64,000 nucleotides of DNA, from NCBI GenBank assembly GCA_038046785.1, contig JBBSVM010000002.1, positions 125,196 to 189,195 of the forward strand. Direction: 5' to 3'. This document shows positions 1 to 64,000 of this stretch, in pieces; within the stretch, counting starts at the first letter, position 1, and each line of letters starts with the position of its first letter. Both the position numbers and the translations under genes were made by a program. Origin of the DNA: Thermoplasmatota archaeon. GTDB lineage: Archaea > Thermoplasmatota > E2 > JACPAO01 > JAHFTW01. A model generated the notes under the pieces. That model had not been told where the DNA came from. It saw nothing but the letters and a program-made list of their open reading frames with translations, and searched no databases.

Positions 1-2
1 CG

Positions 3-323
3 AAATCGTTCCGGGACGAACATGCGGGGCTCACCGAGGTCGGCGCCGTTGTGCTTGGCGTCAGCCTCGACTCGATGGAGAGCCACTGTGAGTTCCGCGA
101 CCGGCACCAGCTTCCGTTCAAGCTGCTCTCCGACCCGGACGGCCGCATTCACGATCTGTACGGCATTTTCTGGACCTCTCTGTTCGGGAAAACGTCGCTC
201 GCGGTGCGGCGCACAACCTTCCTCATCGACGCGCACGGCGTGATTCAGTTGGCGCACAGCGGGCTCAATCCGGTCACGCACGTGACGCGTGCGCTCGAAG
301 AACTCGCCGCCCTCCGGTCGTAG
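3..323 (+). CDS. bcp: Peroxiredoxin, Bcp/PrxQ family (5'-truncated)
   Basis: Open frame from the window edge: FRD...VLGVSLDS.ESH..F.....LPF.LLSD.DG....YG and RTTFLID..G.I; the peroxidatic Cys lies outside the window. Confidence 0.85.
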   Translation, partial: KSFRDEHAGLTEVGAVVLGVSLDSMESHCEFRDRHQLPFKLLSDPDGRIHDLYGIFWTSLFGKTSLAVRRTTFLIDAHGVIQLAHSGLNPVTHVTRALEELAALRS

Positions 324-336
324 CGGCCTCTGCGGG

Positions 337-1230
337 TCAACCGGGAGCGTTGCGGTCGAGCGTGTCGTGGAAGTCGCCCAGCAAACGCGCCGCTTCGGGT
401 CCCGCTTGGCGCCGCACTTCGGTCGCCAATCCGGCTTGCAGGTCCGCAACCCGGCTTGCCGTCAAGGCGACCTGGTTGTGGGCGAGCGCCAATGGGTAGG
501 GATAGCCGCAATAGACGGCGTCGTTCGAGAGTGGGAGAAGTCGCCCGATGGCGTCGAGCGAAGGGGCATCGACTCGGAACGGGCAGGGCGCCGACCCGTG
601 CAGCCGTGCCACCCAAGTCCCTTCGCGATCCGGGACGGCGACCGCCCACGCGCTTTGCGGTCCATCGCGGCCAAGCGCTGCAACGAGGGGCATTCCAGAC
701 CCGATGCCGCTGCGTTTGGCGACCGCGATGAGATCAACACCCGCCTTGGCCGCTTCTTCGAAGAGTCGGTTCGCCATCCGTTGTGGTCCCTCGGGCAGGT
801 CACGCAGAGCGCCATCCACAAGAACGAGACCACCCCGACCGGCTCGGCTGATGGCCGCAAGCGAACACTCCCATTCCAGGAGGCTGCGCAGAGCGTCGGC
901 GAACTGCTCTGCGGTGCGCGCGCGCGGTGTCTCCAAGCCGTACCCGTCTGAATAACGCGCACGGAGGAGGCCCTCCGCATCGTTTGGAGTGGTCGCGGTG
1001 ATGGTGGCAGGGACCTCGATGGGGCGGGGTCCCGGCCAATCGATGAGGAGAGCGCGGTGTGCGACCACCCAGATGGCGCCGTTGTCCACCAACACCGCCG
1101 ACGAACCGTCCACGGCGAGGGTCGGGCCGGGCGGTCGGGCCGCGAGCGGCTCGTAGCGTGGAGCAAACGGCAGTGGACGCCGTGCGGCCTCCGCCAACGC
1201 CCGTGCCGCCCCCTCGAATTGCGACCGCAC
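337..1230 (-). CDS. NurA-family nuclease
   Basis: LAVDGSS, LVLVDGAL, IAVAKRS and GYPYPLALAH motifs typical of NurA; start set at GTG 1230 because the longer ORF overlaps the divergent gene. Confidence 0.8.
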   Translation of the reverse strand: MRSQFEGAARALAEAARRPLPFAPRYEPLAARPPGPTLAVDGSSAVLVDNGAIWVVAHRALLIDWPGPRPIEVPATITATTPNDAEGLLRARYSDGYGLETPRARTAEQFADALRSLLEWECSLAAISRAGRGGLVLVDGALRDLPEGPQRMANRLFEEAAKAGVDLIAVAKRSGIGSGMPLVAALGRDGPQSAWAVAVPDREGTWVARLHGSAPCPFRVDAPSLDAIGRLLPLSNDAVYCGYPYPLALAHNQVALTASRVADLQAGLATEVRRQAGPEAARLLGDFHDTLDRNAPG

Positions 1231-1320
1231 AATCCCGTGAGGCGGCGCCGGCTTTCCACCTTTGCGGCGGGGGCGCAAAAGGCAACCCTCATCAGCCGGG
1301 CGGCGGCATGGGCGGATGGG

Positions 1321-2529
1321 ATGGCGATGCGCGAGCTGGTCGAACGGTTGGCCCAGGCGTTCGAGCGCGCCGGCTGGACCATCTCCCTCGACACCGAATT
1401 GGAGGGCAAGAGCGGCCAGGTCCACGCCGTCCCCCTTCTCGCCGAATGGGATGGCCAAGCCATCGTCCTCGACGCGATCGAATCGGCGACCCTTGAAATG
1501 GAACAGGTCGAAGCGTTTGCCGCCGCCGTCACCGACGCGGGGGCCGACCGCGGCATCCTCGCCCATGCCGGAACCGGTCGCCCCCACTTCGGCCCCGTCG
1601 TCGTCTGGGACCGCGCCACCCTCACGCAACTCCTTGGCGAACTCGCCCTGAGCGATGCGGTGGGTGGCTCCGTCGTCCTCCCCCTCGACCCGGACGAGCC
1701 AGCCGAGCGGGCAGATGTCCCAGTTGCGGCCGAGCCTGAGCAGTTCACAATGCCGCCCGCGTTCTTGGAACCGGAGAGCCCGCTCCCGCCGCCTCCCCCG
1801 CCCCCGCCGCGTACCGCGCCGCCGGCACCGACCGGCCCGTTCGGGTCACTCCTCGCCTCGCTTCCAGCGCAGCCTGCTCCAGCCGTCCCTTACGCTCCGG
1901 TCGCGCCCCGCGTCGCGGCCGCCCCCGCCTTCACCCCGTTTGCGATGGGTCGCGCCATGATGCCGGTGCGGCTCCTTGTTCCAGAGGCCCAGGCGCGCGT
2001 GGCGGAACGGCTCTTCGGCGTGGAGCGCGTCGAACTCATCCTGCAACCGGTGCACCTCTTCGACTACGAGGTGGACCAGCTCAAGGAGGGCTCCCTCGCC
2101 TACGACACGCTGGAGGGGCAGTTCCAGGTGAACGCTTCCGACAAGGCGGCGCGCGACACCGACCCGGACCTCACCAACCCGAACGCCCCGACACGGCTTC
2201 CTGCAAGCCACGGTCACGCCATCACGGAGCGCGTCGTGCGCGTCACCCCGGAACGCGCCCAGGAGTTGGCGTGGCAGTTCGTCGCCAAAAAGCACACCCG
2301 CGTCGTCGAGCAACGCGTGCACGACTCGCGCAACAGCCTCTACTACTCCGAGCGCAAGAAAGTGGAGCCGACGCGCGACCAGGTGCGCATCACGCCGCTT
2401 GGCGTCGTTCTCCGACCCGTGTGGCGCCTCTGGGGCGGCAACGGCCATGTGGATGTGGATGCCGTGGACGGAACCATCGGCTGGGCCGAGACCGTGCGCG
2501 GCCACAGCGACGCGATGGTCCTGGACTAA
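1321..2529 (+). CDS. Mrr-like restriction-endonuclease-fold domain (catalytic residues degenerate) + Pro-rich linker + C-terminal domain
   Basis: N-terminus LAQAFERAGW...LEGKSGQVH...GADRGIL resembles archaeal Mrr_cat domains; poly-Pro linker; strong coding codon bias. Confidence 0.6.
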   Translation: MAMRELVERLAQAFERAGWTISLDTELEGKSGQVHAVPLLAEWDGQAIVLDAIESATLEMEQVEAFAAAVTDAGADRGILAHAGTGRPHFGPVVVWDRATLTQLLGELALSDAVGGSVVLPLDPDEPAERADVPVAAEPEQFTMPPAFLEPESPLPPPPPPPPRTAPPAPTGPFGSLLASLPAQPAPAVPYAPVAPRVAAAPAFTPFAMGRAMMPVRLLVPEAQARVAERLFGVERVELILQPVHLFDYEVDQLKEGSLAYDTLEGQFQVNASDKAARDTDPDLTNPNAPTRLPASHGHAITERVVRVTPERAQELAWQFVAKKHTRVVEQRVHDSRNSLYYSERKKVEPTRDQVRITPLGVVLRPVWRLWGGNGHVDVDAVDGTIGWAETVRGHSDAMVLD

Positions 2530-2545
2530 GGTCGGGCTGCTTGGC

Positions 2546-3181
2546 CTACGGCCGGAACGTCCAGAGCGCCCCTTTGCCCGCAGCCTGGACATTCTCGACG
2601 TGCAGACGCCGACCAATCGACGAGGGTCGCCCATCAAACAAACTCGGGCCGTTTCCGCCAACAAGGACGGGGGCGACGTAGAGCGTCCAGCGGTCCACAT
2701 AGTCGGTGTCCAAGAAAGACCGCAGGACGGTGCTGCCTCCCTCTACCAGTAGCCTCCGGACGCCGCGTTCGTACAGCAGGTTGAGGAGGGCGCCGAGGTC
2801 GAGGTGCCCGTCGGCGCCGAGGGGGACCGTGGCGTGCTGCGCCTTGGCCCACTTGGCCTGCACGCCTGGTGCAGTGACAATGAGACTTGGTTTGTAGCCG
2901 TCCACGGCGCGGGCGTTCTTGGGGGTCCGGCCTTTGGAGTCGAGGATGACGCGCAGCAGGTGGCGCGTCGGGCTCACCGGGGCGAAGGCGTCCTTGATGG
3001 TGAGGCTCGGGTTGTCCGCGAGGATGGTTCCGACTCCGACCAGGATGGCGTCCACTTCGCTGCGCATGCGATGGACACGGTGCCAATCGGCATCGTCGCT
3101 GAACACCATGGGCGAGCGGTCGGGGGCCGCCAACTTGCCATCGAGACTTGCGGCGCAGTTCAGCCAGACGGTCGGACGCAT
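2546..3181 (-). CDS. RibD_C-family reductase (2,5-diamino-6-ribosylamino-pyrimidinone 5'-phosphate reductase-like)
   Basis: AASLDGKLA, DAILVGVGTILADNPSLT, RVILDS, LLVEGGS motifs. Confidence 0.9.
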   Translation of the reverse strand: MRPTVWLNCAASLDGKLAAPDRSPMVFSDDADWHRVHRMRSEVDAILVGVGTILADNPSLTIKDAFAPVSPTRHLLRVILDSKGRTPKNARAVDGYKPSLIVTAPGVQAKWAKAQHATVPLGADGHLDLGALLNLLYERGVRRLLVEGGSTVLRSFLDTDYVDRWTLYVAPVLVGGNGPSLFDGRPSSIGRRLHVENVQAAGKGALWTFRP

Positions 3182-3228
3182 GGCCCCCGCATGGCGAGCT
3201 TGTTTAACAAAGGGTCCGTCGCCGTCGC

Positions 3229-4053
3229 GTGGACACGACCGCCCCAAGTGCAGCGCCGCCCTCGCCTCCCGCGGCGACGCGCCCCGCCCCGCCTCGGCTC
3301 ACGCTGATTGGCGCTGGCCACGTCTTTGCCATCCAGGACATTCTGCGCGATGCGGTGGTGGCGATGCGGCCCGACGTCGTCTGTCTCGAGTTGGACGCAG
3401 GTCGGCTCAACGCCCTTCTTGCCAAGGCGCGCGGTGAGACCCTCCCGCCGCCGCAAGGTTTCGTGTACAAACGGCTCGCCGCGTTCCAGGAGGGGGTTGC
3501 CGCCTCGTACGGTGCCGGCGTCGGCACGGAGATGCTGGGGTCCCTCCAGGGCGCACAAGCGGTGGGCGCCCGCGTCGCCCTCATCGACGACGCCGCAGAC
3601 GGGCTGGTGCGACGCGCTCTCCAGGAGATTACCTGGCGTGAACGGCTGCGCGCGGTCGGACTCGCAGTCGGCTCCGCATTCAAAGCGCTCAAACCGCGCC
3701 GCGACGCCAAAGCGGAGGTGGAGGCCGAGCTGGCGCGCTACCAGGAGAATCCCGCCCTGGTGCTTGGCGAGCTGAAGGGGACATTCCCGACGCTCCACCG
3801 CATCCTCATCGCCGAGCGCGACGAGCGCATGGCGACGCGCATCCGCAAGGTCCTCGCCGAAGCCAAGAACGTCGTCGCCGTGGTGGGCGACGGCCACGTC
3901 GGCGGATTGCTCGAGCGGCTGGGTGACCTCAAACCCACGGTCTATCGGCTCGCCGATGTGCGCGAGGGGCGGCTGCCGCGCGGCTTGGTTGCCACAGGAT
4001 CGTCGGAGCGCGTTGGCTTCTCGTTCACCGTGGGCAGCGGCCCGCAAAGCTGA
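3229..4053 (+). CDS. TraB/GumN family protein
   Basis: LIGAGHV, PDVVCLELD..R, G.EM, LIAERDERMA, VAVVG.GH motifs. Confidence 0.85.
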   Translation: MDTTAPSAAPPSPPAATRPAPPRLTLIGAGHVFAIQDILRDAVVAMRPDVVCLELDAGRLNALLAKARGETLPPPQGFVYKRLAAFQEGVAASYGAGVGTEMLGSLQGAQAVGARVALIDDAADGLVRRALQEITWRERLRAVGLAVGSAFKALKPRRDAKAEVEAELARYQENPALVLGELKGTFPTLHRILIAERDERMATRIRKVLAEAKNVVAVVGDGHVGGLLERLGDLKPTVYRLADVREGRLPRGLVATGSSERVGFSFTVGSGPQS

Positions 4054-4078
4054 AGCCTGGCCTGAACCGTGGCGTGTT

Positions 4079-5368
4079 GTGCGCGGAGTGGCGTTTGGGC
4101 TCGTTGCGATGTTCATCCTGGCTGGATGCCTTGCGAGCGGGCCAGACGCCGATCGCGACGGTTTGGCCGACGAGGAAGAACGCCGAGCAAAACTCAATCC
4201 CAGCAACGCCGACAGCGACGGCGACGGAATCGAGGACGGAACTGAGCAGGACGAAGGGACCGACCCGAACGCGAGCGACAGCGACGGGGACGGCCTGGAC
4301 GACGGCACCGAGCAAGAAGAGGGGACCGACCCGAACGAGAGCGATTCCGACGGCGACGGCTCCGACGACGGCGCCGAGGTGGAAGCGCAATCCAACCCCA
4401 ATGATGCCTCCAGCGCACCGCCCTACAAACTCCCGAACGTTCCCGCTGTGGATGGCGTCAAGCTCGTCGCCGGATTGGAGGCCTTCGCGGCCGCCCACAA
4501 CGTGCGCTCCAACAACGGTCCCGACCACGTCGCGGCGCGGGACACCATCGCGTCCGCTTTCCGCAAGGCTGGGCTTGAGGTCTGGTTGCACAATTTCACC
4601 AACGGCATCGAGCAGCAGAACGTCGTCGGCATCCGCTGGGGACTGGACCGCGACCGCTGGGTCGTGGTCGCCGGCCACTACGACACGACGACGACGCTGG
4701 GCGTGGACCAGAGCTTGAGCGAGGGCATCTACGACGACGGCTCCGGCACCTGGATGACAGTGCATCTTGCGCAAGCGTACGCCAACCTGACGATGCCGCT
4801 GACCCTCGTCTTCGTCGCCTTCGACGGCGAGGAGCGCGGCCTGGAAGGCTCGGGCGCTTTCGCGGAGGCGGTTCTCACCGGTGCGACGCCCTATCCCACT
4901 GCGACGGTGGCTGGGGTGGTGGACTTGGACATGATTGGCCTCAACTGGCCCGGCATTCAGGCCCCCATCGTCTTCGTCGCCAACACGTTGGTTCTGCGTG
5001 AGCCCATCGAGGCGGCCAAAGCCGAACTTGCAATCCCGAACGATATGGTGCGCTACGACACCGGCATTGCCCTTGGCAGCAGCGACTACGCCAACTTCTT
5101 TGCCCACTCCATCCCGACCGGATTCTTCTCCAGCGACTTCGAGTACGTCGCTGCCCCGTTCGCCCCCGCACCTGTGCCCACCACCCCCGGCCTTGGCATC
5201 TATCCGTTCTGGCACCTTGCGGACACCATGGAGACGATGACGGCGATGGCGGGCACCCGGGCCAACCTCGAAGCGGGTTTCGGCACCGCAGCGGCTGTCG
5301 CCGCTCGCCTCACCCACTGGCTCGCCTCTGATTTGGGCCCCGATGAGGCCGGCACCTCCGCGGTCTGA
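4079..5368 (+). CDS. M28 metallopeptidase lipoprotein with thrombospondin-type-3-like Ca-binding repeats
   Basis: LAGC lipobox; four D.DGDG..D..E repeats; Zn ligands GHYD, DDGSG, GEERG, DLDM, FWH. Confidence 0.85.
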   Translation: MRGVAFGLVAMFILAGCLASGPDADRDGLADEEERRAKLNPSNADSDGDGIEDGTEQDEGTDPNASDSDGDGLDDGTEQEEGTDPNESDSDGDGSDDGAEVEAQSNPNDASSAPPYKLPNVPAVDGVKLVAGLEAFAAAHNVRSNNGPDHVAARDTIASAFRKAGLEVWLHNFTNGIEQQNVVGIRWGLDRDRWVVVAGHYDTTTTLGVDQSLSEGIYDDGSGTWMTVHLAQAYANLTMPLTLVFVAFDGEERGLEGSGAFAEAVLTGATPYPTATVAGVVDLDMIGLNWPGIQAPIVFVANTLVLREPIEAAKAELAIPNDMVRYDTGIALGSSDYANFFAHSIPTGFFSSDFEYVAAPFAPAPVPTTPGLGIYPFWHLADTMETMTAMAGTRANLEAGFGTAAAVAARLTHWLASDLGPDEAGTSAV

Positions 5369-5409
5369 GCACCGCAATCCTGATGTTGGCGTCCGGGTGG
5401 CCACGGTCC

Positions 5410-6462
5410 ATGCGCACCGCACTTGTCCTCCTGGCCATCGTCCTGGCTGGCTGCATGCAGACCGCCGCGACGACGGAGGAATCCCTTGTCTCGTTCCCCG
5501 CGGCACCTCTCGACGTCGACGCCGCCACAGTCGTGGACGAACTGCGCGTCTTCTCCGCCGCCCACCCGCTGCGCGTCGGCAACAGCGCCGACCACGAAGC
5601 GGCTCGCGTGGACCTTCTTGCGCGCTTTGCCGACTTGGGACTCACCACCTGGCGTCACGACTTCACGCCCGATGGCGATGGTCAACTGCCGCAAGCCAAC
5701 ATCGTTGGTCTGCAATGGGGCACCACCCACCCCGACGAGTGGGTCGTCGTCGGCGGCCATTACGATGTCGTCCCGACTCCCTCCTGCCCCGCCGCCCTCC
5801 CCGTCTGCCCCGAACAGGTGAACACACAGGGAACCTACGACGACGGCTCCGGAACCATGCTCACCGTCGGCCTCGCCGCTGCGTACAGCAAGGTCGAGAC
5901 GCCCTTCACCATCGCCTACGTCGCGTTCGACGGCGAGGAGCGCGGCCTGCAGGGCTCGCGCGCCTTTGCCGAGATGCTGGTGAGCGGAACCCCGTACGGC
6001 AACGTCACGGTGCGCGCCATGCTCGACCTCGACATGTTCGGCCTCAACTGGCCCGGCGTGGACTCCCCCATTTACTTCGATGACAACTCGCCCGAACTGA
6101 AGGCGTACGTCAAGGACGTCGCGGCCGCCATCGGCATCCCGGACGGCCTCATCCTCTACCAGGGCATCAGCCTCGGCCGCAGCGACTACGACTCGTTCTT
6201 CCAGATTGGCGCTCCGACCGGGTTCTTCATCAGCGACTTCGAACGCTTCCAGGCCCCCGCCGACGTCCCCGTCCAGGCGCCGCAGGAATCGGGCCAGGCG
6301 TACCCGTTCTGGCACCGCTACGACACCTACGATTCCATGGTGTTGATGGCGGGCTCCGAAGCGGACGTCGTGGCGGGCTTTCAGACGGCGGCCGACCTCG
6401 CGTCTGCGGTGCTCTGGCGCATGGCCGTGAGCGAAGAGCCACTCAGCTCCATCGACGTGTAG
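5410..6462 (+). CDS. M28 metallopeptidase lipoprotein (paralog)
   Basis: LAGC lipobox; GHYD, DDGSG, FDGEERGL.GS, DLDM, SDY, PFWH. Confidence 0.87.
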   Translation: MRTALVLLAIVLAGCMQTAATTEESLVSFPAAPLDVDAATVVDELRVFSAAHPLRVGNSADHEAARVDLLARFADLGLTTWRHDFTPDGDGQLPQANIVGLQWGTTHPDEWVVVGGHYDVVPTPSCPAALPVCPEQVNTQGTYDDGSGTMLTVGLAAAYSKVETPFTIAYVAFDGEERGLQGSRAFAEMLVSGTPYGNVTVRAMLDLDMFGLNWPGVDSPIYFDDNSPELKAYVKDVAAAIGIPDGLILYQGISLGRSDYDSFFQIGAPTGFFISDFERFQAPADVPVQAPQESGQAYPFWHRYDTYDSMVLMAGSEADVVAGFQTAADLASAVLWRMAVSEEPLSSIDV

Positions 6463-6474
6463 CGCAGTTGCGCT

Positions 6475-6678
6475 CTACCGCTGCTCCATCTCGCGCAGCG
6501 TCTCGATGACCTCGGCCAGGTAGGTGAGCGCCTGCTGGGCGTGCTGGATTTTCTCCCGCACCGCCCCCGCCTCCTGCGCCCACTGCAGGAGGATGCGAAC
6601 ATCCTCGATGTTCTTGTTGACGGTGAGCTTGAGCGAGTCCTCGTAGAGCTTGTTGGAGCCTTCGAAGGGACTGGGCAT
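6475..6678 (-). CDS. Hypothetical protein (67 aa, helical)
   Basis: ATG start, typical codon usage, fills the gap between the peptidase and the tRNA. Confidence 0.6.
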   Translation of the reverse strand: MPSPFEGSNKLYEDSLKLTVNKNIEDVRILLQWAQEAGAVREKIQHAQQALTYLAEVIETLREMEQR

Positions 6679-6718
6679 AGGCCCGTGGAGTCGAAGACGG
6701 GACTTGAAGCGTTGGAAG

Positions 6719-6793
6719 CGCGCCTGGTGAGATTTGAACTCACGACACCGGCCTTAGGAGGGCCGTCCCTTATCCAAGCTAGAGTACAGGCGC
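6719..6793 (-). tRNA. tRNA-Arg (anticodon CCT), no intron, CCA not encoded
   Basis: Cloverleaf: GCGCCTG/CAGGCGC acceptor stem, CGGCC-CTCCTAA-GGCCG anticodon arm, GTGAG-TTCAAAT-CTCAC T arm, discriminator G. Confidence 0.96.
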
Positions 6794-6867
6794 AGTGGGT
6801 CGCGCGACACGGCTCTCGGGCATGAGGGTTTGGGCGGCCTTATGCCGTTGCGCCCCCTGTCGCCGTC

Positions 6868-8607
6868 GTGCGCTGGCTGCTCGCCCTGGCCCTGCTGGCT
6901 CCCGTCGCCGCCGCGTCACCCACCCTCGTCGGCGTCGTTCCCGACCTGCCCGGCGCCCTGCCGGGTGACGAAGGGTTCGCGGTGGGCTGCCCACAGGCGT
7001 GCGATCTTTCAGGATGGGCGGTCACGGATGGCGAAGGGCGTTGGAGTTTCCCGAACGGAACGCAGTTCGCGGCGGGCGCAACCGTCTGGGTGGCGGGCGA
7101 TGCAGCAACCTGGGCCACCTTCGACGGGCCAAGCGCCCTTGCCCTCTCGGCGGGACGCATGACGGGGGAGTTCCGCCTCGCCAACGACGGAGACTCGCTT
7201 CAGCTCCTCGACCCATCCGGCCGTGCCGTGGATGCCTACGCGTGGGGCGACAAGCAGGTTGCCGGCATCGACCGACCCATCGCGCGCACCTCCCCAGGAC
7301 TCGTCCACACCCGCGACCGTGCTGCGGGCAGCTGGGTGGACACCGACCGGGCCGCCGATTGGGTGACACCGCGTGAACACCGCATCGGCGAGACCCGCCT
7401 CGACCAGCCCATCTTCCAGGTTGAGCGCATCACACTCTACGCTTCCCCCGATTCCAGCTTCGCCATCCTCATCGACCTCATCGGCGCCACGACAGAGAGG
7501 CTGCATCTCCACGTCTACGAATTGCGTTCCGCCGCCCTCGTCGATGCCTTGGTCGCCGCGAAACAGGCACACCCGAACCTCGACCTGCAGGTGCTCGTCG
7601 ACGCAAATCCAGTTGGGCAGACCGCTTCCGAGCGACACGCCACCGCCGATGCCCTGCGCCGCGTCGAGGCGGCGGGAGGCAAGGCGTGGCTGGTGGGTAA
7701 CGGTCGCTACGACGATTGGCACCAGAAGGTCCTGGTTGCCGACGACGCCGTTGCCGTGCAGTCGGAGAACTGGGTCGATTCCGGTGTCCCGCAGGACCCC
7801 AGCACCGGCAACCGCGGCTGGGGCGCTATCCTGCACGACCGCGCTTCCGCCGAATGGTTTGCCGCCTGGATGGGGGCCGACCGGGCCGCCTGGGATGTGG
7901 CACCGTTCGACCTCGCAACGTTTGACCCGCTGTTTTCTGGATGGGACCGCCCCGCAGCACCTCACACCGGCTCCTACGGCCCTACCGTGCCCGCAACCAC
8001 GCTCGTCGGTCCGTTCAAGGTGACGCCGCTCATCGCGCCGGACCACACGGCCGATCCGCGCCGCGACGCGGTCGTCGACCTCCTTGCCCGCGCAACGGTT
8101 CAAGTCGAGGCACAGCAACTTGACTTTTCCATCACGGCGCGCAACACGCTTGGCTGGTCCAGCCCCGACCCACTGCTTGCGGGCCTGCAAGCGGCCTCGG
8201 AGCGCGGTGTCGCAGTGCGGGCGCAGGCGGCCGCGCCCTTCGCCGCCGACGACACCGGCAACGCGGAAGCGCTCGAGGAGCTGGCCCGTTTCGGCGTCGC
8301 CACCGCAACCCTCGAACGGCCCGGCCTTCCAACGCTGCACAACAAAGGACTCCTGGTGGACGACGCCGTGCTGCTCGGCTCCATGAACGGCAACCACCAC
8401 AGCCGCAGCGAGAACCGGGAGGTGGACCTCCTCATCGAAGGCCCGGGCGCCGCCGCGTATTTCCGCGCCCTCTTCGACGGCGACTGGCGGGGGGACGAGT
8501 CACCGCGCGACGTCGGCGCCATCGGACGGGACCTCCGTGGCATCCCCGCCCCCTTGCCAATCCTTTTTGTTGCCTTGGCCGTCGTTCTCTGGGTTCGCAA
8601 GTGCTGA
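6868..8607 (+). CDS. Secreted phospholipase D-family protein with lamin-tail-like domain and C-terminal membrane anchor
   Basis: Signal peptide; DLSGW.VTD and LANDGD (LTD-like); two HKD motifs (HQKVLVAD, HNKGLLVD...GSMN); C-terminal TM helix followed by RK. Confidence 0.85.
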   Translation: MRWLLALALLAPVAAASPTLVGVVPDLPGALPGDEGFAVGCPQACDLSGWAVTDGEGRWSFPNGTQFAAGATVWVAGDAATWATFDGPSALALSAGRMTGEFRLANDGDSLQLLDPSGRAVDAYAWGDKQVAGIDRPIARTSPGLVHTRDRAAGSWVDTDRAADWVTPREHRIGETRLDQPIFQVERITLYASPDSSFAILIDLIGATTERLHLHVYELRSAALVDALVAAKQAHPNLDLQVLVDANPVGQTASERHATADALRRVEAAGGKAWLVGNGRYDDWHQKVLVADDAVAVQSENWVDSGVPQDPSTGNRGWGAILHDRASAEWFAAWMGADRAAWDVAPFDLATFDPLFSGWDRPAAPHTGSYGPTVPATTLVGPFKVTPLIAPDHTADPRRDAVVDLLARATVQVEAQQLDFSITARNTLGWSSPDPLLAGLQAASERGVAVRAQAAAPFAADDTGNAEALEELARFGVATATLERPGLPTLHNKGLLVDDAVLLGSMNGNHHSRSENREVDLLIEGPGAAAYFRALFDGDWRGDESPRDVGAIGRDLRGIPAPLPILFVALAVVLWVRKC

Positions 8608-9572
8608 GCAACCTCTCCCTCCTGGCAATTGCCCTCATCGTGGCGGCCATCGTGGCGGGCCTCAGCAACCGCGTCCTCGTCTCCGGCGCCCTCATCCTGG
8701 CAAACCTGGGCGTCTTCATCCTGTCTCTGTTTGGGTCTCAGGTCCCCGCCCTCGGATTCGAGGGCAGCGGTCTCTACCCGACCATTCAGGCGGAATTGGC
8801 GCTCGCCTCCCCCAACCTGGCGAACCTGGCGCCGCTTGGGTTCCTGCAACTCCTCACCAGCCTCTTCGTCCATTTCGACGGCTTCCACTTGCTTGGAAAC
8901 ATGCTGGTCCTGGTTGCCTTTGGCCTGCCGTTCGAGCAGCGCATCGGCAGCCGCCGCTTCCTCGCCATCTACCTCGCCGGCGGCCTCATCGCTTCCGTGG
9001 TCCAACTGACCACCACGTGGGGCGCTCCGACCTTGCTGATGGGGGCCTCGGGCTCCATCTTCGCCATCCTCGGCGCGTTCGCCATCCGCTACCCCAACCA
9101 GGTCATCGCGGTCCCCCTGCTCTTCGTGTTCCTGCCGATGCGCGTGGTGTTTGGCGCCATCGCGTACATCGCCTTCCAGGTCGTCTTCCTGGCGCTCTAC
9201 CAGGACGTCCCTGGCTTCGGCGGCACTGCCTACTACGCCCACATCGGCGGAGCGGCCGCTGGCATCGTGCTCGGTCTCGCCATCGTGCGTCCAGGCAAAG
9301 CGAAAGGGCCCGTGGCGGTGGACCTGCAGGCGCTTGTTCCGTTCGCCCGGGACGCTTCGACGAAAACGGTATGGGACCACATGGTGAAGAACCACGACGA
9401 GCCCGCGGTCTTCCAAGCGTGGCTCGACCGTTTCTTCCGCACCGCCACCTGCCCGACCTGCGGCCAGCGCGTCGCTCCGCGCGCCGCCGGGAAGGTGGTC
9501 TGCATGCAGAACCACAGTTTCGATGTCCGCAAGCCGACGCCCGCCCCTGCCGTCGCCGCCCGGCAAGGCTGA
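8601..9572 (+). CDS. Rhomboid intramembrane serine protease with C-terminal Zn-ribbon
   Basis: FVH....HLLGNM, GASG catalytic Ser, AHIGG catalytic His; CPTC...C...H tail. Confidence 0.9.
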   Translation: MLSNLSLLAIALIVAAIVAGLSNRVLVSGALILANLGVFILSLFGSQVPALGFEGSGLYPTIQAELALASPNLANLAPLGFLQLLTSLFVHFDGFHLLGNMLVLVAFGLPFEQRIGSRRFLAIYLAGGLIASVVQLTTTWGAPTLLMGASGSIFAILGAFAIRYPNQVIAVPLLFVFLPMRVVFGAIAYIAFQVVFLALYQDVPGFGGTAYYAHIGGAAAGIVLGLAIVRPGKAKGPVAVDLQALVPFARDASTKTVWDHMVKNHDEPAVFQAWLDRFFRTATCPTCGQRVAPRAAGKVVCMQNHSFDVRKPTPAPAVAARQG

Positions 9573-9597
9573 AAGTCGGGCAACTCCTCAACGGCGC

Positions 9598-10167
9598 ATG
9601 GACTTGCCGCCGCGCACCGGTTCCGCCATCGGGCCGACCATTCATCCCACCGCGGTGTTGGCGCCGGGCGCCGTCATCATCGGGCAGGTCACCATCGAGG
9701 CGGAGTGCTTCATTGGACCCAACGCTGTCCTGCGCGGCGACATTGAGCCCATCACCATCCGGCGCGGCAGCAACATTCAGGACAACTGCACTGTCCACAC
9801 CGAACGCGGCCACCCGGTCACCATCGGTCCCGACGCCTCCGTCGGCCACGGCGCGGTCGTGCATGGCGCCACCGTTGGAGAGCGCGCTCTTGTGGGCATG
9901 AATGCGGTCATCCTCAACGGCGCCGTGCTCGGGGAGCGCTCCGTCGTGGGTGCCCTCACCCTGGTTCCCAACGGTTTCACGGTGCCGCCGCGCAGCCTCG
10001 CCGTCGGCTCTCCCTGCCGCATCGCCAAGCAGGACAACGAGGCGGTCGCACAGATGGCGTTCATGAACACGGAGCGCTACCATCGCTACCGGCTCGAGCA
10101 CCTTGCAGGGCAATGGACAACCGTCGTGGGGCCGCAGAACGACAACGGCCGCTTCGGTGCGAAGTGA
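9598..10167 (+). CDS. Gamma-carbonic anhydrase family protein
   Basis: Hexapeptide repeats, LRGD, SNIQDNCTVH, VGHGAVVHG. Confidence 0.92.
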   Translation: MDLPPRTGSAIGPTIHPTAVLAPGAVIIGQVTIEAECFIGPNAVLRGDIEPITIRRGSNIQDNCTVHTERGHPVTIGPDASVGHGAVVHGATVGERALVGMNAVILNGAVLGERSVVGALTLVPNGFTVPPRSLAVGSPCRIAKQDNEAVAQMAFMNTERYHRYRLEHLAGQWTTVVGPQNDNGRFGAK

Positions 10168-11384
10168 CCGTCCTCCAGCCCTTCCGCGCCATCCGGTTCG
10201 CGCCCGGCACGGACCTCGCGTCCATCACCACGCCGCCGCACGACTGCTTCACCCTCGCCGAACGTGACGCGTTCCTTGCTCGCCACCCGCACAACGTCGC
10301 TCGCCTGGTGCGCGGCGCCGAACTGCCCGGCGACGGCGAAGGGCCCGGCCCTCCCAGTTGGCACGCCCGCGCCGCCGACACGCTGCGCGGATGGCTGGCG
10401 GACAGAACGCTGCGCCAAGACGCGAGCCCGGCGCTCTATCTCTACACCATCACGCACGGACCTGTGGACAGGCGCCGCACCCTCACCGCGCTCATCGGCC
10501 GCATCGCCGTGGACCCCAGCGGCGTGCGCGTCAAACCGCACGAGGCGACCCTGCTGCGGCCACGCAAGGACCGGCTGCGGCTGCGCGAGGCGACCGGCTG
10601 CGACTTGGAGCCCATCTGGATGCTCTACCGTGACCCGCGCGGCTGGATCAACGAGATTGCCACCTCCAACGCCATCGACGAGCTGGCACGCTTCACCGAC
10701 GACGAGGGTCGCGAGCATCGGCTCTGGCGCGTCGAGCGGCCCGAGGCAGTCGGGGAACTTGTGGCCCAATTCGAGGAACGCACGCTCGTCATCGCCGATG
10801 GCCACCATCGCTACCAGACGGCACTTGAGGATGCCAAGCGCGACCCGCGCCGCGGCGCCATTCTGACGATGCTGGTGCGCGACGACGACCCAGGCCTCGC
10901 CATCGAGGCGACGCACCGGCTCGTCGCAGCGCTGCCCTTTGACGCGGCGAGCATCTTCCAACAGCTTCCCGCTTGGGAGGTTCACCCTGTCGCCGACCCT
11001 CTTGCAGGGCTTGCTGCGCTTTCACCCGACGGTCGCGAGGTCGTCCTGGTCACGCGGGCGGGCGCGTGGCGGCTTCGCCTGCGCCCGGAGGCAGAGTTGG
11101 CGCGCGGCCTGGGCCGGCTCGATACGTTGGCGGTGAGCCGCGTCCAGGAGCGTGTTCTTGCGCCGTGGGGTTTGCTTGCGGGCGACGAGCGGGTACGTTT
11201 CACGCGCGATGCGGCCGAGGCGGTCGCGGCGGTCCGCTCGGGGCAAGCCGCCGCAGCGTTCCTCATGCCTCCGGAGTCCCCCGCTGCCGTCCTCGACGTC
11301 GCCGCGTCGGGCCAGCTCATGCCACCCAAGGCGACCTACTTCGTCCCCAAGCCACGCAGCGGCGTCGTGATGGCACCCGCCTGA
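10164..11384 (+). CDS. DUF1015 family protein
   Basis: PFRAIR, PPHD, PHEAT, IADGHHRY, MPPKATYFVPKPRSG. Confidence 0.9.
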   Translation: MTVLQPFRAIRFAPGTDLASITTPPHDCFTLAERDAFLARHPHNVARLVRGAELPGDGEGPGPPSWHARAADTLRGWLADRTLRQDASPALYLYTITHGPVDRRRTLTALIGRIAVDPSGVRVKPHEATLLRPRKDRLRLREATGCDLEPIWMLYRDPRGWINEIATSNAIDELARFTDDEGREHRLWRVERPEAVGELVAQFEERTLVIADGHHRYQTALEDAKRDPRRGAILTMLVRDDDPGLAIEATHRLVAALPFDAASIFQQLPAWEVHPVADPLAGLAALSPDGREVVLVTRAGAWRLRLRPEAELARGLGRLDTLAVSRVQERVLAPWGLLAGDERVRFTRDAAEAVAAVRSGQAAAAFLMPPESPAAVLDVAASGQLMPPKATYFVPKPRSGVVMAPA

Positions 11385-11385
11385 A

Positions 11386-12312
11386 TCAGAACGGGAAGGG
11401 GTCGCCGTTCACGAACGACCAGCCTTCGGGCGGCTTGGCGTTGTAGAAATCGGTCTTGATGAGTTCGAATTTCTGCTGGATGCCGATGCCAAGGCCCTCT
11501 GAACTGGAGAGACTGCCAAGCATGGTGAGGTCCGCTTGGCCGTTGGGGTCCACCATGGGGAAATCGCCCTGCTGCGTTTCGTGCTCGACGCCGGTCTCCA
11601 CGCGCAGGATGACGGGGCTCGGCCCGTCAACCTGGGCGTACCAGTCGGACGCGGTGCGCATCTCGAAGCTCAGCAGGATGCCCATCTGGTCGGCGGTCCC
11701 CTGCGTGATGGGCTCAAACGTCAGCTCCAGAACGATGGTCTCCCATCCGGCGTCCACGGTGGTCGGGAAGGCGCGCTGGTCGCCCTGGACCTCGCGCAAC
11801 TCGTTGGCACAGCCGCCGGGACAGATGGGGAGAATGCTGGTGTAGTCGGTGACGCACGGAGCGGTCAGGAGGACCGCCTGGTAGCCACAGGCGATGTAGC
11901 CGACAAACTTCTGTTGCGTGTGGAAGGGTGTCGCCGTGAACTTGGCTTCCATCTGCAGTTTGGTGACGGGGGGCTCGTTAACGTTGGCGACCACCTCGAC
12001 ACTGGTCTGGGCGTCCTCATAGAGCAGGTGGGTGGACTTCAGCAAGTAGGTGCCGGGCTCCAATCCCTCGACAAGGAAGCGGCCCTGCGCGTCGGTCTCG
12101 ACGTCGTTCTTCGTGGCACCGGAGATGGAGACCAGCGCCTTGGCGATGGGGGTGATGGTGGTGTCCACGACGACGCCGCGGATGATGCCGGTCGTGGCGG
12201 TCGCCTCGCCATCGAAATCCTCGAAGTCGGCCGTCTCGGACGGCAGGGTCGCATCGTTGGCCGCCGCGCATCCGGCCAGGAGCATCAGTGTCGCCACCAG
12301 GAGTCCACGCAT
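11386..12312 (-). CDS. Lipoprotein with carboxypeptidase-regulatory-like (CarboxypepD_reg) domain, array copy 4
   Basis: LAGC lipobox; GIIRGVVVD...TDAQGRF..GLEPGTY; C-terminal FYN..PPEGWSF. Confidence 0.8.
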   Translation of the reverse strand: MRGLLVATLMLLAGCAAANDATLPSETADFEDFDGEATATTGIIRGVVVDTTITPIAKALVSISGATKNDVETDAQGRFLVEGLEPGTYLLKSTHLLYEDAQTSVEVVANVNEPPVTKLQMEAKFTATPFHTQQKFVGYIACGYQAVLLTAPCVTDYTSILPICPGGCANELREVQGDQRAFPTTVDAGWETIVLELTFEPITQGTADQMGILLSFEMRTASDWYAQVDGPSPVILRVETGVEHETQQGDFPMVDPNGQADLTMLGSLSSSEGLGIGIQQKFELIKTDFYNAKPPEGWSFVNGDPFPF

Positions 12313-12330
12313 ACCCGCTCACTCCCCGAG

Positions 12331-12350
12331 GGGCCGATAAGTCTTGCGGG
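12331..12350 (-). promoter_or_regulatory. BRE-TATA promoter (CCCGCAAGACTTAT); equivalents at about 13391-13410, 14431-14446 and 15400-15414
   Basis: CGCAA-N3-TTAT/TTTA sits 25-26 nt upstream of each of the four array start codons. Confidence 0.7.
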
Positions 12351-12387
12351 CGCTTGGACGAAATCAGAACGGCTGCTCGTTGCCGGC

Positions 12388-13371
12388 TCAGAACGGTCGT
12401 TCGTCGCCGGCGACGAATGACCAGCCCTCGGCGGGGAGGCCGTAGTAGAACTGGTGGATGATGACCTCGAACTTCTGGTTCAGCGCGATGGCGGGGACCG
12501 GGAAATTGTCCTGGCGCACCGAGACGAAGTAGCTGACCCGCTCCATGCCATCGGCCGGGATGACTTCGAGGGTATCCTCGGGCGCACCTTCATCGGTGGT
12601 CTGGCCAGTCTCATGCGGCACGCCGGTGTCGAGTTGGAAGCGCATGGGGTTACCGCTGTTGACGCTGGCGAAGAAGTGGGCCCCGTCGCGCTGTGACTTC
12701 TCCCAACTGACCGACATGCCAAGGTTCCGCGAGGTGCCGTCGCTGGTGGGCGTCCAGGTCATCTCGAAGACGATCTGCTGCCAGCCGGGGCCCACGGCCA
12801 TGTGCCATTCGCGATTCTGGCTGGTGACGTTGTCGAGCGGCTGCGTGTTGGCGCAGACATCCGGGGGTCCGTAGAGCTTGCACCAGTTCACGATGCAGTT
12901 GCTGGAGCTGTAGAGGCCGGGCGTGGCGCCCGCTTGGCTGCATTCGAAGAAGCCGGTCTGCTTGATGGGGACCGAGTAGGGTTTCTGGTCGAAGAGCGGT
13001 TCGAGTTGGACTTTGGTGATGGGTGGGTCGCTGACGCCGGCTACCACCTCGACCGTGGTCTGGGATTCGTGGTGGAATGCGGCGCTCGCCTTTACCAAGT
13101 AGGTGCCGGGGGCGAGGGAATCAACGAGGAAGCGGCCCTGGTCGTCGGTGGTGATCTCCGCCTTGCTTTCCCCGTTCACGACGACGGTCGCCTTCGCGAT
13201 CGGGGTGATGGTGGTGTCCACCACGACGCCGCGAATCAGGCCTGTCGTCGCGGTCGCCTCGCCTCCCAAGTCATCGAAATTGGTGAGCGAAGAGGGCAGC
13301 GCCTCTTCGTCGCTGGCAGCGCAACCAGCAAGCGTCATCAGGACCACCAGACCGATGCTCAGCAAGCGCAC
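12388..13371 (-). CDS. Lipoprotein with CarboxypepD_reg-like domain, array copy 3
   Basis: LAGC lipobox; same domain; C-terminal FYYGLPAEGWSF. Confidence 0.8.
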   Translation of the reverse strand: MRLLSIGLVVLMTLAGCAASDEEALPSSLTNFDDLGGEATATTGLIRGVVVDTTITPIAKATVVVNGESKAEITTDDQGRFLVDSLAPGTYLVKASAAFHHESQTTVEVVAGVSDPPITKVQLEPLFDQKPYSVPIKQTGFFECSQAGATPGLYSSSNCIVNWCKLYGPPDVCANTQPLDNVTSQNREWHMAVGPGWQQIVFEMTWTPTSDGTSRNLGMSVSWEKSQRDGAHFFASVNSGNPMRFQLDTGVPHETGQTTDEGAPEDTLEVIPADGMERVSYFVSVRQDNFPVPAIALNQKFEVIIHQFYYGLPAEGWSFVAGDERPF

Positions 13372-13412
13372 AGCGCAGCATCCCGGCTCGGGCCGATAAG
13401 GGTTGCGGGGGC

Positions 13413-14408
13413 TCAGAACGGCCGCTCGTCGCCGGCGACGAACGACCAGCCTTCGCGCGGGAGGCCGTAATAGAACTGGTGGATGATGACCTCGAAGTCC
13501 TGATTGATGGCGATGCCAGGCGTGCAGAGGAATTCATCCACGGCGCAGGTGGGAGCATTGCCGTCCTTGCGCGCCGAGACGAAGTAGCTCACCTGGCTCA
13601 GCCCTTCGGCGGGGATGAGGTCGGGCTCCAGGTCCGCCGTCGAGGATTCGTGGTCCACGCCGACGTCGAGCTGGAACCGCATCGGGTTGGCGCTGGAGTA
13701 GCTCGCAAAGTTGTGCGACGGGTCGCGCAGCGGCTTGAAGGTGCTCACGACCATGCCCATCCAGGCGGAGGTTCCCTGCGCCGTGGGGGTCCAGGTCATC
13801 TCGAACACCATCTGTTGCCAGCCGGGGCCCACGTCCATGTGCCATTCGCGGTTCTGGCTGGTGAGGTTGTCCATTGCCTTGGTGGGCAGGTCGTTGCATT
13901 GGGCCGGGTCCAAAACGATTGGGCAGTGGTCGGTGACGCAGTTCGAGGAGGCGTAGACGCCAGCACCCGCTTGGCTGCACTCGAAGTAGCCGGTCTGTTT
14001 GATGGGGACCGAGTAGGGTTTCTGGTCGAAGAGTGGTTCGAGTTGGACTTTGGTGATGGGTGGGTCGCTGACGCCCGCCACCACCTCGACGGTGGTCTGC
14101 GAATCGAAGTGGAACGGCGCCGTTGCCTTCACGAGGTACGTTCCCGGCTCCAGACCTTCGACGAGGAAGCGCCCTTGGTCGTCCGTGACTTTCTCTGCCT
14201 TGGTCGCCCCGTTCACCGTGACGGTCGCTTTCGCGATGGGGGTGATGGTGGTGTCCACGACGACGCCGCGGATGATGCCTGTCGTCGCCGTCGCCTCGCC
14301 TTCCAGGTCGTCGAAGTTGGTGAGCGAGGAGGGGAGCGCCTCTTCGTCGGAGGCGGCGCAGCCGGCCAACGTGAGCAGGGCAACAAGTCCGAGAGGAAGG
14401 AGACGCAT
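13413..14408 (-). CDS. Lipoprotein with CarboxypepD_reg-like domain, array copy 2
   Basis: LAGC lipobox; nearly identical to copy 3 at both ends; start 14408 is supported by TATA spacing. Confidence 0.8.
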   Translation of the reverse strand: MRLLPLGLVALLTLAGCAASDEEALPSSLTNFDDLEGEATATTGIIRGVVVDTTITPIAKATVTVNGATKAEKVTDDQGRFLVEGLEPGTYLVKATAPFHFDSQTTVEVVAGVSDPPITKVQLEPLFDQKPYSVPIKQTGYFECSQAGAGVYASSNCVTDHCPIVLDPAQCNDLPTKAMDNLTSQNREWHMDVGPGWQQMVFEMTWTPTAQGTSAWMGMVVSTFKPLRDPSHNFASYSSANPMRFQLDVGVDHESSTADLEPDLIPAEGLSQVSYFVSARKDGNAPTCAVDEFLCTPGIAINQDFEVIIHQFYYGLPREGWSFVAGDERPF

Positions 14409-14472
14409 GCGTCGCCACTTCCCACCTGGAGCATAACGGTTGCGGCCGCTTGGGCGAAACCTCACCCGGTCG

Positions 14473-15375
14473 TCACAGGGGGTAGTCGTCCTTCGTGGCG
14501 AACGTCCACCCCTCGGGGGGGTTGTAGTTGTAGAAGAGGCTGGTCACGATGGTGAAGCGGAAGTTCTGCACCACCTGGGGGTCGCCGAACGGCAGGAAGC
14601 CGCGCACCGCGACATCAACATCCGACGGGAAGCTGGCGTCGTCGGCCGACTCCTTGTCTTTGCGCGCGAACGTCGGGCTTCCCATCTCATCGACGCCAAG
14701 CCAGTCGTCGCTGCAGTCGCAAGCGTTGTCGATGGGGGTGTGGCTCACGGTGATCATCATGGCGGTCACGGAGGGGTCGTCCCAGTACGCTTCCTGGATG
14801 ATGGTCTGAACGCCGGAGCTGACGAAGAGGAACTGCGTGTTCTGTCCCGCCTGGACGTTGCGCGGCAGCGGGTAGCCGGGGACGGTGCCGTTGAAGCCGT
14901 CGTAGGCGGTGCGCACGAGGAAATCACACTGGTCCACGATGAAAGGGGCGCCGAACGCGCACTCGTAGAAGCCTTCGAACTTGATGGACTGCGCGAAGGG
15001 ATCGGCGCCCGGGATGCGGGCCACCTGGATGCGCACGACCGGGGGCTCGGCAACCCCCGCCACCACTTCGGTGCTGGCTTGACTCGACTCGTAGCCCGGC
15101 TTCTCGACGCGCAGGAAGTACTGGCCCGGCTTGAGGCCGGTGAAGTTGAACTGTCCGGAGTCGTCGGTCTTCGTCGTCTTCTCCTTGGAGATGCTGACGA
15201 TGGCGCCGAGAACCGGGGTGATGGAGAGGTCCACCACGACGCCGCGGATGCCGCCGGTGTCGGAAGTGACGCCCTCGAGCCGGTCGGCGTCCACGACCGG
15301 TTCGTCGTTGGTGCCGTTGGCGCAGCCGGACAGAATCGCTGCGAGGAAGAGGGCCGCCACACCGAGTTTCAGCAT
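14473..15375 (-). CDS. Lipoprotein with CarboxypepD_reg-like domain, array copy 1
   Basis: LSGC lipobox; GGIRGVVVD...TDDSGQF..GLKPGQY; C-terminal FYNYNPPEGWTF. Confidence 0.8.
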   Translation of the reverse strand: MLKLGVAALFLAAILSGCANGTNDEPVVDADRLEGVTSDTGGIRGVVVDLSITPVLGAIVSISKEKTTKTDDSGQFNFTGLKPGQYFLRVEKPGYESSQASTEVVAGVAEPPVVRIQVARIPGADPFAQSIKFEGFYECAFGAPFIVDQCDFLVRTAYDGFNGTVPGYPLPRNVQAGQNTQFLFVSSGVQTIIQEAYWDDPSVTAMMITVSHTPIDNACDCSDDWLGVDEMGSPTFARKDKESADDASFPSDVDVAVRGFLPFGDPQVVQNFRFTIVTSLFYNYNPPEGWTFATKDDYPL

Positions 15376-15449
15376 GCCTCTTCCAGGAACGGTCCGGCTC
15401 TAAACGTTTGCGGGCGACGAAGCCATCTGCGCAGTCGGTTCCGCTGTCG

Positions 15450-15917
15450 CTACGCCAGGACGCTGGTGCAGTGCGGGCAGCGCCGCGCCGCGCGGGGAAT
15501 CTCCGTCGTGCACTCGGGGCAGGGCCGGCTGTTCGCGGCCGGAACCGGGGGAGGCGGCGGCGTCTTGCGCTTCAGGCGGTTGATCTGCTTGATGAGGAAG
15601 AAGATGGCGAAGGCGACGATGAGAAACTCCAGGATGACGTTGAGGAAGGCGCCGTAGTTCCAGGTGATGGCGCCGTTTGCTTTCGCCTCGGCGAGCGTTC
15701 CGGTGCCGTTGCCGCGGAAAGTCACGAACAGATTGGTGAAGTCCACGTTCCCAAGCAGGACCGAAATGGGCGGCATGATGATGTCCGCCACCAGGCTTGT
15801 GACGATTTTGCCAAACGAGGCACCGATGATGACACCGACCGCCAGGTCCACGACGCTCCCACGCATGGCAAACTCCTGGAATTCGCGCAGAACCTTCACG
15901 CCCAAGCCATCGAGCAT
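15450..15917 (-). CDS. mscL: Large-conductance mechanosensitive channel with C-terminal double-CxxC tail
   Basis: [37 protein letters not shown]...FLIVAFAIF; CPEC/CPHC tail. Confidence 0.95.
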
Positions 15918-15971
15918 TGCAGCATAATCCCTGGGGTCACCTTTACGAACGGCCCCGGCTGGCCCTTGGCC

Positions 15972-16481
15972 ATGAGCCGAGAAGACCCCGCCCCCGCACC
16001 GGAGCCAGCAGCGTCCAGCCCTGTCGCGCCGGCGCCTTCAGAGGCCGAAGCGCAGGTGGCTCAACTCAAGGAAACCATTGCCCGCGCCCGCGCCGACTAC
16101 GACAACCTGCAGAAACGGGTGGCACGCGACGCCGCAGCGGAGCGCGAACGCTCCCAGGCGCGCGTCCTCGAAGGCTTCCTTCCGGTCTTTGAGCTGGCGC
16201 AGATGGCGGCGCACCAGGCAGAGCTACACCCTGGACCCGTCTCCGAGGGCGTCGTGCTGATGGCGCGGGAGTTCTCCCGTCTCCTTGAGCGCGAAGGGCT
16301 GGTTGCGACCGGCGCCGTCGGCGAGCCGTTCAACGCGACGCGGCACGAGGCCGTGGGTGAGGAAACGGCGGACAACGTGGCGCCCGGCGCCGTCAGCCGC
16401 GTTGTCCTTCAGGGCTACCTGCTCGGGAATCGGGTCCTGCGTTTTGCCAAGGTAACGGTGCAGCCCAAGCCTGCCGCGTGA
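15972..16481 (+). CDS. grpE: Nucleotide exchange factor GrpE
   Basis: [44 protein letters not shown]. Confidence 0.92.
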
Positions 16482-16490
16482 GCGAGCGGC

Positions 16491-16961
16491 TCAGAGCGTG
16501 ACCATGAGGGCGCCGGCGACCAGCATCGAAACCAGGTTGTAGCCAGCGTTCACGGCGGCGTACGCTTTGGAGCGGCCCTCGAAGGCGACCTGGACGAAGT
16601 TGTGCGGCAGCATGAAGCCGAGCCAGACGAAGAAGCCGCCCGTGAGGCCGTCCATCAAGGTCAGTTTGTAGCCAGCCTGGCCGCCCGTTGCAACGTTGGA
16701 GTAGGAATCGCCGTAGGCCCAGAACGTGTGCGAGAGAATGAAGAACGTGAGGAACGAGCCGATGGCCATCATGATGTAGCCGGGGATGGCCTTCTTCGGG
16801 TCCGGCTTGTAGTCGGCGGGGAATTTCCACTCGCGCATGAAGATGCGGCCGGTCGGCGTCTTCGGCATGTACCAGATGGAGCCAATCACCATGTTGGCGA
16901 CGACGGCGATGGCGATGGCGAGCCAGTTGATTCCGCTGAAACTGAACGTGGTCGGGTCCAT
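16491..16961 (-). CDS. DUF1761 family membrane protein
   Basis: INWLAI......IG.IWY.P, W.GF, FEGR.......NAGY. Confidence 0.8.
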   Translation of the reverse strand: MDPTTFSFSGINWLAIAIAVVANMVIGSIWYMPKTPTGRIFMREWKFPADYKPDPKKAIPGYIMMAIGSFLTFFILSHTFWAYGDSYSNVATGGQAGYKLTLMDGLTGGFFVWLGFMLPHNFVQVAFEGRSKAYAAVNAGYNLVSMLVAGALMVTL

Positions 16962-17372
16962 GGTGTCACATTGCCCACAAAGGGGCAGCCGCCAGCCGTT
17001 CTCCGACTATTCAAGCGGTCGTTTTCGTTTTCCCGCAAGCCAAACCTCTTCAGGAGAGCGAGCCAATCATCTGGTTGCCCTGCTGCGCAAGCAACGGGGA
17101 AGGACAACGGGCACCCGCCCGCTGGCCCTTCACCACCCAGGAGAGGACGGCGGTCAACTCCGTCCCAGCGCTCCCAGACGACAGTCTCTCTGCGCCAAGT
17201 GAACCGAAGGCCAAGCCACCTCGGCTTGGATTGGGGAAAAACCTGGATGCCCGGCCCGTGTGGTCGGAAGCGAACGCTGTGAAGCTGTGGAGACTGCCTC
17301 CGACCGCAGGGGCTTCTCCACGTTTGAGCGATGCGACCCGAGATTTTATCCGCCCAGGCACACTTTTTGGTC

Positions 17373-18626
17373 ATGGTGGTTTCATTGTCCCTGCAAAGCC
17401 TGCTTGTCGCGTCCCTTCTGTCCTTGGTCCTGATGGCTCCTGTCGTCCAGGCGGGCACGGAGCAGAACCCGGAAGTCACCGATGCCACCGACGACTCGGA
17501 CAATCCGATTCCCGGCGATGACTTGGGCTCCTTCTGGATTGACGATGTCCTTGGCGCCACCTCAGAGGGCGCCCCGGCCCTGGTTTTCCGTTTGAAGGTC
17601 GGCGGGGATTTCAACCACCGGCCCGCGCTCTTCGCCTTGAGTGAACGCTTCCGCGTCTCGTTTGTCGGACCTGCGACGGCCATGCAAGGCGCCGCCGAAC
17701 TCTACGTCCATTTCTCGCCGTCGAACCCAAACACGGGCCCGAATGCTACCCCGAACCCGATGCAGGAAAGTGTGTCCTGCCGTCTTGGAAGAGCTGCAGC
17801 AGCGGGGGCTTCTGCCCCGATTGCCGAAGAGATTACGCTTGAGTCGGTTTTCGTGGCCGACCCGAACTTCGGCTGTCTGGTTCCTTTGGAAATTCTTGGA
17901 GTGGTCGGCGGCGACAAGCTCACCGGTTTCGTTGGAAAGCAGCAGCTCGTCACCCGCGGTCCGCTCAGCGGTGCACCTCCGCAGGGCGGCGACAACATTC
18001 CGCCCACCGTCCTCGCCACGTTCGACACCGCACCAGACACCGGGGCTGGGCGCGACTTCGTCGTCCCCGGCGGGGCGGCGCCCACTGGCAACCCGACCTC
18101 CTTCGTTCTCCTGACCGGCAATGCGGTCGGCAACACGACGAGCTACGCGACGGCAACGACACAGGCGGTTCAATTCAACTGGACGACGACACTCGAGGCC
18201 GCCGACATCCGGCTCGCGGCGACGCTGTCCAACGGGACGGTCTCCTTTGTCGTCCTCGATGCGGCCGGCGCCACCTTGGCGCGCCAGGTCTTCGCGGCCA
18301 CAGGCAACGTGACCGTGAACGCCCGCGATGCCGCGCCGGGCGCATGGCGCATCCTCGTCAACGCCACCGCGTTCCAGGGCGAAGCGGCATTCACGATTGC
18401 GGCTCCGGCAGCCACCTCGCCATCCAGTTCTTCTTCAGGCGCACCCGCGTCCTCCAGCAACGCGGCAAGTGCCGCGGCGAGCTCTTCAGAATCCGCCGTC
18501 CCAGACGGCGGGACGGGATCGTCTTCAGGTTCCCGTTCGTCAGAAAAGGGAACGCCCGGCATCGGCATCCTTGCGCTCCTGGCCGGAGTCGCTCTCGCGG
18601 TGGTCGTCCGCCGCCGTATTTCCTGA
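17373..18626 (+). CDS. Secreted cell-surface protein with PGF-CTERM-like anchor
   Basis: Signal peptide; PEVTDATDD N-terminus; Ser-rich linker; KGTPGI + TM helix + RRR. Confidence 0.75.
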   Translation: MVVSLSLQSLLVASLLSLVLMAPVVQAGTEQNPEVTDATDDSDNPIPGDDLGSFWIDDVLGATSEGAPALVFRLKVGGDFNHRPALFALSERFRVSFVGPATAMQGAAELYVHFSPSNPNTGPNATPNPMQESVSCRLGRAAAAGASAPIAEEITLESVFVADPNFGCLVPLEILGVVGGDKLTGFVGKQQLVTRGPLSGAPPQGGDNIPPTVLATFDTAPDTGAGRDFVVPGGAAPTGNPTSFVLLTGNAVGNTTSYATATTQAVQFNWTTTLEAADIRLAATLSNGTVSFVVLDAAGATLARQVFAATGNVTVNARDAAPGAWRILVNATAFQGEAAFTIAAPAATSPSSSSSGAPASSSNAASAAASSSESAVPDGGTGSSSGSRSSEKGTPGIGILALLAGVALAVVVRRRIS

Positions 18627-18665
18627 GCAAGAAGTTTCATCAAGCAAGGCACGTCTTGCGACGCG

Positions 18666-19799
18666 GTGGTTGTGTTGCGCGTTACGCTTGTCCTCGTCCT
18701 TTCAGCAATGCTTGTTTCTTTCCCGCCGGTCCAGGCACAGGCAGCGGTGGGTGGTCTCGTCTACTACTTCGACAGCATGCCGGAGGCTGGCTTGGGCGCC
18801 GCCAAACTCGTCCTCGAGCCGCCCAGCTCCGAGGACCAGACGGTGTCCTGCGTTGGCGACTGCACCGAACCCCTGACAATCACGGCGACATCTGACCCGA
18901 CGACCGCCCTTGCCAAAATCGATGGCAAGGCAGAGGCGGTCGTCTGGTTCAAGAGTTGGAACAACGCCCCGGCACCCGGCACCAAGGTCGACGTCGTCAT
19001 CAAGGCCGGGGAGACGGAACTCGCGTCCGGCAGCGCCACGCAGGACATCCTGAACGGCGCCATTGTCGAGTACCGGCTCCAGATGGACTACAAGGGATCC
19101 GACCTCGCCGCCGGCACCGTGCTCACCATGGCTGTCACCGTTGCCTTGTCGTCGTGCAACTGCTACGTGGGCACGGCGTATCCGCGCGGCGTCTCGGCCG
19201 ACCACCCGTGGTCGATGGCCCTGCCGCTCAAGGCCGCGGCCGCGGAAGCGGCGGGGGCCTCCACGCAGTTTGCCTTGCTGGAAGGGCCGTCCGTGAACCT
19301 CGTGAAAGCCTACCCGGAACCGTCGACGGAGCGCGTTCAATACAACTGGACGGGTGCGTTGGCGGCGCCGGCCATTGGCCTCACCATTCAGCGTGAGGCG
19401 GGCAATGCGACGGTGGTCATTCTCGACGGAAGCAACGCGACCGTGTTCACGGCGGCCACCAACGGCGCCCCCGTCAATGTCTCTGCGACGCCTGCGGCCA
19501 AAACGGGAGCCTGGCGCATTCTGCTCAACACGACGGCATTCAAGGGAAACATCACGCTCACGATTGCGGCGGTAGGTACGCAAGCGTCGGGTGGAGCCAG
19601 CCCCTCCACGTCCGCCTCCAATCCCGGCGGTGCGGGCGGTTCGGTTGCGGAGGCGACATCGTCCAGCGCCGCTTCCAACGCAGCATCTGCATCCGCCAAC
19701 GGAAGTTCCTCGGCAAACAAGGGAACGCCTGGATTCGAGCCGGCTCTCTTCATGGTCGCTTTCGCTGTTGCCTTGTTGGCCCTGCGCCGCCGCGCTTAA
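18666..19799 (+). CDS. Secreted cell-surface protein with PGF-CTERM anchor
   Basis: Signal peptide; Ser/Ala linker; KGTPGF + TM helix + RRR. Confidence 0.8.
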   Translation: MVVLRVTLVLVLSAMLVSFPPVQAQAAVGGLVYYFDSMPEAGLGAAKLVLEPPSSEDQTVSCVGDCTEPLTITATSDPTTALAKIDGKAEAVVWFKSWNNAPAPGTKVDVVIKAGETELASGSATQDILNGAIVEYRLQMDYKGSDLAAGTVLTMAVTVALSSCNCYVGTAYPRGVSADHPWSMALPLKAAAAEAAGASTQFALLEGPSVNLVKAYPEPSTERVQYNWTGALAAPAIGLTIQREAGNATVVILDGSNATVFTAATNGAPVNVSATPAAKTGAWRILLNTTAFKGNITLTIAAVGTQASGGASPSTSASNPGGAGGSVAEATSSSAASNAASASANGSSSANKGTPGFEPALFMVAFAVALLALRRRA

Positions 19800-19824
19800 G
19801 CCTCCATCCAGGGTCCAAGCAGCG

Positions 19825-20187
19825 ATGGCAACCGTCGGGCGCAGCATCCTCTCATCGACCGTGATGGAGTTCTTCGACGCGCTGCGCAGCTACGATGCAG
19901 CGCGCGCCGCGAAGCCGCTCGTCGCGGACGTCCTCTTCGACACGCCGTGGTCGGGAACGCTGCACGGCAAACCGGCGGTCGAGGCGTTCCTCAAGGGCTG
20001 GCTGACGGACGCCGTCAAGCGCCCCTCGTTCACCATCCGCGACCTCTCCGGCGACGGCGCCGTCATCCACCTTGCCCTCAGCATCTCGGGCCGTTTCGGC
20101 AAAGCGCCCGAACACCTCACCATGAGCGTGCTCGCTCTGCGCGGCGTGATTCACCAGGTCGTCGTGCGCCCGGCCGCGGCGCACTGA
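19825..20187 (+). CDS. SnoaL/NTF2-like family protein
   Basis: FFDAL...D......L.ADV.F..P....LHGK.AV..F pattern. Confidence 0.7.
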   Translation: MATVGRSILSSTVMEFFDALRSYDAARAAKPLVADVLFDTPWSGTLHGKPAVEAFLKGWLTDAVKRPSFTIRDLSGDGAVIHLALSISGRFGKAPEHLTMSVLALRGVIHQVVVRPAAAH

Positions 20188-20201
20188 ACGACGCCGGCCA
20201 A

Positions 20202-20269
20202 GTCGCAGATTGCGCAGATTTCTCAGATTCATGGCAGTTCGAATCTGCGTCATCTGAGAAATCTGCAAC
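20202..20269. repeat. 9-bp-periodic palindrome, type A, copy 1
   Basis: Three NCNCAGATT units, a 10-nt spacer, then three inverted units. Confidence 0.85.
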
Positions 20270-20303
20270 CCGGAGGGGCTTCGCTGGTTGAGGTGCCTCG
20301 ACA

Positions 20304-20330
20304 GAAAAGAGAGAAGGAGGGGAAAAGGAG
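20304..20330 (-). terminator. Polypyrimidine tract 3' of rps3ae
   Basis: Minus strand CCTTTTCCCCTCCTTCTCTCTTTTC just after the stop codon. Confidence 0.5.
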
Positions 20331-20342
20331 CCTGAGCGAAGT

Positions 20343-21074
20343 TTACTCTTCGTCGTCGGCGTCGGTGGCCTCGACCTTCTCCTCGGCGGAGTCGGCAGGG
20401 GCTTCGGCGCCCTCGGTGGCGACCGGCTCGGCCTCGGGGGCGGCGACCTTGAAGACCGGGGTCTCGTCGGTGATGCGGGTGGGGCCGGTGACGATTTCGG
20501 TCTTGGCGATCTCGACGCGGCGGACCGGGTGGATCTTGCGCGCGGCGTTGTGCATGCGCTCAGCGAGGCCGCCCTGGAGGACATCGGCGAGGAAGCCCGA
20601 CAGGGTGTTCTTCGCGGCGGACTCCTGGATGGCGGCGCCCATGATGGCGCGGATGGCCTGGTTCTGCGTGGTCTGGCAGCGGCGGTCGGTGACGGCGAAC
20701 GGCTTGACGCGCACGCGCGAGCCGTCGGTGGTCTCCACGTCGAACACACCGGGGATGCGGGTGTTGCCACGGCGCACGAGGCGGCGCACGTAGTCGGAGG
20801 TCATGCTGTGGCCGATGAAGGCGGTCTTGGCCTGCAGGTCCACAACCTCGTTCACCTGGAAGGCGAGCTTGATGTGCATCTGCTTCATGTCGCCGGTGAG
20901 CTCGTTGAGGGTGACCTCGACGGTGCGGCCCATGACCTTCTCGCCTTCGTCCGAGAGGGTTTCGGCCAGGATGGCGGAGTTGAAGGCGGTGGGGGCGGTG
21001 AGCTTGAACCACTGCTTGGACTTCCAGCGGTCCTTCGTCTTGCGGGCCTGGGTGCGTGCGCGGGCGAGTGCCAT
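20343..21074 (-). CDS. rps3ae: 30S ribosomal protein S3Ae (eS1)
   Basis: KDRWKSKQWF...AP..F, GRTVEVTL.ELTGD, DYVRRLVRR, KIHPVRRVEI.K. Confidence 0.97.
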   Translation of the reverse strand: MALARARTQARKTKDRWKSKQWFKLTAPTAFNSAILAETLSDEGEKVMGRTVEVTLNELTGDMKQMHIKLAFQVNEVVDLQAKTAFIGHSMTSDYVRRLVRRGNTRIPGVFDVETTDGSRVRVKPFAVTDRRCQTTQNQAIRAIMGAAIQESAAKNTLSGFLADVLQGGLAERMHNAARKIHPVRRVEIAKTEIVTGPTRITDETPVFKVAAPEAEPVATEGAEAPADSAEEKVEATDADDEE

Positions 21075-21158
21075 GATGAGCCTCGAACCGGCCGACAAGG
21101 GGGAAGTATATCATGCCGCTGTCCCAAATTTGATACACAAACAGGTGCTGCGGCTGCC

Positions 21159-21440
21159 GTGCTGAACGACAACCCCCTCCTGGCATTTCTCGGACGGCGC
21201 GGGCGGGGCGCCGTCGTCGAGGCGCTGCGGCGCAACCCGAACCGAAGCCTCAGCGTGCGGGAGCTGGCGCGGCTCGCCGACGTCGCCCCGATGGCCGCCA
21301 GCCGCGCTGTGCGGGAACTGGAAGCGCTGCGCGCCGTGGCCATCGCCCGCCGCGGTCGGGACATCGCGGTGCGGCTCGACCCCACCACCGCTGCGGGGCA
21401 TTTCCTGGCAACGGTCGAGGTTCCGAGCCCGCCGTTCTGA
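21159..21440 (+). CDS. Winged helix-turn-helix protein
   Basis: LSVRELARLADVAPMAASRAVRELE. Confidence 0.75.
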   Translation: MLNDNPLLAFLGRRGRGAVVEALRRNPNRSLSVRELARLADVAPMAASRAVRELEALRAVAIARRGRDIAVRLDPTTAAGHFLATVEVPSPPF

Positions 21441-21448
21441 CGGTCCGG

Positions 21449-21637
21449 CTACGCGCCGAAGTTCTTCAGCACAAACTGGACGAGCAGATAGATGGCGATG
21501 CCGATGCCGACCACGATGGCCACCTTGACCAAGGTGATGGCGGCGCGGATGAGGAGAAGCCCAACCGCGACGACGGCAAGCAGCAGAACGATGGACCACG
21601 GCACGCCGAAGAGGCCCTCCAGGAGGATTGCATCCAT
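21449..21637 (-). CDS. Small membrane protein
   Basis: Two hydrophobic helices, coding codon bias. Confidence 0.65.
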   Translation of the reverse strand: MDAILLEGLFGVPWSIVLLLAVVAVGLLLIRAAITLVKVAIVVGIGIAIYLLVQFVLKNFGA

Positions 21638-21717
21638 GCCGCCGCGACGGGTCAAGGAGTGGATAGAGTCTGCGCTCCACACGAAAGCCGAAACCTCATG
21701 AGCCGCCAGGACCTGTT

Positions 21718-22407
21718 TTGCACGTGTCCGGCCGCCTCCGGTGCCCCCACTGCTCTTCGGTCGTGGTCCCCACCCTCACCGCGACCGGGACGCGCACCTG
21801 CCCCGTCTGCGACAACACGGGGGTCATCCTCGCTGTCGCGCAGCGCGACCCGTCTTGGCGGCCTGCCCATGAGCCGCCGCTGTCGCATCGTGCCAAGGAG
21901 CTCGCCCCGGGCTCGACGGCGGCGCTGGTGCTCGGCGTCTTGGCGCTCCTGCTGCCCTTCGTTGGAGCGATCCTCGGCATCCTCGCGCAGCCGCACGCCA
22001 AGAAAGCGCGTCGCTTCATCGTTCGGAATCCGCTGCGCTATGGTGGACAGGGCACGGCAGCAACCGGGCGCATTCTCGGCATTCTCGGCATCGTTCTGTG
22101 GAGCATCGTGCTCCTTGTCGTTCTCTTTGGAGGCTACGGCCTGGCGGTGCTCAACAGCCTGAACAGCAAGCCGAATGCCGAGTTCGTCCTCCTGGCCTCG
22201 GACGGGCCCGGCGGCACGTTGGTCGTTGCGAGCGCAACCGAAAAGCTGTCCTGGAGTGACCTCCGCTTCGTCGGCGACTTGGAGTGCGTCCAGTCGAGCA
22301 CGGACGCTTTCGTGGACGAAGGGGACACCTTGGAATGCAAGAAAGATGGCCGGTTGACCATCGTCTACGCACCGACCGCCGTGCCGTTCTTTGACGGCAT
22401 CCTCTAA
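21718..22407 (+). CDS. DUF4190-like membrane protein with N-terminal Zn-ribbon
   Basis: CPHC/CPVC; AALVLGVL...G.G.A.TG.ILGILG; extracellular C-terminal domain. Confidence 0.7.
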   Translation: MHVSGRLRCPHCSSVVVPTLTATGTRTCPVCDNTGVILAVAQRDPSWRPAHEPPLSHRAKELAPGSTAALVLGVLALLLPFVGAILGILAQPHAKKARRFIVRNPLRYGGQGTAATGRILGILGIVLWSIVLLVVLFGGYGLAVLNSLNSKPNAEFVLLASDGPGGTLVVASATEKLSWSDLRFVGDLECVQSSTDAFVDEGDTLECKKDGRLTIVYAPTAVPFFDGIL

Positions 22408-22425
22408 GCAGGACGTCGCAAAGCG

Positions 22426-22887
22426 TCAAGCCTTGAGGGCCTTCTTCAAACGCTTTTTGTCGAGGCGGTACACCCAGGTGTTGGGGTTGCCTTTTGCCTT
22501 GACGCGCAGAGCGAGAGTGTTGTCGCGGTGGTGGCTGAACTCGAAGAGATCCTCGATGAATTTGCGCGACTGCTTTTCCAGCAATTTGGCGGCGTCCGAC
22601 TCGTAGGAGTCGTAGTGAAAGCGCATCTTCACGCCGGTGGCGACCACTTTGATGGTGCCGCGGCTGACCAGGCCGGTGATGGTGACCAGTTCGCCGGTGA
22701 GGACGCGGGTGTGGACGTCGCCGCCCTTGGCCGGGTTGGGGAACCAGTTGTTGCACTCCACGCAGAGCAGCTCGAACACCTTGTCGAGGTTCTCCACGTC
22801 CTCATGGTCCTCAAGGACGCGGATGAGCTGGCCGTCCTTCATCGCCATGAACATGTTGATGGCGTTGCAGTGGGGGCAGGCGAACAT
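22426..22887 (-). CDS. Hypothetical Zn-binding protein
   Basis: CPHC ... CVEC, basic C-terminus, strong codon bias. Confidence 0.7.
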   Translation of the reverse strand: MFACPHCNAINMFMAMKDGQLIRVLEDHEDVENLDKVFELLCVECNNWFPNPAKGGDVHTRVLTGELVTITGLVSRGTIKVVATGVKMRFHYDSYESDAAKLLEKQSRKFIEDLFEFSHHRDNTLALRVKAKGNPNTWVYRLDKKRLKKALKA

Positions 22888-23035
22888 GGTGGCTCTCGCC
22901 CATCTGAAGTTCGATATGACCTCTTCGGGACGCTGTCCCGCGTGGGAACTGCAATCTCGCGAGAAAAGGGGGAAGAGGAATCGGAGAGAAAGGAAAGAGC
23001 GGAAGAAGAAGGGACGGAGGGAACGCGGATGCGGT

Positions 23036-24142
23036 TCAGGCGAGCGCGTGGACCGAGACGGTCTCGCGCTTCATGGTGCGGGCCGCTTTCTGCCAGCCAG
23101 CGATGCGGGTGGCGGAGATGGTGCCGGCGGTGAGGCGCACCTCGCGGGAATCGAGGTAGTCGTTGACCTGCTCGGCGAGACCGGTTGGGGTGCCACCCTT
23201 CAGGCCGTCGATGCCGTCGACGCCGCCCAGGGCGAGCGCCTCGGCGTACTGCGGGCCGATGCCGTTCACCATGATGAGCTCGGCCATGGTCTGCCACTCG
23301 TTGACGGTCTCCTCGGGGACATCGATGGCGGTGGCGAGCGCCTCAGTGGGGGCGCGGTACAGCTCGTCCGTGGTGTGGACGCCGACACCCTGCAGGCGAG
23401 CGGCAAGCTTGGCGCCAATCCCCTCAATGGCCTCGACGGGGTGGGAGTCGCCCGTGTACCCCTCGGCCTCGTCGGCGTGTTCGTGCGCGCCGTGGCCGTG
23501 GCCGGCATGGCCGTGGTCGTCGTGCGATGCGGCCGCCAGTTCATCGGCGTCGAGCTTGCGCAGGAACGGCAGGCCGGTCTTGCTGTTCTCGCCGACGGCG
23601 TAGCCGTGCGGAATCTGGTCCTGCACGACGCCTTCCTTCGGCTCGTTCTTCGCGAAGAAGTAGAGCGGGTTGCCCTTCGAGGATTGGCGGGCGTAGAGCG
23701 TGTAGCCGTTGTGCGTGAACGGGCCGCCCGGGCCGCAGGAGCCGCCTTCGCAAGAGCAGTCGCCCTCGCAGCAGCAGGAGCCGTCCGAGCAGGAGGCGTC
23801 GCAGGTACAGTCGCCCTCGCAGCAGCAGTCAGAGCAGGAGTCGTCCGAGCAGCCGGAACCGCACGAGGCGTGGTCGCAGCATTCGCCCGTCTCGCAGCAC
23901 GTGGGCAGGCAGCAGGCGCAGCCGTCGTCGCCGAGGTCGCGTCCGTCGGGGAGTGCGGCGGGCGGGGTCGCGATGACCTGGTGGCGGATGGGGCCGAAGA
24001 TGCTGCGGCGCACCAGCAGGGTCGCAGTCGGCGTGTTGACGAGGACGCGGTTGTGGTGGACAACCTCGAAGCGCACGAGCGGGTTGCCGGGCGGCAGCGT
24101 CTCGTTCAGGTGTTCAAGGGCCCAGAAAGGAATGCGTGGCAT
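23036..24142 (-). CDS. Multidomain protein: Cys-rich segment, small conserved domain, His-rich linker, HhH/DUF4332-like domain
   Basis: 22 Cys at aa 75-136; IEGIG...AARL...GV.T..EL; WQTMAELIMVNGIGPQYAEAL. Confidence 0.8.
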   Translation of the reverse strand: MPRIPFWALEHLNETLPPGNPLVRFEVVHHNRVLVNTPTATLLVRRSIFGPIRHQVIATPPAALPDGRDLGDDGCACCLPTCCETGECCDHASCGSGCSDDSCSDCCCEGDCTCDASCSDGSCCCEGDCSCEGGSCGPGGPFTHNGYTLYARQSSKGNPLYFFAKNEPKEGVVQDQIPHGYAVGENSKTGLPFLRKLDADELAAASHDDHGHAGHGHGAHEHADEAEGYTGDSHPVEAIEGIGAKLAARLQGVGVHTTDELYRAPTEALATAIDVPEETVNEWQTMAELIMVNGIGPQYAEALALGGVDGIDGLKGGTPTGLAEQVNDYLDSREVRLTAGTISATRIAGWQKAARTMKRETVSVHALA

Positions 24143-24293
24143 GGGATGGCCTCACAAAAACGGAGGGCCTCCCCTCATAACCCCTTTTGGCCGCGGGCAG
24201 CCATTGTCCCAGGAGAGAACGTGAAACAACAGAGAGAAAAAATGCCGGTCGCCGCGCCCAACCCTTTTGGCTTGCCCCCGGGTCGCCCCCGCG

Positions 24294-25577
<1,284 letters not shown>

Positions 25578-25642
25578 AGAACACCCGGTCCAGGCCAACG
25601 CCTGTCCACAAGCCTCAAGTCCGCGGGCCAGCCACGGCGGTC

Positions 25643-26947
25643 GTGCACTCGACACCGTTCGCCCTCGTGGCCGTCCTCCTCCTTGCCGGCTGCGCCTCCA
25701 CCTCACTCGATGAGGTCCTTGGACCGGGCGGCAATCCGCTCTCCCCGGCGGCTTTCGTGCGCATCGAATCGCTGGTCGCCTCCGACGACGGCGGAGCCGA
25801 GCCGAGTCTTGGTGTCACACCCGATGGCGTCCTCTTCACCACCCTTTTCGCCAACGTCTACCGCAGCCGCGACCTCGGTGCCACCTGGGAGAATCTCGGC
25901 GACCCGGCCCCGCTCTACCCCAACAACGATCCCGACCTCGCCGTCGACATTGATGGCACCGTTTGGGAGTCCCGTCTCTACGGCCTCGTCTGCAATGAGG
26001 CGTCGGTGAGCCGCGACCAAGGGGATTCCTGGACCACCTACCCGATTGCCTGCGTCGGTCCCGTCCACGACCGCCAATACGTCATCCCGACCACGGGCGG
26101 CGAGGCGTACCTCTACAGCCACCAACTCCCGACCTTCCAGCAGTTGGCGCTCAAGACGACCGACTACGGCGCCACCTGGATTCCCACCGGCCCCGCCGAG
26201 GGCACCACACCGCACCACCTGCTCGTCAACGGCGGCTCCGGCTGGGGCGGCGGCGGATTCTGGAACCAGAACACCGGCTCCGTCTGGTTCACCTTCACCT
26301 ACGCGGCCGGCCTTGTGAGCGGAACCACGCAGGCGGGCTACTCCGTCACCCACGACGGCGGAGCAACCTGGGAGCTGGCGGGCGCTGCGGCCCTCGACGG
26401 CGCCCAGCTCGGTCTCGGTCTGGTCACCGGCGCGGCCGACGATGCCGGCAACGTCTACCTCACCTGGGGCGAAGCGGAAGGGGATGCGGTCTCCATCTGG
26501 ATGGCCGCGAGCCGCGACGACGGCGCCACGTGGCAACCCAAAGTGCGCGTGGATGCCAGCGCCGGCAGCAAGGTGTTCCCCGTCCTGGTGGCAGGCGAAG
26601 CGGGGCGCGTCGCCATTGCTTACTACGAAGGCTCCGAGGCCGCCTTCCCCGACACCATGATGGGAACCTGGAACGTCACCCTTGCCTACACGGACGACGC
26701 ACTTGCCGCGACGCCGACCTGGTCGTACGGACAGCTCAACAGCGCCCCGATCAAGGAAGGCCCCATCTGCATCAGCGGAACCACCTGCACCGGCGACCGC
26801 GAGTTCGCCGACTACTTCGACGCCGTGCGGATGCCGGATGGCCGCGTCGCCGTGACCTACAACCTCTTGGATTCGGCGGACAGCCTGCGCAATGGCTTCG
26901 CCCTCACCGAGGCCTCGCTCCTCGGCGCGCGCCCGGCCGCAATCTAA
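25643..26947 (+). CDS. BNR/Asp-box (sialidase-like beta-propeller) lipoprotein
   Basis: LAGC lipobox; multiple S/T.D.G.TW Asp-boxes. Confidence 0.8.
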   Translation: MHSTPFALVAVLLLAGCASTSLDEVLGPGGNPLSPAAFVRIESLVASDDGGAEPSLGVTPDGVLFTTLFANVYRSRDLGATWENLGDPAPLYPNNDPDLAVDIDGTVWESRLYGLVCNEASVSRDQGDSWTTYPIACVGPVHDRQYVIPTTGGEAYLYSHQLPTFQQLALKTTDYGATWIPTGPAEGTTPHHLLVNGGSGWGGGGFWNQNTGSVWFTFTYAAGLVSGTTQAGYSVTHDGGATWELAGAAALDGAQLGLGLVTGAADDAGNVYLTWGEAEGDAVSIWMAASRDDGATWQPKVRVDASAGSKVFPVLVAGEAGRVAIAYYEGSEAAFPDTMMGTWNVTLAYTDDALAATPTWSYGQLNSAPIKEGPICISGTTCTGDREFADYFDAVRMPDGRVAVTYNLLDSADSLRNGFALTEASLLGARPAAI

Positions 26948-27035
26948 CCCGAACAACCCCCATTTCATTTGGAAACCCTTATCCCGTTCCTTCTGGGTTG
27001 CCAGGAGTGGGATGGGGAGCGCAAGCTCCCTGGGG

Positions 27036-28178
27036 ATGCACACAATGAAGGACATCATTCGCGAAGCCGTGGCACGAGCCGAACTTGAGACCCGCACCGT
27101 TCAGACCGGCTACGGCGGCGTCCTCTCCGCCCCGCAGGGCAAGGGTGCCCAGACCGAGCTGGAGTCGGTCCTGCAATCGCTCACCACCCGCATCAAAGTG
27201 GTCGGCTGCGGCGGCGCCGGCTCCAACACCATCCAGCGCTGCATGGAGGACGACCTCGGCGAGGGCGTCGAACTCGTTGCCCTCAACACCGACGCGCAGC
27301 ATCTCCTCGCGGTCCGTGCCCCGCACAAGGTCCTCATCGGCCGCCACCTGACCCGCGGCCTCGGCGCCGGCGCGCTTCCCCAGATTGGCGAAGAGGCTGC
27401 CCTCGAGACCGAGGCGGACCTGCGCGCCCACGTTGCCGGCCAGGACATCGTCTTCGTCACCTGCGGCCTCGGCGGCGGCACCGGCACCGGCTCCGCCCCC
27501 GTCGTCGCCAAGCTCGCCCGCGAAGCAGGCGCGCTCACCATCGCGGTCTGCAGCCTGCCCTTCCGCTACGAGGGCGCCGTGCGCATGGAGAACGCCGAAG
27601 CGGGTCTCGCCCGCATGCGCGACGTCTGCGACACCGTCATCGTCATCCCGAACGACAAGCTGCTCGAGATTGCCCCCCGCCTGCCGCTCGCCCAGGCCTT
27701 CAAGGTCGCCGACGGCGTCCTGATGCGCTGCATCAAGGGCATCACCGAAATCATCACCAAGCCCGGCCTCGTCAACCGCGACTTCGCGGATCTGAAGACC
27801 ATCATGAAGCGCGGCGGAGTCGCCATGATCGGCATCGGCGAATCGGACGGCAAAGAGCGCGCCCGCGACGCCGTCCTCGAGGCGCTCAACTCGCCCCTCC
27901 TCGACGTCGACATTTCGGACGCCACCGGCGCCCTCGTCATGGTGGTGGGCGGCCGCGACATGACGATGCAGGAAGCGATGCAGGCGGTCCAAGAAGTGCA
28001 CGAGCGCGTCAACCGCGACGCCCGCGTCCTGTTTGGCGCCCGCATCGACGAAGCGATGGACCGCGCCATCCGCGTCATGCTCGTCATCACCGGCGTCAAG
28101 TCGCGCCAAATCCTCGGCCCCACGCCGCAGAAAGTGGAGAAACAGCGCAAAGAAATGGGCCTGGACTTCGTGCTTTAG
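27036..28178 (+). CDS. ftsZ: Cell division protein FtsZ (FtsZ1-type)
   Basis: [34 protein letters not shown]; start may be 27045. Confidence 0.98.
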
Positions 28179-28197
28179 AACAGCCCCACTCCGACGC

Positions 28198-28268
28198 GGT
28201 CGCAGATTGCGCAGATTTCTCAGATTGACGCCGTTGGTGAATCTGCGCAATCTGTGAAATCTGCGACC
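28198..28268. repeat. 9-bp-periodic palindrome, type A, copy 2
   Basis: Left arm shares 28 identical nt with copy 1; lies 20 nt after the ftsZ stop. Confidence 0.85.
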
Positions 28269-28313
28269 GAAGGTCGTCACAACGCTGAAGCAGGGTGGAC
28301 CGTGCCGAACTCC

Positions 28314-29732
28314 ATGCGCAACCTCCTGGCGGTCCTTCTCGTCGCCGCCGCCCTCGCCGGATGCATGTCGAGCACGCCTCCCGCTACCGATGGCCCCGCC
28401 ACGGGCAACGACTCCGCCGCCCTTCCGACTTTCTTCGTGAACTCGGTTGGCGAGCAGGGACCGGAGCCGACTCTCGGTGTCACCTCGGACGGCGCCATCT
28501 TCTTCCAGGCGCTTGAGAAGACCATGAAGTCCATCGACGGCGGCCGCACCTGGAGCAACGTCAACCCCGCCTACGCCCTGCCCACCACGCTGGATCCCTT
28601 CCTCTGGGTGGATCCGACGACCGATCGCGTCTTCTCCGACCAGCTCTACGTCGCCTGCAGCTACCTCCTCTACACGGACGATGGCGGCGCCACTTGGGTC
28701 CCCAACCCGCTCGCCTGCGGCTCCCCCGTCAACGACCACCAGAAGATTGCCACCGGCTCCTACGTCGCGGGCGGCCCGCTCGACCTCGCAACACCGGTCA
28801 AACCCTACCCCAACCTGGTCTACTACGCCATCAACGGCATCGCGGACTCCCGCGTCGGCATCAGCCTCGACGGCGGCCAGACCTTCCCCATCGTCTCCGA
28901 ATCGTTCCCCGCCGTGCAGCTGCCCGGTGGCGACTCGCCCGACTGCGGTGGCGGCCTGCACGGCAACATCGTCGCCGGCCCCGACGGCACCGTCTACGTC
29001 CCGAGCCGCAGCAGCTGCGCCGGCCCGGACGAGGGAACACTTGGCGGCCCGGTCGTGGCGCGCAGTCTCGACAACGGCCTCACCTGGACCAACACGGTCG
29101 TCGCGGCGGACATCGGCACCCCCGATCACGACAAGAACCCGGACCTCGCCGTGGACACGGAGAACACCGTCTACATCACCTTCCCCGGCGGCGACAACCG
29201 GCTCTACCTCGCCCACTCGGTGGACCACGGTGCCACCTGGAGCCAGGCGGTCCTGGTCAGCGACGGCCTCGGCACGGTCACCATGCCGGCCCTCGCTGCA
29301 GGCTCGCCCGGCCGCGTCGCCATGGCCTACTACGGCGTTGCGGACCCCAACGAGCGCGCCGTCCCCGACTTCGTGAACGAGACCGCACGCTGGAGCCTCT
29401 TCGTCACCTACAGCCTCGACGCGCTCAGCGACACGCCGACCTTCACCACCATCCAAGTCACCGGCGACGACCCCATCCAGGTCGGCGGCATCAGCACCAA
29501 CTCGGGCGACGCCCCCGCCGGAAGCCGCAACCTGCTCGACTTCATCGACCTGCAAATCGATGCCGAAGGGCGCGTCTTCGTCGCCTTCGCCGATGGCTGC
29601 ACCTCGGACGTCTGCCGCGGCCCTGACGCGAAGCCCGAGGACTCCCGCGACGCCCTTGGCATCGTCGCCATTGGCCAGTCGGGACCAAGCCTGTTCGCGG
29701 ACAAGGGCGAACTCGCGCCGCTCCTCGCCTGA
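28314..29732 (+). CDS. BNR/Asp-box (sialidase-like) lipoprotein
   Basis: LAGC lipobox; SIDGGRTW, TDDGGATW, SLDGGQTF, SLDNGLTW, SVDHGATW. Confidence 0.82.
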   Translation: MRNLLAVLLVAAALAGCMSSTPPATDGPATGNDSAALPTFFVNSVGEQGPEPTLGVTSDGAIFFQALEKTMKSIDGGRTWSNVNPAYALPTTLDPFLWVDPTTDRVFSDQLYVACSYLLYTDDGGATWVPNPLACGSPVNDHQKIATGSYVAGGPLDLATPVKPYPNLVYYAINGIADSRVGISLDGGQTFPIVSESFPAVQLPGGDSPDCGGGLHGNIVAGPDGTVYVPSRSSCAGPDEGTLGGPVVARSLDNGLTWTNTVVAADIGTPDHDKNPDLAVDTENTVYITFPGGDNRLYLAHSVDHGATWSQAVLVSDGLGTVTMPALAAGSPGRVAMAYYGVADPNERAVPDFVNETARWSLFVTYSLDALSDTPTFTTIQVTGDDPIQVGGISTNSGDAPAGSRNLLDFIDLQIDAEGRVFVAFADGCTSDVCRGPDAKPEDSRDALGIVAIGQSGPSLFADKGELAPLLA

Positions 29733-29833
29733 GTGGATGCGCAGAAGCGCGCGTTCGGCGCGTCAGCCCTTTCGACCCTGGGAACAAGTCGTCCACGAAA
29801 GACGCTATAACCGACCCATCGGTGGGTCGCGCG

Positions 29834-30463
29834 ATGCCCAGCCGTCGCGACCATGACGTTCCCGCCGCCACCATCTCGGCCACCATTGGCGTCTTCCTGA
29901 TTCTGGTGAGCTTGCCGTTCGCGGTGCTGGCCTACCAGGACCTGGAATCGAACGCCAGCGAATTCCTCGTCTCCTGGAGCGAACGCAACGCGGTGACGGA
30001 CCCGACCAGCCCGGGCCAACCGGCCGCTTCGGTGCGCATCGCCGATGGCCTTCCCGCCGTTGTCCGGATCACCTCGACCGCGTGCGCGGACTCCCCCGGT
30101 CCCGGCCAGAACTCGGCCCAGCTCACGGTCAACCTCAAGCGCACGGTGAACGGCGTCACCACCGACCTCGGCAGCAAGCAGTACACGTGCGCCACCGCCT
30201 CGGGTGACCTCGTGAGCAACCGCACGCTCGCTCCCGACGTTGGCGCCATCACCGGCCAAGACATCGCCGACGCCGCGAGCAACCTCGCCGACCGCGTCGC
30301 CGCAGGTCTCGTCACCGCCGAATACACCGCCACCGTGGTCGCCACCCGCTCGGCCGCCCAGGTGCCCGGCATCCCGCTGCCCAACCTCCAGTCCACGCTC
30401 ACCGCCACCGTCCAGCTCAGCGTGACAACCTGGGCCCCCACCCTCGCGGAGGCGGCCGAATGA
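29834..30463 (+). CDS. Hypothetical membrane-anchored exported protein
   Basis: N-terminal TM helix, Thr/Ala-rich beta domain with 2 Cys; ATGA overlap with the permease. Confidence 0.7.
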   Translation: MPSRRDHDVPAATISATIGVFLILVSLPFAVLAYQDLESNASEFLVSWSERNAVTDPTSPGQPAASVRIADGLPAVVRITSTACADSPGPGQNSAQLTVNLKRTVNGVTTDLGSKQYTCATASGDLVSNRTLAPDVGAITGQDIADAASNLADRVAAGLVTAEYTATVVATRSAAQVPGIPLPNLQSTLTATVQLSVTTWAPTLAEAAE

Positions 30464-32100
30464 CCGTCCTGCGCCGCGGCTTCGCCCGCTTGGGCTACAA
30501 GAAGAACATCGACCGCCTCCTCGAGGAGTCGCGCAGCAAGTCCGGCCTTGCCAAGACGCTTGGCAGCAAGGACCTCATCGTTCTCGGTGTCGCTGGCATC
30601 ATCGGCGCCGGCATCTTCGTCCTCATCGGCCAAGGCATTGAGAAGGCGGGCGTTGGCGTCATCCCTGCCTTCGTCGTCGCCGCCGCCATCTGCGCCGTCG
30701 CCGGCTTCGCCTACGCCGAACTCGCCGCCGCCATTCCGGCTTCAGGTTCCGCCTACGCGTACATCTACACTGCCATCGGCGAGCTGCCGGGCTGGATGGT
30801 CGCCTGGGCGCTCATCCTCGAATACGCCGTCGGCGCCGTCGCGGTCGCCATCGGCTGGCGCAACAACCTGCTGGCACTCATCAACCAGTTCAAGGACACC
30901 GACCCCGTTACCGACATCTTCGCCAACGCGGACTCGCCGGCGCTCTACTGGTTCACGCACAGCCCGCTCGAATCGGTGACGCTCACCGACGGAACGGTCC
31001 TCAATGGCATCCTGAATCTGCCCAGCATCCTCATCGTCATCCTCTGCACGCTCTTGCTGGTGCGCGGCACGAAGGAGTCGGCGAAGTTCACCTTCGTCCT
31101 CGTCATCATCAAGGTCGCCATCCTGCTGCTCGCCATCGTGGGCGGCTTCCTCGCCTTCGACGCAGCCAACTTCGATGATCCCTTCCCGCACCCCATCCCG
31201 TCGGCTCCTGACCTGCCCGACACGCGCGAATTCTTCCCCGCCATCCAAGGCGTCTTCGCGGCGGCGGCCATCATGTTCTTCGCTTACATTGGCTTCGACT
31301 CCGTCTCGACGACGGCGGAGGAGACCCGCAACCCGAAGAAGGACCTGCCGCGCGGCATCCTGGGCAGCCTGTTCATCACGACCGCCCTCTACGTCCTCGC
31401 CGCCGCGGCGCTCACCAGCGCTGCGAACTGGCAAACATTCGTCGGCGACTCCGTGGCCGCCACCAACGCCAAGGGCGAACCGTTTGGCTTCGTCTTCGAG
31501 CAGAACGGCTTCCTCGAAATCGGCGGCTTCGGATACGGCGCTCTCCTGGTGCGCATCGGCGCCCTCATCGGCACCACCTCCGTGCTCCTCGTGCTCATTC
31601 TCGGCGGTGTTCGCGTCTTCTTCAACATGAGCCGCGACGGCCTGCTGCCCTCCTGGATGAGCAAGGTCTCGGCGCGCGGAGCTCCCGCCAAAACCACCCT
31701 GCTGTACGGCGGCTTCACCGTGCTGTTCGCCGGTCTGCTCACGCTTGGCTCGGCGGTGGACCTGGTGAACATCGGAACCCTGTTCGCGTTCTTCATGGTC
31801 ATCCTCGCTGTCTGGGTGTTCCGCATCCGCCGCCCCGACGTGGAGCGGCCGTTCCGCATGCCGCTCTGGCCGGTCTTCAAGGACTCCAAGGGACGCCCCT
31901 ACCTGCCTGTGCTGAGCATGCTTGGCATGCTCGGCGTCGCCGCGCTCATCTTCAGCCTGAACGCCTTCACGCTGCTTGCGTCCGTCGTCTGGGCCGGCCT
32001 GGGCTTCATCGTCTACGCTCTCTACGGCGTGCGCAACAGCAACGAGGCGCGCGAACGCTTCGCCCTGAAGCCCGCCGCGGATGTGGACGGCGACGAGTAG
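30460..32100 (+). CDS. APC-family amino acid permease (CAT-like)
   Basis: IIGAGIFV, YAELAA.IP.SGSAY, FFAYIGFD, EETRNPK.DLP.GI, RDGLLP. Confidence 0.93.
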   Translation: MTVLRRGFARLGYKKNIDRLLEESRSKSGLAKTLGSKDLIVLGVAGIIGAGIFVLIGQGIEKAGVGVIPAFVVAAAICAVAGFAYAELAAAIPASGSAYAYIYTAIGELPGWMVAWALILEYAVGAVAVAIGWRNNLLALINQFKDTDPVTDIFANADSPALYWFTHSPLESVTLTDGTVLNGILNLPSILIVILCTLLLVRGTKESAKFTFVLVIIKVAILLLAIVGGFLAFDAANFDDPFPHPIPSAPDLPDTREFFPAIQGVFAAAAIMFFAYIGFDSVSTTAEETRNPKKDLPRGILGSLFITTALYVLAAAALTSAANWQTFVGDSVAATNAKGEPFGFVFEQNGFLEIGGFGYGALLVRIGALIGTTSVLLVLILGGVRVFFNMSRDGLLPSWMSKVSARGAPAKTTLLYGGFTVLFAGLLTLGSAVDLVNIGTLFAFFMVILAVWVFRIRRPDVERPFRMPLWPVFKDSKGRPYLPVLSMLGMLGVAALIFSLNAFTLLASVVWAGLGFIVYALYGVRNSNEARERFALKPAADVDGDE

Positions 32101-32152
32101 GCGACCGTCCCAAGGGAACGGTTAAACGGACCCCCTAAGTCGCGCTGGCATC

Positions 32153-32497
32153 ATGACGGACCCGAACCAGCCCATCCCGCCCGCCGGCACCGCCGACGAC
32201 GAGGAAGAGTTGGACATCGAGGAGGAGCCCAAGCAGGCCCCCCGCGCCAAGGTCGCTCCCGCCAGTGCCAAGCTGGTGGACCGCGCCTGGGCCGCCCAGA
32301 AGAACCTCGAGTCGCGCATGGCCGGCCTCACCCGCGGCCGCTTCGCGCGTGTCCTCAAGATGGCGCGCAAGCCGGAGCCGGAAGAGTTCCGCCAATCCTC
32401 CATCATCGTCCTGGTCGGCATCGGCGTCATCGGCGCCTTTGGCTTCTTCACCTACCTCTTCATGCAGTGGCTCCTGAGCGCCCTCGGCGCCGCCTAA
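32153..32497 (+). CDS. secE: Protein translocase Sec61 gamma/SecE
   Basis: RVLKMARKPEPEEF + TM helix with G..GF; located upstream of spt5. Confidence 0.92.
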   Translation: MTDPNQPIPPAGTADDEEELDIEEEPKQAPRAKVAPASAKLVDRAWAAQKNLESRMAGLTRGRFARVLKMARKPEPEEFRQSSIIVLVGIGVIGAFGFFTYLFMQWLLSALGAA

Positions 32498-32603
32498 CGG
32501 AAGCCGGTCCAGCCAAACGGTGAAATAGCGGCGGTCAGTCGCGCGCTTGCTCTTTTGGGGTTTTGAACCTCCAGCGGAGCGCCAATCGAGCGCGGTGAAC
32601 CCC

Positions 32604-33296
32604 ATGGACGACAACCTCGGCATCCTCCCAACCAAGGACGAACTGGCCACGAAGGCCAAGGCAAAGACCGAGCCTGCCGCTCCCGCCGTCGTCGCCGCGC
32701 CCAAGCCCGCCAAGAAGCGCGCCAAGGACCGCAAGACCGATCTCGACGCCGAGCCGGAAGTGCGCACCGGCGCCATGCTGCTCGCGCTCAAGACCCAGGT
32801 CGGCCAGGAGCGCCGCGTCGCTGAGGCCTTCGGCGGCAAAGCGAAGCGGTTCAAGCTCCCCGTCCTCGGCCTGCTCTGGGCCACCGAGCTGCGTGGCCTC
32901 GTCTTCATCGAGACCACCGACCCGCTCGCCGTCGAGAAGGGCATCCGCGGCGTCAGCTACGCACGCGGCCTCATGAACCACAGCCTCGAAGTGCGCGACG
33001 AAGATGGCAAGGTCGTGCGCAAGAACGGCGTCACCGTCACGAAGAAGGAGTTCGTCGAGATTCCCTTCAGCGACATCAGCCGCTTCCTCACCCCTGCCTC
33101 CGCCGTCGCCAAGATTTCCGAGGGCGACATCGTCGAACTGGTCTCCGGACCGTTCCGCGGTGAGAAGGCCAAGGTCACCCGCGTCGACGACACCCGCGAA
33201 GAGATCACGGTCGAGCTCGTCGAATCGATGGTGCCCATCCCCATCACGACGAAGGGCGAGCAGGTGCGCGTTCTGCAGAAGAGCGGCGGCGCGTAG
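32604..33296 (+). CDS. spt5: Transcription elongation factor Spt5 (NusG)
   Basis: KTQVGQE, LRG.VFIE (NGN); KOW motif GDIVELVSGPFRGEKAKV. Confidence 0.93.
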   Translation: MDDNLGILPTKDELATKAKAKTEPAAPAVVAAPKPAKKRAKDRKTDLDAEPEVRTGAMLLALKTQVGQERRVAEAFGGKAKRFKLPVLGLLWATELRGLVFIETTDPLAVEKGIRGVSYARGLMNHSLEVRDEDGKVVRKNGVTVTKKEFVEIPFSDISRFLTPASAVAKISEGDIVELVSGPFRGEKAKVTRVDDTREEITVELVESMVPIPITTKGEQVRVLQKSGGA

Positions 33297-33369
33297 AACC
33301 TCCTCGTCAAACCGAACGCCAGGCTCCAGCGTGAGCTCCGCTGCGAAAAAACTCGAGGGACTCCAACCC

Positions 33370-33483
33370 GGAAAAGAGAAACCGGCGGGGCGGGCACCCG
33401 GTTGCCCGGGTGCTGGGTGGAGTCAGGTGGGTGGTGGTTGTCGCGTACCGACGCCAATCAAGGCGTCGGCTTGCCCCGCCGGC
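33370..33483 (-). ncRNA. Candidate structured small RNA (three-way junction)
   Basis: 10-bp closing helix, two 8-bp hairpins (one with a GCAA loop), TTAT 25 nt upstream, TTTCTCTTTT directly downstream. Confidence 0.55.
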
Positions 33484-33569
33484 GCACCGTCATGCTGGCA
33501 GGTCGGCATAACAACCGTCGGGGCGGTTCCATCTTGACGAGCGGCAACAGATGGACAATTTCGCGCAAT

Positions 33570-33617
33570 GTGAACGGGTTCACCTCATCAGGTGAGAGCC
33601 GCGCAAAAGGCTTTGAT
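33570..33617 (+). promoter_or_regulatory. Palindromes GTGAAC-GG-GTTCAC and TCACCT-CATC-AGGTGA abutting BRE/TATA-like CGCAAAAGGCTTTGAT
   Basis: Perfect inverted repeats; the TATA-like box is 26 nt before the GTG at 33641. Confidence 0.5.
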
Positions 33618-33640
33618 GGGCGCTCTCCCCTTGTGGGCAG

Positions 33641-33901
33641 GTGTCCGCGCGTCGCATCTGCGCCTTTGCTCTTCTCATACTCATCCTTGCCCCGGCGGTT
33701 GCGGCCGACCCCTCCAACTCCAGTTCGCCCTCCCAGCCTGACGAGGCCGCTGTGCCCTGCCCCTTGATTGAGGTGCGTCAGCCGCTTCCCGGCCATGTCG
33801 AGCCGCAGGTCTTCGTGGACCCCTTTGGCTGCTGGCAGCGCCGCGTCCTCAAGGTCACCAACTATGCCGTCCGGACCGTCAACGAACTCATCAACGGGTG
33901 A
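33641..33901 (+). CDS. Small secreted protein
   Basis: Signal peptide ending AVAA; two Cys in the mature part. Confidence 0.65.
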   Translation: MSARRICAFALLILILAPAVAADPSNSSSPSQPDEAAVPCPLIEVRQPLPGHVEPQVFVDPFGCWQRRVLKVTNYAVRTVNELING

Positions 33902-33905
33902 AGCG

Positions 33906-35351
33906 ATGCGCGTCCTGGTTCCCCTCGTCACCGCAGTACTCTTGGTCCTCCCGGTCGCCCACGCCGAACTGCGCGCAGCCAGCGCTTCCTACGATCAGCC
34001 CTCCAGCCTCGAAGGGCCCTTGGAGCTGCTCCAGCTGCGCACCGATGTGGGCGGCGGCGCACCCTGGGTCTCCTTTGAGGCGGCCGACATCGAGGCAGTG
34101 CAGTACAACTCCACCTACGTCGTCTCCGACCGGGGGAGTCCCGCTTCCTACCAGACGCAGGGTCCCACCGGAACCCCGTACGATCTGGGCGTCGGGCGGG
34201 CCCGCTTGGACGCCTCGCGCGGCCTCTACCGCCTGAACCTCTACGCGCCGAGCGGCATGGGGTTGCGCGCCCATGCTGACCAGGGCACCCTCGTCGCCAC
34301 GGATGGGACCGATTTGTCGCGTGGAGGTTTGGGCCTCGGCGGCAGCGACCCCACCTGCGCCGACCCTCGGCCCAACCTTGGGCAGTTCTGCCGCATCGAA
34401 CGGCAGGGCCCCATCCTCCTGCACAGCACGGAGGGACGCAGCGCCGAAGCGGTGGTGTACGGCGACACGCTCATCCTCGAACTGTTCGGCTTGGACATGG
34501 CGGTGGACGGCGAACGCGACATGACCCTGCAGAGCGGCCGCTTCCCCGCCGCGGTCGCCCCAGTGACCGGGCCCGTGCGGCAAGAGACCGAAGTGTTCGT
34601 CCGCCTCATCCTCACCGCGGCAACCGTCACCCTCGCAGCGGATGGCGAAGCGATGCTGGAGTGGGCGGCGCGCAAAGTCACGACCCACCACGAAGGCTCA
34701 CTCACCCTCAACTCCGCGTACGGCACGGCGCCGGGCTCGGAGGGCATCCAGCTCAACGGCGAACGCTACATCGCAGCGGCGGGCCTGGACTTCCTCCTCA
34801 CCCCGTCCTCCGGCGGTGCGCTCGAGGCAGAGCCAGCCGCGGCGAGCGCGCCCGCCGCGACCAACGCGGTGCCGGCCGCCGTCACCGCCAGCGCCCCCTT
34901 CGTCCTCCTCGCCATCGCGTTCCTTCTCGTGGGCCTTCTCGCGCTGCGGCTGCGCCCCGCCAGCCTCGGCGCCATGGAGCAGGCCATCACCCAGGGTCGC
35001 CACCGCCGTGCCGCCCGCCTGGCCGCCCGGCTCCTGCGCCGCGACCCAACCCAGGAGGATGCTCGACTCGGCCGCGCCATCGCACTCACTCGCTCCGGCC
35101 GCGCGGCGCGCGCCATCCGCGAGGTGGCGGCCCACCTGAAACGAGCGGAGCCCAGCGACGGTTCACTCCACTATGTCCTGGGCCTCGCTCTTCTGGAGAA
35201 GCGGCGTTCTTCGGAAGCGCGCGCCGCCCTGCGTGAGGCGGTGCGCCGCACCCCGGAATTGGAAGCGGATGTGCGCGCCCGCGCTTTCGACGCTCTGCCC
35301 GTCGCATCGCAGCCCGCCCGCGCCTCCAAGGAGGGGGTTGGCTATGTCTGA
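33906..35351 (+). CDS. Single-pass membrane protein with extracellular domain and cytoplasmic TPR repeats
   Basis: Signal peptide; TM PFVLLAIAFLLVGLLAL; TPR-like ARLGRAIAL, LHYVLGLAL...EAVRRTP. Confidence 0.78.
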   Translation: MRVLVPLVTAVLLVLPVAHAELRAASASYDQPSSLEGPLELLQLRTDVGGGAPWVSFEAADIEAVQYNSTYVVSDRGSPASYQTQGPTGTPYDLGVGRARLDASRGLYRLNLYAPSGMGLRAHADQGTLVATDGTDLSRGGLGLGGSDPTCADPRPNLGQFCRIERQGPILLHSTEGRSAEAVVYGDTLILELFGLDMAVDGERDMTLQSGRFPAAVAPVTGPVRQETEVFVRLILTAATVTLAADGEAMLEWAARKVTTHHEGSLTLNSAYGTAPGSEGIQLNGERYIAAAGLDFLLTPSSGGALEAEPAAASAPAATNAVPAAVTASAPFVLLAIAFLLVGLLALRLRPASLGAMEQAITQGRHRRAARLAARLLRRDPTQEDARLGRAIALTRSGRAARAIREVAAHLKRAEPSDGSLHYVLGLALLEKRRSSEARAALREAVRRTPELEADVRARAFDALPVASQPARASKEGVGYV

Positions 35352-35874
35352 CATGGGCCACCTCCCCGGAGGTTCCGACCTCCAGCGGCCTGGCCTCGCT
35401 GAGCAGCCGATGCGCGCCCGCCTGCTCTCGCTCATCACGGAGAATCCCGGCATCCACGCCAGCCGTCTCGCGCGCGAATCGGGCGGCCCGTGGGGCACTG
35501 TGCAGTACCACCTCAGCTTGCTCGGCAAAGGCGATTTGGTGCAGAGCGTGGACACCGGCCGCGAGCGCCGCTTCTTCCCCGCCAGCACCGAGCCGCGTTG
35601 GGCCCGTCTCCTCGCTCTGCTCAACCAGGGCCGCCGCCCCGAGCTGGCGCGCTACATCCAGGCCAACCCGGGGTTGCGCCAAGTGGACATCTGCGACGCC
35701 CTCGGCGTGAGCCGGAAGACCTTCCGCGCCAGCATTGGCCCCCTCGTCGAGGAGGGGCTCGTCCACGAGCGCAAAGGTCTGCAGACCAATCGCTACTTCC
35801 CCGAGCCGGGGCTGGCCGAGGCGATGGGTCAGGTCCGCGACGACCCATTCCCTGACGACATGGCGCTGGGCTAA
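35344..35874 (+). CDS. Double winged-HTH transcriptional regulator
   Basis: I.ENPGIH...LAR......GTVQYHL..L; second HTH IQANPGL.Q.DI...LGVSR. Confidence 0.85.
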   Translation: MSDMGHLPGGSDLQRPGLAEQPMRARLLSLITENPGIHASRLARESGGPWGTVQYHLSLLGKGDLVQSVDTGRERRFFPASTEPRWARLLALLNQGRRPELARYIQANPGLRQVDICDALGVSRKTFRASIGPLVEEGLVHERKGLQTNRYFPEPGLAEAMGQVRDDPFPDDMALG

Positions 35875-35945
35875 CCGCTTAAGCGGGCAACTCCTGGCGC
35901 GGGCGTGAAGATTGGACTCGACCGGAAACCCGGTCGATCAGTTGG

Positions 35946-36058
35946 ACAGCCTTCGGCTGGCCGGGGGGGGGCCCCGCCCCCCGCGACTTTCCCCCCGCGC
36001 GGTGGCCTTCGGCCCCCGCGACCCCCTGAAGGCTCGCGCTTCGCGCTCGCGCTCTCAC
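35946..36058. repeat. GC-rich multi-hairpin REP/MITE-like element
   Basis: AGCCTTCGGCT, G9...C runs, GGCCTTCGGCC, CGCGCTTCGCG. Confidence 0.5.
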
Positions 36059-36074
36059 CCGAGGTTCCCGCACC

Positions 36075-37265
36075 ATGAAAATCGGACTCGTTGGAAAACC
36101 GAATGTTGGCAAGTCGACATTCTTCGCAGCTGCGACTCTCGTCGATGCTGCGATTGGAAACTATCCTTTTACGACGATTAAGCCGAATCATGGCGTCGGC
36201 TTCGTGCGCGTCGCCGACCCCGGTGCGGAGCTGAAGGTGCAGAGCAGCCCGAAGCACGGAAAACTCGTCGGCGCGACGCGCTACGTCCATGTCGAACTGG
36301 TGGATGTGGCCGGTCTCGTTCCAGGAGCACACGAAGGGCGAGGTCTGGGCAACCAGTTCCTCAGCGACCTCAATCCCGCCGACGCGCTTCTCCACATCGT
36401 CGATGCCTCCGGCGGCACCGACGCGGAGGGCAACTCCGTTCCGCCCGGCACGCGCGACCCGATGGAGGACGTGCGGTTCCTGGAGATGGAGATGGACGCC
36501 TGGATTCTTGGCATCCTGCGCGACGGCTGGGACCGGCTCGCCAAACAGGCGCAGGCGTCACCGAAAAAAGCAGAGGCCATCCTTGCCGAGCGACTGGGCG
36601 GCATCGGCGTCACGGAGCCCATCGCCGCGAAGGCGCTGCGCGACACCGGCCACGCTGGCATGAAATTGCTGGAACTCACACCGCACCTTGCCGCTCTCGC
36701 CACCGCTTTGCGGCGCGCCGCCAAGCCCATCGTCGTCGTCCTCAACAAAGCCGACGCGGTGAAGCCGGAACAGCTTGCTCGCCTTGAGGCCGCCCTCGCG
36801 CCCACACCGGTCGTTCGCGCGTCGGCCCAATCGGAGCTGGCGCTCGCAAAGGGAGCGGCCGCAGGCGTCCTCGACTACGCAGGTGGAGCCGGCGCGTTCA
36901 CGCCCAAGACGCAGCTCAATCCAGCACAGCAGAAGGGGCTTGACTACATCCGCGACCATGTCCTGGCGCCGCTCGGCTCGACCGGCGTCCACAAGGCCAT
37001 CGAGGCAGCGGTCTTCCAACTCCTCGGACGCATCCCGGTCTTCCCGGTCGAAGACGAGGCAAAACTGACCGACAAGGACGGCCGTGTCCTGCCCGACTGC
37101 CACCTCGTTCCGGCGGGCACGACGGCGAAGCAGCTCGCCGCGAAAGTCCACACCGATCTCGCGGAGCACTTCATCCGCGCCATCGACTGCCGCACGCACC
37201 GCACGATTGGCGCTGAGCATGAACTCAAAGCCGGCGATGTGGTCAAAATCGTCGCCAAGGCGTAG
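36075..37265 (+). CDS. ychF: Obg-family YchF-like NTPase with TGS domain
   Basis: GKPNVGKST, NYPFTTI, DVAGLV, NKAD, VHTDL, LK.GDVVKI. Confidence 0.93.
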   Translation: MKIGLVGKPNVGKSTFFAAATLVDAAIGNYPFTTIKPNHGVGFVRVADPGAELKVQSSPKHGKLVGATRYVHVELVDVAGLVPGAHEGRGLGNQFLSDLNPADALLHIVDASGGTDAEGNSVPPGTRDPMEDVRFLEMEMDAWILGILRDGWDRLAKQAQASPKKAEAILAERLGGIGVTEPIAAKALRDTGHAGMKLLELTPHLAALATALRRAAKPIVVVLNKADAVKPEQLARLEAALAPTPVVRASAQSELALAKGAAAGVLDYAGGAGAFTPKTQLNPAQQKGLDYIRDHVLAPLGSTGVHKAIEAAVFQLLGRIPVFPVEDEAKLTDKDGRVLPDCHLVPAGTTAKQLAAKVHTDLAEHFIRAIDCRTHRTIGAEHELKAGDVVKIVAKA

Positions 37266-37267
37266 CG

Positions 37268-37816
37268 ATGCTTGGCCCCGCCGACCCGCTCACGACACCC
37301 CGCCTCGCGCTGCGTCCATTCGTCCCGGACGACGCGGATGCGGTGTTCGCCTACGCGAGCCAGCCCGGTTTCTTCACCTTCCTCGACCACGTTCCACTGC
37401 GCATCCGCAGCGACTACCGTCCCAGCGACGCGGAAAGCCACTTGCGAGAATTGGCAAGCCTCGCCGCCGCGGGTTGGCCGTCCTGGGCCATCGTCCCGCA
37501 CGGCGGCGAGCCGGTGGGCGCCATTCGGTTCCACCGCGCAAGCGACGGCGGCCCCGACCCGGAGTTGGGCTACGGCATCGATCCGCGCCGCTGGGGCGAA
37601 GGGCTGGCGTCGGAGGCGGCCTCCGCCGTCATGGCGTGGGCGGCCGGGCGCACCACGAAAGCGGTGGCGCGTGTTCATCCCGCCAATGAGGCCTCCCGGC
37701 GCGTGCTTGAACGCAGCGGGTTCCGCCTCGTCGGCCCGGATGGGCGCGGCCGGCTCGCCTTCTGTTGGGCGCCCCCAAACCTTAATCTGGCGCCGGCGTC
37801 CCCGGAACCGTCATGA
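37268..37816 (+). CDS. GNAT N-acetyltransferase (RimJ/RimL-like)
   Basis: TPRLALRP, ELGY....WGEGLASEA, NEASRRVLER.GF. Confidence 0.88.
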   Translation: MLGPADPLTTPRLALRPFVPDDADAVFAYASQPGFFTFLDHVPLRIRSDYRPSDAESHLRELASLAAAGWPSWAIVPHGGEPVGAIRFHRASDGGPDPELGYGIDPRRWGEGLASEAASAVMAWAAGRTTKAVARVHPANEASRRVLERSGFRLVGPDGRGRLAFCWAPPNLNLAPASPEPS

Positions 37817-38208
37817 GCCAACCCTTGGCGGCCGCCCGGCGCATCAAGGAAAACCGCTTCTTCCAGAACCGGGTCGAGATTGGACCCCCGGTCGTCGCTC
37901 CCATTCCAGGTGCCGCGGCACTGCCCCGCAAAGGCGAGAAGTCGCCGCAGCAGATTGCTTTCGAGGAGCAGGAGGAGATTCTCGGCTTCCTCAAGGAAGA
38001 AGGGCAGGTCGCCGACGGATGCCGCCGCGTTCTCATGGCGGTGCGCGCCAAGCGGCGCGAATTGGGCAACGAGTGGGATGTGCGCGGCGCCGTCGCCACC
38101 TTCGTCCAGATGTACCAGCAGGCCGTCCCGCACGCCGACCCGGAGTACGTGCGCGGCATGAAACTCGCCCTCAAAGTCTACCTCGGCTCCAAGGAGGTTC
38201 TCGCATGA
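37813..38208 (+). CDS. Hypothetical protein
   Basis: ATG start with CTTAA about 28 nt upstream, strong codon bias. Confidence 0.7.
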   Translation: MSQPLAAARRIKENRFFQNRVEIGPPVVAPIPGAAALPRKGEKSPQQIAFEEQEEILGFLKEEGQVADGCRRVLMAVRAKRRELGNEWDVRGAVATFVQMYQQAVPHADPEYVRGMKLALKVYLGSKEVLA

Positions 38209-38771
38209 GCCCCGCCCGCCGCCCCGTGAAAGGCCGTGCCAAGGCCAAGCCAACCGTCGAGACGAAGCGCGATGTTGCCCCTGTCCGCAAGGTGCCCGCG
38301 GGCAAAGCGCGCAAGCCCACCCCCGCGCCCCTCGTCGTCAAGGACACCCTCGACCCGACCGGCTCCACCGCGGCGCAACTGCTCAAGAAGCTGCGCGACG
38401 AGCGGCACGAGTTTCGCCCCGCCACCGCCAAGAAGGTCGGCTTCGGCGAAGAGGACTTCATGGAGTTCTTCGGCGCGGAAATCGAACGCGAGCTTGCTCG
38501 CCCCGCCTACATCCACCACGATCGCTACGCGCGCTGGCCCTGCCAGTGCTGCGACGCCATCATCCCGGTGCCGCGCCGCACCACCGTCTTCCACGGTGAC
38601 TACATCCTTGAGCACGACGACATCCTCGGCCTGCTCGTGAACGGCGAGCGCTGGATTCCCAAGGCGGAGACCCCCATCCAGGTCGTCCAGCCCGGCCGCC
38701 TGCGCAACCCGTGGACCGGCAAGACTCTCGAAGGCCGCGACCTCGGAACGACGGGCGTCTACGAGAGCTGA
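38205..38771 (+). CDS. Hypothetical protein with Lys-rich N-terminus and CxCC motif
   Basis: ATGA overlap with the preceding gene; strong codon bias. Confidence 0.7.
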   Translation: MSPARRPVKGRAKAKPTVETKRDVAPVRKVPAGKARKPTPAPLVVKDTLDPTGSTAAQLLKKLRDERHEFRPATAKKVGFGEEDFMEFFGAEIERELARPAYIHHDRYARWPCQCCDAIIPVPRRTTVFHGDYILEHDDILGLLVNGERWIPKAETPIQVVQPGRLRNPWTGKTLEGRDLGTTGVYES

Positions 38772-38798
38772 GACAGCTCGTTTCGCGCCCCTTCGCGA

Positions 38799-38950
38799 TT
38801 ATATAGGGGGTGATCGTCGGCAAAAAAGCCCGGGGCAACCCGGGACTCGGAATGTGCCCGTGCCGGCTTGTCCGGCCCGCTTTGCGGAGGGTGAACCGTG
38901 CAACCGCGACCCGCGACGCTTGTGCGCCGCATCGCACCAACAGGTGCAAC
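38799..38950 (+). promoter_or_regulatory. TATA box and structured 5' leader of rpl15e (candidate ribosomal protein leader)
   Basis: TTATATA at 38799; hairpins CCCGGG-GCAA-CCCGGG, GCCGG..CCGGC and GCACC-AACA-GGTGC, the last covering the SD-like AGGTG. Confidence 0.6.
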
Positions 38951-39583
38951 ATGACCAACGCGTACCACCACATCGGAGAGGCCTGGAAAGGCATTGACAA
39001 ATCGCACGGCTCCCCCCAGTGGGAGCGCCTCGTCGCCTGGCGCGAAGGCGAGTCCTTCGAGCGCGTCGAGAAGCCGCTGCGCCTGAACAAGGCCCGTCAG
39101 CTCGGCTACAAGGCGAAACAGGGCATCGTCATGGTGCGCGCCCGCGTGCGCCGCGGTGGCCTGCGCAAGAAGCGCTTCGTGCAGGGCCGTGTCCCCTCCA
39201 AGATGGGTGTCAACAAGATCACCATGCGCCAGAACACGCAGGCGATCGCCGAGGTCCGCACCTCGAAGCACTTCCCCAACCTGGAAGTCCTCAACTCCTA
39301 CTACGTCGGCGAGGACGGCAAGAACCTCTACTACGAGGTCATCCTCGTGGACCCCTACCACCCCTCCATCGAGGCGGACAAGGACCTCAACTGGCTCTGC
39401 CAGGCCAACGCCCGCAACCGTGTGCTGCGCGGCAAGACCTCGGCCGGTCAGAAGCACCGTGGCCTGCGCTGGAGCGGAACCGGCTCCGAGCACACTCGCC
39501 CCTCGGTGCGCAAGTCGAGCGTTCGCCACAAGGACCAGCTCCTGTGGAAGCGCCAAGACCAGGCGCGCAAGACGAAAATGTAA
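38951..39583 (+). CDS. rpl15e: 50S ribosomal protein L15e
   Basis: KARQLGYKAKQG, RVRRGG, PNLEVLNSYYVGEDG, YEVILVDP.HP, RGKTSAG. Confidence 0.98.
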   Translation: MTNAYHHIGEAWKGIDKSHGSPQWERLVAWREGESFERVEKPLRLNKARQLGYKAKQGIVMVRARVRRGGLRKKRFVQGRVPSKMGVNKITMRQNTQAIAEVRTSKHFPNLEVLNSYYVGEDGKNLYYEVILVDPYHPSIEADKDLNWLCQANARNRVLRGKTSAGQKHRGLRWSGTGSEHTRPSVRKSSVRHKDQLLWKRQDQARKTKM

Positions 39584-39605
39584 GGCGCGGCCGTCTGGCC
39601 TCGAC

Positions 39606-39640
39606 TTCTTCCCTTTCCCTTTCCTTCTCCCTTTCTTTTC
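39606..39640 (+). terminator. Polypyrimidine tract 3' of rpl15e
   Basis: 35-nt C/T-only run after the stop codon. Confidence 0.55.
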
Positions 39641-39657
39641 GGTCTCTCAATCCTACC

Positions 39658-39766
39658 GTGGGAAATCCTGGGATTTTCCGGATTTCGGGATTGCGGGAGT
39701 TTCGAGCTCTTGCTAACGCCCGAATCCGGTCATCCCTTGAATCCCGAAAATCCCAGGATTTCCCGC
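39658..39766. repeat. Long palindrome of 8-9-bp GGATT units (type B)
   Basis: GTGGGAAATCCTGGGATTTTCCGGATT pairs with AATCCCGAAAATCCCAGGATTTCCCGC. Confidence 0.75.
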
Positions 39767-39780
39767 AGGCGCGAGCGAGC

Positions 39781-40203
39781 TCAGTCGCTGAGTTGCTCTT
39801 GCAGTGTGATGAGCATCTCGGTGAGGAGATCCTCGAAGACGGTGTTCTTGTACTCCTTCGAGCCGGCGAGCGTCTCGGTGCGGGCGATGAAGAAGTGGCC
39901 TTCCTTGACGACCTCGATGAGCGCCATCGTGTTGCCGGAGATTTTCTCCGACGGCGTCTTCACCGGGGGCTCATCGGACTCCTTGGCGGCCTTGCCGGTC
40001 GGCTTGGCGGCAAGGGGCTTGGCGGTGGACAGGGAGGGGACGGGCGAGCGCAGGATCGGCTTAGGCCCTGGCTTGGAAGCGGTCGGTGGCATCGCCTTGG
40101 TGGCAGGCTTGGGCGCAGGTTTCGCGGCGGGCTTGGGGGCCGGCTTGGCCGCGCTCTTGGCGGGCGCCTTGGCAGGTTTCGCGGCGCTCTTCTTGGTTGC
40201 CAT
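39781..40203 (-). CDS. Hypothetical protein with histone H1-like Lys/Ala/Pro tail
   Basis: KPAK/KPAP repeats followed by a globular acidic C-terminal domain. Confidence 0.75.
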   Translation of the reverse strand: MATKKSAAKPAKAPAKSAAKPAPKPAAKPAPKPATKAMPPTASKPGPKPILRSPVPSLSTAKPLAAKPTGKAAKESDEPPVKTPSEKISGNTMALIEVVKEGHFFIARTETLAGSKEYKNTVFEDLLTEMLITLQEQLSD

Positions 40204-40249
40204 AGGGGCTCCTGGAGGGTTTGGGACTTAAGACCTTGGCCCAGGCAGT

Positions 40250-40945
40250 TCAGGAGCGGTGCGAACCGGTGCCGCGCGGCCGCTTGTCTTTGGTGGAGGG
40301 CCCCTTGGAGCCCCAGGGTCCGGCGCCGCGGCTGCGGGTGCGCACCTTGTCGCCCGGGCGCGCCTTGGCGTGGGCAACGTCGGCGAACACCCGGCTGACA
40401 TTGCGGGCGAAGAGGAAGCCCCGGTGCAGGGTGCGGTTCTGGTCCGATTTGAGGGTCTTGATGGCAAGCTTGATGCCCTGCACGACGCGCACCGAGCCGA
40501 TGTGAATCTCCTCCTCGGGCAGAACGTCTTCGCGGAAGCTGCGCGTGATCTCTCCCTCGTTGACGGTGTAATGCAGTTGAACGGTGTCGAACAGGACGGC
40601 GTAGAGAGTGCGCACGTCGGAGCCCGGGGCGCGGCGCGGCCGAGTCCCGTCGCGCAGCTCGACGGCGGTGATGCGAACGCGGTGACCATCGAGATCGTAC
40701 TCGTCATCCACGCCAACACCGGCCAGGACCGGGACGTGCAGGACGGCGGTGCGGGAGGTTGGCCCTTCGCTCAGGATGACGGGAACCTGGACGCTGCGCT
40801 CTTGGCGCGGTGCCGGAAGGACACGGATGCTCTTGCAGCGGGCGCACTGCACTGTCCAGCCCGAATCGGCGGCGCGCAAAACCTCGTGGCCGCGCTCCTC
40901 GCCGCACTCGGGGCAGTCGAGAATGAGGGCGTCCTCCGAATCCAT
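40250..40945 (-). CDS. HVO_0476-like archaeal zinc-finger protein
   Basis: CPEC....HEVL ...CARC; two internal repeats; VPVILS. Confidence 0.75.
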   Translation of the reverse strand: MDSEDALILDCPECGEERGHEVLRAADSGWTVQCARCKSIRVLPAPRQERSVQVPVILSEGPTSRTAVLHVPVLAGVGVDDEYDLDGHRVRITAVELRDGTRPRRAPGSDVRTLYAVLFDTVQLHYTVNEGEITRSFREDVLPEEEIHIGSVRVVQGIKLAIKTLKSDQNRTLHRGFLFARNVSRVFADVAHAKARPGDKVRTRSRGAGPWGSKGPSTKDKRPRGTGSHRS

Positions 40946-40982
40946 GGCCGTTCCAGGCCGGTCAACCGCATAAGGGCGCGGG

Positions 40983-41168
40983 TCACAGCTTGCGCAGGTA
41001 GGGGAGCCCGGTTCGCTTGTTCTCTGCCACTTTGTACCCTTCGGGCATCTCGACAGGGCTCCCTGATTTGGGGTTGCGCTGGCTGAAGAAGTAGACAATC
41101 TGTTTGTGGCCGCCCTTCAGCTCGACCTCGCGGGCGTGCAGGGTGTATCCGTTGTGCTCGAAGGCCAC
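40983..41168 (-). CDS. Small conserved hypothetical protein (61 aa)
   Basis: HNGYTL.AR...YFF...P.GY.V.EN..TGLP.LRK, homologous to an internal domain of 23036-24142. Confidence 0.8.
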   Translation of the reverse strand: MAFEHNGYTLHAREVELKGGHKQIVYFFSQRNPKSGSPVEMPEGYKVAENKRTGLPYLRKL

Positions 41169-41217
41169 GAAGAAAAGAGGGGGGAAGGGGGAGAAAAGCG
41201 AGTTGGCTGACTGCCTG

Positions 41218-41290
41218 GTCGCAGATTACGCAGATTTCACAGATTCTACGCTGGGAAGAACGAATCTGTGAAATCTGAGTAATCTGCGAC
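41218..41290. repeat. 9-bp-periodic palindrome, type A, copy 3
   Basis: GTCGCAGATT-ACGCAGATT-TCACAGATT and its inverse; 10 nt after the radA stop. Confidence 0.85.
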
Positions 41291-41299
41291 AGATCGGAC

Positions 41300-42349
41300 T
41301 TAGGCGTCCCTGATGCCGTCCTCTGTCACATTCACAATCGCCTCGCCCTCGGGAAGGTGTGGCGAGTCCACGAGGCGGCAGATGCGCTTTCCGCCCTTCG
41401 ACTTGCGGAGGTAGATGCGGAAGGTGCTGGTGTGGCCGACGATGTGGCCACCGATGGGGCGGGTCGGGTCGCCAAAGAAGGCGTCCGGCTTGGCGCTGAC
41501 CTGGTTGGTGACGACGCAGGCGGCATTGTTGATGCCGGCGAGGCGCTGCAGGTCGTGCATGTGGCGGTTGAGCTTGCCCTGCCGGTCGGCGAGCATGCCG
41601 CGGCCGATGAACTCGGCGCGGAAGTGTGCGGTGAGGGAGTCCACAACGATGAGTTTGACTGGGAACTGGCGGCAGATCTCCTGCGCCCGTTCGGCGAGGA
41701 GCATCTGGTGGTTGGAGTTGAATGCGCGCGCGACGTGGATCTTCTTCAGCGCCTCGTCGGGGTCCATGCCCATCGCCTTGGCCATCTGGGTGATGCGCTC
41801 GGGGCGGAAGGTGTTCTCGGTGTCGATGTAGAGGGCGTGGCCGTCGAGGCCGCCTTCGGCCTCCTTGCGTTGGACGTTGACGGCGAGCTGCATGGCGAAC
41901 TGCGTCTTGCAGGAGCCGAACTCGCCGTAGAACTCGGTGATGGACTGCGTCTCGATGCCGCCTCCCATCAGTTCGTCGAACGCCTTGCTGCCGGTGCCGA
42001 TCTTGTTGACGGTCTTGCGCCGCTCGGCCACCTCGAGGCCGGTTTCGAAGCCGCCGACATCGGCGAGCTTGCGGGCGGCGTTGATGATTTTCTGGGCGAT
42101 GCCTTCGCCGATGTCGCACTTTTCAGCGATGTCGCCGGGCGAGGCGACGGCGATGGCCATAAGATCCTCGTAGCCGGACTCCTTGAGCTTCTCGGCGGTG
42201 GCGGGGCCGACGCCGGGAAGGTCCTCCACGGTCATGCGGATGTGGCCCTCCTTCTTCGGGTCCTGTGCGCTCGCTTCCAACTGGTCATCGAAGGTTGCGT
42301 CGTAGTCTTCTTCCATAGCAACCGGGGTTCCGTTCTTCTTGGCCATCAT
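41300..42349 (-). CDS. radA: DNA repair and recombination protein RadA
   Basis: N-terminal HhH LPGVG; Walker A GEFGSCKT; [12 protein letters not shown]; IVVDS; TNQV; DSPHLPEGE. Confidence 0.98.
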
Positions 42350-42476
42350 GGCACCAAACCCCAGAAGGCTTGGGCCGTAGTTAGGGACCGATGGGGGGGT
42401 GGATGAAAGTGATGGTCCGGGGGTTCCTCCCTGTTGTCGGCGATGGATTTACGGACAGGCCAACGCCTGTGCGAGC

Positions 42477-42947
42477 ATGGCTGCCAAGCGCTTCAAGGCC
42501 CGCATCGAGCCGCGCGAAGGCTCCGCCTCGTGGCTCTACGTCATCCTGCCGTTCGACGCCGTCGCTTTGTGGGGCAGCAAAGGGGCGCTCAAGGTCAAGG
42601 GCACGATGAACGCCGCCCCGTTCCGGTCCAGCATCTTCCCGAACGGCGATGGAACGCACCACATCATGATGAACAAGGCGCTGCTGGAGACGGCGAAGGC
42701 GGGTCTTGGCGATACCGTAGCGTTCGCGATGGAGCCGGACACCGACGAGCGCGACTATCCGATGCCTGCCGACATGGCGAAGGCGGTGGGCGCGAACAAG
42801 AAAGCGGCGGCAACCTGGGAGGGGTTTCCGCCCTCGGCGCGCAAACTCTACGTGGAGTGGGTCGAGGGGGCGAAGAGGTCGGAGACGCGCACCGGCCGCA
42901 TCGCGAAGGCGAAGGAGTTGCTTGCTGAGGGGAAGAGGCTGAAGTAG
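42477..42947 (+). CDS. YdeI/OmpD-associated family protein (DUF1905 + OmdA)
   Basis: VKGTMN..PFRSS; P.D....; W..GAKRSETR..RI. Confidence 0.85.
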   Translation: MAAKRFKARIEPREGSASWLYVILPFDAVALWGSKGALKVKGTMNAAPFRSSIFPNGDGTHHIMMNKALLETAKAGLGDTVAFAMEPDTDERDYPMPADMAKAVGANKKAAATWEGFPPSARKLYVEWVEGAKRSETRTGRIAKAKELLAEGKRLK

Positions 42948-42967
42948 CCTCCCGCAGTCGCCCTTGC

Positions 42968-45964
42968 GTGACCCTGCTGAACCTGTCGAACAGCCACCTG
43001 TTCTGGCAGGGCAAGCCGCCGGAGCCCATCGAGAAGCATCACCGCCCGTTCTTCTTGGCGTTCCCGCAGGACCCCTCGGAGCCGATTGAACGGGCGCACA
43101 AGCGGCTCGTCGCCCTCGTCGCCGCTGCGGCGGGCAAATCCACGGAGGAAGACTCCCTCGCCAAAGTGTTCGAGGTGCAGGCGCCGATTCGCTACAAGTC
43201 GTTCTGGAACCACGGGCAGTCGCGCGACGTCATCCCGGTCGTGGCGCGGCGCTCATTCTGGGTGCCCGACATCTCGGACAAACTGTTCTTCGAGCACGGA
43301 TTCTACACGTGTGAGCACGACATTCCCTACACGGAGCGCGCCAACGCCGACCTCGTCGCCGACAAGGGGTGGTGGCTGCTCGACACGAAGGGTCATCCCA
43401 ACAAGCTCAACGTGATGACGTACGACATCGAGACGACGCAGTACGGCAAACCGGGAGCGCCCAAGGCGGGCACCATCCCCATCGACATCATCGGCTACTC
43501 GCACTTCGACGTCGAGTACGAGGCGCAGAAGGACCTCGACACGGAGCAGTTCGATTTCCGCTTCCGACACATTCCCAACGATTGGGCCGAGCGCGAGGTC
43601 ATCCAGTTGGTCTCGCACAATCTCGACGAGGAACTGGACAATCTCGCCCGCTTCACGCAGCACGCGGTGCGGCAGGACATCATCGCCGGCCACAACATCC
43701 TCGGCTTCGACAACAAACAGGTGCACGACCGCATCGTCGAACTGCTGCAGAAGGACCAGCGCAAGCAGTCCATCAGCCCCAACATGAAGCGCTGGTTCGA
43801 AGAGTTCACCGGCGTCTACTCGCGCCCCGACTCCAGTTTCCACTTCGGCACGAAGGCGGAGATCGCCATCTGGCACCCGGTGAGCCTGGACACCTTCATG
43901 GCGGCGCGCAAGTTCTACTTCTACAACGACGACTTCACGCTCAAGGGACTCGCCCCGTGGCTCGGCATCAACGTCCCCGATCGTGTCTACCTCGAGCCGC
44001 ACGAGATGGACTTGGGCCCCAAGACGCTGCTCTACAACAAGCACGACATCCAGGAGCAACTCGGCCTCACGCAGCAGCTCATCGCGCAAGCCCTTCCGCT
44101 CTGCTTCACCGTCAATTTGCCACTCGATGAGTTGCTGACCAGTGGCACCACAAAAATGTGGGACCAGATGGCGTTCATTCGCGCCCGCCGGCAACGCAAG
44201 ATGATGCCGGCGACCTGCCGCGCCCAGGGGGTTGCGCGCAGCATCCACCGCTTCCTCCCGAACAATCCCTACCCGACGCGGGAGCAAGTGGCCGCCAGCA
44301 TCAAGGGGTTGCCACCGGAAGAGCGCGCGACGGCGGGCAACAAGGAGTTCGTGCGCGTCGCCAAGCAGGGGCCGGAGATGCCGTTCTGGTGCGAGCATCC
44401 CGGCGTCATCGTCAAGGCGGAGGGCCAAGTGTACGGCGACTCCGAAGATGCCAACGGCTACGCCATCCCGGGCGGTATGACGCTCAAGCCGGACTCCGAC
44501 CTCAAGTCGCACCTCATCCCGTGGTTCCACGTCGTCGCCGCCGACGTCGGTGCGATGTACCCCACCATCCTCAAGGCGCGCAACCTCACCGCCGACACCG
44601 TCCAGCCCGCCCGGAAAGGCGAGAAGGTGGACGACTGGATCTGGCTCTTCGAGCTGGACCCTGCCTTCGCCGCGTCGGGCAAATACGAGGTCAAGAAGGC
44701 TGAGAAAGAGGACCCCTTCACGAAAGGCAAGGGTTGGCTCATCGGCGTCAAGCACAACCCCGAACCCGGCATGGTGAACCTCGCCATGACAGGCGTCCTC
44801 AGCACCATCCAGAAGGTCAAGTCGGCGCGTGCGAAGGCGAAGAAGGAGAACAGGCCCAAGGACGAAATTCGCGTCCACGACATGACCTATCAGTCGCTCA
44901 AGGCGGCCCGCAACGCCGGCACACACGGCATCCTCGTTGCCGTGAACGTGAGTTGCCGCCAGTTCAACGTCTGGGGCGGTGCCAACATCACCACCATCGG
45001 CCAGCGCATTTTGCACGACGCCCTCACCGATTTCGAGGGGCAGGGCATCCGCGTCGTCTACGGTGACACCGACGGCATCTACCTTGCTTGCTCAAAATCG
45101 GCGGGCAACCTGCCGCACTTCGCCGCCGCCCTTGGCGCCGACGTCGAGCCGGAGCAAGACAAGTGGATCACGATGCCCGACAAGGCACTGAGCGCAGTGT
45201 CGGCGGCCAACACGAAGTTCCGCAAACAGTTGGACTACGAAGGATTCGAGTTGGAAGCGGAGACGCACGACGCCATGGTGTTCGTTGTGCACAAGAACTA
45301 CCTCATCTTCGACGCCGCCCCCGGGGGCGACGACATCGTCCTGGAAACGAAGGGCAACAATTTCAAAGGCAGCGACAAGGCACCGCTCGCACAGGAACTT
45401 CTTCGTCTCATCATGAAGAAGGCGCTCGCGGAAACGGCGAAGTGGGACGTCGAGGAGAAAGCGCGCGAGGCGCTCAAAATGGCCATCAAGAAGGCGACCA
45501 AGGAGGTCATGCTGACGGTGCAGGTCGCCAAGACCGCGCGCGAACAGCTTACCCTCAAGCAGTCGGTCTCGAGCGTCAAATCCTATGAGCCCAATCCGGA
45601 CGGAACTCTGCGCAGCCAAGCGGTTCGCACCGCTGCCCTCGAAGACCTCACTGGGGAGACCATCACGGCGACGCGCAAGTTCAAATTCATCGTCTGCCGC
45701 GAGCCGCTGCCGCTCTACAAGGAGAAGGAGCGGCAGGAGCGCAAGCGGGCGGAGTTGGCGCGCGCCGGCCACAACCTGGTCGTCAAGGAGCCGAAGAACC
45801 GCGGCCTCAAGCCGATTGAGTACATGTGGCCCATCGAGCAGGTCAAGGACGGCATGATCGATTGGGCCTGGTACAAATCCATGGTCGAGGATTACGTCAA
45901 GGGCGCATTCGGCTTCGATTCCCTGGATCTGGCACAGCAGAAGGACCTCAGCAGTTGGTTCTAA
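42968..45964 (+). CDS. Family B DNA polymerase (divergent) with 3'-5' exonuclease and C-terminal PIP box
   Basis: ExoI YDIET, ExoII HNILGFD, ExoIII YNKHD; motif A DVGAMYP, motif B KAARNAGTHG, motif C YGDTDG; QKDLSSWF. Confidence 0.9.
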   Translation: MTLLNLSNSHLFWQGKPPEPIEKHHRPFFLAFPQDPSEPIERAHKRLVALVAAAAGKSTEEDSLAKVFEVQAPIRYKSFWNHGQSRDVIPVVARRSFWVPDISDKLFFEHGFYTCEHDIPYTERANADLVADKGWWLLDTKGHPNKLNVMTYDIETTQYGKPGAPKAGTIPIDIIGYSHFDVEYEAQKDLDTEQFDFRFRHIPNDWAEREVIQLVSHNLDEELDNLARFTQHAVRQDIIAGHNILGFDNKQVHDRIVELLQKDQRKQSISPNMKRWFEEFTGVYSRPDSSFHFGTKAEIAIWHPVSLDTFMAARKFYFYNDDFTLKGLAPWLGINVPDRVYLEPHEMDLGPKTLLYNKHDIQEQLGLTQQLIAQALPLCFTVNLPLDELLTSGTTKMWDQMAFIRARRQRKMMPATCRAQGVARSIHRFLPNNPYPTREQVAASIKGLPPEERATAGNKEFVRVAKQGPEMPFWCEHPGVIVKAEGQVYGDSEDANGYAIPGGMTLKPDSDLKSHLIPWFHVVAADVGAMYPTILKARNLTADTVQPARKGEKVDDWIWLFELDPAFAASGKYEVKKAEKEDPFTKGKGWLIGVKHNPEPGMVNLAMTGVLSTIQKVKSARAKAKKENRPKDEIRVHDMTYQSLKAARNAGTHGILVAVNVSCRQFNVWGGANITTIGQRILHDALTDFEGQGIRVVYGDTDGIYLACSKSAGNLPHFAAALGADVEPEQDKWITMPDKALSAVSAANTKFRKQLDYEGFELEAETHDAMVFVVHKNYLIFDAAPGGDDIVLETKGNNFKGSDKAPLAQELLRLIMKKALAETAKWDVEEKAREALKMAIKKATKEVMLTVQVAKTAREQLTLKQSVSSVKSYEPNPDGTLRSQAVRTAALEDLTGETITATRKFKFIVCREPLPLYKEKERQERKRAELARAGHNLVVKEPKNRGLKPIEYMWPIEQVKDGMIDWAWYKSMVEDYVKGAFGFDSLDLAQQKDLSSWF

Positions 45965-45988
45965 GCGCGCGCCGGCCTTCTTCGGGAC

Positions 45989-46162
45989 ATGCGCTGGCCC
46001 ACCATCGTCCTCCTCGCCCTGTCGCCGCTCTCGTTCATCCTCGGCTTCGTCATCAACGCCGACAAAGCGTTCCAGATCAGCACCGGCATCATCGGCAGCT
46101 TCGTCTTCCTCACAGGCGCCCTCGTGCTGCTCGGCATGGAGCAGCTCGCCAACGAGGCGTGA
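45989..46162 (+). CDS. Small 2-TM membrane protein (57 aa; absent from the ORF track)
   Basis: MRWPTIVLLALSPLSFILGFVINADKAFQISTGIIGSFVFLTGALVLLGMEQLANEA; GC3-rich codons. Confidence 0.65.
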   Translation: MRWPTIVLLALSPLSFILGFVINADKAFQISTGIIGSFVFLTGALVLLGMEQLANEA

Positions 46163-46209
46163 GCTGCACCATCGGCAAGGTTTGAACGGGCCGCCCGACT
46201 CGTCGCGGC

Positions 46210-46671
46210 GTGCCGAACCATTGGCTCATGAAGTCGGAGCCTGAATCCTATTCCATCGCGGATTTGAAGAAGGAAAAACGCACCGGCTGGAGCGGCGTGC
46301 GCAACTACCAAGCGCGCAACTTCATGCAGAGCATGGCGGTGGGCGACCTGGTCATTTTCTACCACAGCAACGCCGCCCCGCCGGGGGCCGCCGGCGTCGC
46401 CAAGGTCGTGAAGACGGCCTATCCCGACCCGACCGCGTTCGACGCGAAGGACCACCATTTCGACCCCAAGTCGAACCCGGAGAAGCCGACCTGGCACCAG
46501 GTCGATGTCGCGCACGTGGCGACGTTCAAGGAGTTCGTTCCGCTGGACGCCCTCAAGGAGGACAAGAAGCTCAGCGGGCTCCTGCTGACCTCCGGCAAGG
46601 CGATGCAGCTCTCCGTGCAGCCACTCTCGAAGCCGCACTTCGACCGCATCGTTGCCCTCGGCAAGTCCTGA
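46210..46671 (+). CDS. EVE domain protein
   Basis: WLMKSEPE.YS, WSGVRNYQARN, FYHSN, YPDPT.FD. Confidence 0.95.
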   Translation: MPNHWLMKSEPESYSIADLKKEKRTGWSGVRNYQARNFMQSMAVGDLVIFYHSNAAPPGAAGVAKVVKTAYPDPTAFDAKDHHFDPKSNPEKPTWHQVDVAHVATFKEFVPLDALKEDKKLSGLLLTSGKAMQLSVQPLSKPHFDRIVALGKS

Positions 46672-46731
46672 ACCCGCTGCCCCCTGTTGGCCGGCCCCGG
46701 CGCTTATACGCCGGAACCAGGTCGCGTGGTC

Positions 46732-48378
46732 GTGGCCCGCACGGTCCTCGCTGACGCTTCGCGCCTGACGCGCTTCAACGAGATTGTCGCCATCCTGCTG
46801 CGCCACAACGCCTGGCGGCTGCTGCGCGGCATGCTGCGCGCCCCGTCGGAGAAGGACGAGGAGGCGGCGTCCCGGCCCGAAAGGGTGCGCAAACTCCTCG
46901 AAGCGCTTGGCCCCACTTTCATCAAACTCGGCCAGCTGCTTGCGACGCGTCCCGACCTGGTGCCGAAGGCCTACGTCGAAGAGTTCAGCAAGCTCTACGA
47001 CCAGACGCCGCCGAGCCCGCCCGAAGAAGTGCAGCGCGTCCTGCGCGAGGAGCTGTGCCGCGACCCTTCCACGGTCTTCGCCACGTTCGAGACCACGCCC
47101 ATTGCAAGCGCCAGCATCGGCCAAGTGCACAAGGCGACCCTCATGGATGGCACCCCGGTCGCCGTTAAGGTCCAGCACGTCGGCACCGAGGAGCGCATGG
47201 TGCTGGATTTCCAGATTCTCAAGGGGCTCGTCACCTTCATCGAGAAGACGTTCAGCGGGTCGCGTGTTTGGCAGCCGATGGACCACCTCGAGGAGTTGCG
47301 CCTCATGTTGGAGCGCGAGCTGGACTACCGCTATGAGATGCGCACGACGCAGCAAGTGGCGGCCAACTTCGCCAGCGACCCGACCGTGCACATCCCGGCC
47401 GTCTACCCGATGGCGTGCGGCAAGCGCCTGCTCGTCATGGAGTTCATCGAGGGCACCAAGCTGAGCCGACTCGACGGTCCCGAAGTGGCCGCCATCGACC
47501 GGCCTGCCGTGGCGCGCAACCTCACGACGGCGATGGCGAAGCAGATTTTCGTGCACCGCCTCTTCCACGCCGACCCGTCGCCCGGCAACCTCATGGTGCA
47601 AGGCACGAGCACCGTCGTCTTCCTCGACTTCGGCGCCGTCGGCCTCGTTACGGAGCGGCGGGCCAAGACCATTCTCACCCTCATCTCTTCGATTGGCAAG
47701 GGCGATTCCGAAGCGGCGGGGGAAGCCATCCTCGACCTCTGCGACCAGCGCGCCGAACTGGACCTCAAGCGGTTCCAGGGCGATGTCGAGCGCATGGTGG
47801 ATTACTTCGAACGCGAGTCCGTGAGCGTCGCGGACCCGGTGCTGATGGACCTCATCATCGGCATCGCGCGCAGCCACAAAATGCTCCTGCCGCCCGACTT
47901 CGCCCTCATCACCCGCGCCCTCTTCCAGTTCGAGGGGTTCTGCCGGCAGCTCGACCCCGACTTCGACCTCACCGCCGTCCTTGCTCCCTTCGTGCAGCAG
48001 TTGGTCTGGCGCAACCTCGCCGACCCGCGCGCCCAGAAGGAGCTCATCGAAGAGACGCTGGGCGAGCTGCTGAAGTTCGGCCGCACCGTTCCGCACACCC
48101 TCAACACGGTGCTGCGCAAGATCGAGCGCAACGAGCTGACCACCCGCGTCGACCTCGTCGGCCTCGAGGGCATCAAGTCGGCGCAGGGGCGCGGCGTCCT
48201 GAAGATGGCGTTCACCGTGATGATGGCCTCGCTGCTCATCGGCCTCGGCATCATTTACGGCGCCAACGTCCCCTCCGCCCGCGTCGGGCAGTTCCTGTTC
48301 GGCGCCGGCGCCGTCATGGCCATCTGGACTCTGGTCATGGTGCTCTGGTCGGAGAGCTTCAAGGGACGCCGGGAGTAG
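46732..48378 (+). CDS. AarF/UbiB (ABC1) family atypical kinase
   Basis: LGPTFIKLGQ, ASASIGQVH, VAVKVQ, FHADP.PGN, LDFG. Confidence 0.93.
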   Translation: MARTVLADASRLTRFNEIVAILLRHNAWRLLRGMLRAPSEKDEEAASRPERVRKLLEALGPTFIKLGQLLATRPDLVPKAYVEEFSKLYDQTPPSPPEEVQRVLREELCRDPSTVFATFETTPIASASIGQVHKATLMDGTPVAVKVQHVGTEERMVLDFQILKGLVTFIEKTFSGSRVWQPMDHLEELRLMLERELDYRYEMRTTQQVAANFASDPTVHIPAVYPMACGKRLLVMEFIEGTKLSRLDGPEVAAIDRPAVARNLTTAMAKQIFVHRLFHADPSPGNLMVQGTSTVVFLDFGAVGLVTERRAKTILTLISSIGKGDSEAAGEAILDLCDQRAELDLKRFQGDVERMVDYFERESVSVADPVLMDLIIGIARSHKMLLPPDFALITRALFQFEGFCRQLDPDFDLTAVLAPFVQQLVWRNLADPRAQKELIEETLGELLKFGRTVPHTLNTVLRKIERNELTTRVDLVGLEGIKSAQGRGVLKMAFTVMMASLLIGLGIIYGANVPSARVGQFLFGAGAVMAIWTLVMVLWSESFKGRRE

Positions 48379-48432
48379 CCGCACGGGTTCGCCCGCCGAC
48401 AGCCTTTCATCCTTCGAGGAAGGTCGCTCCAC

Positions 48433-49119
48433 ATGGGCAAGACACTCCCCATCCTGGGCATCGCGGCCGCCGTGCTTGCCGCCGCGTTCGCCTGCGCTGT
48501 GACCGGGGATGCCGTCCCGCTTCTGGCCATGCTGTTCCTGGTCGGGGTGGCCATCGCTCTCTTCGTTCAGGCGCGGGCGCTGCCGGTCCTCCTTGGGGTG
48601 GGGCTTCTGCTTGCTGCCGCCTCAGCCATCCTCTACTATGCACCCTTTATCGGCGAGGGCGGCAAAGTCTACCTCGCGGGCATGCCCGATTTCTTCCAGG
48701 GGCCCTACCAGGCGGCGCTCTGCGTCCTCGCCTGGGTCGCCATCCTGGTCGCGCGCCAGGAAGAGGTCGAGCCGACCTGGATGTTGGCCATCGGCCCGAT
48801 CTTCGCCGGCATCGCCATCCTCGCCATGCTGTTCATCCCGAGCTCTCAGTTTGGCAACTTCGGCAACTCGGTCAACATCATCGCGGGCGTCCTTTGCCTC
48901 ACCCTCATCGTCCCCATGGCGTTCCTGCTGCGCGGCCCTCGTGAAGAGCCCGAGCCGGCCCCGTCCCCCTTCCAGCCCGTGCGCCCGGTCCCTCCCGGCC
49001 TCAGGCCCGCCCCGCCTGTGAAGGCGGCCCCCACTTTCGCCGCGCCGCTCAAGAAAGCTCCAGCCCCCGCCCCGCCACCCCCGGGCCAGACGACGGCAAA
49101 CCGGTCGCCGCCGAAGTAA
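48433..49119 (+). CDS. Multi-pass membrane protein with Pro-rich tail
   Basis: About six hydrophobic segments. Confidence 0.7.
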   Translation: MGKTLPILGIAAAVLAAAFACAVTGDAVPLLAMLFLVGVAIALFVQARALPVLLGVGLLLAAASAILYYAPFIGEGGKVYLAGMPDFFQGPYQAALCVLAWVAILVARQEEVEPTWMLAIGPIFAGIAILAMLFIPSSQFGNFGNSVNIIAGVLCLTLIVPMAFLLRGPREEPEPAPSPFQPVRPVPPGLRPAPPVKAAPTFAAPLKKAPAPAPPPPGQTTANRSPPK

Positions 49120-49145
49120 TGTAGAGGGCCTTCGTCGCGCGGGCG

Positions 49146-50504
49146 ATGAGCCTTCGCACCCTCGGCTGCGGTGAGGTCAAACCGGTCCACTACGGCACGA
49201 CGCAAACGTTCGCTGGCTGGGTCCACGCCGTGCGCTCCAAAGGCACCATCGCGTTCCTGGTGTTGCGCGACCGCACCGGCCAGGTGCAGTTTGTCATCAA
49301 GAAGGAGGCGACCCCCGCCCTCTTTGACCAGCTCACCGCCCTGAGCCCGGAATCGGTCGTCTCCGTCACCGGTCTGGTGGCCGCGACCGAGAAGGCGAAG
49401 GCCGGTTTCGAGGTCGTTCCGACGGCGGCGAAGACGCTCAACGTCGCGGCGACCCCGTTGCCGTTCGCGCTCTGGGACGACAAGATTGAGACCGGCATCG
49501 ACACCCGTCTCGACAACCGATTCCTGGACCTGCGCGGGCCGCGTTCCGCGGCGATTTTCCGCATCCGCCACAAGGTCGTCGAGTCGGGCTCCGCCTGGCT
49601 GCGCGCCAACGGTTTCCAGGAAATCCACACCAGCAACATCCTCGGCGCCTCGAGTGAGGGCGGCACGGACACCTACAAGTTCGACTACTTCGGCCGCAAG
49701 GCGTTCCTGGCCCAATCGCCGCAGCTCTACAAGCAGATGATGATGGCGGCCGGCATGGACCGCGTCTTCGAGGTGGGCTGGTATTTCCGCGCCGAGAAGC
49801 ACAACACGGTGCGCCACCTCAACGAGTCGACCGCGTTCGACATCGAGCTCAGTTTCATCGAATCGGAGGAAGATGTTCTCAAAGCCATCGAGGGACTGCT
49901 CACCGCCATCTGGGCCGCCGTCGCGCGTGAGTGCGCGGCCGAAGTCGCCATCCTCAAGGCGGATGTTCCTGTGCCGACGAAAGCGTTCCGCCGCATCCCG
50001 TACGAGGAGGCGCTCACCGTCATCAACCACGAGCTCGACACCGCCGCCGACCTGCCGGCCGAACTCAAGATGCCGCATCTCAAGTTCGGCGACGACATCG
50101 GCTCCGCCGCCGAGAAGGTGCTCTGGCGCGCCATGAAGCGCGAAGGCCATGACTTCTACTTCATCACGAAGTGGCCGCTTGCCCCGAAGCCGTTCTACGT
50201 CATGCCGGAGGACGGCACGATGAACTCGCGTCTCTGCCGCGGCTTCGACTTGGACTACCGCGGCGTCGAGCTCATCTCGGGCGGCCAGCGCATCCACGAC
50301 CCGGTTCTCCTGGAAGCTGGCATCAAGCGCTGGGGTCTCGACCCGAAGGATTTCAAGGACTACCTCGACGCGTTCCGCTACGGCATGCCCCCGCACGGCG
50401 GTTGCGGCATTGGGATTGAGCGGATTCTCATGATGATGCTCGGGTTGCCGAACATCCGCGAAGCCATCCTCTTCCCGCGCGATGTGACGCGCTTGACGCC
50501 GTAG
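49146..50504 (+). CDS. aspS: Archaeal-type aspartate--tRNA ligase
   Basis: OB-fold GWV...LRD; QSPQLYKQ; FRAE; GGQRIH; PPHGG.GIG.ER. Confidence 0.96.
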   Translation: MSLRTLGCGEVKPVHYGTTQTFAGWVHAVRSKGTIAFLVLRDRTGQVQFVIKKEATPALFDQLTALSPESVVSVTGLVAATEKAKAGFEVVPTAAKTLNVAATPLPFALWDDKIETGIDTRLDNRFLDLRGPRSAAIFRIRHKVVESGSAWLRANGFQEIHTSNILGASSEGGTDTYKFDYFGRKAFLAQSPQLYKQMMMAAGMDRVFEVGWYFRAEKHNTVRHLNESTAFDIELSFIESEEDVLKAIEGLLTAIWAAVARECAAEVAILKADVPVPTKAFRRIPYEEALTVINHELDTAADLPAELKMPHLKFGDDIGSAAEKVLWRAMKREGHDFYFITKWPLAPKPFYVMPEDGTMNSRLCRGFDLDYRGVELISGGQRIHDPVLLEAGIKRWGLDPKDFKDYLDAFRYGMPPHGGCGIGIERILMMMLGLPNIREAILFPRDVTRLTP

Positions 50505-51434
50505 CTACAGGTAGTGCAACGCCAGGAAGACGACGACGGGCAGGGCGATCGCCAGGATGGCGCCGCGTCGGTTCACCAGTTCGGCAATGCGCTGCGGGAG
50601 TTTCATCTGCTCGCCGAAGACCAGCACCGTCGTGACGAGGATGGTGGACGCGATGAACGAATAGGCGGAGATCATCACCTTGTCGAACAGCGTGAGGGCG
50701 CCAAGCGGCGGCAGGCTCACGGTCTGGCTGATGTGGAACCCGACGGCGGTGATGAGCATGCCTGTGCCCAGCGCGAGGCGGTTGGAGGCTTGGCTGCGGT
50801 CGAAGAAGAAGCTGAAACTCGCCACCAGCATGAACGCGACCGGGGGCAGGAAGGTGCGCAGCGCGCTCGACACCGGTTCGCGGCGCAACTCCAACGTGTA
50901 GGTGAGGCGGCTGTAGGACTCCCCGAACGGGTACTCCTTCACCGTCGCCAAGGCGGTGAGGTTGTTCTGGCGCCAACCGGCGACGCGGGCGTCCGCGTCG
51001 AGCGTCGTCGAACCGGGCACGAAGACCAGCGTGTCAGCCTGGTTGATGGTGTCCTCGAGCGTGATGGTGAGCCGCTGCGCGTCGAACGGGTAGTCCGCAA
51101 AGGCGGGGCTGTTGTAGAGGTTGGCCTGGATGCGGTACCAGACATCGCGGCCGGCGGGTCCGGTCTCGTCGGAGAGCAGCTCCCGGCTTGCAGCGCGGCC
51201 GTTCATGAATTCGAACTGCTCGGGAGTGAAGTTCGCCGGTGCCTGTTGGGGATCCCAGCGCATGTGGAGGTAGAAGTCGAGCGTGTAGGTGCCCTTCGCG
51301 GTGTCGTAGTTCCCCACACTGATGAGATGGAGATCCACGGTGACGGCAACCGGATCCGCCGCGGCGGTGGGAAGGGCGGCAAGAAGGGCGACGAGTCCGA
51401 GGGCGACCGGAAGGGCGCGCATGGAAGAGGGCAT
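50505..51434 (-). CDS. Pentameric ligand-gated ion channel (GLIC/ELIC-like, Pro-loop)
   Basis: Signal peptide; DFYL..RWD; YPFD.Q Pro-loop; LRR pre-M1; four TM helices; LP in the M2-M3 loop. Confidence 0.85.
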   Translation of the reverse strand: MPSSMRALPVALGLVALLAALPTAAADPVAVTVDLHLISVGNYDTAKGTYTLDFYLHMRWDPQQAPANFTPEQFEFMNGRAASRELLSDETGPAGRDVWYRIQANLYNSPAFADYPFDAQRLTITLEDTINQADTLVFVPGSTTLDADARVAGWRQNNLTALATVKEYPFGESYSRLTYTLELRREPVSSALRTFLPPVAFMLVASFSFFFDRSQASNRLALGTGMLITAVGFHISQTVSLPPLGALTLFDKVMISAYSFIASTILVTTVLVFGEQMKLPQRIAELVNRRGAILAIALPVVVFLALHYL

Positions 51435-51466
51435 GGCGTCGCGGCGAAAACCGTTGCGAAGTCCGC

Positions 51467-52618
51467 CTACGCGGCGACGACCTGGTGCAGGGAGCCGCCG
51501 TGGTGCAGGACGTACAGTTCGCCTGCCGCATCCTCACCAAAACTGCTGATGTTCAGCCCCGTCTCAAGCAGCAACGTGGAGACGCCGTCGCGGAAACCCC
51601 ACAGGTTGCCGGAGCAGTAGTCGCCGTAGAGGTAGGCGCCGCGCAGAGCAGGAATCGCGTTCCCGCGGTAGACGTAGCCACCCGTGACGGCGCATTCGTC
51701 GCCGTCGTTGCTGTACTCCAGGATGGGGAACACCATGCCGTCGCCGGACGCAGAGCCCTCGAAGGCGTGGTTGCCTTCGAAGCGGTCCCAGCCGTAGTTC
51801 TCTCCGCCCGAACTCGCGGCGGGCTGGAAGCTGACCTCTTCCCACTTGTTCTGGCCGACGTCGGCAATCCACAGGTCGCCGGTCGTGCGGTCGAAGGCGT
51901 TGCGCCACGGGTTGCGCAAGCCGTACGCCCAGATCTCGTCGCGGCCCGCCGTTCCCGCGAACGGGTTGTCCGCGGGCGAGAGGTAGCCGGGGCAGACGGC
52001 ACCGACCACTTGGATGCAGGCGACATGGATGTCGAGGCGGAGAATCTTGCCAAGCAGCGACTCGAGGTTCTGGCCGTTGCCCTGCGGGTCGCCGCCGGAG
52101 CCGCCGTCGCCAAGCGCCATGTAGAGATAGCCGTCCGGCCCAAACGCGAGCCAGCCGCCATTGTGGTTGCCGTAGGGCTGCGCCACGGTGAGGACCGGGG
52201 TTTCGCGGCCGTCCCGAATGCGTGACAGCATCGTGTCACCTTTCGGCTTGCTGGAGTAGTGCACGAAGAGGGTGTCGTCATCCTCGGGATCGAACGCGAT
52301 GCCAAGCAGCCCCTGTTCGCCGCAGCACTGCGCCTGCGCCGTCAAGTCGAGGGATGTCGTCGGAGTGCCGGAGCGCGTCCAGCGCAGAACCTTCCCGCCC
52401 TGCTCGGCGATGTAGAGCGCGCCGTCGTTCTCGACGAGAGCGATGGGTTTGTTGAGACCGCTAAGGACGGTCTCAAGGGCGATGGTGGGGAGTTGCTCCG
52501 TCTGCCCCGAGGAGGGCGGCGCCGGGGTTGTTCCCGCCGTGATGGGGCCGGAGTCGGGCGAAGCGCAGCCGGCGACCAGAATCAGCAACAGGGCAGCGAA
52601 GGCGGCAACGCGGAGCAC
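51467..52618 (-). CDS. PQQ-dependent sugar dehydrogenase (soluble GDH-type) lipoprotein
   Basis: VAGC lipobox; EQGLLGIAF, NHNGG.L.FGPDG.LY, GKILR, YGLRNPW, NYGW. Confidence 0.92.
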   Translation of the reverse strand: MLRVAAFAALLLILVAGCASPDSGPITAGTTPAPPSSGQTEQLPTIALETVLSGLNKPIALVENDGALYIAEQGGKVLRWTRSGTPTTSLDLTAQAQCCGEQGLLGIAFDPEDDDTLFVHYSSKPKGDTMLSRIRDGRETPVLTVAQPYGNHNGGWLAFGPDGYLYMALGDGGSGGDPQGNGQNLESLLGKILRLDIHVACIQVVGAVCPGYLSPADNPFAGTAGRDEIWAYGLRNPWRNAFDRTTGDLWIADVGQNKWEEVSFQPAASSGGENYGWDRFEGNHAFEGSASGDGMVFPILEYSNDGDECAVTGGYVYRGNAIPALRGAYLYGDYCSGNLWGFRDGVSTLLLETGLNISSFGEDAAGELYVLHHGGSLHQVVAA

Positions 52619-52643
52619 GCGCCGCCATGGCGGAGCGCTCGGT

Positions 52644-52695
52644 TGAATCCTGCGATGACTTCCAATCCGGCAAATCCGGTCGAATCCGGCGAATC
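52644..52695. repeat. Tandem AATCCGG.. units (type B half-element)
   Basis: AATCCGGCA-AATCCGGTCG-AATCCGGCG-AATC just 3' of coxB. Confidence 0.55.
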
Positions 52696-54073
52696 AGGTG
52701 ACCGTGACGCCGCCGAGGTTCACCATGCCGAGGCCGACGTGGCCCGACTGGCTGCACCACATGTCGAATGTCCCCGCCACAGTCGGCGTGATGAGGAAGG
52801 CGCTCGTTCCGCCGCCTCCCACGCTGGGGCTCTTCGCGACGATGACGTCGCCGGAGCCGCCCTTGTAGGTGCCGATGTGCAGGTCGTGCGTCGCGGAGTG
52901 GGTGTTGGGGACCTGGATGAGGTAGGTCTTGCCCACTTCGAGTTGCAGCATACCGGGTTGGAACTCGAAGTTGCCCATCTCGACGCGCTTGGGGATGGCT
53001 TCAATCGCGGTGATGGCGAGCGAGCCGCCGTTCGAGCCGGTGAGCGTGTAGCTGCCCGGTTGCGTCACATCGAAGGCGAAGTAGGTGTCGGCCATCTCGC
53101 CCGCCGGGATGGTCTTCTCGGCAACGCCGACCGCCTTGAGCGTGACGTCGGCTGCGGTGTCGGCAAGGTCCACGACGATGCGGGTCTGGGCAGCGACCGT
53201 GAGGGAGCCAGAGAGCAGCGTGCCGTTGTTTGCGAAGCGCAGGCCGTCCGCCGTCGAGCGCAGTGTCAGTTTCTCCAGAAGCGGGGCGCCGCCTTCCGCT
53301 TTCTTGCCGAAGAACCAGTGGTCGAACTCGGCCTGCGGCACCGACCGGATGGCGGCGTGCATGTAGGCGTGGCCCGGGTTGAGGCAGAACTTGTTGCACT
53401 GCACGAAGTAGTCGCCGGCCGGGAAGCTCACCGTCTGCAGGGCGTACTTGTTGAGGCCAAGCGGGTTGGCGTCGTTGAAGAGGACGTAGGCGCGGTTGGC
53501 GTCGAGAACTTGGAAGGCGTGGATGACGTCGGCCGCCGTGATGTTGAGCAGGAGAGGAGTGTCCTGCGGAACGAGGAAGACGTTCTCTGCTGCGACGTGG
53601 CCGGAGTTGGGATCTGGGTTGGCGAACACTTCGACGCCGGAGCCGTAGTCCGCGAGCCAGTTCCATTGGCTGCCCACGATGCGGACCTCCATCTCGGCGT
53701 CTTCGAGCGCGATGCCGTGGTCGAGTTGGACGAGGCCGCCGTACGCGGCGTAGCCGATGTACATTACCATGATGAGCGGGACGCCGAACCAGGCGATTTC
53801 CGCCTTCATGCTGTGGCGCTCCTTCTCGTTCGTGGTGCGGCCGTGGCCGGTGCCCTCACGGAAGCGGACGATGAGGAGAACGAGCCAGACGAAGACGATG
53901 GCGAAGGTAATGATGCTCAGGATGAGCACGATGCCAAACAGGTCCTCGACAATGCGGCCGCGCTCGGTGAGGGCGTCCGGGAGCCCCCACTTGGCGGAGG
54001 CGGCGGGGCCGGCCACGACCAGCAGGGCGAGGGCGGAAACGAGGACGGCTGCGGCGCGGGCCGGGCGCATCAT
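52694..54073 (-). CDS. coxB: Cytochrome c oxidase subunit II with additional cupredoxin domains
   Basis: Two TM helices with EIAW..VP; G.QWNW; DVIHAF; CNKFCLNPGHAYM; C-terminal H...CSQSGH..LGM. Confidence 0.88.
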   Translation of the reverse strand: MMRPARAAAVLVSALALLVVAGPAASAKWGLPDALTERGRIVEDLFGIVLILSIITFAIVFVWLVLLIVRFREGTGHGRTTNEKERHSMKAEIAWFGVPLIMVMYIGYAAYGGLVQLDHGIALEDAEMEVRIVGSQWNWLADYGSGVEVFANPDPNSGHVAAENVFLVPQDTPLLLNITAADVIHAFQVLDANRAYVLFNDANPLGLNKYALQTVSFPAGDYFVQCNKFCLNPGHAYMHAAIRSVPQAEFDHWFFGKKAEGGAPLLEKLTLRSTADGLRFANNGTLLSGSLTVAAQTRIVVDLADTAADVTLKAVGVAEKTIPAGEMADTYFAFDVTQPGSYTLTGSNGGSLAITAIEAIPKRVEMGNFEFQPGMLQLEVGKTYLIQVPNTHSATHDLHIGTYKGGSGDVIVAKSPSVGGGGTSAFLITPTVAGTFDMWCSQSGHVGLGMVNLGGVTVT

Positions 54074-54169
54074 GGACGGCCTTCGCGACGAGGGCCCCAA
54101 CCATAAACCCCACCGCTGTTTTCCTCCTGTTGGATGCCGCCGCCCTTTTGTAGGGCCCAGAAGTGGCCG

Positions 54170-55831
54170 ATGCCGTCCATGGCTGCCGCCGAGTTCGTGA
54201 TGGCCGAGCCCTCCCACAAACGCACCGGGCTCATGCGCTGGCTCACCACCACCGACCACAAAGAAATCGGTCTCATGTACCTCTGGGCCGGCTTCTTGTT
54301 CTTCATTCTCGGCGGCGTCGCGGCGCTTCTCATGCGCCTCGAGCTGTTCTCGCCTGGCATCCAGGTGGTCTCTGGTGAGACCTTCAACGAACTCTTCTCG
54401 CTGCACGGCACCACGATGGTGTTCTTGTGGATCATGCCCGCCGTCGCCGGGCTTGGCAACTACTTCGTCCCCATCATGCTCAAGGCGAAGGACATGGCCT
54501 ACCCCCGCGTCAACGCGCTGAGCTTCTGGCTCATCGTCCCCGCCGGCATCTTGCTCTATCTCCCGCTCGTCATGCAGGGCTGGACCGCCGTCAACGTCAC
54601 CTGGGTCGGTTACCCCCCGCTCTCCACCACCTTCCCCGGCATCGGCCTCGACCTGTGGATTCTCGCCCTGATTCTGCTCGGCATGGGTTCCACGCTCGGC
54701 GCCATCAACTTCCTCGTCACCATCTTCAAGATGCGCGGCCCCGGCGTCGGCCTGTTCAACATGCCGCTGTTCGCCTGGGCGCAGCTGGCGACCTCCATCC
54801 TCCTGGTCTTTTCGCTCCCGGTTGTGACGGTGGCGTTCCTCATGCTGCTCTTCGACCGCAGCTTCGGCACGGCGTTCTTCACTGGCGCCGGCTCGGAGCC
54901 CATCCTCTACCAGCACCTGTTCTGGTTCTTCGGCCACCCCGAAGTGTACGTTCTGATTCTGCCCCTCATGGGCGTCCTCAACGAGGTCATCCCCAAGTTC
55001 AGCCGCCGCCCGGTCTTCGGCTACACCTCGATGGCGTGGGCGATGCTCGGCATCGCCATCGTCGGCTTCCTCGTCTGGGCGCACCACATGTTCACCACGG
55101 GCATCAACCCGACCGTGCGCGCCGTCTTCATGTTCAACACCATGCTGGTCGGCGTCCCGACCGGCGTTAAGGTGTTCAACTGGCTCACCACGATGTGGGG
55201 CGGCCAGATTGCCCTCAAGGCGCCGATGAAGCACGCTCTCGGTTTCATCTGGCTCTTTGTCATCGGCGGCATCACCGGCGTCATGCTCGGCGCCATCCCG
55301 ATTGACTACGCGCTGCACGACTCCTACTTCGTCGTCGCCCACTTCCACTACACGATGGTGGGCGGCGCCGTGTTCGGCATCTTTGCCGGTCTCTACTACT
55401 GGTACCCCATCCTGTCGAACGGGCGGATGTACAACGAAAAGCTGGCCAACTGGCAGTTCTGGCTCATGTTCAGCGGCTTCAACTTGACCTTCTTCCCGCA
55501 GTTCATTCTCGGCCTCAACGGCATGCCGCGCCGCGTCGTGGACTACCAGGCGCTCGGCTCGATGCCGCTCATGAACCAGCTCTCCACGGTGGGCTCGTTC
55601 CTCATCGCCCTCGCCGTCCTGCTGTTCCTCATCAACGTGGTCGTGAGCCACAAGCGCAACGTCCGCGTCAGCGCCGACCCCTGGGGCGGCAACCGCGTCG
55701 TCGAGTACCAGCTCTGGGAGCAGGGCCGCGTCAAGCTCGGCGAAGGTCTCATCGTGGACCATGAGCCGGAGCCGCTCGCGGTCACCGAGGCCAAGGCGCG
55801 CGCCAAGGCTGAACGATTGGAGGCCATCTGA
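54170..55831 (+). CDS. coxA: Cytochrome c oxidase subunit I (A1 type)
   Basis: TTDHKEIG, HGTTM, WFFGHPEVY, WAHHMF, VAHFHY, GMPRR. Confidence 0.98.
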   Translation: MPSMAAAEFVMAEPSHKRTGLMRWLTTTDHKEIGLMYLWAGFLFFILGGVAALLMRLELFSPGIQVVSGETFNELFSLHGTTMVFLWIMPAVAGLGNYFVPIMLKAKDMAYPRVNALSFWLIVPAGILLYLPLVMQGWTAVNVTWVGYPPLSTTFPGIGLDLWILALILLGMGSTLGAINFLVTIFKMRGPGVGLFNMPLFAWAQLATSILLVFSLPVVTVAFLMLLFDRSFGTAFFTGAGSEPILYQHLFWFFGHPEVYVLILPLMGVLNEVIPKFSRRPVFGYTSMAWAMLGIAIVGFLVWAHHMFTTGINPTVRAVFMFNTMLVGVPTGVKVFNWLTTMWGGQIALKAPMKHALGFIWLFVIGGITGVMLGAIPIDYALHDSYFVVAHFHYTMVGGAVFGIFAGLYYWYPILSNGRMYNEKLANWQFWLMFSGFNLTFFPQFILGLNGMPRRVVDYQALGSMPLMNQLSTVGSFLIALAVLLFLINVVVSHKRNVRVSADPWGGNRVVEYQLWEQGRVKLGEGLIVDHEPEPLAVTEAKARAKAERLEAI

Positions 55832-56691
55832 TGTCCGCCCCGCCCGCTACCGGCCACGATGACGCCGCCGACCACCCGCACCTGCCGCACGGCTCCGTCT
55901 GGCCGTTCTGGCTCGCCATGGCCATCGCCTTCCTCGGCATCGGCCTTGTCCTGTTCGGACAGAGTCTGAAGGCGCCCGACCCGAGCGTGTTCCTCGGCGC
56001 CCTCTCGACCCCTGCCGCCCTCGTCGTGCTCGGCCTCGGCGTCCTCGCCCTCGTCGGCACGCTGATTGGCTGGTTCGTCGAGGACTACAAGTGGTGGCCC
56101 ACAAACACGGGCACCGGCACGCACATCCCGAAGGCCGGCGCGCTGCTCTTCATCAGCAGCGAACTGTTCCTGTTCGGCGCCCTGTTTGCCAACTACTTCA
56201 CGTTCCAGCACTTGAGCAAGGTGACCGGACTCGGTTGGCCCGACGCGGACATCCACCTCCCGCTCGTCAACACCGCCATCTTCAGCCTGTTCCTGTTCGC
56301 ATCGTCGGGAACTCTCCACAAGTCGGAGAAGCTGCTGAAGGCCGGCGACCACAAAGGGTTCGTGCGCTGGTGGTGGATCACCATCCTGCTCGGCCTCATC
56401 TTCCTGGGCGGCCAAGTCATGGAGTACGCCACCCTCATCCATGAGGGCCACACGCTCGGCTCGTCGCAGTACATCACGGCGTTCTACATCCTGACCGGGA
56501 CGCACGGCTTGCACGTGCTTGGTGGCCTCTGCCTCCTCGCCGTGATGGGCGTGCGCGCCTCGAAAGGGCAGTTCACCGCGACGCGACACGCTGGCCCACA
56601 GGTGGCTGGCATGTACTGGCACTTCGTGGACATCATCTGGGTCATCGTCCTGGTGGTCATCTACATCCTGCCCGCGCTGGGCTTTGCATGA
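55831..56691 (+). CDS. coxC: Cytochrome c oxidase subunit III with N-terminal extension
   Basis: HLP..S.WP; FISSE..LF; FY.LTGTHG.HV; YWHFVD..W. Confidence 0.93.
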   Translation: MSAPPATGHDDAADHPHLPHGSVWPFWLAMAIAFLGIGLVLFGQSLKAPDPSVFLGALSTPAALVVLGLGVLALVGTLIGWFVEDYKWWPTNTGTGTHIPKAGALLFISSELFLFGALFANYFTFQHLSKVTGLGWPDADIHLPLVNTAIFSLFLFASSGTLHKSEKLLKAGDHKGFVRWWWITILLGLIFLGGQVMEYATLIHEGHTLGSSQYITAFYILTGTHGLHVLGGLCLLAVMGVRASKGQFTATRHAGPQVAGMYWHFVDIIWVIVLVVIYILPALGFA

Positions 56692-56918
56692 AGGCCACCG
56701 GAGACCGCGCCAAGGCGATTCTCATCCTGCGCGTGCTCGCCGTTCTCATCGCGGTGCCCGGCATCACCATCGGAGGGGCGTTCATCCTCTACACGCCCGG
56801 GGAGCACACCTTCCATGCGGGCTCGATGGTCGTGGTCGCCGCCGCGGCAGCACTCATCTGGATGGGCGCGCCGGGCCTGGCATCGCGTCTCGTCCCCGAA
56901 GAAGCTACGCCGACGTAA
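56688..56918 (+). CDS. Small 2-TM membrane protein (possible oxidase accessory subunit)
   Basis: ATGA overlap with coxC; two hydrophobic helices. Confidence 0.6.
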   Translation: MKATGDRAKAILILRVLAVLIAVPGITIGGAFILYTPGEHTFHAGSMVVVAAAAALIWMGAPGLASRLVPEEATPT

Positions 56919-58323
56919 CGCGGCGGCGCTGGAGCAGGTAGATGGGGAGCCCGAGTCCGCCAAGCACGAGCGCCAGCGTTGTCGGGCCGGGGAACTGCAG
57001 GAAGCTTGCCACCAGGACGCCGAGGCTCGAGAGCCCAAAGAGCACCGGCAGAACAGGTCCGCCCGGGGTGCGGAAGGGGCGCGGCCAGTTCGGCTTGGTG
57101 TGGCGCAGCCAGAGGTGCGCGGCCGCAGTGGCAACGTGGAACGCGAACACGGCGGCGACAACGGTGACCGCGAGCTCGACGTAGAGGCCGGTGAACAGCA
57201 GCAGGCAGCTCCAGATGGCCGTGATGAGAAGTCCGAATGCGGGGACGCCGCGCGCATTGAGCCGGCCAAGGCCAGGAAGGAAACTCAGGTGTTGCGCCAT
57301 GGCGTAGCTGATGCGGGGCGCCGTCAAGATGTAGGAGTTGAGGGTGCCGAAAACGCTCACAAGGGCGAGAATCCCCACCGCGAGTGCGGCTCCGGTCCCA
57401 AGCGCCCGCGTCGCGGCAACGGTGGCGAGGTCCTTTCCAGCCGCAAGAGCATCGAGAGCGCCTGAAACGCTCACCGCGTAGAACATCGCGCTTGCGACGC
57501 TGAGGTAGATGGCGGTGGTGATGAGCGGTCCGCCCACAAGGGCAAGCGGCACATTGCGCTGCGGGTTGCGCACCTCGCCCGCGACGTAGGTCCCGGTGTA
57601 CCAGCCGTCGTAGGCAAACAGGAGGGGAACGAGCGCCGCCGCCATCAGAACGAACGTGTTCCCCGTGCTGGGTTCTGCGACGAACGCCTCGGGGTCAGCG
57701 GGCGAGAAGAGGAAGACAACGGCAACCAGGAGGGCGAAACCGACGCCTTTTGCCACCGTGCTCAAGTTGGCAATGAGGCCGCCAAAACGCACGCCAAGGG
57801 CATTGATGCCCGCAAGCAGCAGGATGGCGGCAACCGCAACGTAGGCGTCGCCGTAGCCGGGCAGCGTCAGTCCGGTTTCCCACGAGCCGAGGACGAGCGG
57901 CGTCGGCTCGCCGGGAAGGCCGCCCGACGAGCCGCGCGCGAGGTCGAGGACGATGCCGACGAACTTGCCGAAGGCGGCTCCGACGGCGGCGACGGTTCCG
58001 GTCATGATGACCCAGAAGTTGGTCCACCCGTACAGGTAGCCGGCGCCCGGTCCGAACGCTTCGCGCAGGTAGACGTACTGGCCGCCCGCTTGTGGCATCA
58101 TCCCGGAAAGTTCCGCCACCGTGAGCGCGCCCACGATGGTGAGGAGGGCCGCGATGACGAAAACGGCAAGCACCAACCACGGGTCGGGCAGGATGTCCAC
58201 CATCTCGGCAGGAAGGAGCAGGATGCCGGAGCCCACCATGCTTCCGACGATGACCATCGTTGCCGAGAAGAGGCCGAGGCGGGGACGCAACCCGGTTTGT
58301 TCGCTCGCATCCGCACCAGCCAT
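56905..58323 (-). CDS. APC-family amino acid permease (LAT-like)
   Basis: GSMVGSGI, AELS..P.AGG.Y.YL, FAYDGW, GEVRNP.RN.P. Confidence 0.92.
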   Translation of the reverse strand: MAGADASEQTGLRPRLGLFSATMVIVGSMVGSGILLLPAEMVDILPDPWLVLAVFVIAALLTIVGALTVAELSGMMPQAGGQYVYLREAFGPGAGYLYGWTNFWVIMTGTVAAVGAAFGKFVGIVLDLARGSSGGLPGEPTPLVLGSWETGLTLPGYGDAYVAVAAILLLAGINALGVRFGGLIANLSTVAKGVGFALLVAVVFLFSPADPEAFVAEPSTGNTFVLMAAALVPLLFAYDGWYTGTYVAGEVRNPQRNVPLALVGGPLITTAIYLSVASAMFYAVSVSGALDALAAGKDLATVAATRALGTGAALAVGILALVSVFGTLNSYILTAPRISYAMAQHLSFLPGLGRLNARGVPAFGLLITAIWSCLLLFTGLYVELAVTVVAAVFAFHVATAAAHLWLRHTKPNWPRPFRTPGGPVLPVLFGLSSLGVLVASFLQFPGPTTLALVLGGLGLPIYLLQRRRVTSA

Positions 58324-58375
58324 CGCCCCTTCGAGCGGGGCCGCATCCTAAAGCGTTCTGGGCAGAGTGTTTGCT

Positions 58376-59923
58376 CTACGCCTGCTCGGTGTCGGCGCGG
58401 TCCGATTCGCGCGTGGCGGAACCGTCGCGGTAGCGGCGCTGCGCGAAGTAGGCGGGGATTCCGATGGCCATGAGGCCGAGCGCGATGAGCGCCTGCGCCA
58501 TCGAGGTCAAGAGAATGCTCACGACGACGAAGATGGAGGCAAGCAGGAAGACGATGGGGACGAACGGGTAGAGCGGCGTCTTGTACGGGCGCTCCACGTC
58601 GCGCTTCGTGCCCTTGAACCCGAGCCAGCGCACGCCGCGCATGCGCATGTGCGCCAGCGCCGTCGGGATGTAGAACAGGAAGATGCCGAACACCACCATC
58701 GTGACAAGCTGCTGGTAGCCGCCCGTCATGACGAGCAGGCTTGCCCAGATGGCGGTGAAATAGATGGCCCACGCCGGCGTGCCGTGCTTGCTGGTCTTCG
58801 CCATGTTGCGCAGCAATGCCCCGTCGCGTGCGAAGGCGAAGAAGATGCGCGGCGCAGTGAGAATGAAGCCGTTCACGGTGCCGAACACCGAGACGAGTGC
58901 CACGCCGGAGATGAAGTCGCGGCCGGGTACGCCAAGGACTGCGCCGGCCGCCTCGGGGGCGATGCGGGCGTTGTCCACGCCGAGCTGCACTGCCTGGTCG
59001 ATGGAGATGACGTAGAAGTACGACGCGGCGAGCGCGATGTAGATGAGGCTGGTGATGAGCGGCCCGATGATGAGCGCCAGCGGCAGGTTGCGCTTGGCGT
59101 TGCGCACTTCGCCCGCAACATAGGTCGCCTGCGGCCAGCCGTCGAACGCAAAGAGGCTGAGCGCGAGGGCGCCGCCGAACGCAATGACGAGTCCGGTGCC
59201 TTCCAGGCCGCCGGTGAAGTCGCCGTCGCGTCCCGCGAAGGCGTCGGGGGCGACTTTTCCGAAGGCACTGCCGAGGACGAAGACGATGAAGACCAGGGCG
59301 CCGAGTCCCGCCACTTTGGCGATGGTGGCGGTATTCTGGATGGGGCCGCCCGCACCGGAGAAGCGGCCGTTGATGTAGGCAAGGAACAGGATGACCGTGA
59401 TGGCGACGAACGCCATGCTCCAGGAGGGCAGCGTGATGGGGTCAATCTGGATGAGGCGTTGCAGGCAGTCGCCGTTGGCGTTCGAGACCACGCAGGGTCC
59501 CTCCGCGATTTTCGAGGTGAGCTGCACCTCGAAGCCCGGCATTGTGCCGCCCAGGCGCTCGACGAAATATTTCAGGAACCGGCTGAAGGCGACCGCGACG
59601 CCGGCGACGATGCCGGTCTGGATGACCCAGAACTGCGCCCAGCCGAACATGTAGCCCCAGAAGCGGCCCAGTCCTTCCTTGAGGAAATGATACTGGCCGC
59701 CCGAGCGTGGGAACATGGCCGACAACTCGGCAAACGTCAGCGCGCCAACAATCGTCAGCAGCGCGCCCGCCACCAGGACGAGAAGAATCATGCCGGGGCT
59801 GGGCAGAAGTTCCGCCATGTCGGCGGGCAGGAGCAGGATGCCGGAGCCAATCATCGAGCCGACGATGATGGTGATGGCCTCGAACAGTCGGAGATTCTGC
59901 TTGAACTTGATCGGCCCGCCCAT
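58376..59923 (-). CDS. APC-family amino acid permease (LAT-like, paralog)
   Basis: GSMIGSGI, AELS..P.SGG.Y, FAFDGW, GEVRN..RNLP, RPYK.P.YP. Confidence 0.92.
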   Translation of the reverse strand: MGGPIKFKQNLRLFEAITIIVGSMIGSGILLLPADMAELLPSPGMILLVLVAGALLTIVGALTFAELSAMFPRSGGQYHFLKEGLGRFWGYMFGWAQFWVIQTGIVAGVAVAFSRFLKYFVERLGGTMPGFEVQLTSKIAEGPCVVSNANGDCLQRLIQIDPITLPSWSMAFVAITVILFLAYINGRFSGAGGPIQNTATIAKVAGLGALVFIVFVLGSAFGKVAPDAFAGRDGDFTGGLEGTGLVIAFGGALALSLFAFDGWPQATYVAGEVRNAKRNLPLALIIGPLITSLIYIALAASYFYVISIDQAVQLGVDNARIAPEAAGAVLGVPGRDFISGVALVSVFGTVNGFILTAPRIFFAFARDGALLRNMAKTSKHGTPAWAIYFTAIWASLLVMTGGYQQLVTMVVFGIFLFYIPTALAHMRMRGVRWLGFKGTKRDVERPYKTPLYPFVPIVFLLASIFVVVSILLTSMAQALIALGLMAIGIPAYFAQRRYRDGSATRESDRADTEQA

Positions 59924-59967
59924 TGCGCCGCCCACCCGGCCGGGAGGCTAAAGGGTTCTGGGTTGCA

Positions 59968-60369
59968 TCACCGAACGGTGAATCCGGCTGCCTGGAGTGC
60001 GGCCTGCGCCTTCTCCAGGTTTGCTTCCTTGACGAGCAGGTAGTCGGTGTCGAAGGTGGAGAGCACGAAGACGCCGACTCCCGCGGCGGCAAGCGGAACG
60101 GTCAATCCGGCGATGACGCCGGTCGTCGTGAACGGGACCGGTCCCTCCAGTTTGAACGCGCGCCACCCTTTTTCGGCGAGGTTGACGAACGGCGGGACTG
60201 CTGCTTCGGGGCAGACGACCGACAACTCGTCCGGCGTGCGCGTGACCGAGGACATCTGCGAGTTGACTTTGAGCGCCCAGAGCGGCACCGGCGCGTCGGG
60301 GCGCAGCCGGCAGACGGCGTAGCGGCCGGGCAGGAGGGTGAGCGGAAAGGAGGTGGGTGGGGTTGTCAT
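59968..60369 (-). CDS. ACT-domain protein (CASTOR-like/ACT_7)
   Basis: YAVCRL, SVTRTPDELSVVC, GW.A....GP..F..TGV, STFDTDYLLVK. Confidence 0.9.
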   Translation of the reverse strand: MTTPPTSFPLTLLPGRYAVCRLRPDAPVPLWALKVNSQMSSVTRTPDELSVVCPEAAVPPFVNLAEKGWRAFKLEGPVPFTTTGVIAGLTVPLAAAGVGVFVLSTFDTDYLLVKEANLEKAQAALQAAGFTVR

Positions 60370-61664
60370 GTGGGCCTTCGTTTGGGTTGGAGGTGCTGGC
60401 GCGCGACGTCGTCATCGACGCGGCGGGCGGTCTCCGCGTCCACGCCGAGCATGGTCATGGATTCGGAGAGCAGGAGCCGCTCGTTGGCGCCGAGTTTGCC
60501 ATCTTGCCACGCGGTCTCGACGAGGCGGCGGTATTTGGCGGCAGGAGAATCTTCGCCCGCAACCGCCTTGCGCCGTTCCAGGGAGCGTTCGGCGGCGCGC
60601 TGGAGTGGGAAGGCGACGAAGACGACGGCGCCGGCGACGATTCCGCCGATGAGAAGGCCGAACGTGTCGCTGAGGAAATTCTGCGCCACCTGCGCTGTGA
60701 TGAAGAGGGCGGCGAGTCCGACGGAGGCGAGGGTTCCGGCGCGCAGCCGTCTTTGCGTGAGGGGGACGCCGAGCAGGTTGAGACGGACGAGGGCGAAGGC
60801 GACGCCGGCGAGCCCGACCAGGGTCACGATTCCGCCCAAGCCGTAGTCCTTCCCCCCGCTGGCGTCGTTCAGGAGTTCGATGGTCGCAACTGCGAACGAG
60901 GCCAGCATGACGCTGACTGGCACCCACCGCGACCAGGTCCCTACGCGGCCGAGGCCGAGGAGGCTGAGCGCGACGGCGGCAGAGCACGCCCCGGCGACCA
61001 GGAAGATGCCCGTCGCGAGGGGAGTCAGCTCCGGGTTGTTGGCGGCGAAACCGACGTTGTTGCCGACGAGGATGGTCACCTGAAGGATCAGGTGGCTCGC
61101 CATCAGGAAACGCGCGCGGTCCGCCTGGCCTTCGGGGCGGAGCCGGATGCGGGCGAGGAGGGCCGCGCCGACGGCTGCGGTGGCGGCCAGGTAGGCCCCG
61201 TAGGCGACCGAGTCGACTTCGCCGAAGAAGGCGTTCACCTCCGTCCCGTAGATGTCGATGGGGATGCGCGCGCCGGCCACGAAGATGAGCATCGGTGTGA
61301 GGGCCAGCGAGCCAAGGCCCGTGGCGAGGGCCGCGACGAAGTGACGCTTGCTTTGCGGCAGCTGCTTGACGTCGTCCCAGAAAGCGGCCACGATGAGGCC
61401 CGCCGACGCAAGCGCAACGAGGATGGTGAAGCTGTGCGACGGAACGATGAGCTCCTTGTGCGGGAACTCCGAATAGCCGCCGGCAAGAGTGAAGACGGCA
61501 TAGCCGAAGGCGTCAATGACGAAGAACAATCCAAGCAGGGTGTTCGGCCGACGGCGCGGCTTGGCGGCGAGGATGAAGACTCCCAGGACCAAGCCGAGGA
61601 CGGCGGCGCCGGAGCGGATGAGCGCGCCAGGTGAGGTGTCGAGCAGGCTGAAGTCAAACGCCAG
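60366..61664 (-). CDS. Polytopic membrane protein with C-terminal TerB-like helical domain (start uncertain)
   Basis: Many TM helices; YRRLVE.AWQDG.L...ER.LL; frame stays open upstream of TTG 61592 to CTG 61664. Confidence 0.7.
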   Translation of the reverse strand: MAFDFSLLDTSPGALIRSGAAVLGLVLGVFILAAKPRRRPNTLLGLFFVIDAFGYAVFTLAGGYSEFPHKELIVPSHSFTILVALASAGLIVAAFWDDVKQLPQSKRHFVAALATGLGSLALTPMLIFVAGARIPIDIYGTEVNAFFGEVDSVAYGAYLAATAAVGAALLARIRLRPEGQADRARFLMASHLILQVTILVGNNVGFAANNPELTPLATGIFLVAGACSAAVALSLLGLGRVGTWSRWVPVSVMLASFAVATIELLNDASGGKDYGLGGIVTLVGLAGVAFALVRLNLLGVPLTQRRLRAGTLASVGLAALFITAQVAQNFLSDTFGLLIGGIVAGAVVFVAFPLQRAAERSLERRKAVAGEDSPAAKYRRLVETAWQDGKLGANERLLLSESMTMLGVDAETARRVDDDVARQHLQPKRRPT

Positions 61665-61744
61665 AGTCCTCGACCTCCGCCATTAGGGCACGACCGGGGC
61701 GCCTCTATTTTGCCGCAATGGTCGCGCCGCTGGGCGGCGCGCGG

Positions 61745-61817
61745 TAGAGGGTTGCGGGGGGCACCCCCGCAGTGGAGCCGAAGGCTGCACCCCTAAGTCG
61801 AGGAGCGGAGCGTCCTC
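61745..61817. repeat. GC-rich multi-hairpin REP/MITE-like element
   Basis: TGCGGGG-GGCA-CCCCGCA, AGCC-GAA-GGCT and GAGGA..TCCTC hairpins 3' of the ferredoxin gene. Confidence 0.55.
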
Positions 61818-62073
61818 ACTTGAAGTAGTCCGCATTGATCTGGATGTACTTCTTCTCCGACTCCGGAACCTCGTCCTCGGGGAAGATGGCGTTGACCGGG
61901 CAGGCGGATTCGCAGGCGCCGCAGTCGATGCAGTCGTCCGGGTTGATGTAGAGGTGGGTGTTGGCGCCGAATTTGGCGTCATCCTTCTTCGGGTGGATGC
62001 AGTCCACGGGGCAGACATCGACGCAGGAGGTGTCCTTGGTGCCGATGCACTTGGAGGTGATGACGCGGGTCAT
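61816..62073 (-). CDS. Dicluster (7Fe-type) ferredoxin
   Basis: CIGTKDTSCVDVCPVDCIH and CIDCGACESACP. Confidence 0.93.
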   Translation of the reverse strand: MTRVITSKCIGTKDTSCVDVCPVDCIHPKKDDAKFGANTHLYINPDDCIDCGACESACPVNAIFPEDEVPESEKKYIQINADYFK

Positions 62074-62137
62074 GCTCTTCGACGATGCGACCCGGCCCGT
62101 CCTTCTTAACGGTTGGTGATTCGGGGAGTCGAAAACG

Positions 62138-62827
62138 TCAACTGAAGTACGCTTGGAGGATTTTCTTCTCGGCGGCCTTCAGCCGGTTGTGCGCCGCCGC
62201 CTTGGAAATCCCGAACACGGTGGCGAGAGCGAGCAGGTCGCATTTGCGCGGGTTGTCGTAGAAGCCGAGGGCGAGACCCATCTTGACGATCTCGACCTGT
62301 TTGGGCGTGAGTTTCTCCTCGTAGTCGGAGAGTGGGTGTTCCTCCGGTTTCCATTCGCCCCAGCGGATGAGTTTCATGTTCATCCCGGCGCGCTTGAACG
62401 AGTCGCCGGCGGTGCGGATGACCTCGCCGATGTCCACCTTCGCGGCGGTGATGATGCCGACGGTCATCCAGCCGGCCTGGATGATGATGGGGCGCAGGAT
62501 GCGGTCCGGTCCCAGGGCGCGCAGGGCGGCGGTGAAGGGCGCCTTGAGGAACTTCATCTTGTCCGGCGCCGGCTCGACCAGGATGGAGAGCGCCTGGGCG
62601 TCCTCGCGCAGCAGCGTGACGTTGGTGTAGAACTCCTGCATCTGTGCCAGGACGAGGCGGTACGTCGCGGGCGGGGCGAGGATGGTGAAGACGTTGCGCG
62701 TTGGAAAATGGTCGTCATCGAACCGGATGTGGTTCATCAGGACGCGCGCGTCAGGGTTCGCCTTCGTGAAGGTGGAGACCGGCCAGTCCGGCATCTCGAC
62801 CTGGAACAGCAGCTCGGTCATCCCCAT
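62138..62827 (-). CDS. Bacterio-opsin-activator-type HTH (HTH_10) regulator
   Basis: LTPKQ......LGFYDNPRK..L..LA...GISK......L..AEKKI. Confidence 0.88.
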   Translation of the reverse strand: MGMTELLFQVEMPDWPVSTFTKANPDARVLMNHIRFDDDHFPTRNVFTILAPPATYRLVLAQMQEFYTNVTLLREDAQALSILVEPAPDKMKFLKAPFTAALRALGPDRILRPIIIQAGWMTVGIITAAKVDIGEVIRTAGDSFKRAGMNMKLIRWGEWKPEEHPLSDYEEKLTPKQVEIVKMGLALGFYDNPRKCDLLALATVFGISKAAAHNRLKAAEKKILQAYFS

Positions 62828-62931
62828 ACAGGTCGCCGGGTGGGTGAACCGGTTCGGCCACTTCAGGGTTTGGCAGTCGCCCTCCTGGGGGGCCGGACCA
62901 ACCTTTAGAAGAGCTCCCTCGTCGCCGCGGC

Positions 62932-63279
62932 ATGGCCGAACCCCAGATGACCCCGCAACTGCAGCAGCAGGTGGCGCAACTGCAGGCGATGAACCAGCAA
63001 CTCTCCAACACGGCGCAGCAGCGCGCTCAGTACGAGGCGATGAAGGCCGAATCCGAGCAGGCGCTCGAAGCGCTCTCCGGCCTCGACCCCAAGGCCGCAG
63101 TCTACCGCAGCGTCGGCGCGCTCCTCGTCCAGGACACCCACGCTGCCGCGACGGAGCGGCTCAAGGAGGATGTCGAGACGCTCACCCTGCGCGCGACCCG
63201 GCTGCAGAAACAGGAAGGCGAGCTGCGCACACAGCTCCAGGCCCTCCAGCAGAAACTCCAGGCCGCCTTCAAGGCTTAG
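62932..63279 (+). CDS. pfdB: Prefoldin beta subunit
   Basis: Coiled coils flanking VYRSVGALLV. Confidence 0.93.
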   Translation: MAEPQMTPQLQQQVAQLQAMNQQLSNTAQQRAQYEAMKAESEQALEALSGLDPKAAVYRSVGALLVQDTHAAATERLKEDVETLTLRATRLQKQEGELRTQLQALQQKLQAAFKA

Positions 63280-64000
63280 ATGATGGCTCGCGCCGCCGCC
63301 ATCCAATCGGGAGACCGCGTCCTCCTGCTTGAGCCCGAGACCGGCCACACCCACCTCGTTGTCCCGGACGGCAAAGGCACGCGCAAGCAGCGCGGAATCG
63401 GCGTCTTCGACCCCGACCGCCTCGTCGGACAACCGTACGGCGCCCGCGTCACCGTCGGCGCCAAAGCGGTCGTCCTCCTGCGTCCAAGCCTGGCCGACCT
63501 GACTGGCACCCTGGAGCGCAAGGCGCAAATCATCTTGCCCAAGGACGCCAGCCGCATTCTCTACGAACTCGGCGTCGGCCCCGGCGACCGGGTGCTGGAG
63601 TCCGGCATCGGCTCCGGCGCCGCCACTGTCGCCCTCGCCTGGGCGGTCGGCGCCACCGGCCAAGTGGTGGTGCAGGAATTGCGCGAAGATTTCCGCGACT
63701 TCGCCGTCGAGAACCTGCGCCGCGCCAACCTCGCCGACCGCGTCGCGGTCCACCTCGGCGACCTCACGCAAGGTCGCCATCCCGCCATCGCCGGACCCTT
63801 CGACGCCGTTCTTCTCGACCAGCCCGAACCCTGGCTCGCCGTTCCCCAGCTCACCTCCGTCCTCGCGCCGGGGGCCCGCATCGCTTGCTACACGCCGCAG
63901 GTGAGCCAGATGGAGGCGACGTTCCGCGTCCTCACCGATGCCGGATTTGTCCAAGTGCGCGCCCTGGAGCTCATCGAACGTTCGTGGGAGGTCAAAGAGC
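63280..64000 (+). CDS. trmI: tRNA (adenine-N1)-methyltransferase TrmI (3'-truncated)
   Basis: Translated by hand: R.AQIILPKD, GPGDRVLESGIGSG, E.REDF, LDQPEPW. Confidence 0.92.
   Translation, partial: MMARAAAIQSGDRVLLLEPETGHTHLVVPDGKGTRKQRGIGVFDPDRLVGQPYGARVTVGAKAVVLLRPSLADLTGTLERKAQIILPKDASRILYELGVGPGDRVLESGIGSGAATVALAWAVGATGQVVVQELREDFRDFAVENLRRANLADRVAVHLGDLTQGRHPAIAGPFDAVLLDQPEPWLAVPQLTSVLAPGARIACYTPQVSQMEATFRVLTDAGFVQVRALELIERSWEVKE

Follow-up and report, generated by a model that had tools for sequence, protein, structure and literature searches.

Metallothioneins are, in operational terms, small proteins of high cysteine content that lack aromatic residues and hold metal ions in metal-thiolate clusters; they have been described from eukaryotes and from some bacteria, and the Cd-metallothioneins of ciliates carry CCC motifs. 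Cu(I)-thiolate clusters also occur in the fungal transcription factors Ace1/Cup2, Amt1 and Mac1, and in yeast they control Ace1 and Mac1. The Hpn and Hpn-like proteins of Helicobacter are small, His-dominated nickel storage proteins that contain cysteines as well. For the DUF4332 family, to which part of the protein described below belongs, we know of no tested function. According to a passage in a 2013 review on metal resistance in archaea, 'MTs are absent in archaea', and another passage assigns three ions to the beta domain and four to the alpha domain of mammalian metallothionein (PMC3600143); Cys-rich low-complexity domains are described as rare in archaea in a passage of a more recent preprint (bioRxiv 10.1101/2023.07.24.550260). 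Among the titles and abstract openings covered by a literature search, no paper describing an archaeal metallothionein was found, and DUF4332 was mentioned only in one paper, on heliorhodopsin.

The window, by which we mean the whole stretch of 64,000 nucleotides that was analysed, derives from an uncultured groundwater archaeon of the Thermoplasmatota with a genome of 1.70 Mb in 10 contigs. It contains a gene, transcribed divergently from enolase (24267/24294-25577, plus strand), in which a dense tract of cysteines is embedded among four other parts:

23036..24142, minus strand: the whole host gene, 368 aa from an ATG start by ORF translation, delimited by its open reading frame, codon-position GC and homologues that align from residue 1
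23966..24142, minus strand: N-domain, residues 1-59, one helix and a four-stranded sheet, AlphaFold2 (AF2) pLDDT about 80
23735..23920, minus strand: Cys tract, residues 75-136, internally duplicated in tandem, 62 aa of which 22 are Cys, net charge -13
23552..23725, minus strand: beta module of about 58 aa, residues 140-197, AF2 pLDDT about 90
23477..23524, minus strand: His-rich linker HDDHGHAGHGHGAHEH, residues 207-222, 7 His in 16 residues, AF2 pLDDT below 50 (209-221)
23075..23431, minus strand: DUF4332 with two HhH pairs, residues 238-356, from Pfam, AF2 pLDDT above 90 (230-363)

The 62 residues of the tract include 22 Cys (35%), 10 Ser, 8 Gly, 8 Asp and 5 Glu; there is no Phe, Trp or Tyr, a single His and neither Lys nor Arg, so that the 13 acidic residues set the net charge at -13, and the remainder of the 368-aa protein contains zero Cys. 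The cysteines fall into CC, CCC and CxC clusters and into a repeat, SCSD-CCCEGDC-TC / SCSDGSCCCEGDCSC; at the DNA level this takes the form of degenerate tandem repeats, with 5.5 copies at period 18 and 5.3 copies at period 15. A preliminary description of this DNA had reported the cysteine count, the clusters, the lack of aromatics, the acidity and an internal SCSD..CCCEGDC repeat, and had called the composition metallothionein-like; translation of 23735-23920 bears out each of these points, with 35% Cys and no aromatics set against an operational range for metallothioneins of about 15-35% Cys in CC, CxC or CxxC arrangements with aromatics absent. The runner-up among 62-aa stretches in all six frames of the window has 11 Cys; among 60-aa stretches of the entire genome (1.7 Mb) the runner-up has 13, in an Arg-rich non-coding frame, compared with 21 in the tract, which is the sole such segment of the genome. 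The size of the gap to these next-richest stretches excludes chance.

The codon-position GC of the host ORF (GC1/GC2/GC3 of 0.67/0.51/0.90) is a coding signature and, together with the alignment of homologues from residue 1, indicates that the minus-strand frame is real; a 630-aa plus-strand ORF over the same region was set aside as the usual antisense artefact of GC-rich DNA. Because the homologues also fix the start, the tract lies well inside the protein and not upstream of it. All of the tract cysteines are encoded by TGC, which is uninformative in a GC3-rich genome. DNA contigs from three other studies each span part of the tract; two of them, X2 over 23745-24065 and X5 over 23536-23793, show 0 differences from the window, and the third, X8 (23788-23945), departs from it at 3 sites without changing an amino acid. 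Their recovery in three other studies excludes an assembly artefact. One small set of RNA contigs (X17) includes a 163-nt contig at 22591-22753, within the downstream gene, and on the Cys gene no more than a 35-nt piece with 5 mismatches; transcription of the Cys gene was thus not seen in this one set. Neither a signal peptide nor a transmembrane segment was found in the host protein (maximum KD19 hydropathy 0.91) and, as it has no hydrophobic segment, it is assigned to the cytoplasm.

An AF2 model built from a 13-sequence alignment had a mean pLDDT of 76.5 and divided the protein into five parts. The N-domain, in which P5, W7, A8, N36, T37, G50 and H54 are invariant in the alignment, gave weak VIA-align matches (Z about 5.5) to cystatin/PepSY/VirB8-like alpha+beta domains. 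Residues 60-138, the tract included, had pLDDT values below 50 between flanking domains at 80-95; low confidence across the tract is as expected for a thionein in its predicted apo state. The beta module carries the signature FTHNGYTLY..YFFAK..P.G..V..N..TGLPFLRK and is modelled over residues 140-207 as four strands and a short helix; it had no Pfam match, and its model (pLDDT 89) had no PDB match, with a best VIA-align Z of 2.4 and nothing from Foldseek. A His-rich linker had been said to follow the tract: the linker exists, only not next to the tract, as the beta module (140-197) intervenes. Neither this module nor the N-domain nor the narrow distribution figured in that earlier account. An HhH/DUF4332-like C-terminus, also proposed earlier, is confirmed above the Pfam cut-offs, with DUF4332 (PF14229) at 49 bits against 23.2 over residues 240-356 (profile positions 1-121 of 122) and HHH_5 (PF14520) at 37.9 bits against 27. 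Structural matches of the C-terminal part in VIA-align were to AF1548 (Z 8.0), the N-domains of Rad51/RadA (Z 7.1-7.7), Y-family polymerases (Z 7.0-7.5) and NusA AR (Z 6.2-6.8); values of 6 to 8 are modest, and they support the HhH fold only and not a function. In the Pfam and NCBIfam scans of the whole protein only the HhH region was matched, the NCBIfam matches there being sub-threshold. Foldseek with the full model returned nothing from the PDB at E<=0.001, and ESM Atlas feature searches with residues 1-200 and 70-140 gave no usable match. ESM Atlas structure matches to residues 70-140 were coil-on-coil alignments (TM<=0.40) and were set aside.

A word-seeded search of 5.8 billion protein clusters yielded 16 matches. 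The closest homologue, P0002, is 88% identical and keeps its tract, lengthened by an insertion of 14 aa. By BLASTP, P0003-P0010 show about 34-41% identity to the window protein and have the DUF4332 architecture in common with it; they possess an extra Zn ribbon (FRCGGCG...CSICAAK) after the N-domain, which the window protein lacks. P0004 retains the second half of the tract only, its first half having been lost. P0011 is a fragment; P0012-P0014 share DUF4332 alone, and P0015-P0017 share the N-domain, Zn ribbon and module, with no tract and a different C-terminus. The tract of P0003-P0010 takes a 48-aa form with the consensus CACCADGCCxxGxCCDHxxCxxCCxxxGCCxxGCDxxxCCPxxxCxCC. Ten sequences of this 48-aa form, nine of them distinct, were compared (P0003, P0005-P0010 and three genome loci; P0001, P0002, P0004 and P0022 were excluded as their tract lengths differ): all 18 Cys columns are invariant, as opposed to 10 of the 30 other columns, which include the His of a CCDH motif and several Asp and Gly positions. 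The window protein, as aligned, keeps 17 of the 18 consensus Cys columns and has five additional Cys in duplicated inserts. Conservation of the cysteines thus extends from P0002 at 88% identity to relatives at about 38%, which indicates that they are under selection, as do the exclusively synonymous differences in X8; this pattern of invariance is the main argument that the cysteines would be functional.

The same comparison bears on the notion that the tract has no function and is a low-complexity stretch which TGC/GCA repeat slippage expanded in a GC-rich linker and which is simply tolerated. The tract DNA is, after all, a degenerate tandem repeat; tract length differs among close relatives, P0004 being without the first half, and the gene is dispensable and confined to one genus. 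Tandem duplication has enlarged the tract, which is expanded in the window protein, lengthened by the 14-aa insertion in P0002 and extended in P0022. Among proteins that are about 38-47% identical overall, drift is nevertheless insufficient to leave 18 of 18 Cys columns invariant when no more than 10 of the 30 others are; the 48-aa consensus form is not a simple repeat, and the same core recurs in a second architecture, that of P0022. We regard neutral expansion as the least probable of the explanations considered.

Judged by similarity, the tract is outside every known metallothionein family. Neither the tract alone nor residues 1-231 matched any Pfam family at E<=10, the metallothionein families included; PF02069 (SmtA/BmtA) had no match in the genome, whereas a positive control in Synechococcus was matched, and no PDB chain was found at E<=10 with the tract or with a tract profile. 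In terms of family membership, it does not count as a metallothionein. Metallothioneins are in addition free polypeptides of less than about 10 kDa, and the tract is an internal segment of a 368-aa protein.

Iron-sulfur ligation was considered as another use for so many cysteines, with several [4Fe-4S] or [2Fe-2S] centres held on a DNA-binding protein. There is precedent for such an arrangement in the EndoIII/MutY glycosylases, in which an Fe-S cluster loop adjoins HhH, and the host is a Cys-laden cytoplasmic archaeal protein with adjacent HhH domains and one CCP motif in the consensus. The spacing CxxCxxCxxxCP is however absent, and no Fer4 or other Fe-S Pfam family was matched at E<=10; furthermore, the tract's content of 35-38% Cys and its seven vicinal CC pairs are typical of a thionein and not of an Fe-S site, and the His run that accompanies it is not characteristic of Fe-S proteins either. 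Iron-sulfur ligation is therefore, in our estimation, improbable.

We then consider how widely the tract is distributed. A tract profile was positive in 4 of 197 genomes of the class, all within the genus of the window (G000, G008, G010 and G015), which amounts to 4 of the 13 species of the genus and 0 of 184 genomes outside it; the tract-negative genomes of the genus are 65-92% complete. Since 4 of the 13 species have the host gene and the close relative G006 lacks it, the gene is dispensable. In large protein libraries the tract is known from about 12 protein clusters, and among 164 proteins compared, only P0001-P0010 and P0022 reach at least 8 Cys per 50 aa. A HMMER profile of the N-terminal 195-290 residues, run on 1.84 billion representatives, detected 594 proteins at E<=0.001, 193 of them passing E<=1e-10, and most of the proteins detected have the module only. 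Word searches with the consensus tract gave one candidate among proteins of 30-223 aa, with none at E<=0.01; at near lengths (up to 714 aa) 8 of 11 candidates matched, all with the DUF4332 architecture and one of them, P0165, new. As no short match emerged from these word searches, no free-standing metallothionein version was found.

That outcome also weighs on the suggestion that the tract is a thiol reservoir or substrate, that is, a redox buffer, a persulfide carrier or a stretch of cysteines to be modified in the manner of a RiPP by radical-SAM or MNIO enzymes. Some RiPP cores consist of Cys with Asp, Ser and Glu repeats, and the Cys/Asp/Ser/Glu repeats of the tract recall them. RiPP precursors are short peptides encoded beside a modifying enzyme; here the tract is internal to a folded protein of 368 aa, a short free-standing form was not found, and Pfam detected no radical SAM, MNIO or lanthionine synthetase gene in 14000-34000 of the window or in the loci of G008, G010, G012 and G014. 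We consider a thiol reservoir or modified substrate very unlikely.

Relatives of the host protein make up a modular family, in which the N-domain and Zn ribbon are paired with varied partners. P0022 has an extended tract of 41 Cys, a His-rich linker and two CCCH fingers, and the module is absent; P0015, P0016, P0021 and P0038 combine one or more modules with CCCH fingers, of which that of P0021 is zf-TRM13_CCCH (30.6 bits, cut-off 20.9). P0024 consists of module and DUF4332 joined by a plain linker without a tract, and in P0041, P0043 and P0058 the N-domain is fused to a HisKA + HATPase_c histidine kinase, as Pfam confirms for P0041. Since two different scaffolds bear the tract and P0024 has the scaffold without it, we reasoned that the tract is an insert into the linker of a pre-existing scaffold. 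In both scaffolds it is accompanied by a nearby His-rich stretch, found in the window protein and P0002 on the one hand and in P0022, with its other architecture, on the other; the linker is missing from P0003-P0010.

All genomes of the order (38 of 38) carry the beta module at several places, in a wide range of proteins that includes amino-acid permeases, of which it forms the C-terminal tail. Free-standing modules of 61-66 aa are basic, with a median net charge of +9 (n=11) and in some cases Lys-rich tails; the embedded module of the window protein is nearly neutral (net +3). The window contains a further module ORF of 61 aa at 40983-41168, after a radA-like gene. The genome also encodes four further DUF4332 proteins; the Cys tract is absent from the other DUF4332 proteins that were examined. 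The beta module and the two HhH pairs most likely bind nucleic acid; a nucleic-acid tether is suggested by the HhH fold, by the basic character of the free-standing modules and by the CCCH fingers that stand in for DUF4332 in paralogues.

An arrangement of this kind would suit a metal- or redox-sensing switch as well as a store: cluster formation or thiol oxidation would fold the linker, alter the distance that separates the N-domain from the module and the HhH domains, and so gate nucleic-acid binding. The occurrence of N-domain and Zn ribbon as the N-terminal part of histidine kinases suggests an input role, the tract lies between the putative input and output domains, and the varying outputs (HhH, CCCH fingers, kinase) resemble one-component signalling layouts. 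On the other hand, 18-22 Cys far exceed what a switch needs, known sensors using a handful of ligands; HhH and DUF4332 are not known as domains of sequence-specific regulators, and the neighbourhood contains no regulated target gene. The switch rests on the same metal-binding step as storage does, and the data do not separate the two. We view a sensing switch as possible though unlikely, and it is the foremost of the rivals, followed in order by iron-sulfur ligation, a thiol reservoir or modified cysteines, and neutral expansion.

The neighbouring genes were compared across related genomes, starting from the gene downstream of the host gene:

22426..22887, minus strand: gene for a 153-aa protein with a Zn-ribbon-like CPHC...CVEC motif, 148 bp past the host-gene stop codon

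This protein had no Pfam match at E<=0.1. In G008 and G010, too, its gene follows the tract gene directly, so that it is a conserved neighbour; as 30 of the order's 38 genomes encode the protein, it is not a tract-specific partner. The window, G008 and G010 share the gene order S3Ae ... 153-aa gene - N-domain/module gene(s) - enolase - FtsZ. In G012, S3Ae, enolase and FtsZ surround N-domain genes, and in G014, on a shorter contig, an N-domain gene lies beside enolase; the paralogues at this position in both genomes are tractless. G006 and G007 have a membrane-anchored module-CCCH gene ahead of the gene for the 153-aa protein; in G006, an N-domain gene was not detected. Metal-related Pfam families (transporter, metallochaperone or regulator) were found neither in 14000-34000 of the window nor in the related loci. 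Elsewhere in the genome, contig 6 carries a copper-handling cluster with four HMA domains in three ORFs and CopC.

Our preferred explanation, which we hold with modest confidence as somewhat more likely than not, is that the tract is a metal-thiolate cluster domain of metallothionein-like type, specific to its lineage, which has been grafted into a protein that probably binds nucleic acid. The proposal of the preliminary description, a metal-storage or metal-sensing module tethered to a nucleic-acid-binding domain, is partly supported. The metal-thiolate reading draws on the composition, the invariant Cys with variable spacers, the CCDH motif, the predicted disorder, growth by duplication and the co-occurring His runs; from these we infer that the tract is putatively metallothionein-like in its working too. 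In this scheme the tract would have arisen in, or been inserted into, a flexible linker of a cytoplasmic modular protein. In the absence of metal it would be disordered; on binding thiophilic ions, namely Zn(II), Cd(II) or Cu(I), it would fold as its 18-22 thiolates enclose polynuclear clusters, and additional sites for Ni, Co or Zn could come from the His run nearby. A load of about 6-8 divalent ions is predicted by analogy with mammalian metallothionein, which has 20 Cys for 7 M(II). Metal would be sequestered or buffered in the tract while the other domains, the beta module and two HhH pairs, hold the protein in place. Counting against a metallothionein-like domain are the lack of family similarity, the acidic and Lys-free tract, the absence of a metal gene nearby and the dispensability of the host gene.

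A more far-reaching proposal, which we put forward only speculatively and regard as unlikely, is that the Archaea have here their first metallothionein-type domain, and that it would serve a new modular family as the element that reads metal or redox state, not as a free sponge. By forming clusters, the linker would respond to the cell's metal load and switch a protein associated with chromatin or RNA, and the N-domain, usually with its Zn ribbon, would be wired to the module, HhH, CCCH fingers or a histidine kinase. Returning to the grafted metal-thiolate domain that we favour, if the tract does bind metal it would represent a convergent invention of thionein, independent of the known metallothionein families, and a compact new metal-binding sequence of 48 aa with 18 Cys. 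The weight of such a result is limited by confinement to one uncultured groundwater genus. The analysis also highlights three uncharacterised building blocks of the Thermoplasmatota, namely the N-domain, a beta module without a known fold, and DUF4332.

Set beside the systems described at the outset, the tract resembles the metallothioneins (PF00131; PF02069) in having about one-third Cys in CC, CxC and CCC arrangements, no aromatics, few His and internal duplication, and in its disorder without metal, which for the tract is an AF2 prediction. It differs in having no detectable sequence relationship to them and in being a segment of 48-62 aa inside multi-domain proteins of 368-445 aa; unlike the classical Lys-containing metallothioneins, it is strongly acidic (-13) and has no Lys. 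With Hpn it shares His runs and vicinal Cys pairs in an acidic, low-complexity setting, although here Cys dominates, the His run forms a linker of its own at a distance of 70 residues, and the searches found no similarity. With respect to the DUF4332 (PF14229) / COG3743 'flap-endonuclease-1-like' HhH proteins, the C-terminal 120 residues are a member of the family. The fungal factors Ace1/Cup2, Amt1 and Mac1 have no homology to the window protein, which contains far more Cys and has HhH/DUF4332 instead of a copper-fist; what they have in common, and what would allow metal load to govern binding, is a polynuclear thiolate-cluster segment, here predicted, joined to a nucleic-acid-binding part, here putative.

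The beta module that follows the Cys tract in the 368-aa protein is also found by itself in the window, encoded by a short open reading frame that has the end of a radA-like gene directly upstream:

40983-41168, minus strand: 61-aa ORF with a GTG start, consisting of the beta module only (VAFEHNGYTLH...GLPYLRKL)

When residues 137-207 of the 368-aa protein were modelled (m8e98ff5e17b9), a confident fold was obtained (pLDDT 89.2), and comparison of this model with the PDB yielded no match by either VIA-align (best Z 2.4) or Foldseek; as modelled, the beta module may represent an undescribed small fold. The same module forms the cytoplasmic C-terminal tail of amino-acid permeases in two related genomes (loci L010, G011:C32, and L012, G017:C8), and the window's own permease (30460-32100) is without it. 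A small protein to which no Pfam family was assigned is usually encoded directly downstream of a module-containing gene:

22426-22887, minus strand: 153-aa protein with CPHC...CVEC, kept in 30 of the 38 genomes of the order

The N-domain, followed by a Zn ribbon, constitutes the N-terminus of three histidine kinases (P0041, P0043 and P0058), and this placement suggests that the two together serve as an input or sensor domain. Pfam identified HisKA and HATPase_c in the kinase part of P0041; by eye, that of P0043 and P0058 is the same.

DUF4332 is a C-terminal domain reused many times in this lineage. Four further DUF4332 proteins are present in the window's own genome (loci L002-L005), in open frames that measure 412, 583, 1425 and 436 aa; their N-termini all differ from one another. 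The same genome carries a copper-handling cluster, unlinked to the Cys-tract gene:

G000:C6:140759-150220 (loci L047-L051): four HMA domains, spread over three ORFs of 1009, 766 and 130 aa, together with a 562-aa ORF that contains CopC

A second tract architecture is represented by P0022 (395 aa; 41 Cys in the whole protein), in which the N-domain, Zn ribbon, an extended tract and a His-rich linker are followed by two CCCH fingers; both the module and DUF4332 are missing. Pfam assigned no family to P0022, and its two fingers resemble, by eye, the zf-TRM13_CCCH repeats of P0016 and P0021.

Follow-up and report, generated by a model that had tools for sequence, protein, structure and literature searches.

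The window analysed here, a stretch of 64,000 nucleotides from a Thermoplasmatota archaeon, contains a locus (Table 1) at which a secreted mini-protein, a single-pass membrane receptor and a soluble tandem winged-helix (wHTH) regulator are encoded by an apparent three-gene operon, with a gene for a predicted structured small RNA (sRNA) on the other strand. The mini-protein and receptor genes are separated by a 4-nt gap and the receptor and wHTH reading frames share an 8-nt overlap, while the GC3 of the three frames (0.80, 0.84 and 0.88, in gene order) is similar to that of the flanking genes. In a Pfam scan the six flanking reading frames gave an amino-acid permease, SecE, Spt5/NusG, a YGR210-like GTPase, a GNAT acetyltransferase and one protein without a family. 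Among these six and the three cassette proteins, the Pfam scans found no kinase and no match to the two-component features HisKA, HATPase and Response_reg, and the cassette itself has no exporter or processing gene.

Table 1. Features of the locus; positions are those of the window.
Feature	Position	Strand	Description
Small RNA gene, ~115 nt	~33366..33487	-	Covariance model and conserved structure
Unpaired CA-rich stretch of the sRNA	33412..33444	-	…ACAACCACC(ACC)CACCUGACUCCACC…; invariant within the genus
TATA-like TTAT box, putative sRNA promoter	33508..33511	-	29 nt upstream of the start of stem P1
16-nt motif, candidate wHTH operator at the sRNA promoter	33525..33540	-	TCGTCAAGATGGAACC; family consensus TCGnCArnnnGGrwAC
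Two overlapping perfect palindromes	33570..33595	.	GTGAAC-GG-GTTCAC (GTGAACGGGTTCAC, 33570-33583) and TCACCT-CATC-AGGTGA (TCACCTCATCAGGTGA, 33580-33595)
BRE/TATA-like element, putative operon promoter	33602..33617	+	GCAAAAGGCTTTGAT; T-rich core 33611-33617
Secreted mini-protein	33641..33901	+	86 aa, GTG start; predicted signal peptide and mature part of ~64 aa
Single-pass receptor	33906..35351	+	481 aa; signal peptide 1-20, ectodomain 21-~330, TM helix ~331-348, TPR 356-460
Soluble tandem winged-helix regulator	35344..35874	+	176 aa; PF24266 HTH_HVO_0163_N and HTH_24/MarR-like

The mini-protein begins with a hydrophobic segment that ends in AVAA, as read from its sequence; this signal peptide looks cleavable, and the protein has no membrane anchor. 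Its cysteines are residues 7, 40 and 64 and, because Cys7 sits inside the signal peptide, two remain in the mature protein, with a 23-residue loop between them. Neither Pfam nor NCBIfam gave a family match, and the ESM Atlas, whose models here are of low confidence, gave no usable feature match. The receptor likewise starts with a signal-like segment, ending in VAHA, and finishes in a conserved (G/A)Y(A/V/T/S) tail. Its cytoplasmic residues 356-460 match TPR_19 of Pfam at 33.7 bits, above the cut-off of 25, with TPR_16 just below its threshold (32.3 against 32.7 bits). No known family was found for the ectodomain in Pfam or NCBIfam, and in the ESM Atlas it reached only scores of ≤0.77 and TM values of ≤0.28, again with low-confidence models. 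In the regulator, residues 23-83 belong to PF24266 (49.8 bits against a cut-off of 31) and the second winged-helix domain matches HTH_24 at residues 103-140, MarR_2 and HTH_20 being the further Pfam matches; all wHTH paralogues in this genome also match PF24266 above its cut-off. For the three cassette proteins NCBIfam returned sub-threshold TPR and ArsR/MarR matches only, and a sequence search of the PDB only generic wHTH and TPR matches. The original prediction had described this same arrangement, that is, three tightly coupled genes for a signal-peptide protein with two mature cysteines, a receptor with a signal peptide, an ectodomain of ~310 aa, one TM helix and cytoplasmic TPRs, and a tandem-wHTH regulator, with no kinase present, and it holds in each of these respects.

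Across one archaeal family the cassette lies between nusG/spt5 and the gene for the YGR210-like GTPase, in the conserved order secE-nusG-cassette-GTPase. With a single-protein query, 22 of the 24 other genomes of the family gave a receptor homologue; with a profile search it was 26 of 31. At 20 of the 21 orthologous loci the double-wHTH gene stands directly downstream of the receptor gene, with gaps of -14 to +30 nt between them, and the one miss (L030) is cut by the end of its contig. A secreted protein with a terminal Cys-Cys loop is encoded upstream of the receptor at all 21; the number of its mature cysteines is always even, and the last two enclose 16-38 residues. Among 19 receptor orthologues the mean pairwise identity of the ectodomain is 0.20 and that of the cytoplasmic part 0.45; among 18 orthologues of the wHTH regulator it is 0.60, and there residues W50-H56 and S123-K125 of the recognition helices hardly vary or are invariant. 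This gradient from ectodomain to regulator was counted in favour of a signalling cassette, and the near-constant recognition helices in favour of the candidate operator described below.

The receptor also belongs to a larger family, of which the profile search returned 135 cluster representatives at E ≤ 1e-30, rising to 890 at E ≤ 1e-10, with up to 10 matches in a genome. Within 20 fetched regions a wHTH gene is adjacent to 16 of 21 paralogous receptor genes; the remaining five have none within the fetched flanks. A signal-peptide protein with at least two cysteines in its last 70 residues precedes 26 of the 29 receptor genes examined, and many of the paralogous 'small' proteins are 150-290 aa long with FN3-like parts. 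From one paralogous cassette to the next, both the small protein and the ectodomain change rapidly. Elsewhere in the phylum, in other families, a wHTH is adjacent or fused to the receptor at 14 of the 14 loci examined, while a simple upstream-ORF rule picked up a small Cys-loop frame at only two of these, with a Cys-less secreted protein upstream at two more.

The link between receptor and wHTH is found in three gene orders (downstream, upstream and divergent), and at L100, L131 and L134 the ectodomain, TM helix and double wHTH are fused in single open frames. A second cassette of the present genome, on contig C9, comprises a Cys-loop protein, a receptor paralogue and a wHTH; here the cytoplasmic tail of the receptor is only ~31 aa and the wHTH has its own signal peptide and TM helix, i.e. 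it is membrane-anchored. A TM helix could be detected in 20 receptors; 18 of these have a cytoplasmic tail of 121-162 aa, and in the two that lack a TPR-sized tail the wHTH is anchored or fused, a complementarity of tail and tether that has these two exceptions as its sample. At the level of sequence, the comparison shows that receptors of this family nearly always come with a double-wHTH regulator and in some cases are fused with it, and it supports the view that the three genes form one conserved functional unit with a transcription factor as output and without a kinase. Both the co-occurrence of the genes in other genomes and the paralogous cassettes, which the original prediction had named as checks, were thus found.

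Comparison of the genomes likewise shows a gene for a structured sRNA, as predicted from covariation, divergently placed at the same locus. The covariance model R1 matches G000:C2:158561-158682 (-), equivalent to window 33366-33487. In the predicted fold a closing stem P1 (5' strand ~33473-33483, 3' strand ~33382-33392) encloses two hairpins, P2 and the GCAA-looped P3, with the CA-rich stretch of 33 unpaired nucleotides between them, giving a three-way junction that exposes this stretch; a U-tract comes after it. The minimum free energy (MFE) is -62.6 kcal/mol (z = -5.76), P1 is 92.9% paired with compensatory changes in five pairs, the observed score was reached by 0 of 500 shuffles, and G-U pairs favour the minus strand. 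The CA-rich stretch, which is unpaired in both the MFE and the centroid fold, has columns that are invariant across 8-9 genomes of the genus and shorter CA-rich versions in other genera, and is presumably the seed or binding surface of the sRNA. With the covariance model the sRNA was found in 10 of 32 family genomes, single-copy and at the cassette locus in every match. Four genomes of the same genus (G002, G007, G009 and G001) have the cassette and no match to the model, and at four other loci, L053 of G002 among them, divergent versions can be recognised by eye. The original prediction was right, then, to place a divergent RNA here, and the element is both conserved and tied to the cassette locus.

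No Rfam family was found for this RNA, the best E-value in 33200-33750 being 1.1, far below the cut-offs, and the sole gathering-level match in the whole window was a tRNA. Identification as SRP RNA or RNase P RNA was rejected, as both were found on other contigs of the genome. In a genome-wide search for targets, complements of at least 11 nt to the CA-rich stretch were only 11-12 nt long and without pattern, and the duplex energies computed in nine genomes for the region around each cassette gene's start (z from +1.1 to -3.0) were not convincing.

The TTAT box upstream of the sRNA would be its promoter, judging from the TAA columns, which are invariant, and from the spacing between box and P1, which stays at 29-32 nt across loci. 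Beyond it lies the 16-nt motif, which scores 17.7 bits in a scan with a position weight matrix (PWM) built from the loci in which the motif was counted, only five instances (L034, L036, L038, L052 and L056) falling outside the training set. On both strands of the 1.7-Mb genome there are 22 matches above 14 bits, the others being without promoter context, and with so few matches the motif was rejected as a general promoter element. Relatives from several genera have it 9-13 nt upstream of a T-rich box at both divergent promoters. In this window the sRNA promoter alone keeps the motif and, because the operon-proximal copy is missing (<9 bits), autoregulation is unsupported for this genome. The original prediction that operon and sRNA are co-regulated thus stands in part: the two promoters of relatives share a motif, which co-regulation would lead one to expect, but the operon copy is absent here.

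The T-rich core of the putative operon promoter is centred ~27 nt before the GTG start codon, so the operon would be transcribed as a leaderless mRNA. The homologous box of relatives, CAAAsCCTTTTAC, ends 19-22 nt before the start codon (five loci, counted by hand), and boxes of this type end 39 nt before it in L054 and L058. Two overlapping perfect palindromes had been reported beside the BRE/TATA element, as a presumed binding site of the wHTH regulator. They are exact in sequence; when the intergenic region was shuffled 2000 times by mononucleotides, 3.4% of the shuffles contained overlapping pairs with different centres. At this site L048, the closest relative, has GAACC-N6-GGTTC and then a consensus 16-nt motif, and the second palindrome sits where relatives carry the operon-proximal motif. 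Because the palindromes are unconserved even in L048 and occupy the place of the motif, the motif at 33525-33540 is the stronger candidate for an operator.

We propose that the locus is probably a kinase-free transmembrane signalling cassette, in effect a co-component regulator of the ToxR/ToxS type that has been split over three proteins. The mini-protein would be exported, closed into one loop by a disulfide and, as an extracellular partner or co-sensor, docked on its cognate receptor at the ectodomain, the part that evolves fast. Inside the cell the receptor's conserved TPR would hold the soluble tandem-wHTH protein at the membrane, and a change outside would lead to its release or engagement; the comparative hint of such a hold is the complementarity of tail and tether. 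A complex prediction for receptor residues 336-481 (13 TM residues included) with the wHTH, the chains being supplied as alignments, scored 0.01 against a mark of 0.32 and carries no weight in either direction. The wHTH itself may act as a pseudo-dimer of two different winged helices that recognises an asymmetric site, TCGnCArnnnGGrwAC, and this site, just upstream of the TATA box, would be in the position of an activator. In this window it is the sRNA gene that the 16-nt site precedes, which makes the sRNA the likeliest direct output; relatives have a second copy at the operon promoter, and this would add autoregulation. The sRNA could then act in trans, its exposed CA-rich stretch contacting either a protein or G-rich (Shine-Dalgarno-like) RNA. 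The circuit of ligand, receptor and transcription factor that was originally predicted is partly supported overall, in that there is a conserved unit with a transcription factor as its output and fusions in three lineages.

The same arrangement may be read in other ways. One is that the mini-protein is a diffusible, strain-specific signal whose concentration the receptor gauges, with an operon that autoinduces, as in quorum sensing. A cleavable-looking signal peptide without an anchor, the fast divergence of mini-protein and ectodomain beside conserved cytoplasmic parts, the many paralogous signal and receptor pairs per genome and, in relatives, a motif before the operon promoter, as positive feedback needs, would all suit this; however, many of the paralogous 'small' proteins, at 150-290 aa and with FN3-like parts, do not resemble a pheromone, and the operon-proximal motif is missing in this window, so that we consider such an autocrine system unlikely. 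We are more doubtful still of a wider version, in which the cassettes serve archaeal cell-to-cell (or self/non-self) communication: each paralogue would have its secreted Cys-loop 'word' and cognate receptor, the relay to the TPR-held tandem wHTH would be free of phosphorylation, and the direct output of the core copy would be an sRNA that acts in trans and tunes translation by means of its CA-rich, anti-Shine-Dalgarno-like stretch. An antimicrobial role, with an archaeocin-like secreted peptide, a membrane protein conferring immunity and a regulator, could account for a first gene that apparently encodes a small secreted protein of disulfide type and is followed by one for a membrane protein. 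Yet the cassette has no exporter or processing gene, it is syntenic and part of the core genome with up to 10 paralogues per genome, some of them FN3-bearing, and an 'immunity' protein fused to a DNA-binding domain does not fit, which makes this reading extremely improbable.

The fusions bear equally on the idea of a surface or envelope pair (structural, adhesive or for transport) in which the wHTH is only a local transcription regulator and the TPR has some other partner. The range of partners of TPR domains is wide, local autoregulators next to their own targets are common, and Pfam, NCBIfam and the ESM Atlas offered no recognisable sensor fold in the ectodomain or mini-protein. Three independent fusions of an ectodomain and TM helix to a DNA-binding domain are nevertheless hard to explain without a flow of signal to DNA, as is the membrane-anchored wHTH of the TPR-less cassette, and the receptor-wHTH link holds in three gene orders; we regard an envelope pair as very unlikely. 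A separate question is whether the sRNA belongs to the system at all or is an independent, lineage-specific neighbour that shares the nusG-proximal intergenic region and escapes control by the cassette. The model matches in only 10 of 32 family genomes, the four same-genus genomes with a cassette and no match, and the lack of any pairing with cassette mRNAs that stands out would agree with independence. On the other side, every match is single-copy and at the cassette locus, divergent versions can be seen in four more loci (one of them L053, in a genome that the model missed), and the two promoters share a motif otherwise rare in the genome. Independence of the sRNA therefore seems to us less likely than not by a clear measure, though it is the alternative we take most seriously.

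To our knowledge, hardly anything has been learned of how uncultured Thermoplasmatota transduce signals, and classical two-component systems are scarce in archaea. The cassette looks like an undescribed route by which outside signals reach genes in these archaea. A whole receptor-regulator family, with 135-890 homologues and up to 10 copies per genome, can be defined from sequence; its natural fusions state its logic, and a candidate operator and a candidate sRNA output are built in. Three small recombinant proteins and a single DNA probe would thereby suffice for a direct test of kinase-free sensing of the outside, and a structured sRNA family is added that Rfam lacks.

Several known systems share parts of this design. 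The RRNPP sensors (Rap/NprR/PlcR/PrgX) have adjacent pro-peptide genes and combine TPR and HTH in a single cytoplasmic protein, to which a short peptide binds after its re-import. The cassette resembles them in setting TPR, HTH output and small secreted product side by side and in the fast divergence of signal and receptor, but its TPR forms the cytoplasmic tail of a membrane protein whose ectodomain is large, its HTH is a separate protein, and its secreted product is predicted to be a folded Cys-loop protein of ~64 aa or more. Anti-sigma/ECF sigma pairs, and Mlc when sequestered at the membrane by PtsG, are alike in having a single-pass protein with a sensor outside and a protein-binding domain inside, and an adjacent, translationally coupled transcription factor gene; a lineage-specific expansion into many paralogous pairs is a further likeness. 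We know of no sigma factors in archaea, and here a TPR would be the domain that holds and a wHTH regulator the protein that is held. Haloarchaeal double-wHTH proteins of the PF24266 (HTH_HVO_0163_N) family are matched by the regulator, whereas pairing with the present receptor family is undescribed there; in the literature searched no functional study of HVO_0163 was found, an acetylome study being the sole match.

The bacterial regulators ToxR/ToxS, TcpP/TcpH and CadC are likewise kinase-free and connect an extracytoplasmic domain through one TM helix to a winged-helix output. Systems of the ToxR/ToxS type also have an adjacent gene for an extracytoplasmic partner, as the predicted mini-protein would be (present at 21 of 21 loci), and disulfide-forming cysteines outside the cell, as predicted here. 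The window differs from them in that its DNA-binding protein is separate and soluble, with the TPR standing in the place of the DNA-binding domain, and in that this protein is a tandem ArsR/MarR-like wHTH (PF24266) rather than an OmpR/PhoB-type domain, for which the Pfam model Trans_reg_C gave no match at E ≤ 1. Moreover, ectodomain and partner belong here to no known family, the partner is secreted rather than membrane-anchored as in the ToxS type, and an sRNA gene is part of the locus. The original prediction had held that no archaeal system of this layout was described; this stands for the architecture, of which the literature searched gave no description, but not for its kind, since transmembrane transcription regulators (TTRs) are reported as widespread in archaea (PMC10269533), and the archaeal TTRs listed with that survey might include the fused relatives. 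A TTR is defined there as one protein with a DNA-binding domain and at least one TM region (PMC10269533), and ToxRS has been termed a co-component system (abstract of PMC13042144). The wHTH of the window, a separate reading frame without a hydrophobic segment, lies outside that definition, while the fused proteins of L100, L131 and L134 and the anchored wHTH of C9 are TTRs by it, and the closest known kind of system is that of the transmembrane or co-component transcription regulators, ToxRS-like.

The three open reading frames (ORFs) of the cassette match the original prediction in their coordinates, sizes, gap and overlap, and their GC3 of 0.80-0.88 is at the level of the neighbouring genes, in a window with a GC content of about 0.66 and an archaeal gene content that includes SecE, Spt5/NusG and a YGR210-like GTPase. 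Pfam assigns TPR repeats to receptor residues 356-460, C-terminal to a transmembrane (TM) helix at approximately residues 331-348, and two winged-helix (wHTH) domains to the third product, PF24266 HTH_HVO_0163_N and an HTH_24/MarR-like domain; the mini-protein and the receptor ectodomain have no Pfam match. A kinase or receiver domain was found by Pfam neither in the cassette nor in the six flanking ORFs, which bears out the earlier claim that no kinase is present.

Positions of the cassette and associated features in the window
Feature	Positions	Strand	Description
Mini-protein ORF	33641-33901	+	GTG start, 86 aa
Receptor ORF	33906-35351	+	481 aa, 4-nt gap after mini-protein ORF
wHTH ORF	35344-35874	+	176 aa, 8-nt overlap with receptor ORF
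Receptor C-terminal tail	35337-35348	+	receptor residues 478-481
Divergent sRNA	~33366-33487	-
Intact 16-nt motif copy	33525-33540		sRNA-proximal
Palindromes	33570-33595
Remnant of GTPase gene 5' end	35905-35940		directly 3' of wHTH gene
ARAGORN tmRNA call	5007-5419	-

With the receptor protein alone as the query, 22 of 24 further genomes in this family yielded a homologue, and 0 of the 12 genomes from six other families (f3-f8) did so. The wHTH gene lies directly 3' of the receptor gene in 20 of 21 orthologous loci (55-82% identity; intergenic distance -14 to +30 nt), the sole locus without it being cut by a contig end, and the gene order secE - nusG - cassette - GTPase is common to the family. 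All 21 loci encode a signal-peptide protein upstream of the receptor; in the 17 family loci for which the distance is listed, its end ranges from overlapping the receptor start by 4 nt to preceding it by 11 nt. These secreted proteins have an even number of mature Cys in every locus and are otherwise unalignable; the loop between their last two Cys has 16-38 residues (median 24), a pattern that fits a putative disulfide-closed C-terminal domain. Mean pairwise identity is 0.20 for the ectodomain, which is fast-evolving, 0.45 for the cytoplasmic TPR part and 0.60 for the wHTH protein, and approximately 12 of 21 wHTH proteins have a hydrophobic-Ala ending (…PALA, …IDVA). A remnant of the 5' end of the downstream GTPase gene is present in the window (GTG AAG ATT GGA CTC…, MKIGL…) and may be a scar of cassette insertion or rearrangement; in another genome (G010, L026/L056) this N-terminus is likewise duplicated, over 36 aa.

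The predicted cassette is real and conserved, and it reaches beyond the core copy between nusG and the GTPase gene to paralogues and distant families. A profile built from 22 receptors matches 33 of the 151 genomes searched in the class, with up to 10 matches per genome; by family it matches 26/31 in f1, 3/4 in f2 and 2/2 in f3, with one TPR-only match in f10 and none in f4 (0/68), f5 (0/25) or f9 (0/13). Across 301 genomes of the phylum 23 were matched, including 7/9 of f16 and members of f23, f34 and f38, with none in f4, f11, f14, f24 or f32. A search of 1.84 billion cluster representatives with this profile recovered 135 proteins when the cut-off was E <= 1e-30 and 890 when it was E <= 1e-10; the best 150 matches are nearly all full-length (450-560 aa). 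Neighbourhoods were read in 20 paralogous and 14 distant regions. A wHTH gene adjoins 16 of 21 paralogous receptor genes, whether downstream, upstream or divergent, and is absent from the fetched flanks of the other five; at distant receptor loci it is adjacent or fused in 14 of 14. Moreover, 26 of the 29 receptor genes examined are preceded by a gene for a signal-peptide protein with at least two Cys in its last 70 residues, and many of these proteins have an FN3-like part ahead of the Cys loop. At one locus (G007:C5:150076-153850; L035/L043) the core receptor gene has a paralogue directly upstream, in tandem, so that local duplication is one source of paralogues.

In three relatives (loci L100, L131 and L134) the ectodomain, TM region and double wHTH form a single open frame. 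Specifically, L100 keeps a GC3 of 0.86-0.96 over the whole frame, counted from its inferred start codon, against 0.58-0.92 in the non-coding lead-in, and Pfam places PF24266 and HTH_24 C-terminal to the TM helix. A second cassette lies on contig C9 of the genome from which the window comes (~46900-50600, minus strand; L007; G000:C9:49243-49845). It consists of a secreted protein that combines an FN3-like part with a Cys loop, a 358-aa receptor paralogue with an ectodomain, a TM helix, a cytoplasmic tail of about 31 aa and no TPR, and a 291-aa wHTH protein that has a signal peptide and a TM helix of its own. The cytoplasmic tail is 121-162 aa long in 18 of the 20 receptors with a detectable TM helix, and the two exceptions are exactly those with an anchored or fused wHTH. 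Because the wHTH of both exceptions is of this kind, the TPR tail may keep the wHTH protein at the membrane in the others, a suggestive but thin case made solely by tail-length complementarity in two exceptions. The genome of the window also has two loci (L003, L004) with a wHTH fused behind N-terminal TM segments and five (L006, L009, L010, L012, L015) in which a double-wHTH (PF24266) gene adjoins that of a small 2-3-TM protein of 90-137 aa with weak DUF5985 matches; judged by these sequences, its entire PF24266 regulator family looks membrane-linked. The last residues of the receptor form a conserved (G/A)Y(A/V/T/S) tail whose Tyr is invariant. Since C-terminal tails are frequent ligands of TPR domains, it may be speculated that the TPR groove could take either the receptor tail or the wHTH tail, in competition.

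In relatives, the operon box CAAAsCCTTTTAC ends 19-22 nt before the mini-protein start codon (five loci, counted by hand), or 39 nt before it in L054 and L058, and the window has GCAAAAGGCTTTGAT where relatives carry this box. The spacing implies that the operon mRNA in the window would be leaderless. On the minus strand, P1, the closing stem of the sRNA, has a conserved TTAT(C) box 29-32 nt upstream of it, and in several genera a 16-nt motif, TCGnCArnnnGGrwAC, occurs in inverted orientation 9-13 nt ahead of both divergent boxes. Most of these promoter sites belong to the training set of the motif PWM; five sites outside that set also exceed 14 bits, and the own genome has only 22 sites above 14 bits, none with such a promoter context. 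The motif is asymmetric, as expected for a monomeric protein whose two winged helices differ, and the wHTH recognition helices hardly vary between orthologues; we infer that the wHTH protein binds this motif. Only the sRNA-proximal copy is intact in the window, where the operon-proximal position is filled by the second of the two palindromes described in the original prediction; these are exact in sequence and are not conserved in relatives.

Between nusG and the operon lie 344 nt, in which one stretch shares 77% identity with the closest relative and has a core of 26-32 nt that is invariant across the genus. Alignment gives a closing helix of 13-14 bp that is 92.9% paired and has compensatory changes at 5 pairs; its score was reached by 0 of 500 shuffles. 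Five sequence-positions (4 pairs) that are G-U on the minus strand would be A-C mismatches if read from the plus strand, whereas two are of the opposite kind, and a U-tract follows the helix 3' on the minus strand only, so the sRNA is assigned to that strand. Its own sequence folds to a three-way junction of P1, two hairpins and 33 unpaired CA-rich nt (-62.6 kcal/mol, z = -5.76). Of the 32 family genomes searched with a covariance model, 10 have exactly one copy each, always at the cassette locus, and shorter CA-rich versions were seen by eye in four more loci, three in other genera. No Rfam family matches the sRNA, and SRP RNA and RNase P RNA were ruled out, as the genome's own copies are located elsewhere. 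In two related genomes (L054, L058) the mini-protein gene has a leader of ~15 nt with a Shine-Dalgarno-like GGUGGAG, complementary to CUCCACC of the sRNA unpaired stretch (duplex z-scores -2.0 and -3.0); ACUCCAC, upstream of GGUGGAG in the leader, may form a hairpin with it in cis. Elsewhere in the window, the ARAGORN tmRNA call has no Rfam match at its position in this archaeal genome and is probably a false positive.

Sequence comparison establishes that the genes are linked and conserved, that receptor and wHTH occur fused, that the RNA is structured and that the two promoters share a motif; the binding steps, promoter roles and sRNA action of the proposed circuit we infer. The mini-protein would be exported, oxidised and docked on the receptor ectodomain, the state of which would pass through the single TM helix to the TPR tail; the tail would then hold or release the wHTH protein, which would act at its 16-nt site, at the sRNA promoter in the window and at both promoters in relatives.

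Transmembrane transcription regulators (TTRs) are reported to be widespread, with 1,384 in archaeal genomes (PMC10269533), and ToxRS is placed among them as a "co-component" member (PMC13042144). The fused relatives (L100, L131, L134) are TTRs by definition; the window cassette would work alike, but its DNA-binding domain and TM helix are in separate proteins, whereas a TTR by definition combines them in one. It also differs from all the named systems in the type of its DNA-binding domain, in its ectodomain and Cys-loop partner, and in its putative TPR tether. The passages of literature examined, those of PMC10269533 on TTRs among them, yielded no description of this architecture. We class the cassette as a kinase-free transmembrane, or co-component, type of transcription regulator with an undescribed receptor family, secreted partner domain and sRNA.

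Follow-up and report, generated by a model that had tools for sequence, protein, structure and literature searches.

Introduction

In the bacterial small RNAs 6C, RsaE/RoxS and CcsR, unpaired C-rich motifs pair with the G-rich ribosome-binding regions of several mRNAs. The Methanosarcina mazei RNAs sRNA41 and sRNA162 act in trans and mask ribosome-binding sites, and base pairing is the usual mode among the archaeal sRNAs that have been characterised. Sponge RNAs such as CsrB and CrcZ carry repeated short motifs. To our knowledge, archaeal sRNAs with comparative support are very few, and those from uncultured lineages are almost none.

The locus described here, 33484..33372 on the minus strand of the window (the whole 64,000-nt stretch of DNA that was analysed), is in all likelihood a stand-alone archaeal gene for a stable non-coding RNA of approximately 100–110 nt. 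The RNA family is new to description, and its host belongs to an uncultured archaeal family, designated f1, with genera numbered g1 to g11 in what follows.

Results

Anatomy of the locus

The minus strand of region 33370-33512 was folded with RNAfold, and the predicted structure is obtained from the minimum free energy and centroid solutions alike, at -71 kcal/mol. The mean for 200 dinucleotide shuffles was -51.2 ± 3.8 kcal/mol (z = -5.19), and none of the 200 was as stable. For the plus strand the fold is less remarkable (z = -2.49), and no T-run comes right after the structure. The features of the locus and of its surroundings are collected in Table 1. A GC-rich closing helix, P1, which measures 11 bp in the window copy, clamps both ends of the RNA and encloses hairpin P2, an unpaired C/A-rich strand and hairpin P3. 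The unpaired strand of the window copy contains four CCACC or five to six ACC repeats. The sequence TTAT at 33511-33508(-) is situated about 25–28 nt 5' of the first base of P1, a spacing from TATA box to start that is typical for archaeal promoters.

Table 1. Features of the sRNA locus and its neighbourhood, in window coordinates
Feature	Position	Strand	Basis or remark
sRNA fold: P1 + P2 + unpaired strand + P3	33483..33382	-	RNAfold
P1, closing helix, 5' strand, GCCGGCGGGGC = (G)CCGGCGGGGC	33483/33482-33473	-	fold and covariation
P1, 3' strand, GCCCCGCCGG	33391-33382	-	fold and covariation
P2 hairpin, 9 bp, GCCGACGCC-UUGAUU-GGCGUCGGU	33470-33447	-	fold and covariation
Unpaired C/A-rich strand, 33 nt, ACGCGACAACCACCACCCACCUGACUCCACCCA	33446-33414	-	unpaired in MFE and centroid
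P3 hairpin, 8 bp, GCACCCGG-GCAA-CCGGGUGC	33413-33394	-	fold and covariation
Oligo-T terminator, TTTCTCTTTT	33381-33372	-	sequence; directly 3' of P1
Second T-run, TTTTTT	33351-33346	-	sequence
TATA-like box, GTTATGCC	33512-33505	-	sequence; same spacing in other copies
Promoter-upstream motif, TCGTCAAGATGGAACC	33540-33525	-	upstream regions of 17 copies lined up
Amino-acid permease	30460-32100	+	
SecE	32153-32497	+	
spt5, NGN + KOW domains	32547-33296	+	Pfam matches; convergent neighbour
TPR membrane protein	33768-35351	+	
Ms_AS-4 (RF02464), best Rfam score, chance level	33377-33458	-	15.7 against gathering 50 bits, E = 9.3

A box of the form TTAT(C/G)C, TTAAGC or TTTAT is found at a fixed distance of about 25–30 nt in all copies of the element that were recovered from other genomes (see below), and T-runs follow P1 in most copies, those of g6 excepted. 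The motif upstream of the promoter has a consensus among the relatives of about TCGGCAAT-N3-GGATAC and is fixed approximately 15 nt 5' of the TATA-like box; it is recognisable in g1 and g10 and weaker in g4 and g6. This motif may be a transcription-factor site, and its conservation suggests a regulated promoter. Transcription of the gene, and the points at which its RNA begins and ends, we infer.

The RNA is assigned to the minus strand because G-U and U-G pairs within P1 would become A-C mismatches if read on the plus strand, and because of the constant spacing of the promoter box and the T-runs. A coding peptide or attenuator leader was considered and rejected: the strand would read as runs of Thr, His or Pro, and the 17 copies examined share neither a start codon nor a reading frame.

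These observations bear out the original prediction of a structured minus-strand RNA standing alone with its own promoter and oligo-T terminator, in which the P1 pairing, the hairpins, the GTTAT-type box and the T-run had all been correctly placed. The unpaired C/A-rich stretch is present, at 33 rather than 34 nt, and the GNRA loop proposed for the second hairpin exists as GCAA in the window copy and is not kept in the relatives.

Homologues and distribution

Homologues were identified in 18 of the 32 genomes of family f1, representing 6 of its 11 genera (9 of 13 genomes in g1, all three in g6, two of four in g4, both in g2, and the single genomes of g9 and g10). A pattern scan of JGI metagenomes added four contigs bearing the sRNA, one of them cut at its 3' end. 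BLAST against 40 relatives returned one full-length match (G006, 81% identity), and seven further congeners matched in the unpaired strand only, with 89–100% identity. On inspection, the flanks in these seven were found to differ in sequence and to form the same helices.

Three covariance models were built: R1 from P1 plus sequence (9 copies), R2 from P1, P2 and P3 (5 copies), and R3 from the 13-sequence alignment produced by R2. Searching 38 genomes of the order with R3 gave nine hits in g1 (E <= 1.3e-10), three in the three g6 genomes (E 5.6e-7, 0.005 and 0.058), two in the four of g4 (E 0.1 and 0.6), one in the g9 genome (E 0.36) and one in the two of g2 (E 0.41). With R1, the g10 copy came up at E 0.3, as did, at E 0.5, a candidate (G029) belonging to a second family, f2. 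Weak hits were kept only where the full anatomy of TATA-like box, P1, P2 and CCACC-rich strand accompanied them; model hits in L032, L033, L034 and L195 fall in coding sequence and were discarded as false positives.

The 16-mer ACGACAACCACCCACC of the unpaired strand, which is nearly invariant, was sought with at most one mismatch in 197 genomes of the class. It matched once each in 12 f1 genomes, adding one g2 genome (G023) to the set; in another of the 12, G046, there is no structure around the match. Four genomes of family f4 matched as well, with one mismatch each and none of the anatomy, and these are taken as chance level because a reversed-pattern control matched about 20 genomes. In a sample of 151 genomes of the class, R1 gave no hit beyond f1. 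A scan of genomes with a 15-base pattern gave at least 120 chance matches in unrelated organisms, the one archaeal match that was inspected, in L047, being coding. A degenerate-looking copy is located 79 nt past spt5 in G002. No copy was found in g3, g5, g7, g8 and g11 (8 genomes) or in G001, G007 and G009, among MAGs that are 65–95% complete. Full-text searches of the literature, assessed through listings and abstracts, brought up no description of this RNA or of its core sequence.

Covariation of the helices and conservation of the single strand

All 17 copies examined fold on their own into P1, P2 and an unpaired C/A strand, with or without P3, and do so with z-scores of -2.8 to -5.6 relative to mononucleotide shuffles. 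The unpaired strand ranges from 16 to 35 nt in these folds and is G-poor. In a MAFFT alignment of 12 g1-type copies, P1 is 96.5% paired with compensatory changes in four pairs, and its covariation score of 0.319 compares with 0.191 ± 0.026 for shuffles, none of 500 scoring as high. Across the alignments, the 12 pairs of P1 are paired in 96.5–98.7% of cells, with compensatory changes in 4–5 of them.

For the full structure, the model-guided alignment of 13 sequences comprises 31 pairs that are 94.4% paired, and compensatory changes are seen in 23 of the 31 (77 cells). The corresponding covariation score is 0.555 against 0.195 for shuffles (0/500 as high), to be read with the caution that this alignment was fitted to the structure and that related sequences inflate shuffle tests. 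Registers slid by 1–3 columns score at most 0.133, and both this control and the MAFFT-based result for P1 are independent of the fitting. P2 has compensatory changes in all 13 of its pairs; its sequence is not alignable between subgroups, and the hairpin is always at the same place. P3 has compensatory changes in four of the five modelled pairs, varies in length, and is weak or absent in some relatives. The shared fold, formed by each copy on its own, and the covariation of the helices are more than chance. The homologue and covariation check that accompanied the original prediction thus came out in its favour.

The GNRA loop and the sequences of P2 and P3 are not conserved; the single strand is. 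The 16-mer is exact in 10 genomes from four genera while the helix sequences differ between genera, and the Spt5 proteins of the genomes that carry it are about 54–71% identical to that of the window. Within g1 the conserved stretch reaches about 30 nt, CGACAACCACC(ACC)CACCUGACUCCACC. Every copy, the divergent ones of g9, g10, f2 and G002 included, has three to six ACC/CCACC units, spaced by 0–1 nt. On these data, the helices provide a scaffold and the work is left to the strand. The function is under strong selection, since promoter, terminator and covarying clamp are maintained and the strand is preserved letter for letter across genera.

Genomic context

The host genome has 66% GC, and its 16S rRNA reaches 1454.8 bits with the archaeal SSU model. 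The sRNA gene lies tail-to-tail with spt5, 75 nt separating the spt5 stop codon from the sRNA T-run, and a gene for an HTH regulator follows the TPR gene. The secE-spt5 pair is convergent with the sRNA gene in 14 of the 18 genomes, at distances of 20–970 nt, often 20–170 nt. This arrangement is lacking in G010 and throughout g6 (three genomes). Of the latter, G017 carries both loci on one contig with 78 kb between the sRNA gene and spt5, and the remaining two have them on separate contigs. The sRNA of G010 is followed by a tyrosine-integrase gene, and no spt5 was found in this 65%-complete MAG. Being unlinked in g6, the sRNA needs no spt5 in cis, and the position of the g6 gene away from spt5 supports action in trans. 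Besides secE and spt5, the flanks hold no conserved partner gene, and most of the other ORFs there are without a Pfam family.

On the plus strand between spt5 and the next ORF, the only terminator-like site is at 33647-33673, beyond the sRNA gene, for which reason transcription from spt5 may run through the gene in antisense. That the element might act solely as the spt5 terminator, or be a dispersed repeat, had been named from the outset as outcomes that would overturn the prediction. The former is contradicted by the g6 copies and by the plus strand's lack of a T-run after the structure, and the latter was ruled out, the element being single copy in the 1.70-Mb, 10-contig genome.

Relation to known RNA classes

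Scanning the window with Rfam 15 (4227 models) returned, at gathering level, a tRNA at 6719-6793 only and no family at the locus, where even E <= 10 yielded just four chance-level matches. Besides Ms_AS-4, a weak local alignment at chance level to a family of which the sRNA is not a member, these include IS1222_FSE (15.1 against 45 bits) and RRE (9.3 against 104 bits). ARAGORN found no tRNA or tmRNA gene at 33370-33512.

In C/D sRNAs, boxes C (RUGAUGA) and D (CUGA) form a K-turn close to the ends of the RNA, and guide sequences can pair with rRNA or tRNA. Inspection of the 17 copies by eye revealed neither a C box nor a K-turn, and CUGA, present in g1 and g10 copies only and inside the strand, is absent from g2, g4 and g6. 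The original view that the RNA is not a tRNA, 5S, SRP or C/D RNA is therefore upheld by the Rfam and ARAGORN results and by the missing C box. In H/ACA sRNAs a hairpin contains a large internal loop, the pseudouridylation pocket, along with a K-turn or K-loop, and the ACA box lies about 14–16 nt 3' of that loop; the helix of P2 is nearly continuous and offers no such pocket, and ACA is missing in the g10 and f2 copies. Y RNAs and YrlA occur together with a Ro60 protein and have a terminal stem whose conserved bulge binds Ro; this class was rejected given that the 94.8%-complete genome encodes no TROVE-domain (Ro60) protein, positive controls having been detected. Retron, defence-RT and telomerase RNAs serve a reverse transcriptase as template, its gene being usually adjacent; these were rejected given that the about 95%-complete genome has no RVT_1 match and the locus no adjacent polymerase gene. 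A cis-regulatory leader or riboswitch, which would precede a regulated gene on its own strand, does not fit either: beyond the element come T-runs and then spt5 in antisense, with no conserved gene downstream.

Search for pairing targets

The 3' end of the 16S rRNA is GGAUCACCUCCU, and the sRNA strand, which contains CACCU and CUCC, bears a partial likeness to an anti-SD sequence. Start regions, taken as -18..-4, were examined for 667 starts that have a stop codon close upstream to delimit them. There, GGAGG and GGUGA show a 3–4 fold enrichment. The complement of CCACC, GGUGG, does not: 20 occurrences were seen against about 19.5 expected from its density in coding sequence. The difference in duplex energy of the strand between start regions and internal coding sequence was 1.2 kcal/mol, versus 1.3–1.8 for three shuffled strands. 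The two best start-region matches, (A)GUCAGGUGG and UCAGGUGGG, are SD-like and lie at -15..-5 of ATG codons. A 10-nt match around the translation start of a surface protein of 1282 aa (C1:25682) is within chance expectation for the host's own genome.

Complementary runs of at least 11 nt, with G-U pairs allowed, number 76 in the host's own genome, including the gene's own opposite strand, compared with 68 for the reversed control. No second locus matching at least 17/19 was found in the 32 family genomes. The 47 tRNAs show no more complementarity than chance would give. In the 16S rRNA, one complementary run of 10 nt with three G-U pairs was seen (7 nt in the control); it was set aside because the segment is missing from g2, g4 and g6. 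A 12-nt complement in the loop of a G-rich hairpin after tRNA-Leu (C4:55235) was likewise dismissed as chance, not being conserved even in the nearest relative.

Two of the roles originally suggested for the strand consequently fare badly. Pairing of CCACC with GGUG-type SD sequences finds no backing in start regions, where the strand does no better than shuffles, and a guide or template function is countered by the absence of any target of guide or template length elsewhere and of a reverse transcriptase. The negative pairing tests rest on crude gene starts (own ORFs with a GC3 filter) and are weak for that reason; they lower the likelihood of short-seed pairing without removing it.

Discussion

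Mode of action

We propose, with a probability of roughly 0.4, that the RNA is a trans-acting sRNA whose displayed strand pairs by short seeds with G-rich RNA. The helices would provide only a nuclease-resistant scaffold, P1 serving as the clamp with P2 and usually P3 stacked inside it, and the displayed strand would be the working part. Its seeds CCACC, CACCU and CUCC could pair with several RNAs, for example at AGGUG- or GGAG-type ribosome-binding regions, in a mode akin to that of the C-rich-motif sRNAs from high-GC and Gram-positive bacteria. The 3' UTR of a read-through spt5 transcript would be a perfectly complementary cis-antisense partner as well. This proposal is put foremost because RNAs of this sort most often act by seed pairing and because the strand has CACCU and CUCC in common with the 16S tail. 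Against pairing, it may be observed that near-invariance over 16–30 nt and short repeated motifs suit a protein platform equally.

The main rival reading, quite conceivable if still doubtful, is that the RNA binds protein as a sponge or as a subunit of an RNP, the clamp displaying its three to six ACC/CCACC units as a multivalent platform for a single-stranded RNA-binding protein that it would titrate or assemble. Candidates would be oligomeric or multi-domain proteins, such as those with KH domains (NusA, aCPSF1, Dim2), an Sm-like ring or Spt5-KOW; KH domains prefer C-rich 4-mers, and we know of no binder of ACC/CCACC in archaea. The persistence of at least three repeats in every copy, including those whose strand is otherwise divergent (g9, g10, f2 and G002), agrees with such a platform, as do the 16–30 nt that stay invariant while all helices are rewritten, the lack of a long RNA target or start-region preference, and the spt5 adjacency in 14 of 18 genomes. 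However, we found no gene for a candidate protein that accompanies the RNA from genome to genome, linkage to spt5 is by convergence and not within an operon, and is lost in g6, and characterised archaeal sRNAs mostly base-pair. A more specific and rather unlikely variant is an unrecognised archaeal RNP core, in which the whole invariant (ACC)n/CCACC strand, similar to tRNA 3' ends (…CCACCA) repeated in series, would be bound by a conserved component of transcription or translation. Spt5/NusA-type factors, suggested by the spt5 linkage, an enzyme that recognises tRNA CCA ends, or a ribosomal site are candidates. Were this so, the RNA would be a global regulator of a kind undescribed in archaea, the counterpart of 6S, CsrB or Y RNAs.

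The recurrent tail-to-tail arrangement with spt5, often at 20–170 nt, and the plus-strand terminator-like site lying only beyond the sRNA could alternatively point to an antisense or 3'-end element acting in cis on the secE-spt5 operon, which would set 3'-end formation or stability of the spt5 mRNA and leave the conserved strand incidental. We regard this as improbable, since the three g6 genomes keep the core exactly with spt5 78 kb off or on another contig, the gap to spt5 is variable, at 20–970 nt, and pure antisense requires neither an invariant sequence nor covarying helices. Telomerase and defence-RT RNAs combine a closing helix with a boundary hairpin and a C/A-rich template, and the architecture and composition here, together with CUGA and ACA within the strand, would accommodate a template or guide RNA, whether a telomerase-RNA-like core, a defence-RT ncRNA, or a C/D or H/ACA guide. 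That reading is largely refuted, and very improbable, in a genome with neither RVT_1 nor an adjacent polymerase gene, for an RNA with no C box, K-turn or pocket in P2 and no complementarity to rRNA or tRNA above chance, at a locus that is a conserved chromosomal neighbourhood and no defence island. GC-rich genomes do fold well by chance, but a fortuitous inverted repeat in an intergenic spacer, giving no functional RNA, is scarcely credible beside z = -5.2, occurrence in 18 genomes of six genera, compensatory changes in 23 of 31 pairs and a promoter spacing that is kept.

Whichever partner the strand may have, the sRNA is ready to enter RNA family databases, and its ACC/CCACC strand offers a defined bait for an archaeal RNA-binding protein or a regulon. 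Should that partner turn out to be part of the machinery of transcription or translation, archaeal gene control would gain a new layer.

Comparison with known systems

Among described RNAs, 6C/B11 of Actinobacteria, RsaE/RoxS of Bacillales and CcsR of Alphaproteobacteria share with the sRNA a size of about 100 nt, an own promoter and terminator, stable hairpins and conserved C-rich motifs, and 6C comes from high-GC genomes as well. These RNAs are bacterial, however, and their C-runs reside in hairpin loops or between two hairpins, whereas here one C/A strand of 21–35 nt is held within a closed three-way junction. There is no similarity to them in sequence or by covariance model, and SD-directed pairing is unsupported by the start tests here. 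The M. mazei sRNA41 and sRNA162 are likewise archaeal stand-alone genes in which hairpins flank a conserved single-stranded interaction region, but they are not homologous and belong to another phylogenetic group, and we know of no closing-helix clamp described for them.

CsrB/RsmZ, with GGA, and CrcZ, with A-rich motifs, resemble the sRNA in presenting a repeated motif of 3–5 nt unpaired on a scaffold, the motifs being invariant and the helices variable. They differ in that the sRNA has only three to six repeats on one continuous strand, in place of many hairpin loops. Telomerase and RT-associated RNAs are alike in having a helix that encloses the core, a 5' boundary hairpin, a C/A-rich single strand and a 3' hairpin, a resemblance of shape only, in a genome without a reverse transcriptase and at a locus with no linkage to a polymerase gene. 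On this comparison, the function of the sRNA looks most like that of the C-rich-motif sRNAs or of the sponge RNAs, and the sRNA itself is a member of none of these groups.

Sequence context of the sRNA gene

Upstream of the TATA-like box of the sRNA gene, and at a fixed distance from it in several genera, lies a conserved motif of approximately TCGGCAAT-N3-GGATAC, to which a transcription factor may bind. Coordinates of this and the other features are collected in the table. The Spt5 protein encoded by the convergent gene in the window carries an A/K/P-rich N-terminal extension of about 70 residues ahead of its NGN domain, and the open frames of spt5 in relatives, at 234–240 aa, are similar to that of the window.

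Features in the window, elsewhere in its genome and in relatives (L-numbers denote loci or contig pieces from relatives or from the same genome; C1 and C4 are contigs of that genome)
Feature	Location	Strand	Remarks
spt5	window 32547-33296	+	249 aa, or 230 aa when counted from the Atlas record's start
Promoter-upstream motif	window 33525-33540	-	also at the equivalent place in L003-L008, L013, L029, L156, L157, L159
Hairpin loop GGGUGGUGGUUG after tRNA-Leu	C4:55235-55246 (L164)	+	complementarity to the sRNA strand
Gene for 1282-aa secreted or surface-type protein	C1:25682-29528	+	
Tyrosine-recombinase (Phage_integrase) gene	L007:61-1221	-	genome G010
Repeated tRNA-Leu 3' end	L166, L169, L172		downstream of tRNA-Leu(taa) orthologues

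Candidate pairing partners of the C/A-rich strand

Four copies of CCACC fall inside 22 nt of the unpaired strand of the sRNA (33416-33437, minus strand). The word is over-represented in the window as a whole (291 matches, versus 185 ± 13 in shuffles), and the cluster is notable through its density and not through the word itself. A perfect complement to 12 nt of the strand occurs within the same genome as the loop of a hairpin downstream of tRNA-Leu; this loop is conserved in no congener. The top match among the start regions of the genome is AGUCAGGUGG, which is complementary over 10 nt to CCACCUGACU of the sRNA and lies at positions -14 to -5 relative to the ATG of the 1282-aa protein. On another contig, C5:66596 has a similar sequence, UCAGGUGGG, upstream of its ATG. 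Both start-region matches are inside chance expectation.

A tmRNA call in the window

At 5007-5419 on the minus strand, ARAGORN predicts a 'tmRNA' of 413 nt that would encode a tag peptide. The call is probably a false positive: the organism is an archaeon, and at gathering level Rfam shows no match to a tmRNA.

Possible traces of integration

In the 65%-complete genome G010, the place taken by spt5 in other genomes is occupied by the tyrosine-recombinase gene, which shares its strand with the sRNA gene and begins 246 nt beyond it on the downstream side. Three relatives carry a second copy of the tRNA-Leu gene's 3' end (e.g. GAATCCGTCCTCCCGCA) about 80–100 nt downstream, a repeat that looks like an att duplication left by integrated elements. 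tRNA genes serve as integration sites, and the integrase gene beside the sRNA gene suggests that the 3' end of the latter may be used in a similar manner.
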